NCBI GenBank assembly: GCA_032718475.1
Contig: JAUCBJ010006862.1
Span: forward strand, 1 to 60,459
Origin: Nemertoderma westbladi
Lineage: Eukaryota; Animalia; Xenacoelomorpha
Length of the DNA stretch: 60,459 nucleotides
Reading direction: 5' to 3'
Shown here: positions 1 to 60,459 of the stretch, piece by piece
Numbering within the stretch: position 1 is the first letter of the stretch
Layout: each line of letters begins with the position of its first letter
Notes under the pieces: model-generated
The model's database searches: none
What the model was told of the DNA's origin: nothing
What the model saw: only the letters and a program-made list of their open reading frames with translations
Position numbers and translations under genes: made by a program

Positions 1-799
1 ATATTTATTATTATGTAAATATATTAATAGTATAAACAGCTATAGCTATATACCATAAATATATTGTTATATCTCATAATTAAAATTTGTTTAATAAATT
101 ATTTTGCATTTTGTAGAAATACTGATATATCTTTTAGCTGTATTTACAAAAGCAAAGAATAAAAAAGGTGCTTAAAAATTGTGATAATTATGCAAATAAA
201 TTTTTTATTTTAATGCAAATACTTACAGTAATATTAACCAAGTATTTTGTTACACAGTTAAATTTAGTTTTCATTCTTTGATAAATTTTTTTGTTGGTTT
301 TAAATAAAATTGAAATATTTTTGGTATTAAACAAGATCCCCAATGTCCCGTCAACACATTGGGTTGACGAGAGGGACATTGTGGCTGATCTCTAATAAGG
401 AATTCTACACCCCCCCCCCCTCCTTACTTTCGGCCTAACAATTAGTAAATTGTGGATTTCAGTTTCCAACAATTCCATTTAAATCGCACACTTATATGAA
501 CAGAACTTCACAGTCTAGTCCAATATTAAAATTGTTTGTGAATTCGAATTGTTTGTGAAACATATATGTTTCATCATAATATGGATTTTTTTACAGCTTT
601 GATATTATACTGACATCGTAGATGTTACTGAAAGATGGCACAGCCGAATTTTATTTAGTATGTATAGGCCCTAGGCAGCAAACGTGTGGTGCTGTATGTT
701 GGTACAGTACATTAATAGTTGTTATGGGTAAAATTAATTATTGCGGAATTTCAGAACAGTAATAATATTAATAATGTTAATAACCTACTGTATTAGCTT

Positions 800-1360
800 T
801 ATGATGTAAGGGAAAGGCATGGGCAGCCTTGAATAGGCTTTCCAGGATTTGGAAGTCACCGAGAATTAATCGGACACTTAAGGTCCGATTATTTAGAGCA
901 GCAGTAGTTCCAGTACTCCTCTACGGGAGTCCATGCTGGGCTCTAACTGCTGAGGACACCAAATCTCTGGATGGCACATTCACAAGAATGCTACGCCGGG
1001 TTCATTGTGTCAAGTACAATGCACACATCTCCAACCAGACACTATATAACATTGGAGGTGTCTCATTGGTTCCCCCAAGCTTGACACTAGAACAAAATCG
1101 CCTCCGCTTTGCAGGACATTGCTTTCGCCGTGAGGACCAGCCAGTGCATAATCTTGTACTTTGGCAGCCTCATGGAGTGAATAAGCATGGTGGACAACCC
1201 ATGACTTTCTTGAGACGCATCTTAAAGGACACTGGACTTGAAGATGCGGATGATCTAGCAAATGTCATGGGTGATAGGGAGTTGTGGCGGTGCAATTTTG
1301 TTGACAAGCCGGCACAGCATTCTTAAAAATGCAGCTGCAATGCAGCATGCCGATTGCCGA
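800..1360 (+). mobile_element. RTE-like LINE 3' fragment
   Basis: LKVRLFRAAVVPVLLYGSPCW...RMLRR...RLRFAGHCFR...DRELWR; same family as 26465-28185. Confidence 0.85.
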
Positions 1361-2395
1361 AATGCAGCATTGTAATAAGGCCCGGCCCCTCAGTCACAGT
1401 CAGTATGTCGCAATGTCGTAATCAATTATAATAACATAATGGCAGTCAGTTTTGCAGGGGAAGGTACCTTTAAGGTAATTATATCGGAATGTGATTTTTA
1501 GATCACTATTCCTCCGCCATTTTTCAACCAATTTGTACGTTTTTGATTTAAAATGAAAGTCTGTGTCGAAAAAAGTCAGAACGTTTTGTGAAAATTCGAA
1601 ATTTATTTTGAAAAATAGCGATATTTTCCATAAAAAGAGCGTTTTCTTTCACGAAAAAAAATTAAATTAAAAATAGTCCATTAGTCCACCCAAAACCGGG
1701 TTCATTGTGTCAAGTACAATGCACACATCTCCAACCAGACACTATATAACATTGGAGGTGTCTCATTGGTTCCCCCAAGCTTGACACTAGAACAAAATCG
1801 CCTCCGCTTTGCAGGACATTGCTTTCGCCGTGAGGACCAGCCAGTGCATAATCTTGTACTTTGGCAGCCTCATGGAGTGAATAAGCATGGTGGACAACCC
1901 ATGACTTTCTTGAGACGCATCTTAAAGGACACTGGACTTGAAGATGCGGATGATCTAGCAAATGTCATGGGTGATAGGGAGTTGTGGCGGTGCAATTTTG
2001 TTGACAAGCCGGCACAGCATTCTTAAAAATGCAGCTGCAATGCAGCATGCCGATTGCCGAAATGCAGCATTGTAATAAGGCCCGGCCCCTCAGTCACAGT
2101 CAGTATGTCGCAATGTCGTAATCAATTATAATAACATAATGGCAGTCAGTTTTGCAGGGGAAGGTACCTTTAAGGTAATTATATCGGAATGTGATTTTTA
2201 GATCACTAATCCTCCGCCATTTTTCAACCAATTTGTACGTTTTTGATTTAAAATGAAAGTCTGTGTCGAAAAAAGTCAGAACGTTTTGTGAAAATTCGAA
2301 ATTTATTTTGAAAAATAGCGATATTGTCCATAAAAAGAGCGTTTTCTTTCACGAAAAAAAATTAAATTAAAAATAGTCCATTAGTCCACCCAAAA
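996..2395. repeat. 700-bp tandem duplication (RTE 3' end plus flank)
   Basis: 996-1695 vs 1696-2395, period 700; two mismatches seen (cactattcc/cactaatcc, attttcca/attgtcca). Confidence 0.95.
1696..2060 (+). mobile_element. RTE-like LINE 3' fragment (duplicated copy)
   Basis: Part of the 700-bp duplication; same translation as the copy upstream. Confidence 0.85.
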
Positions 2396-2701
2396 AGCAT
2401 CTTACATTTTATTTCTACTTATTCGGTTTTTGAACCAGTATGCATTTAAAAATGTTGACCTTGATACAGAACCCAACCCAGTAGCCCCACCCCCCCCCCC
2501 CCCCCCGCCGTTATTATAAGCTCCCATTAGAAACGAGCAGTAACTTTACACAGCATGTTGATTTCCGTTGACTCTCGTTTTTGTAAAAGGCTCTTTTCCT
2601 TTAACTATTATAACGATTTTATTAGGAAAACCCCGTTAATCACTCTTACAAAATAATATAAATAATATTTACTATATTATACGAAAAAATAGTTGACTTA
2701 C

Positions 2702-2878
2702 TGCTATAACAGGCGAATTCCTATTTAAGTAGATCCAGTGGCCTATCGGTACGAACCCACAAGTACACAATGCAATAAAGGTAACGATACGTTGAATAAA
2801 GGAATCAGATCGCAGTTGGAAGAGCAATACGGCTATACATAAACCGGTAAACACTGTAAGGTAGACAGCCTGTTCCTT
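2702..2878 (-). CDS. PAQR3: PAQR3-like, following exon (177 nt; in-frame alternative acceptor starts it at 2944)
   Basis: TATATTTCAG|AAG GAA CAG gives KEQAVYLTVF...GFVPIGHWIYLNRNSPVIA, then GCA|GTAAGT. GxxPxxHW PAQR motif. Later exons not found, probably left of the window. Confidence 0.85.
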
Positions 2879-2954
2879 CTGAAATATAAGCAATACGGCT
2901 ATACATAAACCGGTAAACACTGTAAGGTAGACAGCCTGTTCCTTCTGAAATATA
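2823..2954. repeat. Exact 66-bp tandem duplication spanning a PAQR3 splice acceptor
   Basis: 2823-2888 equals 2889-2954; minus-strand translation IFQKEQAVYLTVFTGLCIAVLL twice. Confidence 0.97.
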
Positions 2955-3504
2955 ATAATGTGTTTTAGTTTAATAATCACTAATAATAATTTATAGTTTA
3001 ATAAATACAACGCAAATTATTCCCAAATACGACAACTCTAAGGGCTTCACACAAATCTCATTTCGGCGAATTAATATTTTGCCTCAATGTTAAATTACAA
3101 ATTTAGGGAAAAAGGGGCAGTTTACAGTGGCACGTTCTAACCAAAACAATAAACGAAACAGGTTGCAGTTTTATTCTTAGGAGTAATCAGCTGTTATTTG
3201 CGTCGATTTTCCCCTGGAGGGGGATGAATTTTGATTGCGTCGAGAGTTCCCCCTTATCTGCTGGTTGAAGAAAGTAGAAAACAAGTTCATCAAACAGACC
3301 TGTTGTCAGGGAAATGGCAAGAACTTCAATCAGTTCAAAGTATTATCCTTTACTTCCTCGAACGCAATAAAATTACAATCGACAAATTATCACTACATGT
3401 ACGTGCTTTATTCTAAATTAATAGCAAGATTCAAGTAATGAAGTGGAATAAAAGCAAATAGTGACGTAGAAAATTATAAAATATTGAAGGCTATATATAC
3501 TAAC

Positions 3505-3657
3505 GCTGTTGCAATAGAATCCATAGTATATCCCGGGGTAGTAACAACCCAATAAGGCGATACAGATACCCGCCGTATCAATATTAATCCACTTTGTATA
3601 GAAAACATCGGAGTGACAATTAAACACATGGAAACCCACAGAGCATATCATACAAAC
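3505..3657 (-). CDS. PAQR3: PAQR3-like, next exon (153 nt, phase 0/0)
   Basis: TTTACAG|GTTTGTATGATATGC gives VCMICSVGFHVFNCHS...IDTAGICIALLGCYYPGIYYGFYCNS, then AGC|GTTAGT. SxxxH/CHS and DxxGI PAQR motifs; continues in frame from ...ICYQ. Confidence 0.9.
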
Positions 3658-6600
3658 CTGTAAATACAAAAAATATATTATCATACAAACCTGTAAATAC
3701 AAAAAATATATTACCATACAAACCTGTAATTACAAAAAAATATTACCATACAAACCTGTAAATACTATAAATATATTACCATACAAACCTGTAAATACTA
3801 AAAATATATTATCATACAAACCTGTAATTACAAAAAAATATTACCATACAAACCTGTAAATACTATAAATATATTACCATACAAACCTGTAAATACAATA
3901 AATATATTATCATACAAACCTGTAAATACTAAAAATATATTATCATACAAACCTGTAAATACAAAAAATATATTATCATACAAACCTGTAAATACAAAAA
4001 ATATATTATCATACAAACCTGTAAATACAAAAAATATATTACCATACAAACCTGTAAATACAAAAAATATATTATCATACAAACCTGTAAATACAAAAAA
4101 TATATTACCATACAAACCTGTAAATACAATAAATATATTATCATACATCCTGTAAATACAAAAAATATATTACCATACAAACCTGTAATTACAAAAAATA
4201 TTACCATACAAACCTGTAAATACTATAAATATATTACCATACAAACCTGTAAATACAATAAATATATTATCATACATCCTGTAAATACTAAAAATATATT
4301 ATCATACAAACCTGTAATTACAAAAAAATATTACCATACAAACCTGTAAATACTAAAAATATATTATCATACATCCTGTAAATACTAAAAATATATTATC
4401 ATACAAACCTGTAATTACAAAAAAATATTACCATACAAACCTGTAAATACTAAAAATATATTATCATACATCCTGTAAATACTAAAAATATATTATCATA
4501 CAAACCTGTAATTACAAAAAAATATTACCATACAAACCTGTAAATACTAAAAATATATTATCATACAAACCTGTAAATACAAAAAATATATTATCATACA
4601 AACCTGTAAATACAAAAAATATATTACCATACAAACCTGTAAATACAATAAATATATTATCATACATCCTGTAAATACTAAAAATATATTATCATACAAA
4701 CCTGTAAATACAATAAATATATTATCATACATCCTGTAAATACTAAAAATATATTACCATACAAACCTGTAAATACAATAAATATATTATCATACAAACC
4801 TGTAAATACAAAAAATATATTATCATACAAACCTGTAAATACAAAAAATATATTACCATACAAACCTGTAAATACAATAAATATATTATCATACATCCTG
4901 TAAATACTAAAAATATATTACCATACAAACCTGTAAATACAATAAATATATTATCATACAAACCTGTAAATACAATAAATATATTATCATACATCCTGTA
5001 AATACTAAAAATATATTATCATACAAACCTGTAATTACAAAAAAATATTACCATACAAACCTGTAAATACAAAAAATATATTACCATACAAACCTGTAAA
5101 TACAATAAATATATTATCATACATCCTGTAAATACTAAAAATATATTATCATACAAACCTGTAATTACAAAAAAATATTACCATACAAACCTGTAAATAC
5201 AATAAATATATTATCATACAAACCTGTAAATACAAAAAATATATTATCATACAAACCTGTAAATACAAAAAATATATTACCATACAAACCTGTAAATACA
5301 ATAAATATATTATCATACATCCTGTAAATACTAAAAATATATTACCATACAAACCTGTAAATACAATAAATATATTATCATACAAACCTGTAAATACAAT
5401 AAATATATTATCATACATCCTGTAAATACTAAAAATATATTATCATACAAACCTGTAATTACAAAAAAATATTACCATACAAACCTGTAAATACAAAAAA
5501 TATATTACCATACAAACCTGTAAATACAATAAATATATTATCATACAAACCTGTAAATACAAAAAATATATTATCATACAAACCTGTAAATACAAAAAAT
5601 ATATTACCATACAAACCTGTAAATACAATAAATATATTATCATACATCCTGTAAATACTAAAAATATATTACCATACAAACCTGTAAATACAATAAATAT
5701 ATTATCATACAAACCTGTAAATACAATAAATATATTATCATACATCCTGTAAATACTAAAAATATATTATCATACAAACCTGTAATTACAAAAAAATATT
5801 ACCATACAAACCTGTAAATACTAAAAATATATTATCATACAAACCTGTAAATACTAAAAATATATTATCATACAAACCTGTAAATACAATAAATATATTA
5901 TCATACATCCTGTAAATACTAAAAATATATTACCATACAAACCTGTAAATACAATAAATATATTATCATACAAACCTGTAAATACAAAAAATATATTATC
6001 ATACAAACCTGTAAATACAAAAAATATATTACCATACAAACCTGTAAATACAATAAATATATTATCATACATCCTGTAAATACTAAAAATATATTACCAT
6101 ACAAACCTGTAAATACAATAAATATATTATCATACAAACCTGTAAATACAATAAATATATTATCATACATCCTGTAAATACTAAAAATATATTATCATAC
6201 AAACCTGTAATTACAAAAAAATATTACCATACAAACCTGTAAATACAAAAAATATATTACCATACAAACCTGTAAATACAATAAATATATTATCATACAT
6301 CCTGTAAATACTAAAAATATATTATCATACAAACCTGTAATTACAAAAAAATATTACCATACAAACCTGTAAATACTATAAATATATTACCATACAAACC
6401 TGTAAATACAATAAATATATTATCATACAAACCTGTAAATACTAAAAATATATTATCATACAAACCTGTAAATACAAAAAATATATTATCATACAAACCT
6501 GTAAATACAAAAAATATATTATCATACAAACCTGTAAATACAAAAAATATATTACCATACAAACCTGTAAATACAAAAAATATATTATCATACAAACCTG

Positions 6601-9600
6601 TAAATACAAAAAATATATTACCATACAAACCTGTAATTACAAAAAATATTACCATACAAACCTGTAAATACTATAAATATATTACCATACAAACCTGTAA
6701 ATACAATAAATATATTATCATACATCCTGTAAATACTAAAAATATATTATCATACAAACCTGTAATTACAAAAAAATATTACCATACAAACCTGTAAATA
6801 CTAAAAATATATTATCATACAAACCTGTAAATACAAAAAATATATTATCATACAAACCTGTAAATACAAAAAATATATTACCATACAAACCTGTAAATAC
6901 AAAAAATATATTATCATACAAACCTGTAAATACAAAAAATATATTATCATACAAACCTGTAAATACAAAAAATATATTATCATACAAACCTGTAAATACA
7001 AAAAATATATTACCATACAAACCTGTAATTACAAAAAAATATTACCATACAAACCTGTAAATACTATAAATATATTACCATACAAACCTGTAAATACAAT
7101 AAATATATCATCATACATCCTGTAAATACTAAAAATATATTATCATACAAACCTGTAATTACAAAAAAATATTACCATACAAACCTGTAAATACTAAAAA
7201 TATATTATCATACAAACCTGTAAATACAAAAAAATATTATCATACAAACCTGTAAATACTAAAAATATATTATCATACAAACCTGTAAATACTAAAAATA
7301 TATTATCATACAAACCTGTAAATACAAAAAATATATTACCATACAAACCTGTAAATACTAAAAATATATTACCATACAAACCTGTAAATACAATAAATAT
7401 ATTACCATACAAACCTGTAAATACAAAAAATATATTATCATACATCCTGTAAATACTAAAAATATATTATCATACAAACCTGTAATTATAAAAAAATATT
7501 ATCATACAAACCTGTAAATACTAAAAATATATTATCATAAAAACCTGAAAATACTAAAAATATATTATCATACAAACCTGTAAAGACAAAAAATATATTA
7601 TCATACAAACCTGTAAATATAAAAAATATATTATCATACAAACCCGTAAATATAAAAAATATATTATCATACAAACCTGTAAAGACAAAAAATATATTAT
7701 CATACAAACCTGTAAATACAATAAATATATTATCATACAAACCTGTAAATACTAAAAATATATTATCATATAAACCTGTAAAGACAAAAAATATATTATC
7801 ATACAAATCTGTAAATATAAAAAATATATTATCATACAAACCTGTAAATACAATAAATATATTATCATACAAACCTGTAAATACAATAAATATATTATCA
7901 TACAATCCTGTAAATACTAAAAATATATTATCATACAAACCTGTAAATACAAAAATATATTACCATACAAACCTGTAAATACAATAAATATATTATCATA
8001 CATCCTGTAAATACTAAAAATATATTATCATACAAACCTATAATTACAAAAAAATATTACCATACAAACCTGTAAATACAAAAAATATATTATCATACAA
8101 ACCTGTAAATACAAAAAATATATTATCATACATCATGTAAATACTAAAAATATATTATCATACAAACCTGTAATTACAAAAAAATATTACCATACAAACA
8201 TGTAAATACTAAAAATATATTATCATACAAACCTGTAAATACAAAAAATATATTATCATACAAACCTGTAAATACTAAAAATATATTATCATACAAACCT
8301 GTAAATACAAAAAATATATTATCATAAAAACCTGTAAATACAATAAATATATTATCATACATCCTGTAAATACTAAAAATATATTATCATACAAACCTGT
8401 AAATACAAAAAATATATTATCATACAAACCTGTAAATACAATAAATATATTATCATACATCCTGTAAATACTAAAAATATATTATCATACAAACCTGTAA
8501 ATACAAAAAAATATTATCATACAAACCTGTAAATACAAAAAATATATTATCATAAAAACCTGTAAATACTAAAAATATATTATCATACAAACCTGTAAAT
8601 ACAAAAATATATTACCATACAAACCTTTAAATACAAAAAATATATTATCATACAAACCTGTAAATACAAAAAATATATTATCATACATCCTGTAAATACT
8701 AGAAATATATTATCATACAAACCTGTAATTACAAAAAAATATTACCATACAAACCTGTAAATACTAAAAATATATTATCATACAAACCTGTAAATACAAA
8801 AAATATATTATCATACAAACCTGTAAATACAAAAAAATATTATCATACAAACCTGTAAATACAAAAAATATATTATCATACAAACCTGTAAATACAAAAA
8901 AATATTATCATACAAACCTGTAAATACAAAAAATATATTATCATAAAAACCTGTAAATACTAAAAATATATTATCATACAAACCTGTAAATACAAAAATA
9001 TATTACCATACAAACCTTTAAATACAAAAAATATATTATCATACAAACCTGTAAATACAAAAAATATATTATCATACATCCTGTAAATACTAGAAATATA
9101 TTATCATACAAACCTGTAATTACAAAAATATATTATCATACAAACCTGTAAATACTAAAAATATATTATCATACAAACCTGTAAATACAAAAAATATATT
9201 ATCATACAAACCTGTATATACAATAAATATATTATCATACAAACCTGTAATTACAAAAAAATATTACCATACAAACCTGTAAATACTAAAAATATATTAT
9301 CATACAAACCTGTAAATACAAAAAATATATTATCATACAAACCTGTAAATACAAAAAAATATTATCATACAAACCTGTAAATACAAAAAATATATTATCA
9401 TACAAACCTGTAAATACAAAAAAATATTATCATACAAACCTGTAAATACAAAAAATATATTATCATAAAAACCTGTAAATACTAAAAATATATTATCATA
9501 CAAACCTGTAAATACAAAAATATATTACCATACAAACCTTTAAATACAAAAAATATATTATCATACAAACCTGTAAATACAAAAAATATATTATCATACA

Positions 9601-12600
9601 TCCTGTAAATACTAGAAATATATTATCATACAAACCTGTAATTACAAAAATATATTATCATACAAACCTGTAAATACAAAAAATATATTATCATACAAAC
9701 CTGTAAATACAAAAAAATATTATCATACAAACCTGTAAATACAAAAAATATATTATCATACAAACCTGTAAATACAAAAAAATATTATCATACAAACCTG
9801 TAAATACAAAAAATATATTATCATAAAAACCTGTAAATACTAAAAATATATTATCATACAAACCTGTAAATACAAAAATATATTACCATACAAACCTTTA
9901 AATACAAAAAATATATTATCATACAAACCTGTAAATACAAAAAATATATTATCATACATCCTGTAAATACTAGAAATATATTATCATACAAACCTGTAAT
10001 TACAAAAATATATTATCATACAAACCTGTAAATACTAAAAATATATTATCATACAAACCTGTAAATACAAAAAATATATTATCATACAAACCTGTATATA
10101 CAATAAATATATTATCATACATCCTGTAAATACTAAAAATATATTATCATACAAACCTGTAAATACAACAAAATATTATCATACAAACATGTAAATTAAA
10201 AAAATATATTATCATACAATCCTGGAAATACTAAAAATATATTATCATACAAACCTGTAAATACAAAAAAATATTATCATACAAACCTGTAAATACAAAA
10301 AATATATTATCATACAATCCTGTAAATACTAAAAATATATTATCATACAAACCTGTAAATACAAAAAATATATTATCATAAAAACCTGTAAATACTAAAA
10401 ATATATTATCATACAAACCTGTAAATACAAAAATATATTACCATACAAATCTGTAAATACAAAAAATATATTATCATACAAACCTGTAATTACTAAAAAT
10501 ATATTATCATACAATCCTGTAAATACAAAAAATATATTATCATACAAACCTGTAAATACAAAAAATATATTATCATACAAACCTGTAAATACAAAAATAT
10601 ATTACCATACAAACCTGTAAATACAAAAAATATATTATCATACAAACCTGTAATTACTAAAAATATATTATCATACAAACCTGTAAATACAAAAAATATA
10701 TTATCATACATCCTGTAAATACTAAAGATATATTATCATACAAACCTGTAAATACAATAAATATATTATCATACATCCTGTAAATACAAAAAATATATTA
10801 CCATACAAACCTGTAAATACAATAAATATATTATCATACATCTTGTAAATACTAAAAATATATTATCATACAAACCTGTAATTACAAAAAAATATTACCA
10901 TACAAACCTGTAAATACTAAAAATATATTATCATAAAAACCTGTAAATACTAAAAATATATTATCATACAAACCTGTAAATACAAAAAATATATTATCAT
11001 ACATCCTGTAAATACTAAAGATATATTATCATACAAACCTGTAAATACAATAAATATATTATCATACATCCTGTAAATACAAAAAATATATTACCATACA
11101 AACCTGTAAATACAATAAATATATTATCATACATCTTGTAAATACTAAAAATATATTATCATACAAACCTGTAATTACAAAAAAATATTACCATACAAAC
11201 CTGTAAATACTAAAAATATATTATCATAAAAACCTGTAAATACTAAAAATATATTATCATACAAACCTGTAAATACAAAAAATATATTATCATACATCCT
11301 GTAAATACTAAAGATATATTATCATACAAACCTGTAAATACAATAAATATATTATCATACATCCTGTAAATACAAAAAAATATTACCATACAAACCTGTA
11401 AATACTAAAAATATATTATCATAAAAACCTGTAAATACTAAAAATATATTATCATACAAACCTGTAAATACAAAAAATATATTATCATACATCCTGTAAA
11501 TACTAAAGATATATTATCATACAAACCTGTAAATACAATAAATATATTATCATACATCCTGTAAATACAAAAAATATATTACCATACAAACCTGTAAATA
11601 CAATAAATATATTATCATACATCTTGTAAATACTAAAAATATATTATCATACAAACCTGTAATTACAAAAAAATATTACCATACAAACCTGTAAATACTA
11701 AAAATATATTATCATACATCCTGTAAATACTAAAAATATATTATCATACAAACCTGTAAATACAAAAAATATATTATCATACATCCTGTAAATACAAAAA
11801 ATATATTACCATACAAACCTGTAAATACAATAAATATATTATCATACAAACCTGTAATTACAAAAAAATATTATCATACAAACCTGTAAATACAAAAAAA
11901 TATTACCATACAAACCTGTAAATTAAAAAAATATATTATCATACATCCTGTAAATACTAAAAATATATTACCATACAAACCTGTAAATACAAAAAAATAT
12001 TACCATACAAACCTGTAAATACTAAAAATATATTATCATACATCCTGTAAATACTAAAAATATATTATCATACAAACCTGTAAATACAAAAAATATATTA
12101 TCATACATCCTGTAAATACAAAAAATATATTACCATACAAACCTGTAAATACAATAAATATATTATCATACAAACCTGTAATTACAAAAAAATATTATCA
12201 TACAAACCTGTAATTACAAAAAAATATTACCATACAAACCTGTAAATTAAAAAAATATATTATCATACATCCTGTAAATACTAAAAATATATTATCATAC
12301 AAACCTGTAAATACAAAAAAATATTACCATACAAACCTGTAAATACTATAAATATATTACCATACAAACCTGTAAATACAATAAATATATTATCATACAT
12401 CCTGTAAATACTAAAAATATATTATCATACATCCTGTAAATACAAAAAATATATTACCATACAAACCTGTAAATACAATAAATATATTATCATACAAACC
12501 TGTAATTACAAAAAAATATTATCATACAAACCTGTAATTACAAAAAAATATTACCATACAAACCTGTAAATTAAAAAAATATATTATCATACATCCTGTA

Positions 12601-15600
12601 AATACTAAAAATATATTACCATACAAACCTGTAAATACAAAAAAATATTACCATACAAACCTGTAAATACTAAAAATATATTATCATACATCCTGTAAAT
12701 ACTAAAAATATATTATCATACAAACCTGTAAATACAAAAAATATATTATCATACATCCTGTAAATACAAAAAATATATTACCATACAAACCTGTAAATAC
12801 AATAAATATATTATCATACAAACCTGTAATTACAAAAAAATATTATCATACAAACCTGTAATTACAAAAAAATATTACCATACAAACCTGTAAATTAAAA
12901 AAATATATTATCATACATCCTGTAAATACTAAAAATATATTATCATACAAACCTGTAAATACAAAAAAATATTACCATACAAACCTGTAAATACTATAAA
13001 TATATTACCATACAAACCTGTAAATACAATAAATATATTATCATACATCCTGTAAATACTAAAAAAATATTACCATACAAACCTGTAAATACTATAAATA
13101 TATTACCATACAAACCTGTAAATACAATAAATATATTATCATACATCCTGTAAATACTAAAAATATATTATCATACAAACCTGTAAATACAAAAAATATA
13201 TTACCATACAAACCTGTAATTACAAAAAAATATTACCATACAAACCTGTAAATACTAAAAATATATTATCATACAAACCTGTAAATACAAAAAATATATT
13301 ATCATACAAACCTGTAAATACAAAAAATATATTACCATACAAACCTGTAAATACAAAAAATATATTATCATACAAACCTGTAAATACAAAAAATATATTA
13401 TCATACAAACCTGTAAATACAAAAAATATATTACCATACAAACCTGTAATTACAAAAAAATATTACCATACAAACCTGTAAATACTATAAATATATTACC
13501 ATACAAACCTGTAAATACAATAAATATATCATCATACATCCTGTAAATACTAAAAATATATTATCATACAAACCTGTAATTACAAAAAAATATTACCATA
13601 CAAACCTGTAAATACAAAAAATATATTACCATACAAACCTGTAAATACAAAAAATATATTATCATACATCCTGTAAATACTAAAAATATATTATCATACA
13701 AACCTGTAATTATAAAAAAATATTACCATACAAACCTGTAAATACAAAAAATATATTACCATACAAACCTGTAAATACAAAAAATATATTATCATACATC
13801 CTGTAAATACTAAAAATATATTATCATACAAACCTGTAAATACAAAAAAATATTATCATACAAACCTGTAAATACTAAAAATATATTATCATACAAACCT
13901 GTAAATACTAAAAATATATTATCATACAAACCTGTAAATACAAAAAATATATTACAATACAAACCTGTAAATACTAAAAATATATTACCATACAAACCTG
14001 TAAATACAATAAATATATTACCATACAAACCTGTAAATACAAAAAATATATTACCATACAAACCTGTAAATACAAAAAATATATTATCATACATCCTGTA
14101 AATACTAAAAATATATTATCATACAAACCTGTAAATACAAAAAAATATTATCATACAAACCTGTAAATACTAAAAATATATTATCATACAAACCTGTAAA
14201 TACTAAAAATATATTATCATACAAACCTGTAAATACAAAAAATATATTACAATACAAACCTGTAAATACTAAAAATATATTACCATACAAACCTGTAAAT
14301 ACAATAAATATATTACCATACAAACCTGTAAATACAAAAAATATATTATCATACATCCTGTAAATACTAAAAATATATTATCATACAAACCTGTAATTAT
14401 AAAAAAATATTATCATACAAACCTGTAAATACTAAAAATATATTATCATAAAAACCTGAAAATACTAAAAATATATTATCATACAAACCTGTAAAGACAA
14501 AAAATATATTATCATACAAACCTGTAAATACAAAAAATATATTACCATACAAACCTGTAATTACAAAAAAATATTACCATACAAACCTGTAAATACTATA
14601 AATATATTACCATACAAACCTGTAAATACAATAAATATATTATCATACATCCTGTAAATACTAAAAATATATTATCATACAAACCTATAATTACAAAAAA
14701 ATATTACCATACAAACCTGTAAATACAAAAAATATATTATCATACAAACCTGTAAATACAAAAAATATATTATCATACATCATGTAAATACTAAAAATAT
14801 ATTATCATACAAACCTGTAATTACAAAAAAATATTACCATACAAACATGTAAATACTAAAAATATATTATCATACAAACCTGTAAATACAAAAAATATAT
14901 TATCATACAAACCTGTAAATACTAAAAATATATTATCATACAAACCTGTAAATACAAAAAATATATTATCATAAAAACCTGTAAATACAATAAATATATT
15001 ATCATACATCCTGTAAATACTAAAAATATATTATCATACAAACCTGTAAATACAAAAAATATATTATCATACAAACCTGTAAATACAATAAATATATTAT
15101 CATACATCCTGTAAATACTAAAAATATATTATCATACAAACCTGTAAATACAAAAAAATATTATCATACAAACCTGTAAATACAAAAAATATATTATCAT
15201 AAAAACCTGTAAATACTAAAAATATATTATCATACAAACCTGTAAATACAAAAATATATTACCATACAAACCTTTAAATACAAAAAATATATTATCATAC
15301 AAACCTGTAAATACAAAAAATATATTATCATACAAACCTGTAAATACAAAAAATATATTATCATACAAACCTGTAAATACAAAAAATATATTATCATACA
15401 AACCTGTAAATACAAAAAATATATTATCATACATCCTGTAAATACTAGAAATATATTATCATACAAACCTGTAATTACAAAAAAATATTACCATACAAAC
15501 CTGTAAATACTAAAAATATATTATCATACAAACCTGTAAATACAAAAAATATATTATCATACAAACCTGTATATACAATAAATATATTATCATACATCCT

Positions 15601-17256
15601 GTAAATACTAAAAATATATTATCATACAAACCTGTAAATACAACAAAATATTATCATACAAACATGTAAATTAAAAAAATATATTATCATACAATCCTGG
15701 AAATACTAAAAATATATTATCATACAAACCTGTAAATACAAAAAAATATTATCATACAAACCTGTAAATACAAAAAATATATTATCATACAATCCTGTAA
15801 ATACTAAAAATATATTATCATACAAACCTGTAAATACAAAAAATATATTATCATAAAAACCTGTAAATACTAAAAATATATTATCATACAAACCTGTAAA
15901 TACAAAAATATATTACCATACAAACCTGTAAATACAAAAAATATATTATCATACAAACCTGTAATTACTAAAAATATATTATCATACAATCCTGTAAATA
16001 CAAAAAATATATTATCATACAAACCTGTAAATACAAAAAATATATTATCATACAAACCTGTAAATACAAAAATATATTACCATACAAACCTGTAAATACA
16101 AAAAATATATTATCATACAAACCTGTAATTACTAAAAATATATTATCATACAAACCTGTAAATACAAAAAATATATTATCATAAAAACCTGTAAATACTA
16201 AAAATATATTATCATACAAACCTGTAAATACAAAAAATATATTATCATACATCCTGTAAATACTAAAGATATATTATCATACAAACCTGTAAATACAATA
16301 AATATATTATCATACATCCTGTAAATACTAAAAATATATTATCATACAAACCTGTAAATACAAAAAATATATTATCATACATCCTGTAAATACTAAAGAT
16401 ATATTATCATACAAACCTGTAAATACAATAAATATATTATCATACATCCTGTAAATACTAAAAATATATTATCATACAAACCTGTAAATACAAAAAATAT
16501 ATTATCATACATCCTGTAAATACAAAAAATATATTACCATACAAACCTGTAAATACAATAAATATATTATCATACAAACCTGTAATTACAAAAAAATATT
16601 ATCATACAAACCTGTAATTACAAAAAAATATTACCATACAAACCTGTAAATTAAAAAAATATATTATCATACATCCTGTAAATACTAAAAATATATTACC
16701 ATACAAACCTGTAAATACAAAAAAATATTACCATACAAACCTGTAAATACTAAAAATATATTATCATACATCCTGTAAATACTAAAAATATATTATCATA
16801 CAAACCTGTAAATACAAAAAATATATTATCATACATCCTGTAAATACAAAAAATATATTACCATACAAACCTGTAAATACAATAAATATATTATCATACA
16901 AACCTGTAATTACAAAAAAATATTATCATACAAACCTGTAATTACAAAAAAATATTACCATACAAACCTGTAAATTAAAAAAATATATTATCATACATCC
17001 TGTAAATACTAAAAATATATTATCATACAAACCTGTAAATACAAAAAAATATTACCATACAAACCTGTAAATACTAAAAATATATTATCATACATCCTGT
17101 AAATACTAAAAATATATTATCATACAAACCTGTAAATACAAAAAAATATTATCATACAAACCTGTAAATACAAAAAATATATTATCATACAATCTTGTAA
17201 ATACTAAAAATATATTACCATACAAACCTGTAAATACTAAAAATATATTATCATAC
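3646..17256. repeat. 32-33-bp tandem array (left block); unit = PAQR3 splice acceptor plus exon start
   Basis: + strand unit TATCATACAAACCTGTAAATACAAAAAATATAT with variants (acc/atc, catcctg, taatta, caata, acta). Confidence 0.98.
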
Positions 17257-17258
17257 TC

Positions 17259-17777
17259 GCTCATTCGGGTCCTCCAGTATCGGTTGGTGGTCAGTCGAGT
17301 CCCGGAGTGTCGGTTGGTGCTCAGTCCGGTCCCCCAGTGTCGGTTGGTGCTCAGTCGGGTGGTACTCAGTCGGGTCAACCTGTGTCGGTTGGTGCTCCGT
17401 CTGGTCTACCTGTGCCGGTTGGTGCTCAGTCGGGTCCCCCAGTGTCGGTTGGTGCTCAGTTGGGTCCCATCATGCCGGTTGGTGCTCAGTCGGGTCAACG
17501 TGTGTCGGTTGGTGCTCAGTCGGGTCAACCTGTGCCGGTTGGTGCTCAGTCGGGTCCCCCAGTGTCGGTTGGTGCTCAGTCGGGTCCCCCAGTGTCGGTT
17601 GGTGCTCAGTCGGGTAAACCTGCGGCGGTTGGCGCGCAGTCCGGTCACCCAGTGTCGGTTGGTGCTCGGTCGGGTCAACCTGTGTCTGTTGGTGCTCAGT
17701 CGGGTCCCCCAGTATCGGCTGATGCTCAGTCTGGTCGACCTTCGGCGGTTGGTGCTCAGTCCGGTCCCCCAGTGTCG
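17259..17777 (+). repeat. 30-bp coding tandem repeat, about 17 units, VSVGAQSG(P/Q)P
   Basis: Unit CGGTTGGTGCTCAGTCGGGTCCCCCAGTGT and variants. Confidence 0.95.
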
Positions 17778-20666
17778 CCAAACACTACAGTGCCTCCTAC
17801 CGCCAGGGGGCACGGGTCTAATGCTGTTGCCTGGTTTGGGACCAGCTTACATTTAGACGTGTTCGCCGAATCAGTCCATAAGGTGCACGACGCGATCGTA
17901 CATTGGCGCCCCAACCTATTCCTCCTACCCCCCGGTGCGATCGGACGCGAAGTGGTTCAGGAGATGACTCGGCTGCTAAATATGTTTAATGCAGGGTCAC
18001 TATCTGGCGAGGCGGCGCTCACCGCGCAATTTATCTTACCCGCTCTGCTGCTACAGAAGCCCAGCCGCACTTCAACCACCGCGACCCACCGGAGAATTCT
18101 AGAACGCCGTATTTCTTCGTGGAAGTCAGGCGAGATTATCGAGCTGTTTAACGAGGCCAGGGCCATACAATCCCACCTCCCAAAGGTTTCGGCCCGGGCC
18201 AAACAACTCAGGAATACCGCGGCGGAGAGGGCTTTCTGTAAGCATATGTTAACGGGAAACGTTTCTGCGGCAGTGCGTACGCTGGATGAGATGGCCAAGG
18301 GTCAAGTGTTGAACCTGGATGAGGTAATCACCGACAAACATGGGGTTCGCAAGTCGGTTCGCGAGTTCCTCCTGGACAAACACCCCCCTCCAGCTCCAGC
18401 CCACGAGTCCACCCTTATCGGTGAGTCTGATGACGCTCCCGAATATCACAGCGTCATATTCGAGAGGATAGACGCTCAGTTGATCCAATCGATGTTTCTG
18501 CGCTTCCGGGGAACAGCAGGAGGGCCATCTGGTCTCGATGTCCAGGGCTGGAAGCACCTCGCGACACGGTTCCGCAACCCTTCTGTCGACCTGTGCACCA
18601 GCATCGCAAATACGGCGAAGAGGATGGCCCAATCTTCGAATGACCCGCGCGAGCTGGCATCCTTGCTAGCCGCCCGTCTCGTCGCTATCGATAAGTGTCC
18701 CGGGGTCCGCCCAATAGGAGTCGGAGAGGTCTTGCGGAGGGTCATCGGGAAGGCTATCATTAGCTGTATCTCGGAGGATCTCCAGAGCGTGGGCGGTACC
18801 ACCCAGATGTGCTGCGGCCAGAAGGCAGGTATCGAGCACGCCATCCACAGCCTGAATGACGCGTTTGCGAGCGACGACTGCGAGGCGGTGCTGCAGGTGG
18901 ACGCGAACAACGCGTTCAACTCGTTGAACCGCGCCGCAGCACTGCACAATATCCGCCATGTCTGTCCCTCTCTCCACACCGTTGTATCGAACTGTTACTC
19001 CCTCCCAACGAAGCTTTACATAGGCGGGGAGTTCATATTATCGGCCGAAGGATCAACCCAGGGCGACCCCATTGCTATGCAGATGTACGCAATGGGATCG
19101 ATGCCGCTGATCGGCGAGCTGGACGACGCGTCGGAGGTCCTTCAGAAGTGGTATGCCGATGACGCGAACGCGGCGGGAACATTGGTAGAGCTCCGTAAGT
19201 TCTGGGACCTGTTGGCGGAACGAGGGCCGCTGTACGGTTACAACCCCACAAAGTGTCACTTGCTCGTAAAGCCGGATCTGCTGGAGGAAGCTAAGCGGAT
19301 GTTCCCCGAGGAATGTTTTACCATCGGGACTGCTGGGAACAATCTCCTCGGTGGAGTGATCGGGAACGCTGAGTACCGGGAGGAGTTCGTCCGGAAGAAG
19401 GTCGACGAGTTTGTCGCCCAGTTACATCAACTCAGCAAGGTCGCAGCAATCGACCCGCACTGTGCCTACGCCGGCCTAGCTATCGGATTAGTTGCTCGAT
19501 GGAGGTTCATCGCAAGGGTTGTCCCGGGGGCCATGGATTTCTTCGAGAAGCTCGAGGAGTCCGTCGTCCAGTTCCTCCAGGGCCTGACCAACCGCCCCGT
19601 CATCACTCCCGAGGAGCGCGGGCTGCTCTCGCTACCAGTTCGCCACGGCGGGCTAGCGATCCCGACTCCCGAGGACTTACGAATCGAAAACGGCAACTCC
19701 AGGTGGATCTGCGAACCGTTTACTGAGGTCGTGGAACCGGTCGCTATAAGGGAGGCGCAAAAGTTCATCGCCACCCGGATCAAGGCGAGGGCCGTGCCGG
19801 CACTGAAGGAGAAGGTGGAGTCGGTTAGTTCGGACCTACCCGAGAATCAACGGAGGTTGACGGAGCTCGTGGCGGAACCTGGCGCCTCGGCCTGGCTCAA
19901 CGCGCGCCCCATAACCCTCCACGATACCCACCTAACTAAAGAGGAGTTCCGCGACGCATTGTGTCTGCGTTATGGGTGGCAGCCCGAGTCGCTCCCAGCC
20001 CGTTGTGCCTGTGGGACAAGATTTTCAACAAACCACATCTTGTCTTGTCCCACCGGCGGTTACCCGTCAATTAGGCACAACGAGCTCCGGGATTTCGTCG
20101 CCACAACGTTAACCGAGGTCGCTCATAACGTTGCCATCGAGCCGCACCTGCAGCCAATCACCGGCGAGCAGTTCTCCCGCACGTCCACTTCCGTGGACCA
20201 ACAAGCTCGGTTGGACGTGTCGGTCTCCGGGTTCTGGGGGAATCGATATCAAAAGACGTACATAGATGTATCCGTCTTCAACCCCCTCGCCCCGACCAAC
20301 GCCGCAATGGACGTCGACGCAGCCCACCTATTCCACGAAACCCGGAAACGCAACAAATATCTGGAACGGATCCGGGAAGTCGAGCACGCCACGTTCACCC
20401 CGCTGATATTCTCAGCGTTGGGGGGAATATCTCCCTCCACGACGCTGTTCGTGAAGCACCTCGCTTCAAAGCTGGCGGACCGGCGCGAGCTGCGCTACTC
20501 GGAGTGCGTGAGCTGGGTGCGGAGGCAGTTCAGCTTCGCGCTGCTGCGGGCCTCCCTGATGTGCATAAGAGGGTCGAGATCGGCACGGAAACGCCCAGTA
20601 TTTGTTGGGGCAGAAGCATCGCCGTCCATCTTGCTGGCCAACGCCGACACAAGGGTGGGACAGTAG
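17307..20666 (+). CDS. Retrotransposon ORF: decapeptide repeat, reverse transcriptase, CCHC knuckle, restriction-like endonuclease
   Basis: VRPIGVGEVLRR, DANNAFNSLNR, GSTQGDP, WYADD; CACGTRFSTNHILSC, RHN, E, RLD, D, KRNKY, FTPLIFSALGG. Frame is open from the element 5' junction and has no ATG there. Confidence 0.93.
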   Translation: MSVGAQSGPPVSVGAQSGGTQSGQPVSVGAPSGLPVPVGAQSGPPVSVGAQLGPIMPVGAQSGQRVSVGAQSGQPVPVGAQSGPPVSVGAQSGPPVSVGAQSGKPAAVGAQSGHPVSVGARSGQPVSVGAQSGPPVSADAQSGRPSAVGAQSGPPVSPNTTVPPTARGHGSNAVAWFGTSLHLDVFAESVHKVHDAIVHWRPNLFLLPPGAIGREVVQEMTRLLNMFNAGSLSGEAALTAQFILPALLLQKPSRTSTTATHRRILERRISSWKSGEIIELFNEARAIQSHLPKVSARAKQLRNTAAERAFCKHMLTGNVSAAVRTLDEMAKGQVLNLDEVITDKHGVRKSVREFLLDKHPPPAPAHESTLIGESDDAPEYHSVIFERIDAQLIQSMFLRFRGTAGGPSGLDVQGWKHLATRFRNPSVDLCTSIANTAKRMAQSSNDPRELASLLAARLVAIDKCPGVRPIGVGEVLRRVIGKAIISCISEDLQSVGGTTQMCCGQKAGIEHAIHSLNDAFASDDCEAVLQVDANNAFNSLNRAAALHNIRHVCPSLHTVVSNCYSLPTKLYIGGEFILSAEGSTQGDPIAMQMYAMGSMPLIGELDDASEVLQKWYADDANAAGTLVELRKFWDLLAERGPLYGYNPTKCHLLVKPDLLEEAKRMFPEECFTIGTAGNNLLGGVIGNAEYREEFVRKKVDEFVAQLHQLSKVAAIDPHCAYAGLAIGLVARWRFIARVVPGAMDFFEKLEESVVQFLQGLTNRPVITPEERGLLSLPVRHGGLAIPTPEDLRIENGNSRWICEPFTEVVEPVAIREAQKFIATRIKARAVPALKEKVESVSSDLPENQRRLTELVAEPGASAWLNARPITLHDTHLTKEEFRDALCLRYGWQPESLPARCACGTRFSTNHILSCPTGGYPSIRHNELRDFVATTLTEVAHNVAIEPHLQPITGEQFSRTSTSVDQQARLDVSVSGFWGNRYQKTYIDVSVFNPLAPTNAAMDVDAAHLFHETRKRNKYLERIREVEHATFTPLIFSALGGISPSTTLFVKHLASKLADRRELRYSECVSWVRRQFSFALLRASLMCIRGSRSARKRPVFVGAEASPSILLANADTRVGQ

Positions 20667-20753
20667 AGTCAGGAACTCATACCGGTATCATAAACAATTT
20701 CAAAATCAGTTTGGTTATTTTATATTATTTAATTCCCTTGTATGGTTTAAAAA

Positions 20754-23700
20754 AAAAATATATTATCATACAAACCTGTAAATACAAAAAATATATTACC
20801 ATACAAACCTGTAAATACTAAAAATATATTATCATACAAACCTGTAAATACAAAAAATATATTATCATACATCCTGTAAATACAAAAAATATATTACCAT
20901 ACAAACCTGTAAATACAATAAATATATTATCATACATCCTGTAAATACAAAAAATATATTACCATACAAACCTGTAAATACAATAAATATATTATCATAC
21001 ATCCTGTAAATACTAAAAATATATTATCATACATCCTGTAAATACTAAAAATATATTATCATACAAACCTGTAAATACAAAAAATATATTATCATACAAA
21101 CCTGTAAATACAAAAAATATATCATCATACAAACCTGTAAATACAATAAATATATTATCATACATCCTGTAAATACAAAAAATATATTATCATACAAACC
21201 TGTAAATACAAAAAAATATTATCATACAAACCTGTAAATACAAAAAAATATTACCATACAAACCTGTAAATACAAAAAATATATTATCATACAAACCTGT
21301 AAATACTAAAAATATATTATCATACAAACCTGTAAATACAAAAAATATATTATCATACATCCTGTAAATACAAAAAATATATTACCATACAAACCTGTAA
21401 ATACAAAAAATATATTATCATACAATCCTGTAAATACTAAAAATATATTATCATACAAACCTGTAAATACAAAAAAGATATTATCATAAAAACCTGTAAA
21501 TACTAAAAATATATTATCATACAAACCTGTAAATACAAAAATATATTACCATACAAACCTGTAAATACAAAAAATATATTATCATACAAACCTGTAATTA
21601 CTAAAAATATATTATCATACAATCCTGTAAATACAAAAAATATATTATCATACAAACCTGTAAATACAAAAAATATATTATCATACAAACCTGTAAATAC
21701 AAAAATATATTACCATACAAACCTGTAAATACAAAAAATATATTATCATACAAACCTGTAATTACTAAAAATATATTATCATACAAACCTGTAAATACAA
21801 AAAATATATTATCATAAAAACCTGTAAATACTAAAAATATATTATCATACAAACCTGTAAATACAATAAATATATTATCATACATCCTGTAAATACTAAA
21901 AATATATTATCATACAAACCTGTAAATACAATAAATATATTATCATACATCCTGTAAATACAAAAAATATATTACCATACAAACCTGTAAATACAATAAA
22001 TATATTATCATACATCCTGTAAATACTAAAAATATATTATCATACAAACCTGTAATTACAAAAAAATATTACCATACAAACCTGTAAATACTAAAAATAT
22101 ATTATCATACATCCTGTAAATACTAAAAATATATTATCATACAAACCTGTAAATACAAAAAATATATTATCATACATCCTGTAAATACAAAAAATATATT
22201 ACCATACAAACCTGTAAATACAATAAATATATTATCATACAAACCTGTAATTACAAAAAAATATTATCATACAAACCTGTAATTACAAAAAATATATTAT
22301 CATACAAACCTGTAAATACAAAAAATATATTATCATACAAACCTGTAAATACAAAAATATATTACCATACAAACCTGTAAATACAAAAAATATATTATCA
22401 TACAAACCTGTAATTACTAAAAATATATTATCATACAAACCTGTAAATACAAAAAATATATTATCATAAAAACCTGTAAATACTAAAAATATATTATCAT
22501 ACAAACCTGTAAATACAATAAATATATTATCATACATCCTGTAAATACTAAAAATATATTATCATACAAACCTGTAAATACAATAAATATATTATCATAC
22601 ATCCTGTAAATACAAAAAATATATTACCATACAAACCTGTAAATACAATAAATATATTATCATACATCCTGTAAATACTAAAAATATATTATCATACAAA
22701 CCTGTAATTACAAAAAAATATTACCATACAAACCTGTAAATACTAAAAATATATTATCATACATCCTGTAAATACTAAAAATATATTATCATACAAACCT
22801 GTAAATACAAAAAATATATTATCATACATCCTGTAAATACAAAAAATATATTACCATACAAACCTGTAAATACAATAAATATATTATCATACATCCTGTA
22901 AATACTAAAAATATATTATCATACAAACCTGTAATTACAAAAAAATATTACCATACAAACCTGTAAATATAAAAAATATATTATCATACAAACCTGTAAA
23001 TACTAAAAATATATTATCATACAAACCTGTAATTACAAAAAAATATTATCATACAAACCTGTAATTACAAAAAAATATTACCATACAAACCTGTAAATTA
23101 AAAAAATATATTATCATACATCCTGTAAATACTAAAAATATATTACCATACAAACCTGTAAATACAAAAAAATATTACCATACAAACCTGTAAATACTAA
23201 AAATATATTATCATACATCCTGTAAATACTAAAAATATATTATCATACAAACCTGTAAATACAAAAAATATATTATCATACATCCTGTAAATACAAAAAA
23301 TATATTACCATACAAACCTGTAAATACAATAAATATATTATCATACAAACCTGTAATTACAAAAAAATATTATCATACAAACCTGTAATTACAAAAAAAT
23401 ATTACCATACAAACCTGTAAATACAATAAATATATTATCATACATCCTGTAAATACTAAAAATATATTATCATACAAACCTGTAAATACAAAAAAATATT
23501 ATCATACAAACCTGTAAATACAAAAAATATATTATCATACAATCTTGTAAATACTAAAAATATATTATCATACAAACCTGTAAATACAAAAAAATATTAC
23601 CATACAAACCTGTAAATACTAAAAATATATTATCATACATCCTGTAAATACTAAAAATATATTATCATACAAACCTGTAAATACAAAAAAATATTATCAT

Positions 23701-26396
23701 ACAAACCTGTAAATACAAAAAATATATTATCATACAATCTTGTAAATACTAAAAATATATTACCATACAAACCTGTAAATACTAAAAATATATTATCATA
23801 CAAACCTGTAAATACAAAAAATATATTACCATACAAACCTGTAAATACTAAAAATATATTATCATACAAACCTGTAAATACAAAAAATATATTATCATAC
23901 ATCCTGTAAATACAAAAAATATATTACCATACAAACCTGTAAATACAATAAATATATTATCATACATCCTGTAAATACAAAAAATATATTACCATACAAA
24001 CCTGTAAATACAATAAATATATTATCATACATCCTGTAAATACTAAAAATATATTATCATACATCCTGTAAATACTAAAAATATATTATCATACAAACCT
24101 GTAAATACAAAAAATATATTATCATACAAACCTGTAAATACAAAAAATATATCATCATACAAACCTGTAAATACAATAAATATATTATCATACATCCTGT
24201 AAATACAAAAAATATATTATCATACAAACCTGTAAATACAAAAAAATATTATCATACAAACCTGTAAATACAAAAAAAATATTACCATACAAACCTGTAA
24301 ATACAAAAAATATATTATCATACAAACCTGTAAATACAAAAAATATATTATCATACAAACCTGTAAATACAAAAAATATATTATCATACAAACCTGTAAA
24401 TACAAAAAATATATTATCATACAAACCTGTAAATACAATAAATATATTATCATACATCCTGTAAATACTAAAAATATATTATCATACAAACCTGTAAATA
24501 CAAAAAATATATTATCATACATCCTGTAAATACAAAAAATATATTACCATACAAACCTGTAAATATAATAAATATATTATCATACATCCTGTAAATACTA
24601 AAAATATATTATCATACAAACCTGTAATTACAAAAAAATATTACCATACAAACCTGTAAATACTAAAAATATATTATCATACATCCTGTAAATACTAAAA
24701 ATATATTATCATACAAACAAACCTGTAAATACAAAAAAATATTACCATACAAACCTGTAAATACAAAAAATATATTATCATACAAACCTGTAAATACAAA
24801 AAATATATTATCATACAAACCTGTAAATACAAAAAATATATTATCATACAAACCTGTAAATACAAAAAATATATTACCATACAAACCTGTAAATACAATA
24901 AATATATTACCATACAAACCTGTAAATACAATAAATATATTATCATACATCCTGTAAATACTAAAATTATATTATTATACAAACCTGTAATTACAAAAAC
25001 ATATTACCATACAAACCTGTAAATACTAAAAATATATTATCATACATCCTGTAAATACTAAAAATATATTATCATACAAACCTGTAAATACAAAAAATAT
25101 ATTACCATACAAACCTGTAAATACAATAAATATATTATCATACATCCTGTAAATACTAAAATTATATTATTATACAAACCTGTAATTACAAAAAAATATT
25201 ACCATACAAACCTGTAAATACTAAAAATATATTATCATACATCCTGTAAATACTAAAAATATATTATCATACAAACAAACCTGTAAATACAAAAAATATA
25301 TTATCATACAAACCTGTAAATACAAAAAATATATTATCATACAAACCTGTAAATACAAAAAATATATTGTCATACATCCTGTAAATACAAAAAATATATT
25401 ACCATACAAACCTGTAAATACAATAAATATATTATCATACATCCTGTAAATACAAAAAATATATTATCATACAACCCTGTAAATACAAAAAAATATTATC
25501 ATACAAACCTGTAAATACAAAAAATATATTACCATACAATCCTGTAAATACAAAAAATATATTATCATACAAACCTGTAAATACAAAAAAATATATTACC
25601 ATATAAACCTGTAAATACAAAAATATATTACCATACAAACCTGTAATTACAAAAAATATATTATCATACAAACCTGTAAATAAAAAAAATATATTATCAT
25701 ACATCCTGTAAATACAAAACATATATTACCATACAAACCTGTAAATACAAAAAATCGATTACCATACAAACCTGTAAATACAATAAATATATTATCATAA
25801 AAACCTGTAAATACTAAAAATATATTATCATACAAACCTGTAAATACAAAAAATATATTACCATACAAACCTGTAAATACAAAAAATCGATTACCATACA
25901 AACCTGTAAATACAATAAATATATTATCACAAAAACCTGTAAATACTAAAAATATATTATCATACAAACCTGTAAATACAAAAAATATATTACCATACAA
26001 ACCTGTAAATACAAAAAATCGATTACCATAAAAACCTGTAAATACTAAAAATATATTACCATACAAACCTGTAAATACAAAAAATATATTACCATACAAA
26101 CCTGTAAATACATAAAATATATTATCATACAAACCTGTAAATACAATAAATATAATATCATAAAAACCTGTAAATACAAAAAATATATTACCATACAAAC
26201 CTGTAAATTCAATAAATATATTACCATACAAACCTGTAAATACAATAAATATATTATCATACAAACCTGTAAATACAATAAATATATTATCATACAAACC
26301 TGTAAATACAAAAAATATATTACCATACAAACCTGTAAATACAATAAATATATTATCATACATACCTGTAAATACAAAATATATATTATCATACAA
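20754..26396. repeat. 32-33-bp tandem array (right block), decaying to about 26450
   Basis: Same unit resumes after the retrotransposon tail; more divergent units (aatcgatt etc.) at the distal end. Confidence 0.98.
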
Positions 26397-26454
26397 AAAT
26401 ATATTATATTATACAAACTTTTAAAGTAAATACTAAAATACATCATGCAAACAA

Positions 26455-28185
26455 ATACTACTTCTACTACGATCGGCATGCTGCATTGCAGCTGCATTAA
26501 GAATGCTGTGCCGGCTTGTCGACAAAATTGCGCCGCTACAACTCCCTATCACCCGTGACATTTGCTAGATCATCCGCTTCTTCAAGGCCAGTGTCTCAAG
26601 AAAGTAATGGGCTGTCCACCATGGCTATTCACTCCATGAGGCTGCCAAAGTACAAGATTATGCACTGGCTGGTCCTCACGGCGAAAGCAATGTCCCGCAA
26701 AACGGAGGCGGCTTTGTTCTAGTGTCAAGCTTGGGGGAACCAATGAGACACCTCCAATGTTATGTAGTGACTGGTTGGAGATGTGTGCATTGTAATGGAC
26801 ACAGTGAACCCGGCGTAGCATTATTGTGAATGTGACATTCAGAGATTTGGTGTCCTCAGCAGTTAGAGCCCAGCATGGACTCCCATAGAGGAGTACTGGA
26901 ACTACTGCTGCTCTAAATAATCGGACCTTAAGTTTCCGATTAATTCTATGTGTACTTCCAAATCCTGGAAAGCCTATTCAAGGCTGCCCATTCCTTTCCC
27001 TTACGTATTCGAATGTCCTCACCTGACTTCCGGATCCATGATCCCAGGTAACAGAAGTCGTCCACATGCTGAAGCATATCATCCTTTGAGCTTATGCTCA
27101 TCCAATCAGAGACTTGCTAAGGACTTTCAAAGTTAACTGTCAAAATGTTGGACTTTTTGGAGTTGATAAAAAGACCAACACTAGAAGCATCCTGTTCTAA
27201 TGAGCTGAGGAGCCGTTGGGCTCCTTTTAGTGATTCTGAGAATACTCTAAGTCATCAGCAAAGTCTAGATCAGTTAGGTACTTGGCAAGATTTCCTCGAC
27301 TTCTGGAGCCAGTAGGTGGAGTTACCATCATCCCATCATCATTATGATGATCTAAGGACTTGCGTTGAACATAGTCAACCACATTTATGAACAAAAATGG
27401 CGCAAGTGTGACTCCCTGGAGGACTCCCCATAACACTTCAAAAGGTTTTGTGTCACCGTCAACAGTAGACACAAATGTTGTCGAACCATCATAATACTGA
27501 TCTGATTGTTAAAATAATTTGATCAGGAATCCCATATAATGAAAGTATACTGAACATACGTGAGCGAGAGACTGAATCAAAGGCCTTGAAGAAGTCAACA
27601 AAGATAACAGCCAGATGCTTATCTTTCTTTTTTGATAACTCTTCAATTATCCTTCTAAGTGCCAAAATGGACACCATGGTCCCACGACCCTTACGGAACA
27701 CATTCTGATTTCCACGGAGCAGTCTCTCAATGGGATCCCTAATGCGATTTAATATAATTCTATTGTATAGCTTTGCAGCAATCGAGATCAATGAGATTCC
27801 CCGAAAAGAACCATAGAGTGTTAGGTTGCCCTTCTTGGGAACTGGCACCAACTTATTTGTTTTAATTTCTTGTGGGACTCTTGTTGTACGGTACATGTCT
27901 ACTATGATGGGATAGATGAGCTTTAAACACTCAGGTATTTTAAAGACCTCAGGGGCCCAAAGACTATCTACTCCACGGGCACTGGCACGATTGGTCTTAA
28001 TGCTCTTTGCAGCAGCTTTGACTTCTGCAAAGGAGATATCGCCAATGGGAATATCTGGGAGTACAGACTCGGACACTTTTACTTCTATAAAGTTATCAGA
28101 CAATACCCTGTTATTTTTGAGGAGCTTTTCAAAGTGGGCCTTCCAACCATTGAGGATTGAGGCGATCGGCTGGTGATTCTGCCGA
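26455..28185 (-). mobile_element. Degenerate 5'-truncated RTE-like LINE with (TAG)n-like tail
   Basis: VPVPKKGNL...FRGISLISIAAKLYNRI, FVDFFKAFDSV, GVLQGVTLAPFLF, DLDFADD in broken frames; tail GTAGTAGAAGTAGTA abuts the array. Confidence 0.9.
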
Positions 28186-29204
28186 CCAAACAAATACTTT
28201 AATACGATAAGGAAAGGGAGGGTGAAAGTCATGCAAGCCGGTCAAGCCTGGGCTAGGCTAGGCTGTTCGCAATTCCAAGTCTTGTTAACCGAAAAATGAT
28301 GAAGTTTCTTATCTTGATGGAGAAATGATTTGCAAGTTTGAAGAACAGGTGGTTGTTACTGTCCAATCCGCTAATTATTAATAAATTATTTCACAATATA
28401 TATTAATAACTTTTGCTATTTGGTTTTCAAGGAATACGTAATATTTTGTGTTTCACATATTGCCTTTTCCCCTCCCTTGCTCGCTTTATAGGACTACTCT
28501 AGTACAAGTTAACTATCGAGCCTCCACCATGGGTTTATTGGATATATGCTGTGGTCCATTCAGGGCCGGATCCAGGAATTTAATTTCTATGGTGCGCGCA
28601 AATTGTGAAGTTTATCTTTTGGTCTGAGGGCGCTGCCCCAGCTGTGTCCGGGGGGCAGAGCCCCTGTTGCCCTGGTGGGGGTAAAGGGGGCGGACTCCAA
28701 CCCCGAATTTTATTTAGATTTTAATATAAAAATTTTGATGCAAAAATAATAAAATGTTTCAATCGTTTATCTTACATTTTCTATTGATTATTGATAATTT
28801 TCGATAACTAAAAATATTTTTTAAAAATGTTACAATATTTATTTTACTAATTTAACGATGGGTACTAACACATCCTCGGATTCAGGTATTGGAATTCTTC
28901 TTGACAAACGATCAATGGAGGCCGTGTCACTTGCGTGCGTCATAGTACAAAATGGAAGTAATAGTTGAGGAAGAGGAAGGTGAGGTCTCTCTTTTTCTTT
29001 TAGCCCAACTTGGCTCCACATATTTAATATTTAAAGGATTGGCAGTTATTAATTCTAGGAGATGAAATTATGATCATTTCTTTAAATCATAGGCCTATAT
29101 ATTAAATAGTAATTAGTAAGTAATTACTATAACTAATAAGTAGCTTGGCCTAGTGGTGACATTCCTGGGCTTCCAGGGCTTTTAAAAGCTGCAGCCTAGC
29201 CCAA

Positions 29205-29460
29205 CCCAGGGAGGACCAGCCAGTGCATAATCTTGTGCTTTCGGCCTCAGTGAGTGAATAAGCATGGTAGACAGCCCATGACATTCTTGAGACGCATCAT
29301 AAAGGAAACTGGCCGGGAAGATGCGGATGATCTAGCAAATGTCATGGGTGATAGGGAGTTGTGGCGGTGCAACTTTGTCGACAAGCCGGCAAAGCATTCT
29401 TAATATATGTAATATACATATAATGCAGCTGCAGTGCAGCATGCCGATTGTAGTAGTAGT
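29205..29460 (+). mobile_element. Short RTE-like 3' fragment with (TAG)n tail
   Basis: GAGGACCAGCCAGTGCATAATCTTG...CATGCCGATTGTAGTAGTAGT, matching 1130-1355. Confidence 0.85.
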
Positions 29461-29584
29461 ATGGTGGTGATCCAGGAGGGATTCCTTGGCTTAAGGAACC
29501 TAAAAGATTATCCCGTTCAATATATGTGATTTAGTGACGGTAGGCCTAACACTGCAGTTAAATTAAATGGAGAATTCGTCTTAC

Positions 29585-29747
29585 CTGATAGCAGATCAGG
29601 GCTAATGAGCAGACAAGGTAATCAAGGAAGGTTGATTGGAGAGTTGGAAGTAGGAAGATGTTGTCGTACATGAGAACGATAAAGAAGACGACGAAGCCAA
29701 CGATGTGAGTCCAAATGTTAAGAGTTTCATTCGTCCATAGAAATATA
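29585..29747 (-). CDS. PAQR3: PAQR3-like progestin/adipoQ receptor family protein, first internal exon visible in the window (163 nt)
   Basis: Minus strand TTTCTGTCCCAG|T ATA TTT CTA TGG ACG AAT GAA ACT gives (S)IFLWTNETLNIWTH...CSLALICYQ, ending CAG|GTAAGA. NETxNIWxH is the PAQR motif. Confidence 0.9.
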
Positions 29748-29842
29748 CTGGGGACAGAAATAAAGTGGAAATATGTACAGTAGCACTGCAAAACATTTTT
29801 GCATAAATAAATATAAAAACGCCAATAATTTATAAAAATATA

Positions 29843-30175
29843 TTTAGGCTGGAAAATAGCTCGGTATAAGATAAATATAGTTAGTATGGAAAATAGCTCG
29901 GTAAAAAATAAATATAGTTAGGCTGGAAAATAGCTCAGTATAAGATAAATATAGTTAGACTGGAAAATAGCTCGGTATAAGATAAATATAGTTAGTATGG
30001 AAAATAGCTCGGTAAAAAATAAATATAGTTAGGCTGGAAAATAGCTCGGTATAAGATAAATATAGTTAGGCTGGAAAATAGCTCGGTATAAGATAAATAT
30101 AGTTAGGCTGGAAAATAGCTCGGTAAAAAATAAATATAGTTAGGCTGGAAAATAGCTCGGTCCGTATAAGATAAA
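29843..30175. repeat. 37-bp minisatellite, about 9 copies
   Basis: GGAAAATAGCTC recurs at 29851, 29888, 29925 ... 30147. Confidence 0.95.
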
Positions 30176-30809
30176 TAATTGGCTTATTTTCGCTTTCACA
30201 CTTTCGATAGAAGAGTTTAGACAATTGTGTCTCTCCCTATCGATATTTCAATTTCACGAGGAACACCGCACCGCACCCAGGGACGGCTTATGGATTCCTT
30301 CCTTGAGTTGTTATCGTTGAAAAGTTATAAAAGGGAAATTAAAAGGATTCCAAATCACAATAAATAACTGAATCTCGTTGTTTGGTAACTGAGATACGAA
30401 TTTCCATGTTTTACCAGAGCGCGCGAAGCTATCACCCTATAACACTAAATAGTTTATTCAATATATGAATATTTGACAATTAATTCGCCTCGCTCAGATG
30501 GAAAAACATGAAACTTTCGCATTCCCCCATCTCAGCAATTTATATTCCACCAATTAATCAACTTTCCTCTATATCTGAATAAATAACATCAAAATTCGAA
30601 ATACTGTGTAATTATGACGAGTAGGCCTAGCTAGGCCTACTACTTGATACTATTACTACTTTTTACTACATTATATATTTGATGTTATAACTACCACTAA
30701 TCATAGTTTTTTGAAATAAGCGTTTGATCAGGTAAGCCTACTTATATATATATACAGTATTATGATTATATCAATTACCTATTTAATTAATAATAAAAAT
30801 AATTTGCTA

Positions 30810-31020
30810 GGGGCCGTCAAAAAATGACGCCACTCTTTTTTTTTGCCATTTTTTTACCCCCCCCCCCCACCCCCCCCCCCCCACCCCACCCTCCCTCGAA
30901 TGTCACAAATCATCACGAAATCATACACACATAGCCTCCCCTTTGTCACAGTCACAAAAATATATTGCCCACATGATAGTATTCAAATGATTTTATGGTT
31001 TATTATGTTGTTTCATTAAG

Positions 31021-31059
<39 letters not shown>

Positions 31060-32792
31060 CTCCCCCCCCCATGAACCTATTTTTTAAATGGCTGTCAATT
31101 AGTGTTAAATGATAATATTGCTATTTTGTCATGGTCAACCACTGTATGGAAGGCCAAATAGCCTTTATAGTAAAATTTGAAAATTTGTAGCCTCCCCCTA
31201 GCGGCTGGCGGCGGAATTAAAGATTTCACTAAAATTGCTACTAGTCCCTCAATTTTGGTCCAAATTTCTTGAAACCAACTTTTTTGGACTCAGCGTGATC
31301 GACTCTACAAAAGTTATCTTATATAATTTTTAATTAGCCAATTTTATTTTAATTAATTAATTTAATTAATTAATTATCATATTTTTAATTAAAATTGGCT
31401 AATTAGAAAAAATGGTAATATTTATCAAAATTCCATAAGATAACTTTTAAAGAGCTTCCAAAGCTCGTTCGAATGAGCCATAAACGAAGAAAATTGGTTG
31501 AAAAATGACGGAGGAGTAGTAATTTGAAAATGAAAAATGTCATTCCGAGAAAATGCCCTTCAAAGTTTAAACCGTCCCGCCAAAATTGGCTGTCTGTGTT
31601 CTGGTTGGTTAATTATTTCTGGCACGAAGGATGCACACCAACGAGCTAAAATGTTCATTACGGGGGTTTTCGGGGTCGCTGATTTCATTTCCGATGTCAG
31701 TTTTAATTTTTGGTGGAATCTAGTCTATCTGTCTGTCTGTCGGTCTTCTGTCTTTCTTACAATTTGACGGACAGACCGTCATACGGAAAAACAGTGATAA
31801 CTCGAGAACTGAAAGAGGTCTCACTAAGCGGTTTTCAGATTTGTAATCCTCATTAAATTCTGCTCTAGGTGAAATAAAGAAACAACAATTTGAAAATTTT
31901 ACCTGAGGGGGGTATACCCCCCCTTAATAGGCCTAATGTGATACATACATAGAGTAGGCCTATATACTAGACGTGGGGCGAGTCAGCAGAACTGCAAGTC
32001 ATCAGTGAACTGTTATATATAATTATACTATTAAATACTTAGTATAATTAAAGTTTTACTACATTATGCCCCACTAATTACAAAAAATCATCGAATCGGG
32101 ATAGTAAGCCCAAATAGTACCCGGCCACCAGGGCCATAATAATTGCAAAACAACAAAACAAATAAGAAAATAGGGTATTAAGCCCCAAAAGCGCAAAAGG
32201 TAGTACTAGGCATAGGCACTATGGCCTTCAAAACAGATTTTAATTATACGATAACAACCCCCAAAGTTTTCCAAAAGTATGGTGTTGGGTGGGGGGGGGA
32301 TGTCAATGTGATTGTGTCCGGAAGCTATAAATGTCGGAAACCAAGATCTAACTAGCCATAGTATAGTTATAATACTGAGATTGAGATGGCTTGCAGCTTC
32401 TGCTGTACGAAGGACCCCCATTATCGGCACCGGAATTCATCTGGGCAGTGTGGAAAGATTGTAGTTGGGCGAGATGGCGTGTTATAGTTATGATTGGGAA
32501 GTGCAGTGCACTCAGGCCTGGACACTGTGGACAACGACAACCAATACCATGGTTAGTTTGGGAGATTGGGATTGGTTGAGGTAGAAATCGGAGATAACTT
32601 GCTGTTGGAGCTTCTTTGTCAAATATTCAGTCTCAAATATTGGTCCGTACGAACATGTTCTTTAAACCAGTATCAATTCAATGTGACATCACTCACAAAT
32701 CGGATGACCCCCCCCCCCCCCCACACCTTGTCAAAATTTGTCACGAAATCTCTGACCCCCTATCCTGCGTGACGTCATTTATGGACGGCCCC
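30810..32792. mobile_element. TA-flanked MITE termini (one interrupted element or two partial copies)
   Basis: TA-GGGGCCGTCAAAAAATGACGCCAC at 30808 and GTGACGTCATTTATGGACGGCCCC-TA ending 32794 are inverted repeats. Confidence 0.55.
31640..31930. mobile_element. Possible Helentron-associated/DINE-1-like non-autonomous repeat
   Basis: GGGGGTTTTCGGGGTCGCTGATTTC, short (CTGT)n microsatellite and ATAACTCGAGAAC; resemblance from memory only. Confidence 0.3.
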
Positions 32793-33812
32793 TAATGCTT
32801 CGGTGGTTATGAGGTCATGTGTTTGGTTTAATTGCCTTCCCTGAAACAGAGAAAGGTTAAATCAATACTGTACATTTATAAGGAAGGTTTTGCATTGATG
32901 AACTCAATATACGTATTATCTTATCAATAAATACATCTTGTTAAATCGTGGAATTAATTATTTAAAGCAAATAAATTGCAAACATAAAGATTATAAAGAC
33001 TATAAGTTTAGCAAAATCGTCAGACAATATTACGTCATCTAACTGCAATAAATTGCTACATATTTAAATTATTCGAAAAATTATGATTCTAAAAGCTAAA
33101 AAATTTGTTAAACAATTAATTATTACAGATAACACATTTTCTAAACACCCTGGATAATATTTTGTTTGTAGCATAAATTAATCAGTCTTTACTTTTGTCT
33201 TTAGCAGCGCAAGTACAATGTAAATCAGGGACCACAGTTGATTTATTTTTAATTTATTGTATTCCCTTAATTTATTGTATTCCCTGACTTAAAACCGTTG
33301 AACGCGGTCAGTTTTTATCAATGTAAACGCGACTTTCTGCTTGGGGACTTCCATCATTAATACAAATCAAAGTCGAATAAGGAATGTTTGTCGATATAAT
33401 GCAGCCCTTGGTCTGTGTGTTTGTTTTACATTAATAAAACAAACCCTCTGTTACACACTGTTGATTTAATCCGTTTAAAGAAAAAAAATAACGAAAAAAG
33501 GCTACATTATCTAAAATGTTGCGCATTTATTCTACATTGGAACAGGTATTTTAGCTATTGAATATAAATATTAATAATTATAATTAATATTTATTTATAT
33601 TATCATTTATATTCCTGTATATAATATTTAAAAATAATGCTCCGAAATTTTCAATTTGTTTGTTTGGTTTTACCATATATGTTTATGAATCAAAAATTAC
33701 AATTTATAAATATAATAATTTAATAACAAATTATAATAAATAAAATGATAAGCTATAAAGACCACCGACGGGTTGCACCAAAGAGATTCTCCAGATACCA
33801 AAACTAATAGAA

Positions 33813-35528
33813 TTACCGTTGGTTTATCAGTGTGGAATTCGATTGTTGGTTGTGTAACAGTTGCGAGGCTGGCGGCACGCCCATGATGTTCCAGGAACTG
33901 TGTACACGGGTTACTGGTGGGGAGACAACAACGTAACTACCAGATGACGTCATGTTATCTGTGGTCCGGTTGCCATGGGAGTGGCCAATAGTGGCCGGTC
34001 TAGCTTGGCGTACCGACTGCCTTGCCAGTAACTCGACAGTGTAGCTGTTTGGTTTCACCCCAGAATTATTATTATTATTAATGTAGGAATTCCAGTCACT
34101 TCGTGTCTTATATCGCGGTGCGTCTGGGGGGTCTGCGACCGGGGAGTTGGTTCCCAGTTCGTCTGAGAGGGTCTGCAGTTGCGTCGCGTTTAGTGCGATG
34201 TTACGTTTTAGTTGATCGGTTAGAGAGAGAGAAATACCCTGGTGTTTTTGTGTATCGGTTACAGACAGTGGCATACGATGCTGAGTAAGGGGATTACTCT
34301 GCTGGCTATGGGGATTACTCTGTTGGCTATAGGGATTACTCTGTTGGCTATAGGGATTACTCTGTTGGCTATAGGGATTACTCTGCTGGCAATGGGGATT
34401 ACTCTGCTGGCTATGGGGATTACTCTGTTGGCTATAGGGATTACTCTGCTGGCTATGGGGATTACTCTGCTGGCTATGGGGATTACTCTGTTGGCTATGG
34501 GGATTACTCTGTTGGCTATGGGGATTACTTTGATGGCTATGGGGATTACTCTGTTGGTTATAGGGATTACTTTGCTGGCTATGGGGATTACTCTGCTGGC
34601 TATGGGGATTACTCTGTTGGTTGTAGGGATTACTTTGCTGGCTATTGGGATTACTCTGCTGGCTCTGGGGATTACTCTGTTGGCTATAGGGATTACTCTG
34701 CTGGCTATGGGGATTACTCTGCTGGCTATGGGGATTACTCTGTTGGCTATAGGGATTACTCTGCTGGCTATGGGGATTACTCTGCTGGCTATGAGGATTA
34801 TTTAGCATCCCATCTGCTCCAAATGGGTTCCGCCCAAATATAATAGGCTGGCTGTGACGTCGCGGGTTGGCGGAGCGACTAGAAGGAATCTCGGGTAGCC
34901 GGACGTTATCCCGGGCAGGTAGTCTGGGACCGCTACTGAATCCTCGGACCGGGGATACACTCGTAAAGAATCCACGGAACACGACGAAGTTGTTAACCTG
35001 CGGGACCGTGGCCCTGAGGTTGTAATGCTTGGCGAGGAAGGAGAGCAGTTTATCGGAAGGCCGATCCACCGCCATGGATTTGGGATCAATGGATTCCGTA
35101 ACCAACATCCGCTGGAATAATCGGCGACCGAACCCACTGCGTTGCAGCGATTCGTGTACGTAGAAATCCAGCACACAGAGCGGTTCGCATTCTATCTGAG
35201 TCCCCCCGCCGTCCCGGAGAAACAGTTTCTTTCTGCCGATCTTCAGTAAACCTATAAGATTCGGTTTCCCCAACGACCCTCCCTTCATCAAGTAAAGTAT
35301 TTGGTCCGAGTGTTTTAGTCGTCTATACGTGGTTATCGTAGATTTTAGGTGCTGTGCCTTGGCCGATAGGTCTCCTATAGAGTCTATCGCCCATTCTAAT
35401 TGGTTAGATAAATCACCACGGTAACCAATCATCCCAGACCCAAATCTTTCTAAGTGGTTCAAGTAATGGCTATCTATGCGAGTTATTTCATCTTTAAGAA
35501 GAACATTCAAATCATATTGGAATTCCAT
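33813..35528 (-). CDS. ATAT1: Alpha-tubulin N-acetyltransferase (MEC-17/ATAT1), single exon
   Basis: MEFxxD start, SAKAQ, GLLKIGRKKLF, PLCVLDFYVHESLQRSGFG, AVDRPSDKLLSFLAKHYNL, PQVNNFVVFRGFF. Confidence 0.95.
   Translation of the reverse strand: MEFQYDLNVLLKDEITRIDSHYLNHLERFGSGMIGYRGDLSNQLEWAIDSIGDLSAKAQHLKSTITTYRRLKHSDQILYLMKGGSLGKPNLIGLLKIGRKKLFLRDGGGTQIECEPLCVLDFYVHESLQRSGFGRRLFQRMLVTESIDPKSMAVDRPSDKLLSFLAKHYNLRATVPQVNNFVVFRGFFTSVSPVRGFSSGPRLPARDNVRLPEIPSSRSANPRRHSQPIIFGRNPFGADGMLNNPHSQQSNPHSQQSNPYSQQSNPHSQQSNPHSQQSNPYSQQSNPQSQQSNPNSQQSNPYNQQSNPHSQQSNPHSQQSNPYNQQSNPHSHQSNPHSQQSNPHSQQSNPHSQQSNPHSQQSNPYSQQSNPHSQQSNPHCQQSNPYSQQSNPYSQQSNPYSQQSNPHSQQSNPLTQHRMPLSVTDTQKHQGISLSLTDQLKRNIALNATQLQTLSDELGTNSPVADPPDAPRYKTRSDWNSYINNNNNSGVKPNSYTVELLARQSVRQARPATIGHSHGNRTTDNMTSSGSYVVVSPPVTRVHSSWNIMGVPPASQLLHNQQSNSTLINQR
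34296..34799 (-). repeat. 21-bp coding repeat, 24 copies of NP[H/Y]SQQS
   Basis: + strand unit GGGATTACTCTGCTGGCTATG; counted from the translation. Confidence 0.95.
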
Positions 35529-37530
35529 AATAGTAGTAATATACGGTGCATAAAATAACTTAATAAGGGTGCATTCGTACTGCCTACTGGCAGAGTGGTA
35601 TAGCAGTATAGCGGGTAGCCTACCAAATAATAAATAGTCCTATTTATAAAATGAAAATTTGTTTGCGCCGTACCACCAACTGCATTTAATACCGGCAGAC
35701 CGGTATGTTACCAAAAATGAATAAATTGATGTTAAATAAATTTTAAATGACTGAATGATGCACCTCTGGGAGTTAGAAGGATTAGCATCGTGGAAGTATA
35801 ACACCGACTTCCGAGTTGAATTACATGACAGCTTCAATTGCCAAATATGGTTTAGGCCTGACCGACTAAAAACCCCTTACTGCCTTACAGGACAGCCTTA
35901 CTTACTGCCTTAATATGCTAGCAGCTAAGGCCTTGCTTCAAATAAAAACAAATGGCTATAACGTCCGGATTTCAGCGAATTTAATTTAGAGTTAAGGTAA
36001 GACCAGGACCAGTGCAATAACTACAATCAGGCAATAGCCTGATAGCTGAATAATAGAATAGGCCACGGTACCGATAAATGAATACGGTGGTACAAAATAT
36101 ATTTATATTTATATATATGAAACACTATTAGGCCTACTGTATTAACACTGAGCAGTAAACAGTGCACCACCTGCCACACATATAGCTGCATAGCTGTGTA
36201 GGAGGCCCTACCGGTATTATATAACAACATTTCGTATGACTGGCATACATGCCTGTGCCTGATGCCACATGGTGAAATACATATTATTCAGTACCGGAAA
36301 TTTGAAAGCAACTGGCATTGGTCTGTTGGTTTCTGCCGGTAGTAGTACCCATAAAGCAGTAGTACATGGCCTACAGCTTATATGTGATATTCCGAGACTA
36401 ATGTTTCAGTATATATGTTGCTATGGAAACTTGCGATAAACGTGGCGCATTTAAATTGGGAATTTGAATATTAGTGTATAAAATTGTTTTATTAAAGTAA
36501 CCAACCTATAGTTTTATTAGAGTGGCACATTGTTTTCTTAAAGTGACACATTGTTTTATTAAATTCGTACATTGTTTTATTATTAAAGTGGCATATTATG
36601 GCCAATGTGAAATTGACTGGACTTTCTGCTGTTGTATTTCACTTTGCAGTTTAGGCCCTTGTGAACAATACCATGTTTTTCACTTAAAACCTAGGTTAGC
36701 TAAGGGCTGAACACAAATTTTAATTCTTAATACAAAGTTACAATAAAATTGCGCCCGAAAAGTGAAAACCTATGGTTTTCTTCACATGGCTGCACACTTT
36801 TCCGTCCATGTGAAGTTTCCTAGGCAGCCAGGATTCCCTTTCCCAACTAAAAAATAGACGACAGAAAGGAATTTGACCCCATTCACTATCCTCCAATTGC
36901 TCTGAAAGCTGCTCCTTTCCCTCATTTGGTAGGTAACAATAACGTTTATGGTTATGGTTAGAAAATCCGAATCATGTAACCTGATTGCTCCTGAGGTCTT
37001 TTCTATTACCCCTACTCAAGGTCGTGATCCTACTGTTACTCCTATTACGAAAAAAATTCGATTTCGACCTACAGTATCTCCAGGTACTGACTGTCCCATG
37101 GAGCTATATACTAGATGATTAATGATTCAGCTTATTGCTACAGTATAATAGCACTCTATATAATTTAGTTGCCAAGAATTGTGAATCCCCCCCATAATAC
37201 CATGGAAGAAATCCATTAACTCGTGTGGAACAACAAAATCATCATTGGCTGGCTATAATAGCAACTGATTGTTGTTTATTGAATTTTTCGTAACTCCACT
37301 ATGGTGATTAATATTACTGTAGACCTACTGTGGTAGCTTCTATAGAAACCATGGTAAACAAGTTTACAATGGTCTATTTCTGTTCAACCCTTTTATTTAT
37401 ATATTAGTAATTTTAATTTGCATATAATTAACATAAAACAGTATTACAGTATATACATACATCCAACAGTCAACACCTTTGTTGGTAGACTTTTGTAAAC
37501 AATACGAACCTATAAGCAACAGTATTTAGT

Positions 37531-38175
37531 ATGGAGGGTGTCGCTTTATACGACTGCGATGGGAGGGACCCTTCCGAGCTGTCTGTAGTAAAAGGCGACG
37601 AACTTTTGGTCCTAAAGATACCCAATAACGAAAAAAACTTGTGGTACGTGATGGAGAATCGACGGACTAGAATGGTGGGGGTCTTACCGAGCACATACGT
37701 GGAAATGAAACCACATGATTGGTTCTACCATAAGGTTGGGCGCCGTGGTAGTCAGGTGTTGCTGGGGAGACAGGTGAGAGAAGGTACTTTCATCGTGCGA
37801 CCGGCCCAGAGCAGCCAGATGTTGTTCTCGCTATCGGTTAAGAGATCGACCAAAATAGAAAACTATAAAATAAACCGGGACGTCGACAGAAGGTTTTCAG
37901 TGTTTACCGCTAAGTTTGACTCTCTGAACCAACTGGTGGACAATTATCGCAGCAACTCATTCACTCACAGCGGCGTTATGTATCTGCGCGAGATGGGAGA
38001 GGTGGCACAGGTCGTGAAGAAGTATAAACCAAAAGAGGCGGGCGAAATAGCCCTAAAGAAGAACAAATGGGTGGAGATAATTGCTAGACCTTCCTGTGAA
38101 TGGTGGATGGGAAAGGTCGCTGGTTCTGAGTGTGGTATATTCCCAGCCAGTCATGTGAGGTCCTCTCTAATATAG
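37531..38175 (+). CDS. GRB2/DRK-like SH3-SH2-SH3 adaptor, divergent, single exon
   Basis: ALYD..ELS, YVEMKPHDWF, GTFIVR, FSLSVK, KFDSLNQLV, WWMG...GIFPASHV; 214 aa, colinear with GRB2. Confidence 0.88.
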   Translation: MEGVALYDCDGRDPSELSVVKGDELLVLKIPNNEKNLWYVMENRRTRMVGVLPSTYVEMKPHDWFYHKVGRRGSQVLLGRQVREGTFIVRPAQSSQMLFSLSVKRSTKIENYKINRDVDRRFSVFTAKFDSLNQLVDNYRSNSFTHSGVMYLREMGEVAQVVKKYKPKEAGEIALKKNKWVEIIARPSCEWWMGKVAGSECGIFPASHVRSSLI

Positions 38176-38509
38176 AATGGGCACGCAGTGAACAAATCCG
38201 TAACATTATGTTGACAATAAATTGTTTAATTTTCAAATTCTGCTGTGTCTTTTCAAATACTGCTCTGTCTTTTGAGAAAAAACATTACACTACGAACTAG
38301 GGCGGTACTAGCTCTACTGTATAACATACAGTATTGCGGATGTCAACAATAACGTTTACTATTATAAACTATTATTTCGATTAACAGAAAAACACAATAA
38401 GATATCCTTTCCTTTTTATATCCTCTTTCTCATTTACAAAAATCCATATCTGTGATTGTATCAGATCAAATTTTATTAAAATATTAAGGATTAGAATTTA
38501 CGAAAATTT

Positions 38510-38577
38510 GCTGCTGCAACCGGGTCTCGAACTCGGTAAATAATCGCACAGCATCTATGCTCTGACCGCTGAGCTAA
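38510..38577 (-). pseudogene. tRNA-derived fragment (tRNA pseudogene or SINE head)
   Basis: Minus strand TAGCTCAGCGGTCAGAGCA (A box/D arm) and GAGTTCGAGACCCGG (B box); no complete cloverleaf seen. Confidence 0.55.
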
Positions 38578-39267
38578 AATAACGTACTTTCTGCCACTAA
38601 AATAGTGGTAGAAAGTAATAATAGTGCGCGAAAGCTCTACTTTCTTGCACTATTTTCTACAAAATTTAGTGAAAAAAGTGGATTTATCAGATAAAAGTAA
38701 TTATTTAACAATAAAGTTATTGGACTATCTGTAACAGTTTAAACGTAAATAAGATGTAAAATAATTTCAACATAATTTTCAAAAGAGGGAAATACTTGAA
38801 TACAGTAAAACTTAACGTGAAATACAGTATAATACAAATACTTTTCGTTGCTTTACTTTAACTCCACGTTTTCGCTAATGTATTGCTTTAAACATTAGTT
38901 TATTATTTTGATCAATTATACATCATATGATGTAAATATACATTCTGTAATAAATTTTAATTTTATAGTCAAATGTAATTTTATTCCTAAAAATTGCCAT
39001 TTTGCAGCTTGAAAATTGAAGTCATTTTCTATGGGACGCTTTATATCACTCAGGGATTTTCAGTAATTATATTATTCTACAAAAAGAAAGTAACATAATA
39101 AAATATAGGCATACTCTCGTAAGAAACTGCGCACTGATTAAAATATATTAAAAAAATAGTTTCAATAAGTTATACCATGTACAGTATAATACGAGTATAA
39201 GCAAGTAATACACTCATTTGTAACATACCAATCAATGCATGCCACGCCGGCTCGAGTGGGAATATAT

Positions 39268-39853
39268 AATAGGCCTGCACGAACCAGCGTATGCGAGTGA
39301 GAGAAATATGGAACGAGAGCCAGATAGTGGAATAGGCCTACACGAACCAGCGTATATGCGAGTGAGAGAAATATGGAACGAGAGCCAGATAGTGGAATAG
39401 GCCTGCACGAACCAGCGTATATGCGAGTGAGATAAATATGGAACGAGAGCCAGATAGTGGAATAGGCCTGCACGAACCAGCGTATATGCGAGTGAGATAA
39501 ATATGGAACGAGAGCCAGATAGTGGAATAGGCCTACACGAACCAGCGTATGCGAGTGAGATAAATATGGAACGAGAGCCAGTAGTGGAATAGGCCTACAC
39601 GAACCAGCGTATGCGAGTGAGAGAAATATGGAACGAGAGCCAGATAGTGGAATAGGCCTACACGAACCAGCGTATATGCTTGTGAGAGAAATATGGAACG
39701 AGAGCCAGTAGTGGAATAGGCCTACACGAACCAGCGTATGCGAGTGAGAGAAATATGGAACGAGAGCCAGATAGTGGAATAGGCCTACACGAACCAGCGT
39801 ATATGCTTGTGAGAGAAATATGGAACGAGAGCCAGATAGTGAAATAGGCCTAC
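39268..39853. repeat. 62-65-bp minisatellite, about 9 copies
   Basis: AATAGGCC(T)RCACGAACCAGCGTAT...GAGAGCCAGATAGTGG starts at 39268, 39331, 39396, 39461, 39526, 39588, 39651, 39715, 39778. Confidence 0.95.
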
Positions 39854-41599
39854 AAGTACTTTCAAATATGTCGTTTTATTTTAAAGTTTCGAAGTTTTAT
39901 TAATTACAAATGACATATTATATTGGAACCAGCAACGTACCTTACGGTTGCGGTAACAACCTATGTACAGTACAGTAGCTTGTGTTGCCTGAAGCCTAAA
40001 CGCTGCAGCCATTCATTATCATTCAGAAGGTAGTGACAGAATGAATGACACCAGTACCTTACGACCTTAGGACATACGTAGCTTGTGATGTCTGAATCTG
40101 TGATGAATGGCTTAATGTTAAGCCTACGTCGCTACCTCAGCGCAACCGTATAGAATATGATACAATCATACTGAAATAATACTGTTACTTTAGTTCACGC
40201 TGTGATATATAGCACCCCATAGCCCATCTTTGGGTTTACTTTATTTCACGGCGTACTTCACGCCAACTTGAAAATAAAATATTTAGTTTAAAAAAAAAGT
40301 TTAAAAAATTAATATCTAGTATTGTTTAGTATTCTAGTAAATTGTAAATAAATAAATGAAAAATAAATAAATAAAATAAAATGAATAAATTATATGGAAG
40401 CCCTTTCTCTGCCCAGCACATTCACTTCCACTGCGACTCTTCTTTTCCACACTTCTTGCACTCGGCTACCACACAGACAGCAGCTATTCAGCTAGCCACA
40501 CAACCAATATAATAATCAACCCACCTTCATCGTATTGGCTGTATGGCTAGCTGCATAGTAGCCTAGGGTAGCCGAGTCGATATGTTACTCCTTGCTTATG
40601 ACAATAATGGTTCCACCTCATGTTAAATAATTACATATTCTGCAATAAATATTTACACAACATTATTGGCATCTGTTATCCGTTGACTACCGTTGCCTGA
40701 TGTACACATGAGATTGCCTAGTAACTTAAAATTGTATCATTATAAACTTTATTTATTTGAAATTTTATTGAAATTTATTTAATAAAGATATATTGTAGAT
40801 TTATTTCCTTATAATTCTTTGACAATGTATCTTGACAAGATATCGCTGCTGGGTTGTTTCCCTACAGTATAGAATGGATGAGAAAGATAAGGTGTCGATT
40901 TTGGATTCATCCAATTAATCAGAAAAGAGGAACGCATTGAGTTATAGGTAATCATTACTATAGTTAGTAATAAGTTCTTCAATTATAATGTCAGTTCAAT
41001 ATTACAAATAGTTCTGAAATTGGCAATATATCAGAATTGCTACTTTATACAAACATACATATGGAATTCCATCATCTTTAAAAAAAAAATAGAACATTAT
41101 ATCACACTGCGATTTGAAAGATGATTGATGAGAGATGAAAGACCTTTTGTGAATGCCTCCATAGACGGCAGTGTTTTCTAAAAATATAATTAGAATGATA
41201 GATGGGTGATGGAAGCTCATGTGTGCATCGGGCCTAAGGGCCATTCTATTTCGTTTCAATGGCACTCTAATAATGGTGCTATATGTGAGATATAAATATT
41301 TATTAAACAGTCAGAAATAAATAAATAAATGAGGTTTTTATCAGTTAGATAATGTTCGGTAAATTTCTCCCAACTCAACGGCAACCCGGCAGCTGCCTCT
41401 GTTGACCCCCCCCCCCCCCCCCCCCCCATAATCCGTCCCTGCATTGGTATTGCTCACTAAGGCACAGATAGTCCTGACTCAAGCGGTCTTTAGTGGCCGA
41501 GAATGCAGTTAAGGCTGCATGCTGCATCTAGGTCCCTAAACAGGGAGTACTCTCTGAACAGGGGAATAATCTACAGGAGTTTATAAAACCAACAGGTTG

Positions 41600-43205
41600 A
41601 TGTCATCAAGGATGCCGATGAGAGCAGCAGCAGGCTATCATCCCTTGTCTGGTATGGAAATTGATCAACTCGCTGATTGGGAGGAAAAGCCAACCAACCA
41701 CCGAGGTCAAGGCAGCATTACCAGCCTATCGCCTTAATGATTGGAAGGCCCACTGGAAGCTCCTGAATAATGACAGGGTATTACTAACTTTGTAATTCCC
41801 ACTATCTTCTTTGCTAAAGTCAAGGCTGCTGCAAAGAGCTTTAAGAACAATCGTGTCCCCCCTGTGGGGCAAGTGTTTGGAGAACAGTGTTTGGAGCTCA
41901 TTCACCCAATCAAAATATCATGTACAGAACGAAGATAGTACCACAAGGAATGAAAACAAATAAGTTGGTGCCATCAGTTCCCAAGAAGGGCAACCTAACA
42001 CTCTATGGTTCTTTTCGGGAAATCTCATTGATCTCGATTGCTGCAAAGCTATACAATATAATTCAATTAAATCGCACAGGGATCCCATTGTGAGACTGCT
42101 ATGCGGAAATCAGAATGGGTTCTGTAAAGGTCGTGGGACCATGGAGCTCATTATTGCGCTTTGAAGGATAATTGAAGAGTTTTCAGAAAAGAAAGAGAGA
42201 CTCTACAATTGAAGGCGACACAGATCGATTCGAAGTGTTATGGTGAGTCCTCCGGGGTGACACACTTGCACCGTTCTTATTCAAAATTATGGTTGACTAT
42301 TCTACGCATGACCTTAGATTATCATAATGAAAATGGGGTGATGGTAACACCACCCACCAACTGACTCAAGTCGGGAAAATCCACCCAAGTACCTAACTGA
42401 TCTAGACTTTGCTGATGACTTAGGAGTACTCTCAGAATCACTAGAAGGAGCCCAACCGCTTCTCAGCTCATTAGTAGAGGTTGCTTCCAGTGTTGGTCTT
42501 TTTATTAACTCCAAGATGATCAAAATTGTGACAGTTAACATTAAAAGTCCTCAAGAAATGTCTGATCGGATCGTATGAGCATAAGCTCAAAGGATGGTGT
42601 GCTGGGCATGTGGACGACTTCTGTTACCTGGTATAGATACGGGAGTCAGATGAGGACCTTCTACTGTATGTAATACGTAAGCAGCATTAAATGTGCAGTC
42701 CAGGATTTAGAAGTCACACAGAATACGTCGGAAATTTAAGGTTTGATTATTTAGAGCAGCAGTAGAACCAGTACTCCTTTATGTGAGCCCGTGCTGGGTT
42801 CTAATTTAGGACACAAAATCTCTTGATGGCATATACACAAGAATGCTACTGTACGACGTATTCACACGTATTCACAAACATTATACAGTAGTGGAGGTGT
42901 ATCAATGGTCCCTCCAAGCTTTGACACTTGAACAGACCCGCCACCGCTTTGCAGGACATTGACATTTTCGCTGTGAGACCAGCCTGTGCATAATCTTGTG
43001 CTTTGGCAGTCTCGTGGAGAAAATAAGCATGGTGGACACTGGACAGCCCATGACTTTCTTGAGTGAGACGCCTCTTAAAGGACACTGGCCTTGAAGATGC
43101 GGATAATCGCGCGACAGTCATGGAGTTTTGGCGACGCAATTTTGTCGATAACCCGGTATATAGCATTCTTAGTGCAAGCTGTATTGCAGCGTGCCGATTG
43201 TGATT
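41600..43205 (+). mobile_element. Heavily decayed RTE-like LINE
   Basis: PKKGNLTLYGSFREISLISIAAKLYN, GATCTAGACTTTGCTGATGAC (DLDFADD), 3' end matching the other copies; many indels. Confidence 0.85.
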
Positions 43206-43333
43206 GTATTGTGGCAGCACAATTTAGTTGTTAAGCGGGTATAGTTGCAATCCAGCATGCCAATTATATAAGCTAGGTGTGTCATCCATCAGCTACACAC
43301 ACATGGATGGATTACTGGTGTCTGTCTAATAAT

Positions 43334-43622
43334 GGGTGAGTACCAAGGACTACTATACTACTGTAGTATAGTAGTCCTTGGTGAGTACAAAACAAAGACC
43401 AAAGACGATTTTACTGCCCGTTCTGTACAAAACAAAGAAGTAAAGTCGCGTTAAGTCCTAAAGAGCGTTACGTCCCATTGCCATTTAAAGGAGCAGGTTA
43501 GTAAATGAGCAGGTTACAGATGCGTGTTGGGGAACCAAAACAATAAACGAAAGTTAACACATGTTACAAGATTATGCAAGTCTTTATAACAGTATAATTG
43601 TGCCTTTGTTTTGTACTCATCC
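43334..43622. mobile_element. Mutator-like MITE with 10-bp TSD
   Basis: GTCTAATAAT at 43324-43333 and 43623-43632; TIRs GG(G/A)TGAGTACAAAACAAAG, left one interrupted by a 37-bp insert. Confidence 0.75.
43344..43380. mobile_element. 37-bp palindromic insert with 8-bp TSD (P-element-like footprint)
   Basis: CAAGGACTACTATACTAC-T-GTAGTATAGTAGTCCTTG flanked by GTGAGTAC at 43336-43343 and 43381-43388. Confidence 0.7.
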
Positions 43623-43839
43623 GTCTAATAATGTAGTCTCTGGCCTCTACTCTGCTTAGGAGGGATAGGGATATTGTATTATAGTCACGTAGGAAGTTAG
43701 GTTCCCACCGATTTTATATGGTAAAAAAATCACTAAAATCAAACAGTCAAAGGCTCACACTAAACTGCTAAACCGTAAACGCAGACTGTCTACTGGATAA
43801 TTCCAATAATAAATAACCAATTAACCAACAATCACCGCA

Positions 43840-45342
43840 ATGGTGCTACATCGCTACAGGTGCCACAACTTCCTCCGTTTAGTTCTAATCGTTTCTGTTT
43901 GTTGGAATTCCCTTCTTATATTTCTACACCATTGGGGATGGCCGCCAGAAACGTTGCAATTAACAGCGGAACGGGATGCCTTAATCGAGGCCGCGTCCCA
44001 CCTGCAGCAGGAACTCGTACAGACCTCGCGATGCGACCACATCGTACCAGCGGTCTCCCGGAAATTCATAGAGAAAATTTGCCAGACCGGTCTGAAGAAC
44101 GAGTACGGGCCCGACCCATCCAATATGTTCTGTTCCACGTCGTCCAAGGATATGTACACCGACGCGAGTAGGTTGCGAGTGCTCGGAATACCTCGGCACA
44201 AACGCCACTTCCTGAGCGTGGCCGTGTTAATAAACAGTGACAGCACCCCAACCCGCGAGATTCTAACCAACGTATTCGCGACGGTTGACTCCTTAATATC
44301 TAATAGCAGTGAGCAGGACATCCTAGACGTAACAGTGGTTTTAGTTCTAACCTTCAAGGAAAACAGTGACGTCCAGAGTCGTGTTATCGACTCTGTTAAA
44401 CAGAGGTACCTTCTGCAACTAGGTCTGGGTTTCTTCCACGTGTTATACATCCCGGAGACGCATTACGATAAGGGGGATAGTAAGTGCGGTACCCGGTGCG
44501 TTACGCTGGGTTGGGTGGCGTTGTACACCTCGGCGTACAGCGAGTACCTCGCGGTGGTGCAACCGGGGTTGGTCACGGTGCCGGGGTACCGAGAACGGAT
44601 CGCCGACGCGGTACGCGAACACGGGGAGGGGGGCCAGTGGTCCGTGGTCGAGATGTCGCCACTCTACCGGGCTGCAGACCTACTGCCGACGGCCCGGGCC
44701 CCCAGACTCGCACACTTTATGGGCCGCTTGCACCGCGTACAGGACTACTCAACGCTCGTCTCTTATTTCGCGAGCGCACATGCGCAGAGAAAGCGGTTGA
44801 TCTGCCTACCTCCTGTGTTTGTCGGCTCGTCCGAATGCAAACGATGTCCGACGCCGTCGGAAATGGACATCCACCCAGACGCTCTCCTCTATAAGAACCC
44901 CAGAAACCCTCCCGCCGCCATCGATACAACGATAGCCGCTAGAGGCGTATACGAAGCCGTTCTAGCGTACCAAAGCTACGGTTTCTTCTACGCCGAAGGG
45001 CCTATAGTCGGCAACGACGAATTAAAGATAGTGTTCAATAACTCCAGGGAGTACGTAGACCGTGTTACCATAGAGACGGGATCTCCAAGCCAGACCAACC
45101 TCACGTTGGATAGCGCTGTGCTTCAGGGCACAGTGCGGACTACCACCAGTGTGAAACAGGGCAACAAACACAAGTGTCAGGGTTTCGAGACGATTGGTAC
45201 GTTCAATGGGGGGCGTCTGGACGCCACGCAGATACGGAAGCAGTTCCCTTATGGGTTGAAATGTTTACGGATACTCGTTAAGGATATGCAATGGGGGGCC
45301 GCGGTCATATATAAGATAGAGATAATATCTAAAGATAGTTAA
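43840..45342 (+). CDS. MGAT4C-like (GT54 family) type II membrane protein, catalytic motif degenerate, single exon
   Basis: N-terminal TM; FLSVAV, TVDSLI, WSVVEMS, PRLAHF, NPPAAIDT, IVF..VDRVTIETGS, LKCLRILV match the MGAT4 layout including the C-terminal domain. Confidence 0.8.
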   Translation: MVLHRYRCHNFLRLVLIVSVCWNSLLIFLHHWGWPPETLQLTAERDALIEAASHLQQELVQTSRCDHIVPAVSRKFIEKICQTGLKNEYGPDPSNMFCSTSSKDMYTDASRLRVLGIPRHKRHFLSVAVLINSDSTPTREILTNVFATVDSLISNSSEQDILDVTVVLVLTFKENSDVQSRVIDSVKQRYLLQLGLGFFHVLYIPETHYDKGDSKCGTRCVTLGWVALYTSAYSEYLAVVQPGLVTVPGYRERIADAVREHGEGGQWSVVEMSPLYRAADLLPTARAPRLAHFMGRLHRVQDYSTLVSYFASAHAQRKRLICLPPVFVGSSECKRCPTPSEMDIHPDALLYKNPRNPPAAIDTTIAARGVYEAVLAYQSYGFFYAEGPIVGNDELKIVFNNSREYVDRVTIETGSPSQTNLTLDSAVLQGTVRTTTSVKQGNKHKCQGFETIGTFNGGRLDATQIRKQFPYGLKCLRILVKDMQWGAAVIYKIEIISKDS

Positions 45343-46658
45343 TGCAATACGGTGAAATAATATTTATTTTATTTAATTGTTATGCGAATGTCGATAAAAA
45401 ACTACAACTATCAGGAATTAATTAAACGTTAATTTCTGAATTTAACTCAATTCTAACTCGAGATTCTTGACTGTGAAATTGGCGGTCGGAATTAATTTAC
45501 CTTCTAAATTATTTGTTCAATTACCGGTAATAGTTTAATGTCTTTCCTATACATGCAATCATATTTACCCGCCGCATATAATAATTTATAAGTAAAAATT
45601 ATTATAATAAAAACGTATAATTATAAATTAAATATATATTCTATTGTTTTTCCGTACTTAATGTTTGCAATTAGAAATCCATCTATGCTTTTTGGTTCAT
45701 TTACAGGTCGTGGATATTTGCTAATTATGATACTTAAATCATGCGGAAAAAATAGTTTTCCAAATTAAATGCTATTATTAACTATATATTAAATGTTATT
45801 TATTACTGTACTAAAATCTTGTAACTACGGAGTACTGACTGACCTACAGCAAATCGGCAATAACAATTTATAAGAATATTTCTCAATGGCCATATACAGC
45901 GATTCTAATATCACAGGTATTTTTCGTGAAAACGAAATGTGCCAAGTGGAACAAGTTTGACAGAAATGCTATATTAGTTGGGTACTATAGGTTGTTGAGG
46001 GTCGATTGAACGCGGTTTCAAATGGCCTTATCGCATAGCAGTGCCACATTATTGTTTAACGTGATAGTTGCACGACTAGATCATGGCACAGCCTCTATAG
46101 TAACAACCAACCCCCAGACAAAATGCATGTAAATCAATTAATTATTATCATCCAAGGTTTCACCCCCCCTGATTTGCAGGAAATTAGAGCCGTGGTTAAA
46201 ATGAAATTCACCAATTCAATAACTTTCTTAATAATATTGTTTTGTCCTTAAAACAGAACGTATCTTAAATTATCGTTATTAATCTACGAATTAAAGGCTC
46301 GTTAATATAGCATAACATTATAAAATGGAGTAAGAAGTAAGGAAATACACAAATTATGATGAGACAGCTTTCCGATACGTAATTCAAAGATAACGAATCA
46401 ATATTGCCCAGGCCCACACAACATCTCAATAAGATTCATAATGTCATTAGAAACAATTCAGTAACTTTGGTACCATTACAAATAAATGTATTTTTAGTGA
46501 CACAAATAATTGTGTCTTTAAAAAAGAGAAAGTTAAATTTAAATTGTATGTAATGTTTGTCGATGTAAATACCAAATAACATAATGCACATGTCAGTAAA
46601 TACGTCATTAATTAGCCAACTAAACTAAAAGTAGACCGTAGTACCAGTGTATTATGTA

Positions 46659-47294
46659 TCACCGTAATTGATCCTTAGACTTTCTAACTTTGTCGCGTTT
46701 TCTAACAATAAGTTGTTTTAATCTATCTTTAGGATGATGGTTAGGGACATCTTTGAAATTCCCGGATGTGGGATCAACCACAGAAGATGGTTTGTTTAAC
46801 AATCCATTCACTGTTGTTGGTGAGGTATCCATCGGTACTGATTCACTTTGAGTCCCAACACCGTCCCCATTCCCATTGGCTCGGCGTAGTTCATCTTTAA
46901 TCTCGTTTCTACTTTGTCCCGCGGCCGTAAGATTATGTGATATGAACCGTTTGGCCGCGTCCACGTCTAACTTCGGCCGAGGTTCGCTTACTCGTTCGAT
47001 ATCCTTTATGAATCTCATGTATTTTCTGACTCGATTTAACTCATCCTTTATGCGATGGTCCTTCGGGGAGACCCCCTTGCTGACCATATAGACCCAGAAT
47101 AAACTGTTGGCCGCGTACATTGAGAACAAATGCAGTTTGGCTCTATCTTTAGAGTCGGGTAAGGTGTCCTCCATAACACTTCTTGTTTGATTAAAAAAAG
47201 GTGCCAAATGCGACTCAACAGCGGAAAGTTGATCCAAAAAGTTTTGGGTTGCATCCTGAATCTCTTCTGGAAGGTCAGCTATGTTGGAATCCAT
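46659..47294 (-). CDS. C1D: C1D/Rrp47 nuclear nucleic acid-binding exosome cofactor with C-terminal extension
   Basis: RAKLHL..YAANSLFWVYM..KGVSPKDHRIKDELNRVRKYM, KLDVDAAKRFISHNL. Confidence 0.92.
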   Translation of the reverse strand: MDSNIADLPEEIQDATQNFLDQLSAVESHLAPFFNQTRSVMEDTLPDSKDRAKLHLFSMYAANSLFWVYMVSKGVSPKDHRIKDELNRVRKYMRFIKDIERVSEPRPKLDVDAAKRFISHNLTAAGQSRNEIKDELRRANGNGDGVGTQSESVPMDTSPTTVNGLLNKPSSVVDPTSGNFKDVPNHHPKDRLKQLIVRKRDKVRKSKDQLR

Positions 47295-47343
47295 ATTTAA
47301 AGTTGAAATTATAGGAAATAATTAAAAGTAGAATATCGTAAAT

Positions 47344-48135
47344 TTAAGGGAAACCTTTAATAACTTGAGTCATAGAAAACCACAAACAATCTGAGTGTTG
47401 TTCTTGACTTCCGGTACCGTTATTGATATTCAATTTGGATAGAGATAGTTCTATGTTGTTTGAGTCTATTTGACGTTGATGAGGACAACGCTGAGTGTAT
47501 AGGGGAAGATTTATAGTGAAGATGGGGCTTCGAGCGGGGAATTTCAAGTTATGCTGCGGTTGAAAATCGTTATGCTGTTGAAAGTCGACGCTTCTAGATG
47601 CCAAAATAAATATTCTGAGATTGGAATTACCGAGGTCGGCACCAGTTATAAACTGGAACTCATCCAATGCAACTTGCAAGAACAATTGTTTGAGACAATT
47701 CTTCGTCGATGCTATATCCTGCGCACAGTCTCGGCAGCATACAGATTTAGGGTTGTTGATAAGATAGACTGATTTCGGGTTCGTCCAACTAGACCCTAAT
47801 ACGAATGCGACAGATCGAATTTCGTCTCCTTCTCGAATAATTTGTTCCTCTAGTTCAGATGTGATCCGGTCGACAGTGTTTATAAGAGATTCTTTTATCG
47901 AGTTTAGGTCCTTCGACTTCTGACAAGCCGCCTTACACTTGTTGTCAATTGATCCTTCGGAGTTAGTCGTTTTTGTGAGGGCGGAAACTTTCAACTGCAC
48001 GTACGGTTCGTCGATCAGTCCTTTTAGATACAATAAGTTCTTTAGGAATTCAGTAACTAGTCTGGCTTTCGTGGTGTTGCGAATATAACTTGATATATCT
48101 AATGCAATCGTCTTACCGTGTAGAGCTACAGCCAT
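47344..48135 (-). CDS. MAD2L1BP: MAD2L1-binding protein (p31comet), divergent
   Basis: EFLKNLLY...PYVQL, FVLGSSWTNPKSVY, C-terminal LWFSMTQVIKGF; 263 aa. Confidence 0.78.
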   Translation of the reverse strand: MAVALHGKTIALDISSYIRNTTKARLVTEFLKNLLYLKGLIDEPYVQLKVSALTKTTNSEGSIDNKCKAACQKSKDLNSIKESLINTVDRITSELEEQIIREGDEIRSVAFVLGSSWTNPKSVYLINNPKSVCCRDCAQDIASTKNCLKQLFLQVALDEFQFITGADLGNSNLRIFILASRSVDFQQHNDFQPQHNLKFPARSPIFTINLPLYTQRCPHQRQIDSNNIELSLSKLNINNGTGSQEQHSDCLWFSMTQVIKGFP

Positions 48136-48236
48136 TAATCGATCGAAATAATTATGTTTAAGGTATCGTTATGATATATCATATCTCATATCATATCACA
48201 GATTGTAATTACAGTTAATCCACTTACTTACAGGGT

Positions 48237-48644
48237 TTATTTGTCAAGATTCGGAGGGTGGCTATATATATCACCTTTAATAAAATTTTGCCTCTGTTTG
48301 TGTCTACCGTGTTTCTCGCAGACTATATGATGCCGACCCTTAATGATTACGAGTTTACAGTAGCGACAACGTTTCTCCAATTTATCGACGTTTTTGAACC
48401 CACGACTTGGAATTTCAAGAAGCGACAGGTCTGATAAATTTATTGTTGATGAATTGCCTACCGGTAATAATAATGTCGGGGCTTTAACGTTATTCGCATA
48501 AATTTGGCGAGTATATGTTGAGTATAACGGTACGGTATGAACGCGGATAACCAAATTATTATAAAAATTTATGTTGATAGGAGGTCGGAAACTTGATAGT
48601 CCCACAGCAATATTTCGTGATAGTACGGTTAAAAATATATTCAT
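48237..48644 (-). CDS. MRPL36: Mitochondrial ribosomal protein bL36m
   Basis: Presequence-like N terminus then GFKNVDKLEKRCRYCKLVIIKGRHHIVCEKHGRHKQRQ. Confidence 0.92.
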   Translation of the reverse strand: MNIFLTVLSRNIAVGLSSFRPPININFYNNLVIRVHTVPLYSTYTRQIYANNVKAPTLLLPVGNSSTINLSDLSLLEIPSRGFKNVDKLEKRCRYCKLVIIKGRHHIVCEKHGRHKQRQNFIKGDIYSHPPNLDK

Positions 48645-49622
48645 TATTCCATTATAATAGTCTGATAGTACTGTACAGCCAGACAGCTGTAGTATTACAA
48701 CACAACCTAAATACAGAAATATATAAAAATGTAACAGTGTAAATATGTAGTAAAAGATAAATGAGTACCGGTAGACCTATAAAGTTCAAACTGACAAACA
48801 ATACAATTACTATTGAAGGAATAGCAGAATAGCCTCACAGTCTGCCAGTTTCTATTGCGTAGGCCTATTGTAGGCTTAGGCTATTCTTACGACGTATCCA
48901 GGTATCAGCTCAGCGTATGGCTGTATGCAGGTATGGCAGTATGGTGCCAAACTGCCAAATGGAGAAAAGCTTCCGAAAAAGGCAGAAAATCACCACCGTT
49001 AGCTACCGCTAAAATTAGGCCGCTACCATACACCTACACTGCAGCACTGATAAAATTACACTACACCCCACCGCCACCCCCCCCCCCCCCCCCCCTTCCC
49101 TCTCTCCTGTAGTCTGCAGTTTTGGGTCCCTCTACATTTACTACATTTAATATCATTACTACAATTAATACCAGTACACTACCAGTACGGTAACTGGCAA
49201 CTGACAAAGGAGCAGAAGGATGTAAACGCTACGCCTACATCTGTACACCAGTACACCACCTACCCTACCATGTACCATACTGCCATAATTATACTGTGTG
49301 AGTGTGACTGTATTATACTACAGTACCTGCAGTACTACATTCAGACAGTACAGTTGTAAATACTGAAATATGATAGGCCTAATTCTGTAATTGCTGAATT
49401 GTGATAAAGTAGTCCATATAAGTCGTTTTGTTTTATTCACTGTTCAACTTTCTCCTGTTTATTTATTATGTGCAGTTTTGTTTATACGCTTCTATGACAG
49501 AGGTGTCTTCACCCACATAATATAATAATAATAATGATAAAGGTAATTTATTAATTATGGTATTTTCAGAATTTTAGTACAGGTACCGGTTTTACATAGT
49601 TTATTGTTTTGCTCATGACATA

Positions 49623-50985
49623 GTTTATTGTTTTGGTTAGAAAATCCCGCCTCTGTAACATGCTCCTTTCCCTGATTTGGTAAAGTGACCGTTTATTGTT
49701 TTGGTTAGAAAGGCCCGCCTCTGTAACCTGCTCCTTTCCTTCCTTTGGTAAAGTGACTGTTTATTGTTTTGGTTAGAAAATCCCGCCTCTGTAACCCGCT
49801 CCTTTCCCTCAATTAGTTAAATGATCGTTTATTGCTTTGGTTAGAAAATCCCGCCTCTGTAACCTGCTCCTTTCCCTGATTTGGTAAAGTGACCCTTTAT
49901 TGTTTTTTTTAGAAAGGCCCGCCTCTGTAACCTGCTCCTTTCCTTCATTTGGTAAAGTGACTGTTTATTGTTTTGGTTAGAAAATCGCGCCTCTGTAACC
50001 CGCTCCTTTCCCTCAATTAGTTAAATGATCGTTTATTGTTTTGGTTAGAAAATCCCGCCTCTGTAACCTGCTCCTTACCCTGATTTGGTAAAGTGACCGT
50101 TTATTGTTTTGGTTAGAAAATCCCGCCTCTGTAACCCGCCCCTTTCCCTCAATAAGTTAAATGATCGTTTATTGTTTTGGTTAGAAAATCCCGCCTCTGT
50201 AACCTGCTCCTTTCCCTCAATTAGTTACGTGATCGTTTATTGTTTTGGTTAGAAAATCCCGCCTCTGTAACCTGCTCCTTTCCCTGATTTGGTAAAGTGA
50301 TCGTTTATTGTTTTGGTTAAAAAAGCCCGCCTCTTTAACCTGCCCCTTTCCCTCAATTGGTGATGTTATCGTTTATTGTTTTGGTTAGAAAAGACCATCT
50401 ATGTAACCTGCTCTTTTCCTTCATTTGGTAAAGTGATTGTTTATTGTTTTGGTTAGAAAATCCCGCCTCTGTTACCCGCCCCATTCCCTCAATTAGTTAA
50501 ATGATCGTTTATTGTTTTGGTTAGAAAATCCCGCCTCTGTAACCTGCTCCTTTCCCTCAATTAGTTAAGTGATCGTTTATTGTTTTGGTTAGAAAATCCC
50601 GCCTCTGTAAACCGCTCCTTTCCCTGATTTGGTAAAGTGATCGTTTATTGTATTGGTTAGAAAAGCCCGCCTATTGAACCTGCTCCTTTCCCTCAATTGG
50701 TAATGTTATCGTTTATTGTTTTGGTTAGAAAAGACCATCTATGTAACCTGCTCCTTTCCTTCATTTGGTAAAGTGATTGTTTATTGTTTTGGTTAGAAAA
50801 TCCCGCCTCTGTAACGCTCCTTTTCCCTGATTTGGTAAAGTGACCCTTTATTGTTTTGGTTGGAAAGTCCAGCCTCTGTAACCTGCTCCTTTTCCTTCAT
50901 TTGGTAAAGTGACTGTTTATTGTTTTGGTTAGAAAATCCTGTCTCTCTAACCTGCTCCTTTCCATCAATTGGTAATTGTTTTTGG
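49623..50985. repeat. 68-bp tandem repeat, about 20 copies
   Basis: Unit GTTTATTGTTTTGGTTAGAAAATCCCGCCTCTGTAACCTGCTCCTTTCCCTGATTTGGTAAAGTGACC at 49623, 49691 etc. Confidence 0.97.
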
Positions 50986-52464
50986 CTATAAAATGAGTGT
51001 TTTGCTACGTCATGTGGTAATCAATTATCGACAACAACCACAACCTATTAAATTTAGAAGAGTCTTTAGAGAATTTAAAAGAGTCTTTTACCACAGGCGC
51101 ATATGGAAATCTATCCCATAGTCTATAAATCATGCAATTGTGAATGTTTTGGCACAGGCATAGTGAAACCAACTGTCCGACAGACCAGAAATCAACAAAT
51201 TTTAAATGTTTAGGCATAGGCATGTTGAAATCAACTGTCTAATAGTCCAGAAATCAGCAGTCTGACAGTTTGAAGAAATACATACATAAAAAGTCATTAA
51301 AGGACAACAAAAGTCATTAAAGGGACAACAAAAGTCATTATGCACAATTCGTAAAAAAAGGAGGACAAAAAAGTCAAATAAAAGGACATAAAAAATCACT
51401 GCCTTCATAATTTATGGAGGCTGAACTGTTCAGTATAATTTCTTATCATTTTTACAGCCGAAATACGGTCTAACAACGATTTCCTATTGTTAATGGAGTA
51501 CGCTATGGACTGCCTTAGTTGGAAAATGACACAAGCTGGTTCTTGGAGTAGAGTTTAATTGCTGAATCGCTCTCGCCAGTAAGCGGGGAATTTGAATTTC
51601 ACTTGTTCCAGTTTCGGCTTTAGAGGCCTACCAGCCTACTATCAGACTATACAGATTAACGCCAGTTTACGCTATTCATAATGTTTATTACCAGTCAGCC
51701 AGTAGAGGCTGATATTATACTGCTAATTAATTATATGGCAGAAATTGTTACCAGTGCTTACTTGCGATACTTGTAATATTTCTTTCTTACAATTTAAATA
51801 CAGTAGGCCCTGGCATAAAAGGAATGTACATATCAAAAGGTATGGCCACGAAGCCACCACATCAGGGCGAACGAAAACTAACACATCTATGTATTGTGTC
51901 TGTGTGTTATGCGGAACATGGCTGTGCAAATATTTCGACAATGAAAATAGTAAAAATTCAAAAGTAAACATTCAACAGTATAGATCTCTAATGATTCGGC
52001 TATCAATTATCACCTAATCACTTGTAGAAAACGATGAAGATGATTGATTTGAGAATGAGAGATGGTGGAACTAGGGATATAGTACAGTAGAATAGTTTTA
52101 GCTTAGTTTAAACTCGGATATGCGACACCCGATTAAAACGTTTACAACTTTTTTGTAAAAACAATGTTTAGTGTAAATAATATATGTAATATTCGATAAG
52201 ACTCTGGTTAAGAAAATTACATTTAAATGCATAGGATGATTAATTTAACACCATACACCCTACCTCAGCAATTAAATCTACTCCATGAACCCGCTTCTGG
52301 AAATGACTCCACTAAATCCAGTATTGTGCTTTTAGAGGCTCACGGCAGCAGATCACGGGTGTTAAATTACATGCCGGTAATACTACTCTACTATAGTCTA
52401 CACACAAATTTGTTTCAGAATATACAGGAAAAATCTTGGTGTGATCTTAGATGCATTTCTTAAA

Positions 52465-52720
52465 TTAGTTAAAGACATTAAGATACTGTAATCTCGGATT
52501 ATTCCGCAAAATGTGCACTTGGTGCCATAATATCACATCAAGGTCTGTACTGTAGGCGGGTTCGCGGATTTTATTATAGCACTTATACAAACTTGTTCAA
52601 TTCTTGTGTATGTCATCCTTTTTTCGATTATGCGTCCCCGGTGTTTGGGGGTACTGTAGCGGCGCTTACAATATTGATTGACAGTGTACAACGTAAAGTT
52701 ATGCGCTTATCTTAACGTAC
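52465..52720 (+). mobile_element. Decayed CR1/L2-type LINE fragment
   Basis: Reads approximately LFNSCV..FDYASPVFG...IDSVQRKVMR. Confidence 0.5.
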
Positions 52721-53299
52721 AGTACATCGTTAAGATGGGTAATTTTCCCTCTTGCAAGTGAGATGGGCCGTTTACTGTACACGGTACGGCTCTGTCCCTC
52801 GTCTGACAGAACCTACCCTGTCTGCTGGTCTACCGATATCAAGGACGAACACCACTTCACATGCATTTGTCCTGTGCTGAAGCGAAACGCCGAAAAGTTG
52901 AAATTAACAATAACCTATCGCAGATACCTGGATACTCCTACAGAAAACGTTTTTATATTCTCTCAATTAATCACCATTAACTATGTTGTCGGTCATTGTG
53001 CAGTTGTTAATGTTATCTAATATTGTTATGTATACCGGTATAGTAAGTCGAAAACGGCTGGCAGTTGGAGAGGGGGGGGGGGGGGGGGGGGTGGGGTGGG
53101 GTGTGGGGGTATGAACGATACCCAATTCAATTAATTTCACATCTTTATAATGATTATCAAGATGTTGATTCTCAATTAAATTGGGTTTTCTACAATATTC
53201 CTAACTCTCGTTTGTTGTTTTTGTTCCTTTCAACCCGCATCTGTAACCTGCGCTTACTATCCTGCTTACACAAGTAGCTGAGGTGTAATGTAAGCCTAT

Positions 53300-54662
53300 C
53301 GTTTACACCCACTGGCAAATATTGTGAAAATGTTTGGCACCATACTGCCATAGCAGCATAGGCAGATCTGCATCTGGAAAAAACATATCTTCCTCTATTT
53401 CACGGAAAGTTGGTTTTCCCCAAGGGGGTCCTCTTAGTGGACCTTTGTTTAACAAAGACACTGATGAAATTCGAGCTGACGATGGATCCCTAGCAAAATA
53501 TTCTGATGACTCAAGAAATCTACAGGCGATAAGGCATTCCGCAGAAAATGATAAATATAAGTCTAACATCCAGCGAATTGTTGAGCTATAACATGGAAAA
53601 AACTTAAAGATAAACGCAAAGAAATCTGAAGAACTATGTTTCATTCCAATGAACTTTAAAGAACAGAATGTTCTAGATATCGCAAAAGAAATAATCCACA
53701 TAGATGGTGACGAGGTTCCGCTTCCGTCCGAAGTGAAAAATCTTGGAATATGGATTGCAAATAATCTATCATGGAAAACTCATATATTTAAACTTATAAA
53801 AAGGGTAAATTACATAGTTCGCCAATTCAGTTTTTCATCCGGTTTGCAAATAAAGATACAAAAATATTTCTCTTTGAAACTTACATTGTACCACAATATA
53901 TGTACTGTGCGGTTGCGTGGGTCCCCCTCATTCCAAAGAATCTCAAAAAGAAGTTAAAGAGGCCACTGTCGCTGTTTGCCAAACACTCTAAAATTGAAAA
54001 ACAAGTTTACATGAACATTATAAACGATGCGTTTTCCAAACAGTTCACCAACATGGTAAAGAAGATTGTAGACACGCCGAGTCATCCTCTACACGCTTTC
54101 ATTATTGGTTGCCGATCAAACTCCACCGCAACTCGCAATAATTACAGAATGCCTGATACACGGACCAAGATGTTTCATAACTCTTTCGCTCCAAGTACTA
54201 TTAGATATCTAATAAACAATGAGATACCGATTTTCATGCAATGATATTTTATTTATGTATAGTTTTATCTACAATTCTTAAATATTGGCACGTTATATTT
54301 AATTTAATTTTATTTTATTTATCTAGTTTGTAGGCTTATCGTTCAATTGTCAACGTATTTTCAATTTTTATTTATTTATTTATTATTTTACTTAGCCTGA
54401 TTTTAATTTTTATTAAGTTGCTAATCTCAGCTAACAAGTGATGACATATACGGTTTAAAGTTTTATTTATTTTTACTGGAATTATTCAATTTTTAGCTAC
54501 GGGGGGGGGGGATTTTATCATACTTTTTAAAGTAATTTTAACGTATTATTTCTGTAATTATAAAGTTTTATGTAATCTGTGTTTGTGATTAACGGTAATT
54601 TTCCTATTTACATTCCTCCATTATGTACAGGAAATTAAACGAATTATTCATTCATTCATTCA
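53300..54662 (+). mobile_element. 5'-truncated L2/CR1-group LINE with (ATTC)n tail
   Basis: GFPQGGPLSGPLF, KYSDD, VKNLGIWIANNLSWKTHI, PSHPLH, RTKMFHNSFAPSTI in broken frames; ends ATTCATTCATTCATTCA. Confidence 0.85.
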
Positions 54663-54839
54663 CATAGGGCATAGGCGAGACCTCACCCGTCTGCCCGTAG
54701 GCCTATAACAGTATTACTTCAATCAGTTCTGCAGTCAGTACCGCTGTACCGGTACCCAGTACCGGTCTAGCCGGTAGTTTTTGTCATTAAAACCAGTCTT
54801 GATTGATGTGCTTGTTTAGTTGTTGTTCGTTATGCTGTT

Positions 54840-55144
54840 ATGTCTGAATTACTTATCACTTTGGTAAACGCAAGAAGTTTACCAATGCCATGTGTTGGTT
54901 TGGGAACCTACTGCATAAAGGGGGCTGATATAGCTAACCCAATACGGGACTCATTAAACGCCGGTTACAGACTCATTGACACCGCCGAAGGCTATAAAAA
55001 CGAATCGGAAATAGGAGCGGCATTGAAGGCCAACTACAAGCATCTCGGGTTGCAGCGTAAGGATCTGTTTATAACGAGTAAATTAGGTCCGAGTAACCAG
55101 GGATATATATCTGCTATACAATCCTATACGGAATCAGTTAGAAG
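54840..55144 (+). CDS. Aldo-keto reductase, exon 1 (3' boundary ambiguous)
   Basis: MPCVGLGTY, GYRLIDTAEGYKNESEIG, LFITSKL; catalytic D, Y and K present. Confidence 0.9.
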
Positions 55145-55576
55145 GCAATAAGCTGATAAGCGGATTTATGCACACTGGTTGATATTCCGATATTATAGAA
55201 CTAGCAGACTAGGCCTACCGGTAATCACGGTAATCGGGTACTGCTACTGGTATTAGCGGTGCTTGGGCTGTTGGGGGCCAGTCTCCAAACTGCCAAAGGA
55301 CCTCCTGACTACTGGGTCACTGGCCCTGGCCCAAACATAATGCCAACAACAACAACCAAACAGCCACAGTAAGCCTACCAATCACAATCATCAAATAATA
55401 TAGTTTATAAATAAATTAAATATAACAACTTTTATTATTTGTTAATTATAATAACAAATATTATAATACACTAGTTACTTACAGTATTAGTTTTAACTAG
55501 CATACACACGGAAACCTAACATTGAATGAATATCTAAACTTCAGATCAGTGTGCATAAAACCGCGTTGAACCGTAG

Positions 55577-56138
55577 GTTAGATTGTGAGTACCTGGATTT
55601 ATACTTGATACACTGGCCAGGCCAGTCTGGAGTAAAGTCTGGCGACCGACGGAACATAAACCCACGTAGGGAATCATGGAAAGCACTGGAAGAACTTTAT
55701 AAAACCGGGAGAGTCAAATCGATTGGAGTTTCCAATTACCTTATTCCTCATCTTACTGAGCTACTCGCTGAATGTGTCGTGAAACCGGCGGTAAACCAGG
55801 TGGAATACCATCCCTACCTAGTCCTCGACGAACTCAAGGATTACTGCAATAACAACGGTATTCACTTACAGAGTTACTCATCTTTAGGAAGAGGCGCACT
55901 ACTTACAGACACTCTGGTCTGTGAACTAGCAACCAAATACTCTAAGAGCCCCTCTCAGATTCTCCTGAGATGGTGTTTGCAGAAGGGCGTATCGGTTATA
56001 CCCAAATCCTCCCACAAGGAACACATCATCTCCAACTATAATCTGTTTAGTTTCTGTCTAACAGACAGCGATATACACCGTTTAGACGGACTAAATAAAT
56101 ACCAACGGTTTTGCTGGGATCCTTCCACTGTTATTTAA
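55577..56138 (+). CDS. Aldo-keto reductase, exon 2
   Basis: LDCEYLDLYLIHWP, KSIGVSNY, PAVNQVEYHPY, QILLRW..Q....IPKS. Confidence 0.9.
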
Positions 56139-56573
56139 TCATTTCCGATTAACATTAAGTATCGATGTTATATAATCGAACTCCTACAGTTCTGTTTGCA
56201 CTGCCACAGCAGCGAGATCAGTTACCATTCAGAGATTATTAAATATTATTGCGATTTCTGTAAGGAGTAAATTAATACAAGGATTCATTTGCGTATTTAA
56301 TGCGATAATCTTTATCGAACACAGTACAGGTTCCGTATTATTTGTTAATTATTTTTATATTAATAATGCGATTTTTTTAAATATAACCCATGGTCGGAGA
56401 ATTCGTAAACATTTAACTGTGTGTCATTCTATTATTACATATTAATATAATGCAATAAAATAATAAAATACAGCGTCATCGAGTTCTAAAAGTTACGTAT
56501 TTTATCGTTATAAAACATACAACTACGATTTAGCCGCAGGTATTACTGCCGATGAAAGATAAAGTTTGTCCCG

Positions 56574-56930
56574 ATGTCGTTAACTAAACTGATAGTCCCA
56601 AGCGTAGTCTTTTTCGGAGGATTATCGGGTCTCTACTACTTTGTACATCAACAGAACACCGATGACGGGCTTGCTAAGAAACTTGAGCGTATGGAACGGA
56701 AGGGGGGTAAACAAGCGGCGGATATCCGACAAATGCGATGGCAAAGGGAGCAGTCGGAAGAACTGGAACGGATTGGGATGAAGCAAGACTTGACAGACCA
56801 GGATCGGAAAAGTATTCTTATAATGGATAAACTTAAAAATGAGATGAATCCCGATGTACCTATATGGCTTAGAACCAAAGATGGTACAAGTATACACGAT
56901 GGGAGCAACAGTAGATGCTCCATAATGTAA
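56574..56930 (+). CDS. Small single-pass membrane protein, possibly PET117-like
   Basis: 118 aa; N-terminal TM ending VHQQ..D then a charged helical region; family match is weak and from memory. Confidence 0.5.
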   Translation: MSLTKLIVPSVVFFGGLSGLYYFVHQQNTDDGLAKKLERMERKGGKQAADIRQMRWQREQSEELERIGMKQDLTDQDRKSILIMDKLKNEMNPDVPIWLRTKDGTSIHDGSNSRCSIM

Positions 56931-58252
56931 GATACTCAATAACTATTATTTAATTGTTCAGTTTTCTATAACATTAATTATGTTAAAATGAAATCCAACT
57001 ATAATAATGTAAATATTATATCGATTAGTCCAAATGGATTTCTCCTTTTGTTAAATGAGGATTAAAAATATTACAATAAATTAAATAGCAAAGAAACGTT
57101 CTAGGACACGGGGGGGGGGGGGGGGGTGGGACTATCGCATATCCAGTGCCAATCTATTTAATATCTCGTCTCAACCAATTATCAATTAAGGGAAAAGAGC
57201 AGGTTATAGTGGCGTGATATTGTAACCGAAGCAATAAACGAGTGTTAATAACACGTAATATTGCTTCTGCGTCAATTTTACATGGTGAGGGATCAATTTT
57301 AATAATTGAATAGATATAAAGGTAGATGAGAGGCGTATAATATTGTAGTAATAATTTATGGAGGAAGAGGTTTAAACACTAAGTGTATTTTTCAATTTTA
57401 CTTTTGGATACGTTTGGTCCCAAATGAACCCTTTTTAGTTCATTTGGGAGTCGGACGCACGACTGGTTTCCAAAATGGTGAGGCCTACGATTGTTTTTAG
57501 TGGATTTTGACCAAAATATATAGCCATTTCACAATAAAAAAACCTTAAAATTCTTAGAAATTGGGGTCTGCCTTTTATGGAGAAATTGTTAAAAAAACGA
57601 TAATTGTTCAATACTCCATTCTGAAGCTTTGTTCCTTAAAAGAAATATCTGTGGAAAATGTAAGGAAATATGAAACAGGGATAATCAAATTTAATTCTCG
57701 TCAATACATCACAAAACAACAACTAGGCCTCAATTACTAAATTAAATTAATTGTGTAATTATTGACGATGGATGACAGCTGATAGCTAAGCTAGTAGACG
57801 ATCTCCTGTAACCTATTAAAACGCTATCAACCATAGAAGTTTAAAATTTCATTTATAAAAATAGCCTTTTTCGGTCAAATCGCAATTTAGTCTCACTTGC
57901 AAATAGAACCATCGAAGACCTGTATCGCTGTATTATTTAAAGTGCAACTTTGCATTTTAATATTAATTCATTCATGTAACATTTATCAATACATAAATAA
58001 AATACTTAACATAATTAAATAAATAGAAACACAAAAATATACATCATATAAAAAAACCTAAAAATGTATATATTTACAAAACACGGCAAGGTTGCGAGAT
58101 AACAAAAAAAACAAATATACTGTAGTAAAAACAAAATAATTATAAAAATATTGCAAAAAAATAAAATTTCAGGGATATATTTATTTCTGCGAAATTTGGT
58201 GAAAGAAATTAAAAAGTAATTTGTATTTGTCACAATATTTAACAATCTCTAA

Positions 58253-59839
58253 TTAGTCTGTAAATAGCAAACCTTGACTAGGTGTATAGCTAGGGTTACT
58301 AGGGTCCCTCGTTGCTATGGACATTAGGTAAGTACGCAATATGACGTCATCCTTGAACTCTGGAATACCATCAATAATGTTGACAGCTTCCACGGCACTC
58401 ATAGTGTAGTTAAATCTATACGGAGCAAGTACAAAATCAACAGACACTGATCCTTCGGAAACTCCTGTCTGCGAGAAAAGCGATGGTAAATGCATTCTAT
58501 TCGGCAGTGGAAGAACGGCCGTCAAAGAAGTTGGCCGGTTCGGAACCCTAAACCTCAGGCGCTGGGCCTCGTGCATTCCATAGAATGTCAATAACTCCTG
58601 GCCCGCAAATATATCCCGGATAACCATCATATAGACCTTGGATTGTTTAATCAACACCGTCACCAAGTTTTGATCCTGCTGGAAATTCGCGGAATTAATA
58701 AACTGTGGCCAAGTAGAGAAACGAGAGTCGTCGCCACGAAAGAGCGCCTGGGTGCCGTTCCGTAAGGTGAGTTTAACGACGTAGACACCGTCGGCTGATA
58801 ACATGTTGAACGGGACGAGCTGACCACAACCCCTGAACACGGTACCCACAGGTAAGAAAGACAGGGCGAAAACCCCTAAACCAGCTCCTGGGATAGTCGA
58901 TTGCTTTAATTCGACGCTAGGTGGCATCGAGAGAACCATTCTATTGATCATTCCTGGTATGGTAGCTACATTACGCAATACTTTTAGTTGCGTTATATTC
59001 AATGGAGTTAGAAGTCTTTTAACACTAATGTATCGCTGTATGTACAATGCTGGTTTGGTTAACCTAGGCGATGCTTCTAACGTCTTAGTGATCAACTCAT
59101 ATCGATCAGAAAAACAATCGTCTGTTCTGTTTTTGGAACGGTTATCTTTCTCGCAGTTTCCTGTTACCGCATGAATTTGATCCAATGGAATACGGACTGT
59201 CAAAGGGGTACTTTTCGGGGAGGGTAAAATAAAGTACGGCCTTTCGGTAGTGTAACCCATACCGTACCAGGTAAGTAGCTCCTCGCCGCGGGATATATTA
59301 CGCGCTGAAAAGTAGTAAATATGTTCCTTGTATCCCGTTCCCAACATATTCTGTTCCTGTAGGTAGTTAGCGGCGTTCACATAGCGCGCCCAATTAGAAT
59401 TGGCCGACTCCTCAGCATAGAGTATTACATGGCTAGAACTATTGTCTAACTTTTTTATTTTCCAACTGTATGTATCGTTTAACGAATCAGACTTGTTGGT
59501 TGTTAGAAATATTCCTCCGTATTCTACGACGGTGTACGCAGGAATATCGCGTACTGCGAACGCTCCAAGACCGGCGCCAGGCAGACGGGATGCTCGCAAC
59601 TCAATCCAGCCGCTAGGGGGCGTTAATTTGGATCGGTTCGGTGTCCCCATGGCAACATCCGCGTCGGGTAGAAAGGAAAACGGGCCCAATATGGGATCTG
59701 AGTCAGGGTCTGCCGTCGAAGAAGGACTACCCAGAAAATCCTCGATTCTAGAATAAATCTGACTGGCTATTTTTGAGTCGTAAACGATAACCAGCAATGC
59801 AATTATTGATATGATAATAGCGATACCCGTACGGCCCAT
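58253..59839 (-). CDS. Signal-anchored protein with two PR/SET (PRDM-type) domains, no zinc fingers, single exon
   Basis: MGRT + GIAIIISIIALLVIVY; domain 1 SRLPGAGLGAFA...SNWARYVNAA..EQN..ELLTWYG; domain 2 STIPGAGLGVFA...STWPQFINSA..DQN..ELLTFYG. Confidence 0.88.
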   Translation of the reverse strand: MGRTGIAIIISIIALLVIVYDSKIASQIYSRIEDFLGSPSSTADPDSDPILGPFSFLPDADVAMGTPNRSKLTPPSGWIELRASRLPGAGLGAFAVRDIPAYTVVEYGGIFLTTNKSDSLNDTYSWKIKKLDNSSSHVILYAEESANSNWARYVNAANYLQEQNMLGTGYKEHIYYFSARNISRGEELLTWYGMGYTTERPYFILPSPKSTPLTVRIPLDQIHAVTGNCEKDNRSKNRTDDCFSDRYELITKTLEASPRLTKPALYIQRYISVKRLLTPLNITQLKVLRNVATIPGMINRMVLSMPPSVELKQSTIPGAGLGVFALSFLPVGTVFRGCGQLVPFNMLSADGVYVVKLTLRNGTQALFRGDDSRFSTWPQFINSANFQQDQNLVTVLIKQSKVYMMVIRDIFAGQELLTFYGMHEAQRLRFRVPNRPTSLTAVLPLPNRMHLPSLFSQTGVSEGSVSVDFVLAPYRFNYTMSAVEAVNIIDGIPEFKDDVILRTYLMSIATRDPSNPSYTPSQGLLFTD

Positions 59840-60459
59840 GATTATTAAGTCACATTAATAAATTATAAAATTAAATTTCCTATAAAATGAATTCCAAAAA
59901 CTAAATTAACGAGGCTGTAAACATAAATTTACAAGCAATTATTATTTAATTGGTGGTGAAGTTAAGTGTCACTTTATGTAACATCGTAACGAACGTACCA
60001 CGAGTAATGGAATAATATAAATTGTGTTCCACGCAATTGAGAACTTAAATTCATAAATTTGTCAAAAATTGAAATATTAAAAAAAATAAACTGTTACTTG
60101 AAAGTCACAATAAACTGGGAGAGTTTGGACATATTTGATAACCCTTGATACAGGATACCTGCTTTTTGTAAGATTTACTGGGCGTGTATTTAGTATTTAC
60201 CATAAAATTGCAGTAAAATGGATTCCAACAAAATATTCCAACATCATTATTGGATACCATATAAAGGTTTCAGTCGCAGACAAAACAAATACCTACCGAG
60301 ATAACCTTTTGGAGTTGAGACCATAACACTAGATCATTTAATTATTTATCTTTCACACAAGTTTACCAATTTAGCGGTTCAATTTAAAAACTAATTCGGT
60401 TAATTATTCAATTTACTCAATTTAGGTACTGAGAATAATTAATTATACAGTAGTAGTTC

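Follow-up and report, generated by a model that had tools for sequence, protein, structure and literature searches.

How does the spliceosome choose one acceptor among look-alikes during transcription? The question is still open, and a PAQR3-like gene of the xenacoelomorph Nemertoderma westbladi poses it in a natural and extreme form. In the window analyzed here, a 60,459-nucleotide stretch of contig JAUCBJ010006862.1, about 570 near-identical intact acceptors, most of them donor-capable, are transcribed up to 22.7 kb ahead of the right one, and the mRNA is nonetheless correctly spliced; the locus is a test case of exon definition versus recursive splicing. Like the "mirages" of amphioxus, the repeat is a tandem array whose units join the end of an intron to the beginning of the exon that follows (PMC3087553, PMC3902484).

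The PAQR3-like gene and the source of the repeat unit

Exons 2, 3 and 4 (Table 1) joined into a stop-free frame of 164 codons, in keeping with the statement of the sequence-only reading that the flanking exons contain no stops. A profile of 16 homologues and motif searches identified neither exon 1 nor any exon beyond exon 4 in the window. A protein search with exon 3 returned one distant match, and a metagenome scan for exon-3 relatives gave seven loci, none of which had a comparable intron.

Table 1. Features of the PAQR3-like locus, in window positions (X4, sequencing run taken as RNA)
Feature	Position	Strand	Evidence
PAQR3-like exon 4, 177 nt, as joined in X4	2702..2878	-	Joint 2878-3505, ends CT..AC; profile iE 3.3e-07
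Exact 66-bp tandem duplication of exon-4 acceptor (~10 intron + 56 exon bases); second, two-copy mirage	2823..2955	-	
PAQR3-like exon 3, 153 nt, starts V-C-M-I, donor AGC|GTTAGT	3505..3657	-	Pfam HlyIII E 3.1e-09; X4 contig
Mirage array, last-transcribed segment, 417 units, including terminal unit 3646-3678	3646..17256	-	TRF, segmentation
Intron 2, 25,927 nt, GT..AG, phase 0, position conserved	3658..29584	-	Absent from X4 contig
5'-truncated non-LTR retrotransposon, antisense to gene, interrupts array	17257..20758	+	RT, poly(A), target-site duplication
Mirage array, first-transcribed segment, 172 units	20759..26397	-	Segmentation
Decayed second retroelement, RT fragments, between exon 2 and array	26472..28241	-	Pfam RVT_1 E 4.2e-13 (27492-28241)
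PAQR3-like exon 2, 163 nt, ends CAG, then donor GTAAGA	29585..29747	-	Pfam HlyIII E 4.6e-07; exact cover by X4 contig

TRF reported a single 33-bp tandem array at 3646-26397. One unit comprises 21 intron and 12 coding bases (V-C-M-I) and spans the exon-intron boundary. The terminal unit carries the true junction at 3658/3657, and the commonest unit repeats the intron-2/exon-3 junction letter for letter (115 of the 589 units are the same as the terminal one), just as had been read through the first 12 exon nucleotides. Outside the array, no unit-like sequence with up to 8 mismatches in 33 was found within the 60-kb window.

Of the 33 homologues covering both exons, 26 encode Cys-Met in codons 2-3 of exon 3, and QVCML is read in 10; the AG|GT of the units would be there because of the Gln-Val codons. 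Val, the read-through of GT, continues at the same codon in 101 of 117 homologous frames that match exon 2 only. By this comparison the exon half of the unit is ancestral coding sequence, and the intron position is common to about 100 homologues. Since the exon half encodes conserved residues and the position is shared, we infer that the array arose by expansion of this gene's junction, rather than being an inserted satellite, and that the intron is old. Models of intron gain by tandem duplication (PMC3087553; see also PMC4974935) share with this locus a duplication across AG|GT, but here an existing, ancient junction was crossed. A gain of this intron by AGGT duplication was accordingly rejected: the intron position is ancient, and duplicating an existing splice junction makes no new intron.

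Structure of the array

Segmentation with the retrotransposon insert removed gave 589 units over 19.3 kb, close to the roughly 590 units of about 32.7 bp in 19.25 kb first estimated. Most units are 33 bp (370, or 63%) or 32 bp (213) long; 73 distinct variants occur, with a mean identity to the terminal unit of 94.9%. The array does begin at 3646 as a 33-bp repeat, and the gap in it at 17257-20758 is the retrotransposon insert. The GC content of the array is 19%, versus 40% in the body of exon 3, and its edge is divergent, with degenerate unit-like sequence from about 26400 to about 26440.

CAG is kept at 569 of the 589 unit junctions, leaving about 20 units without it, and is followed by GT at 448 of these, GA at 118 and other letters at 3. 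The description of the units as near-identical acceptors therefore holds for CAG, but AG|GT is found in the 448 only. Exon 2 indeed ends in CAG, so that joining it to such a unit yields CAG|GTTTGT as proposed; the AG|GT units, however, already read CAG|GTTTGT in unspliced RNA, with no need of exon 2 for the donor motif, and the first junction in the array (26366/26365) reads CAG|GTATGT.

The array has higher-order structure: repeated blocks are the same over as many as 22 units, versus 4-5 in 20 shuffles, and the 121 GT-less junctions are spread in duplicated blocks. Because the units are copies of a few founders, selection on AG or GT cannot be read from per-position counts. The two longest GT-only runs lie at the two array ends (20 and 15 units; the next is 14). 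Selection could account for these runs; mirage edges are also described, in the text available, as excluded from homogenisation (PMC3087553).

Read-derived evidence for the array and its splicing

To the extent that it could be judged from contigs, the array is present in DNA of more than one origin. Summed depth at 3676-3690, an order-of-magnitude measure that gives no copy number, was 10,807 in DNA run X1, 35,286 in X2 and 675 in X3, versus single-copy depths of 8-16, 23-30 and 4-30. The unit thus stands about a thousandfold above single copy in X1 and X2, two DNA samples from two studies, and a crude unitig simulation of the array gave 1,700-2,840 times single copy, likewise an order of magnitude only. 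Moreover, a single-copy exon-3 contig in X1 runs straight on into the array, ending at 3675. One of the X1 and X2 samples shows 6 mismatches to the window over 336 bases. The check for an assembly artefact called for earlier thus came out in favor of a real array: that an assembler over-expanded a short repeat is next to impossible, given a unit depth of matching order in contigs built from the raw data of two studies, the arrangement of 73 unit variants in duplicated blocks over long range, and an insert with its target-site duplication. The exact array length, on the other hand, is that of the window sequence.

The run search listed none registered as RNA for this locus. Expression was assessed in run X4, which is recorded as "DNA?" and was taken as RNA because a contig lacks two GT..AG introns. 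This contig (1047 nt, depth 106) matches 3505-3660 with its letters 730-885 and 29583-29749 with its letters 881-1047, and a loose end corresponds to window 3626-3655; 3657 and 29585 thus fall on neighboring letters, 882/883. Exon 2 is therefore joined directly and in frame to the last acceptor, and this is the only exon-2 contig in X4. In this one contig from one sample (S3), the PAQR3-like gene is expressed and correctly spliced, and the array is tolerated; the earlier expectations of the last-transcribed acceptor as the correct one and of tolerance were both borne out. No X4 contig covers 3676-3690, the introns or the joint of the 66-bp duplication. Since rare variants are lost from contigs, this missing cover does not speak against minor isoforms or intermediates of recursion, and because direct and recursive removal give the same mature junction, the contig is silent on the route.

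The correct contig might also derive from an individual or an allele in which the array is short or absent, the array allele being mildly harmful or poorly expressed. The X4 sample is other than those of the DNA runs, minisatellites of this kind differ in length between haplotypes in the published examples seen (PMC3087553), and the array-to-single-copy ratio is far lower in X3 than in X1 and X2. We regard this as highly doubtful: X3 is unevenly covered and comes from the same sample as X2, the thousandfold depth was found in both DNA samples, the X1 exon-3 contig enters the array, and the exons are intact.

Even less probable, and in our view very much so, is a selected role in which the array diverts transcripts to unproductive splicing or to isoforms of +11 or +22 residues and so sets the PAQR3 level. 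The acceptors at 3690 and 3723, the two closest to the true site, are in frame and stop-free, whereas the next 11 are not, and the exon-4 acceptor duplication is likewise in frame. With 63% of units at 33 bp, however, two in-frame neighbors are unremarkable; the sole exon-2 contig has the direct junction, and unit turnover resembles that of an ordinary satellite.

Probable one-step removal and possible recursive splicing

Together, these data are probably best explained by a neutral mirage satellite amplified from the intron-2/exon-3 junction and excised along with the intron, for the most part in a single step, the last copy being the one used in the contig. A first duplication across the junction would have left an extra copy toward the intron; slippage or unequal exchange would then have multiplied blocks of several units again and again, and the retrotransposon presumably arrived after the array had grown. 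During splicing, exon 2 joins the acceptor touching exon 3, as seen in the one contig. This acceptor may win as the only one that precedes a real exon body that the splicing machinery can define and pair with the donor of exon 3, while the internal mini-exons are A/U-rich and likely without enhancers. Most rare mis-splices would shift the frame and be degraded, and the array would thereby escape selection.

Several properties place the array with the mirages: a boundary-spanning unit derived from the gene's own junction, partial retention of AG/GT, a regular mRNA, and concerted evolution with divergent edges. The boundary-spanning unit and the last three are shared with amphioxus mirages, which occur in Adh3, the globins BflGb6 and BflGb9, troponin C and PGBD5 and leave splicing undisturbed; BflGb6 has the same polarity, the unit falls within the 10-72 bp range of Adh3, and PGBD5, like this gene, has more than one mirage. 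The difference is one of scale, 589 units and 19.3 kb versus 2-7 units in the parts of these reports compared (Adh3 copy numbers aside), and of the block-level structure and inserted retrotransposon seen here (PMC3087553, PMC3902484). In the human F7 gene, the terminal unit of a 37-bp VNTR in intron 7 also spans an exon/intron boundary, and its identical pseudo-sites were functional when tested, with only the exon-touching site used; this repeat lies on the donor side in 5-9 copies, and the used site is the first transcribed rather than the last, according to the sections compared (PMC1557585).

The literature on acceptor arrays, splice-site VNTRs, mirages and satellite giant introns, as covered here with few subscription papers, contained no mirage of this size. 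The array is likely a harmless, unusually large mirage, 589 units versus 2-9 in the portion of the literature compared, and extends a known repeat type in scale, with no new mechanism shown. Exon definition despite decoys fits the data and has precedent in mirages, CBS 844ins68 and F7 IVS7.

Certain properties count against neutral one-step removal. The geometry of internal units permits their use: within the array, 3,491 pairs of acceptor and donor span no more than 300 nt (among pairs up to 8 junctions apart), and the decoys appear in the RNA up to 22.7 kb ahead of the true site. The intron could instead be removed recursively: exon 2 is joined to an internal AG|GT unit with a donor 33-300 nt downstream, and the rebuilt donor is reused in jumps to exon 3. 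In the 25.9-kb intron, 448 CAG|GT sites are accompanied by a pyrimidine tract and, about 20-23 nt before the junction, by a sequence resembling a branch point. Scored over 11 positions of the U1 consensus, the rebuilt donor fits better than the donor of exon 3 (9/11 in the modal unit versus 7/11); the first-transcribed junction has the best match (10/11), and the first 20 junctions keep GT. Recursion is described as requiring a downstream cryptic donor (PMC8605326, in the text seen), which every unit supplies by its sequence, and an abstract-level account gives 3,022 recursive sites in human introns, with a median of 10 kb (10.64898/2026.09.10.750672).

Nevertheless, we consider recursive removal unlikely. 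Known recursive sites and RS-exons share with the array AG|GT, a pyrimidine tract, a long intron and a downstream donor, and exon 3, like RS-exons, rebuilds a donor after splicing; those sites are single and conserved, with intermediates shown, whereas here there are hundreds of young copies, a fifth of them without GT (PMC8605326, PMC6224609, as far as these sources were available). Where known ratchet points are ultraconserved single sites in the passages compared (PMC8605326), 121 of the 569 junctions here are GT-less dead ends that were amplified in blocks, and a selected recursive or decoy function is not supported. AG|GT itself is explained by the Gln-Val codons. Furthermore, joining exon 2 to exon 3 recreates this donor as well, and exon 3 is nevertheless retained in the contig; the donor can thus be suppressed after splicing, as in the cases of EJC-protected exons that we could consult (PMC6224609).

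Such recursive removal could be a by-product that corrects itself and is not under selection, with no adaptive role. In its stronger form, exon 2 would often be joined first, co-transcriptionally, to one of the 448 AG|GT units and then re-spliced, and the satellite would have reached 19 kb only through such repair; we hold this to be quite improbable. If true, recursive splicing would have arisen de novo as a repeat expanded, giving a single intron ratchet points that number in the hundreds and are interchangeable.

Inserted elements and other duplications

The element interrupting the array is 3.5 kb long, with a frame open until a stop at 20666, a poly(A) at 20749-20758 and a target-site duplication of 13-18 bp. 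By motif patterns, it carries an RT with YADD, a CCHC finger and a restriction-like endonuclease; RVT_1 matched at E 2.3e-05, under the Pfam curated cut-off, and 591 relatives were found at E<=1e-20. These features identify it, at the level of sequence, as an RLE-type non-LTR retrotransposon, which may be CRE-like. Copies resembling the decayed second retroelement occur at 806-1354 and 42202-43038.

The duplication at exon 4 resembles the human CBS variant c.844_845ins68 in anatomy. In that variant, as in the array, an intron end and exon start are duplicated including the 3' splice site, and the upstream copy is spliced out; it differs from the array in having two copies with a few divergent bases, in the description at hand (PMC7490669). 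Splicing to the alternative exon-4 acceptor (2945/2944) would give an in-frame extension of 22 codons. The duplication junction was found in DNA run X3 and collapsed in X2, two runs of one sample; since the 66 bp collapse even in DNA, X4 cannot tell which exon-4 acceptor was used. Besides the array, the window thus has several tandem duplications, of 37, 65, 66, 68 and 700 bp.

Origin of the array in intron 2 of the PAQR3-like gene

TRF on the window returned a single 33-bp array (3646-26397) in intron 2, which segmentation divided into 589 units in two arms (417 + 172), close to the ~590 copies claimed by the sequence-only reading. Most units are 33 bp (370) or 32 bp (213) long, with 6 of other lengths; they comprise 73 distinct sequences and have a mean identity of 94.9% to the terminal unit, the true junction, with 115 of the 589 identical to it. 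Read on the minus strand, the most frequent unit consists of the 21-base intron end (a T-rich tract, then CAG) followed by the exon's first 12 bases, bearing out the claim that the gene's own acceptor had been copied. The claimed ~590 AG|GT acceptors held only in part: among 769 AG dinucleotides there are 569 CAG junctions, the true one included, and GT follows in 448, GA in 118 and other dinucleotides in 3. With the last two classes lacking GT, about one fifth of the array junctions cannot serve as donors. Blocks as long as 22 units repeat without a difference at long offsets, compared to 4-5 units in 20 shuffles. G+C content of the array region is ~19%, apart from 17-21 kb, and no unit-like sequence was found in the rest of the window with up to 8 mismatches allowed. 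The first-transcribed edge (26365-26440) is degenerate. An 11-base word of the exon start appears again at one unit's distance before its first AG and is either the remains of a decayed unit or the microhomology from which the first duplication started.

Three DNA runs from two samples and two studies (X1; X2 and X3, from one sample that may be the source of the window sequence) were mapped on 2400-3690. Summed contig depth at the array edge was 10,807 (X1), 35,286 (X2) and 675 (X3), against single-copy depths of about 8-16, 23-30 and 4-30; a crude simulation of the array alone put the value at 1,700-2,840 times single copy, the same order as X1 and X2, summed depth being an order of magnitude and no copy number. 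X1, the different sample, has 6 mismatches in 336 bases close to exon 2. An assembly artefact is unlikely; the exact array length is taken from the window assembly alone. Intron 3 holds a very high-copy short repeat (3060-3279; summed depth >10^5 in the DNA runs).

The exon-2 search listed 150 relatives, 33 matching exon 3 too and 117 exon 2 only. Cys-Met occupies exon-3 codons 2-3 in 26 of the 33 (QVCML in 10), and Val comes next, in the same codon, in 101 of the 117, as expected for a frame reading through the GT donor. These homologues suggest that ancestral coding sequence makes up the exon half of the unit, that intron 2 is old and that its junction AG|GT is a by-product of Gln-Val codons. 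If so, the array arose by growth from the junction, and the route to intron gain by tandem AGGT duplication, which the sequence-only reading had mentioned, is ruled out.

In amphioxus, tandem repeats over exon-intron boundaries are called 'mirages'; many, not all, units carry AG/GT, splicing is regular and edges escape homogenisation (PMC3087553; PMC3902484). The BflGb6 mirage shares the polarity of our array but has 3 and 6 units (same sources). Human analogues are CBS 844ins68 (PMC7490669) and the F7 intron 7 VNTR, in which the exon-adjacent one of 5-9 identical donors is alone used (PMC1557585). No mirage of comparable size was found in the literature searched, with few subscription papers within reach; the array is a mirage-type repeat at ~100 times the published copy number.

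Splicing across the array and choice of acceptor

Exons 2, 3 and 4 join into 164 stop-free codons, as had been noted for the flanking exons; exon 1 and exons beyond exon 4 were not found within the window. In X4, a run recorded as 'DNA?' and read here as RNA, a 1047-nt contig (depth 106) covers 3505-3660 and skips 2879-3504 (ends CT..AC), and a contig of equal length and depth covers 29583-29749, with a loose end equal to window 3626-3655. By record positions, letter 882 is 3657 and letter 883 is 29585, and we take both records to be one RNA contig. It joins exon 2 directly to the last-transcribed acceptor, the one anticipated as correct, removing 25,927 nt and keeping frame. This 29585-to-3657 junction occurs in the one X4 contig on exon 2 (1/1), and its words must come from reads since the direct and +33 forms share only 15 bases. 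The splicing evidence is contigs of one sample, in which rare forms drop out and the array genotype may differ. Together, these data indicate that the array is real and that the gene is expressed and spliced correctly in the one transcript seen. The contig ends at the exon-2 acceptor (29747-29749) without a loose end, which suggests a branch there, i.e., several upstream exons or a retained intron.

Mature mRNA is identical for direct and recursive removal, in which exon 2 joins an internal unit and the rebuilt donor is reused, and cannot tell them apart. Array units may thus be recursive sites at some level. Against the U1 consensus, the modal unit matches 9/11 and the exon 3 donor 7/11, and the first-transcribed junction is the best of the array (10/11); the two longest GT-only runs lie at the array ends (first 20 and last 15 junctions). 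The array also supplies the downstream cryptic donor that recursive sites need (PMC8605326), and reported human recursive sites now number in the thousands (10.64898/2026.09.10.750672). As a selected function, however, it fits poorly: known ratchet points are ultraconserved, whereas the 121 of 569 junctions without GT have nonetheless spread through the array. Exon 3 is also kept although the exon-2/exon-3 junction rebuilds the array's donor, comparable to exon-junction-complex-protected exons, an effect not seen in Drosophila (PMC6224609). That recursive splicing arose from the array and permitted its expansion strikes us as improbable.

The likeliest account is neutral growth: the junction duplication would expand on the intron side and be tolerated, since splicing selects the acceptor that adjoins the real exon. 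The immediate sequence context cannot account for this choice: 115 units are identical to the true one, and every AG has a branch-point-like motif 20-23 nt upstream. Only the following sequence differs: downstream of the true acceptor comes a 153-nt exon with a GC content of 40%, compared to 19% in the array, and exon definition with enhancers would therefore pick the true acceptor. How one of several similar acceptors is selected is still not understood, according to PMC11451613. Most errors would be degraded unseen, because 11 of the 13 nearest upstream acceptors shift frame (the other 2 would keep it and lengthen the protein by 11 or 22 residues) and, of 3,491 acceptor-donor pairs inside the array that are at most 300 nt apart, only 303 are in frame without a stop.

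Retroelement, neighbouring genes and other duplications

Features mapped in the window
Feature	Position	Strand	Basis or remark
PAQR3-like exon 4	2878-2702	minus	third mapped exon
PAQR3-like exon 3	3657-3505	minus	Pfam HlyIII
Retroelement (3.5 kb)	17257-20758	+	interrupts array; RT and endonuclease-type motifs
PAQR3-like exon 2	29747-29585	minus	Pfam HlyIII
Alpha-tubulin acetyltransferase-like	33816-35639	-	Pfam; 21-bp x 24 coding repeat at 34289-34800
SH3-SH2 adaptor	37516-38172	+	Pfam
MGAT4-like	43825-45339	+	Pfam
SET/PR protein	58256-59854	-	Pfam

The neighbouring genes, named by Pfam, seem to be long single open frames. The retroelement, a 5'-truncated non-LTR retrotransposon that may be CRE-like, has a frame open to 20666, a poly(A) tail, a 13-18 bp target-site duplication and 591 relatives at E<=1e-20; a 30-bp coding repeat occupies its N-terminal part (17259-17777). 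The 21-unit block straddling the insertion point is intact again at 23566, and the element therefore entered an array already present. Repeats are frequent targets of RLE elements (PMC4640811).

An exact 66-bp duplication (2823-2955) lies over the exon-4 acceptor, its junction present in X3, and the window region is prone to tandem duplication. The 66-bp duplication is a second mirage of the gene, and use of the upstream copy would be in frame and stop-free; 2 of 6 mapped splice junctions are duplicated, both acceptors. A 37-bp x 8.8 repeat (29836-30161) lies ~90 nt before the exon-2 acceptor; its unit carries a pyrimidine run with terminal CAG on the gene strand and no linked exon. Elsewhere there are a 700-bp tandem duplication (996-2395; 99.7% identity) with a retroelement fragment inside and minisatellites of 65 bp x 9 (39268-39854) and 68 bp x 20 (49623-50975).

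Follow-up and report, generated by a model that had tools for sequence, protein, structure and literature searches.

A predicted signal-anchored tandem PR/SET protein of Nemertoderma westbladi as a candidate lumenal lysine methyltransferase

The window (the whole 60,459-nucleotide stretch of Nemertoderma westbladi DNA that was analysed) contains an open reading frame for a protein, P0001, in which a hydrophobic N terminus and a short stem precede two PR/SET domains of the PRDM7/9 type (Table 1). The explanation that best accommodates its sequence features, in which we place moderate confidence, is that P0001 is a type II ER/Golgi glycoprotein whose first domain (PR1) methylates lysines of secretory proteins and whose second (PR2) is a pseudo-domain. 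The two parts of this reading differ in strength: a lumenal or extracellular location is likely, and methyltransferase activity, given such a location, is rather probable.

The frame is preceded by an in-frame stop five codons 5′ of its ATG. Under a codon model trained on the neighbouring genes, with 324 intergenic windows as a control (mean score −12.8), 16 of its 17 thirty-codon blocks score above zero. Codons 1-30 score 0.3, a value that 6% of the intergenic windows also attain, and the six in-frame upstream blocks score −7 to −24; GC content is 0.15 over the 60 nt 5′ of the ATG and 0.40 over the frame's first 60 nt. By this GC step and the change of codon score at the ATG, the anchor codons look exonic. 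The window provides only 620 nt of upstream DNA. It could be argued instead that the ATG is not the true start, and that P0001 represents the large exon of a gene for a nuclear PRDM7/9-like protein, in which splicing from an upstream exon skips the hydrophobic stretch. Introns do exist in this genome, as in the neighbouring aldo-keto reductase gene (split by about 430 nt); AG sites occur in the first 150 nt of the P0001 frame, and splicing at a weak acceptor-like site after nt 92 (TTTATTCTAG) could bypass the anchor; moreover, truncated PRDM9 paralogues are described as common (10.64898/2026.09.07.749791). We nevertheless consider this reading improbable, because the shift in GC content and codon score falls at the ATG and not at the AG sites, the window contains no knuckle or C2H2 exon, an AATAAA lies 3′ of the stop, and all of the N-glycosylation sequons are 3′ of any such splice site. 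Still further from probable is a decaying retrocopy or lineage-specific orphan without function, with its features arisen by chance. The single exon, the lack of a close homologue among the best 150 of 950 matches and the long branches are compatible with such an origin; however, most neighbouring genes in the window are single-ORF as well, and the 1.6-kb frame is stop-free though its halves are just 34% identical, which argues that it has been preserved through long divergence.

Table 1. Coordinates of P0001, its parts and other features of the window
Feature	Position	Strand	Remarks
ORF, P0001	58253..59839	(-)	528 aa, ATG start, stop-free, apparently one exon
Hydrophobic segment, predicted type II signal anchor	59780..59827	(-)	aa 5-20; Kyte-Doolittle 15-mer 3.33
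Stem	59693..59779	(-)	aa 21-49; amphipathic helix followed by a Ser/Pro/Asp stretch
PR/SET domain 1 (PR1)	59243..59692	(-)	aa 50-199; 5 sequons; pLDDT block means 75-98
Post-PR tail and linker	59003..59242	(-)	aa 200-279; low pLDDT
PR/SET domain 2 (PR2)	58559..59002	(-)	aa 280-427; degenerate internal duplicate of PR1
C-terminal region	58256..58558	(-)	aa 428-528; second post-PR tail, predicted beta-hairpin, two helices; pLDDT ~50-75
AATAAA, candidate polyadenylation signal	58180..58185	(-)	~70 nt 3′ of stop; poly(A) use putative
118-aa ORF	56574-56930	(+)	hydrophobic N-terminal segment; convergent with PR gene
Aldo-keto reductase gene	54840-56138	(+)	two exons
L36, p31comet-like, C1D tight tandem	46659-48644	(-)	gaps only ~50-100 nt
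MGAT4-like gene	43840-45342		
Alpha-tubulin acetyltransferase (Mec-17)	33813-35528	(-)	21-bp coding repeat (QQSNPHS) in the tail, 24 copies
Exon, PAQR/adiponectin-receptor-like membrane protein (presumed)	29561-29917	(-)	motif NETLNIWTH
Reverse-transcriptase ORF, non-LTR element	17472-20666		intact, 1064 aa; 30-bp repeat at start
33-bp AT-rich satellite	3646-26397		~690 copies; broken near 17.4-20.7 kb by the reverse-transcriptase ORF

The neighbours of the P0001 gene comprise a GRB2 homologue and, by Pfam, genes for alpha-tubulin acetyltransferase, an MGAT4-like protein, C1D, p31comet, ribosomal L36 and aldo-keto reductase. In the last of these, the motif is best restored by joining a GC donor (GCAATA) at 55145 to an AG at 55576, giving a 432-nt GC-AG intron. 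The spacing of the L36/p31comet-like/C1D tandem is suggestive of polycistronic or trans-spliced expression. The 118-aa ORF presumably resembles PET117, a likeness for which Pfam returned no match, and the NETLNIWTH exon resembles PAQR/adiponectin-receptor-like proteins in that motif. The GRB2 homologue marks the window as holozoan and most likely animal DNA; none of eight window proteins tested occurs in the protein collection, and a search with the C1D protein gave no match. The abundance of single-exon genes had suggested a glass sponge as a possible host (PMC10282587), but no silica role is proposed for P0001.

Pfam PF21549, the PR subtype of the SET domain, matches P0001 in two stretches (E = 2e-36; 124.8 bits, where the cut-off is 27), and purpose-built HMMs place the envelopes at residues 48-199 and 280-427. 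For both domains, PRDM9 is the closest match in sequence (E = 6e-19). In Foldseek comparisons, the best match of the PR1 model is PRDM9 4c1q (E = 1.5e-15, rmsd 2.2), and the PR2 model (m99495c7a0988) matches the same structure (E = 1.4e-13). PR2 was modelled separately; in the full-length model it stays unfolded because that alignment covered PR1 only. Neither a C2H2 motif nor a TGEKP linker is present in P0001 or in any of the window's six frames, and P0001 also lacks a zinc knuckle motif. The earlier note, which had described two PRDM-type PR/SET domains without zinc fingers, was thus correct on both counts, and the folds can be specified as PRDM7/9-like. The C-terminal approximately 100 residues gave no Pfam match and no Atlas match.

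PR1 keeps GAGLG, NWARYVN, N155 and the tyrosines Y107, Y176, Y192 and Y196, which correspond by alignment to PRDM9 Y276, Y341, Y357 and Y361. The first three of these PRDM9 tyrosines have been named as required for activity (PMC5519329; 10.64898/2026.09.07.749791), Y276 being described as probably dispensable (10.64898/2026.09.07.749791). Relative to PRDM9, PR2 has exchanged Y276 for C, W293 for V, R317 for Q, Y341 for M and Y361 for E; it still has N320 (as N382) and, as the only one of the three catalytic tyrosines, Y357 (as Y420). Of the two domains, PR1 alone looks catalytically intact, and PR2 is probably a pseudo-enzyme. On the other hand, both domains are without the near-invariant Asp of YVDG (found in 141 of 153 other domains) and without the GP of FGPYEG, and PR1 also lacks the LG that closes the post-SET helix; because of these three losses, the activity of PR1 may be altered or abolished. 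PR1 and PR2 are 34% identical, have odd features in common (including the post-PR tail) and come out as each other's sister in two trees, with support of 87-88, all of which point to an old duplication within the lineage of P0001.

Residues 5-20 (GIAIIISIIALLVIVY) form the sole strongly hydrophobic N-terminal stretch of P0001, and bear out the 16-residue hydrophobic segment previously noticed there: the best Kyte-Doolittle 15-mer reaches 3.33, against 2.02 for the next unrelated window, and the N-terminal 11-mer (3.62) exceeds that of every one of the best 150 relatives. The flanking charge is +1 on the N side and −1 within the 15 residues on the C side. Since an N-in charge bias is the established rule for type II anchors, the segment is predicted to be such an anchor (N-in/C-out); it might alternatively serve as a cleaved signal peptide. 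The AlphaFold model has a helix over residues 4-37. The Ser/Pro/Asp stretch of the stem is present as had been described, preceded by an amphipathic helix. The stem stops at the position of the PRDM9 zinc knuckle, where the Cys/His ligands have been replaced (DSDPILGP aligned to PRDM9 DSCAAHGP). By hydropathy and charge, P0001 has the layout of a type II protein, with a single N-terminal hydrophobic segment, an N-in bias and predicted lumenal sequons. An anchor of the opposite orientation (a reverse signal anchor in the ER or nuclear envelope), which would put the PR domains on the cytosolic or nucleoplasmic side to methylate histones or cytosolic proteins, would have the advantage that SAM is plentiful there, and the viral SET proteins L041, L043 and L044, in which a hydrophobic segment is followed by basic residues, have a layout suggesting a cytosolic domain. 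However, the charge bias of P0001 runs the opposite way, and neither the excess of sequons nor the loss of the zinc site would be explained; we attach little weight to this orientation.

All ten N-x-S/T sequons listed in the earlier note are present (N68, 115, 121, 133, 181, 233, 237, 281, 361 and 477), a number that exceeds the mean of shuffled sequences (3.9; P = 0.002) and the binomial expectation (P = 0.003). N68 (PNRS) is common to human PRDM9 and is not counted as evidence because PRDM9 is nuclear; the excess holds without it (P = 0.008). Control patterns occur in P0001 3 times (N-S/T), 5 times (N-x-x-S/T), 7 times (S/T-x-N), once (Q-x-S/T) and twice (D-x-S/T), and none of the seven other ORFs tested in the window has a sequon excess. 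The density in PR1 (3.0 per 100 residues) is greater than in any of 151 PR domains from other relatives (mean 0.36). N233 and N237 lie in what is predicted to be a disulfide loop between Cys229 and Cys242.

Representatives at 50% identity, searched exhaustively, yielded 950 matches, the best 150 of which were examined. Six of these 150 have an N-terminal Kyte-Doolittle 11-mer of at least 2.4, and all six, two vent-snail tandem-PR proteins among them, lack both the knuckle and C2H2 fingers, as do 17 of the remaining 144 (P = 7e-6 by Fisher's test, a value to be read with the facts that the cut-off was picked after the ranking was seen and that the six are not independent); at a cut-off of 2.0, 7 of 14 lack both (P = 0.0014). 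Nine relatives were called secretory-looking by eye: two Gigantopelta aegis proteins with tandem PR domains, oyster proteins, and five products of unnamed assemblies. The motif CxxC..CxxH, which we take to be the pre-SET zinc knuckle of the PRDM7/9 subfamily, is present in none of the nine and in 117 of the other 141, and is absent from P0001. Each of the nine has at least one PR domain with the three catalytic tyrosines intact, and their sequon excess is slight (P = 0.04). Proteins with a hydrophobic N terminus and a finger-less PR domain therefore occur in a snail, in oysters and in unnamed assemblies. Together with the charge bias, the sequon excess, the loss of the knuckle and the GC step at the ATG, these relatives support the earlier proposal that a PR/SET fold has been redeployed to the secretory pathway.

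The main rival to a methyltransferase is a protein of the secretory pathway or cell surface in which the PR folds, without catalysis, would read lysine-rich or methylated ligands in the matrix, immunity or adhesion. The degeneracy of PR2 and the absence of the YVDG Asp, the GP of FGPY and the post-SET LG from PR1 would suit such a binding module, as would the degeneracy of one PR domain in the snail protein P0011. The oyster protein P0140 carries a C-type-lectin segment (match to a mannose receptor, E = 5.5e-6, with a lectin Pfam score just below the curated cut-off) ahead of an intact PR domain, a fusion that suggests a recognition role, and intrinsic activity has been attributed to only some PRDM proteins (PMC4760075). 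On the contrary, PR1 keeps GAGLG, NWARYVN and four tyrosines despite its long branch, and every one of the nine secretory-looking relatives has an intact PR domain. We regard a purely binding function as rather unlikely, although well ahead of the remaining rivals, and continue to favor the lumenal methyltransferase.

In the oyster proteins P0140, P0127 and P0158 (XP_062607594, XP_052693142 and their kin), the first half of a C-type lectin domain precedes an intact PR/SET domain, and what by eye looks like its other half comes after it; it is possible that a PR domain has been inserted into a secreted lectin. Another cluster of single-PR proteins with hydrophobic N-termini and intact tyrosines (P0028, P0036, P0085 and P0120), near the nematode PR protein P0080, has a conserved CxxxC..C and a C-terminal CxxC without His ligands; possibly, zinc sites have been converted to disulfides in these proteins.

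In two quick trees, the secretory-looking PR domains fall in three clusters. P0001 groups with the second domains of the snail proteins in two of three such trees, and lies outside them once microbial and viral SETs are added; a single clade of secretory PR proteins is not rejected (p-AU 0.33, 12 rows vs 26). The placement of PR1 relative to the Prdm7/9 clade shifts between trees in which other PRDM subfamilies were not deliberately sampled. PR domains are described as metazoan-specific, and the best matches of PR1 are PRDM9-like (92 bits, compared with at most 64 for the nine microbial and viral SETs compared). A viral origin is not favored: a viral scan yielded 8 of 205 candidates, and the four of these that were scored reached at most 50 bits against PR1 and lacked the pre-SET match. 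The viral proteins L041, L043 and L044, on IMG/VR contigs for which a match at 2501 is recorded, are 168-174 residues long. Word-index searches gave two distant matches for P0001 and one for alignment A2, but are insensitive here because they missed the snail proteins. A metagenome scan yielded none of 131 candidates with P0001 and 40 of 260 with alignment A2, of which the 20 translated were generic SET proteins or had no usable frame. The first Atlas match of P0001, to a cluster of SET proteins most frequent in diatoms (0.92; 142 features shared), carries little weight because its recognition value of 2173 is below the 2300 mark.

A feasible model may be that a PR module from a PRDM7/9-like gene became fused to a signal anchor and was then duplicated within the lineage. 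P0001 would be inserted with its N terminus in the cytosol and its C terminus in the lumen, where it would be glycosylated; PR1 would use lumenal SAM supplied by a transporter of the SAMT-1/GoSAMT type and act on secreted, matrix or skeleton proteins, and PR2 would serve as a substrate-binding or structural pseudo-domain. A lumenal supply of SAM is plausible because C. elegans SAMT-1 and the plant GoSAMTs have been proposed as Golgi SAM transporters. In silaffins, lysines bear methyl groups (PMC10772126). It is also tempting to speculate, more tentatively, that the lysine methyltransferases of animals include a class, so far unrecognised, that works in the secretory pathway and was built, once or repeatedly, from the PRDM7/9 PR domain. 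Its forms might be an anchor with tandem PR domains (P0001), a signal with tandem PR domains (the vent snail), a lectin-PR fusion (oysters) and an anchor with a single PR domain; the class might write methyl-lysine on secreted, matrix or biomineral proteins and so have converged with the diatom BacSETs in their proposed role.

PR domains are usually regarded as chromatin modules of the nucleus, and interest in PRDM9 has centred on recombination hotspots. If the present reading is true, a lumenal or extracellular branch of PR proteins would bring SET-type lysine methylation of animals into the secretory pathway, would imply the import of SAM into that pathway and would provide candidate writers for the modified lysines of matrix and skeleton proteins. 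Some of the "SET-only, truncated PRDM9 paralogues" of genome surveys may likewise be secretory enzymes. Cnidarians have a conserved truncated PRDM9 paralogue of unknown function (10.64898/2026.09.07.749791), which is an immediate candidate for inspection for a signal sequence.

The known proteins closest to P0001 in the sequence and structure of both domains are PRDM9 and PRDM7 (4c1q, 4ijd, 6nm4), and the match extends over the pre-SET strand (GP.F..D..V..G.PNRS.L.). P0001 differs from them in lacking the zinc knuckle and the C2H2 array, in having a hydrophobic N terminus, tandem PR domains and ten sequons, and in its altered FGPYEG, YVDG and post-SET motifs. Pfam matches nothing in P0001 besides PR/SET, KRAB and SSXRD included; its first PR domain is preceded by just 45 residues, too few for these two domains, and the window extends only 620 nt upstream. 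Prdm transcription factors are defined by a PR domain together with C2H2 zinc fingers that vary in number (PMC4760075). By the usual definition, P0001, as judged from its sequence, is neither a Prdm transcription factor nor a functional PRDM9, and its features point away from nuclear localisation. The terms "signal peptide" and "transmembrane" do not occur in the main texts of the three PRDM surveys searched for them, whose supplements might list such proteins, and no secretory PR/SET family of animals was found by title or start of abstract in the literature searched, a body that leaves most subscription journals outside. To this extent, the statement of the earlier note that it knew of no described family like this one stands; the layout itself is not unique, since it recurs in snail, oyster and unnamed transcript-assembly proteins, and P0001 probably belongs to a wider undescribed group of PR/SET proteins.

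Among these relatives, the Gigantopelta aegis proteins (XP_041373733/2 and XP_041372519) share with P0001 a hydrophobic N terminus, two PR domains, the absence of knuckle and fingers, and the alteration of one of the two domains (in the snail proteins, at Y357). By contrast, they are only 23-28% identical to P0001, their altered domain is the N-terminal one, and a Cys-rich WPFFYxCPxGxC module, absent from P0001, follows each PR domain. The proteins of Saccostrea (XP_062607594) and Magallana (XP_052693142 and XP_034319756), as well as P0028, P0036, P0045, P0085 and P0120 of unnamed assemblies, similarly combine a hydrophobic N terminus and an intact PR domain with the absence of knuckle and fingers; they differ from P0001 in their single PR domain and separate tree clusters and, in the oysters, in the C-type-lectin segment. 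Diatom BacSETs are co-expressed with cell-wall formation and have been proposed as modifiers of wall proteins and polyamines. Nemoto et al., in 2020, reportedly found that they carry an ER signal peptide, and to our knowledge they are not of the PR type; being diatom-specific, they are likened to P0001 by description, as a functional analogue only. Finally, Golgi type II enzymes, such as the MGAT4-like protein encoded in the same window, have the same succession of a short tail, a single hydrophobic segment, a stem and a catalytic domain as P0001, but their catalytic fold is unrelated to the PR/SET fold.
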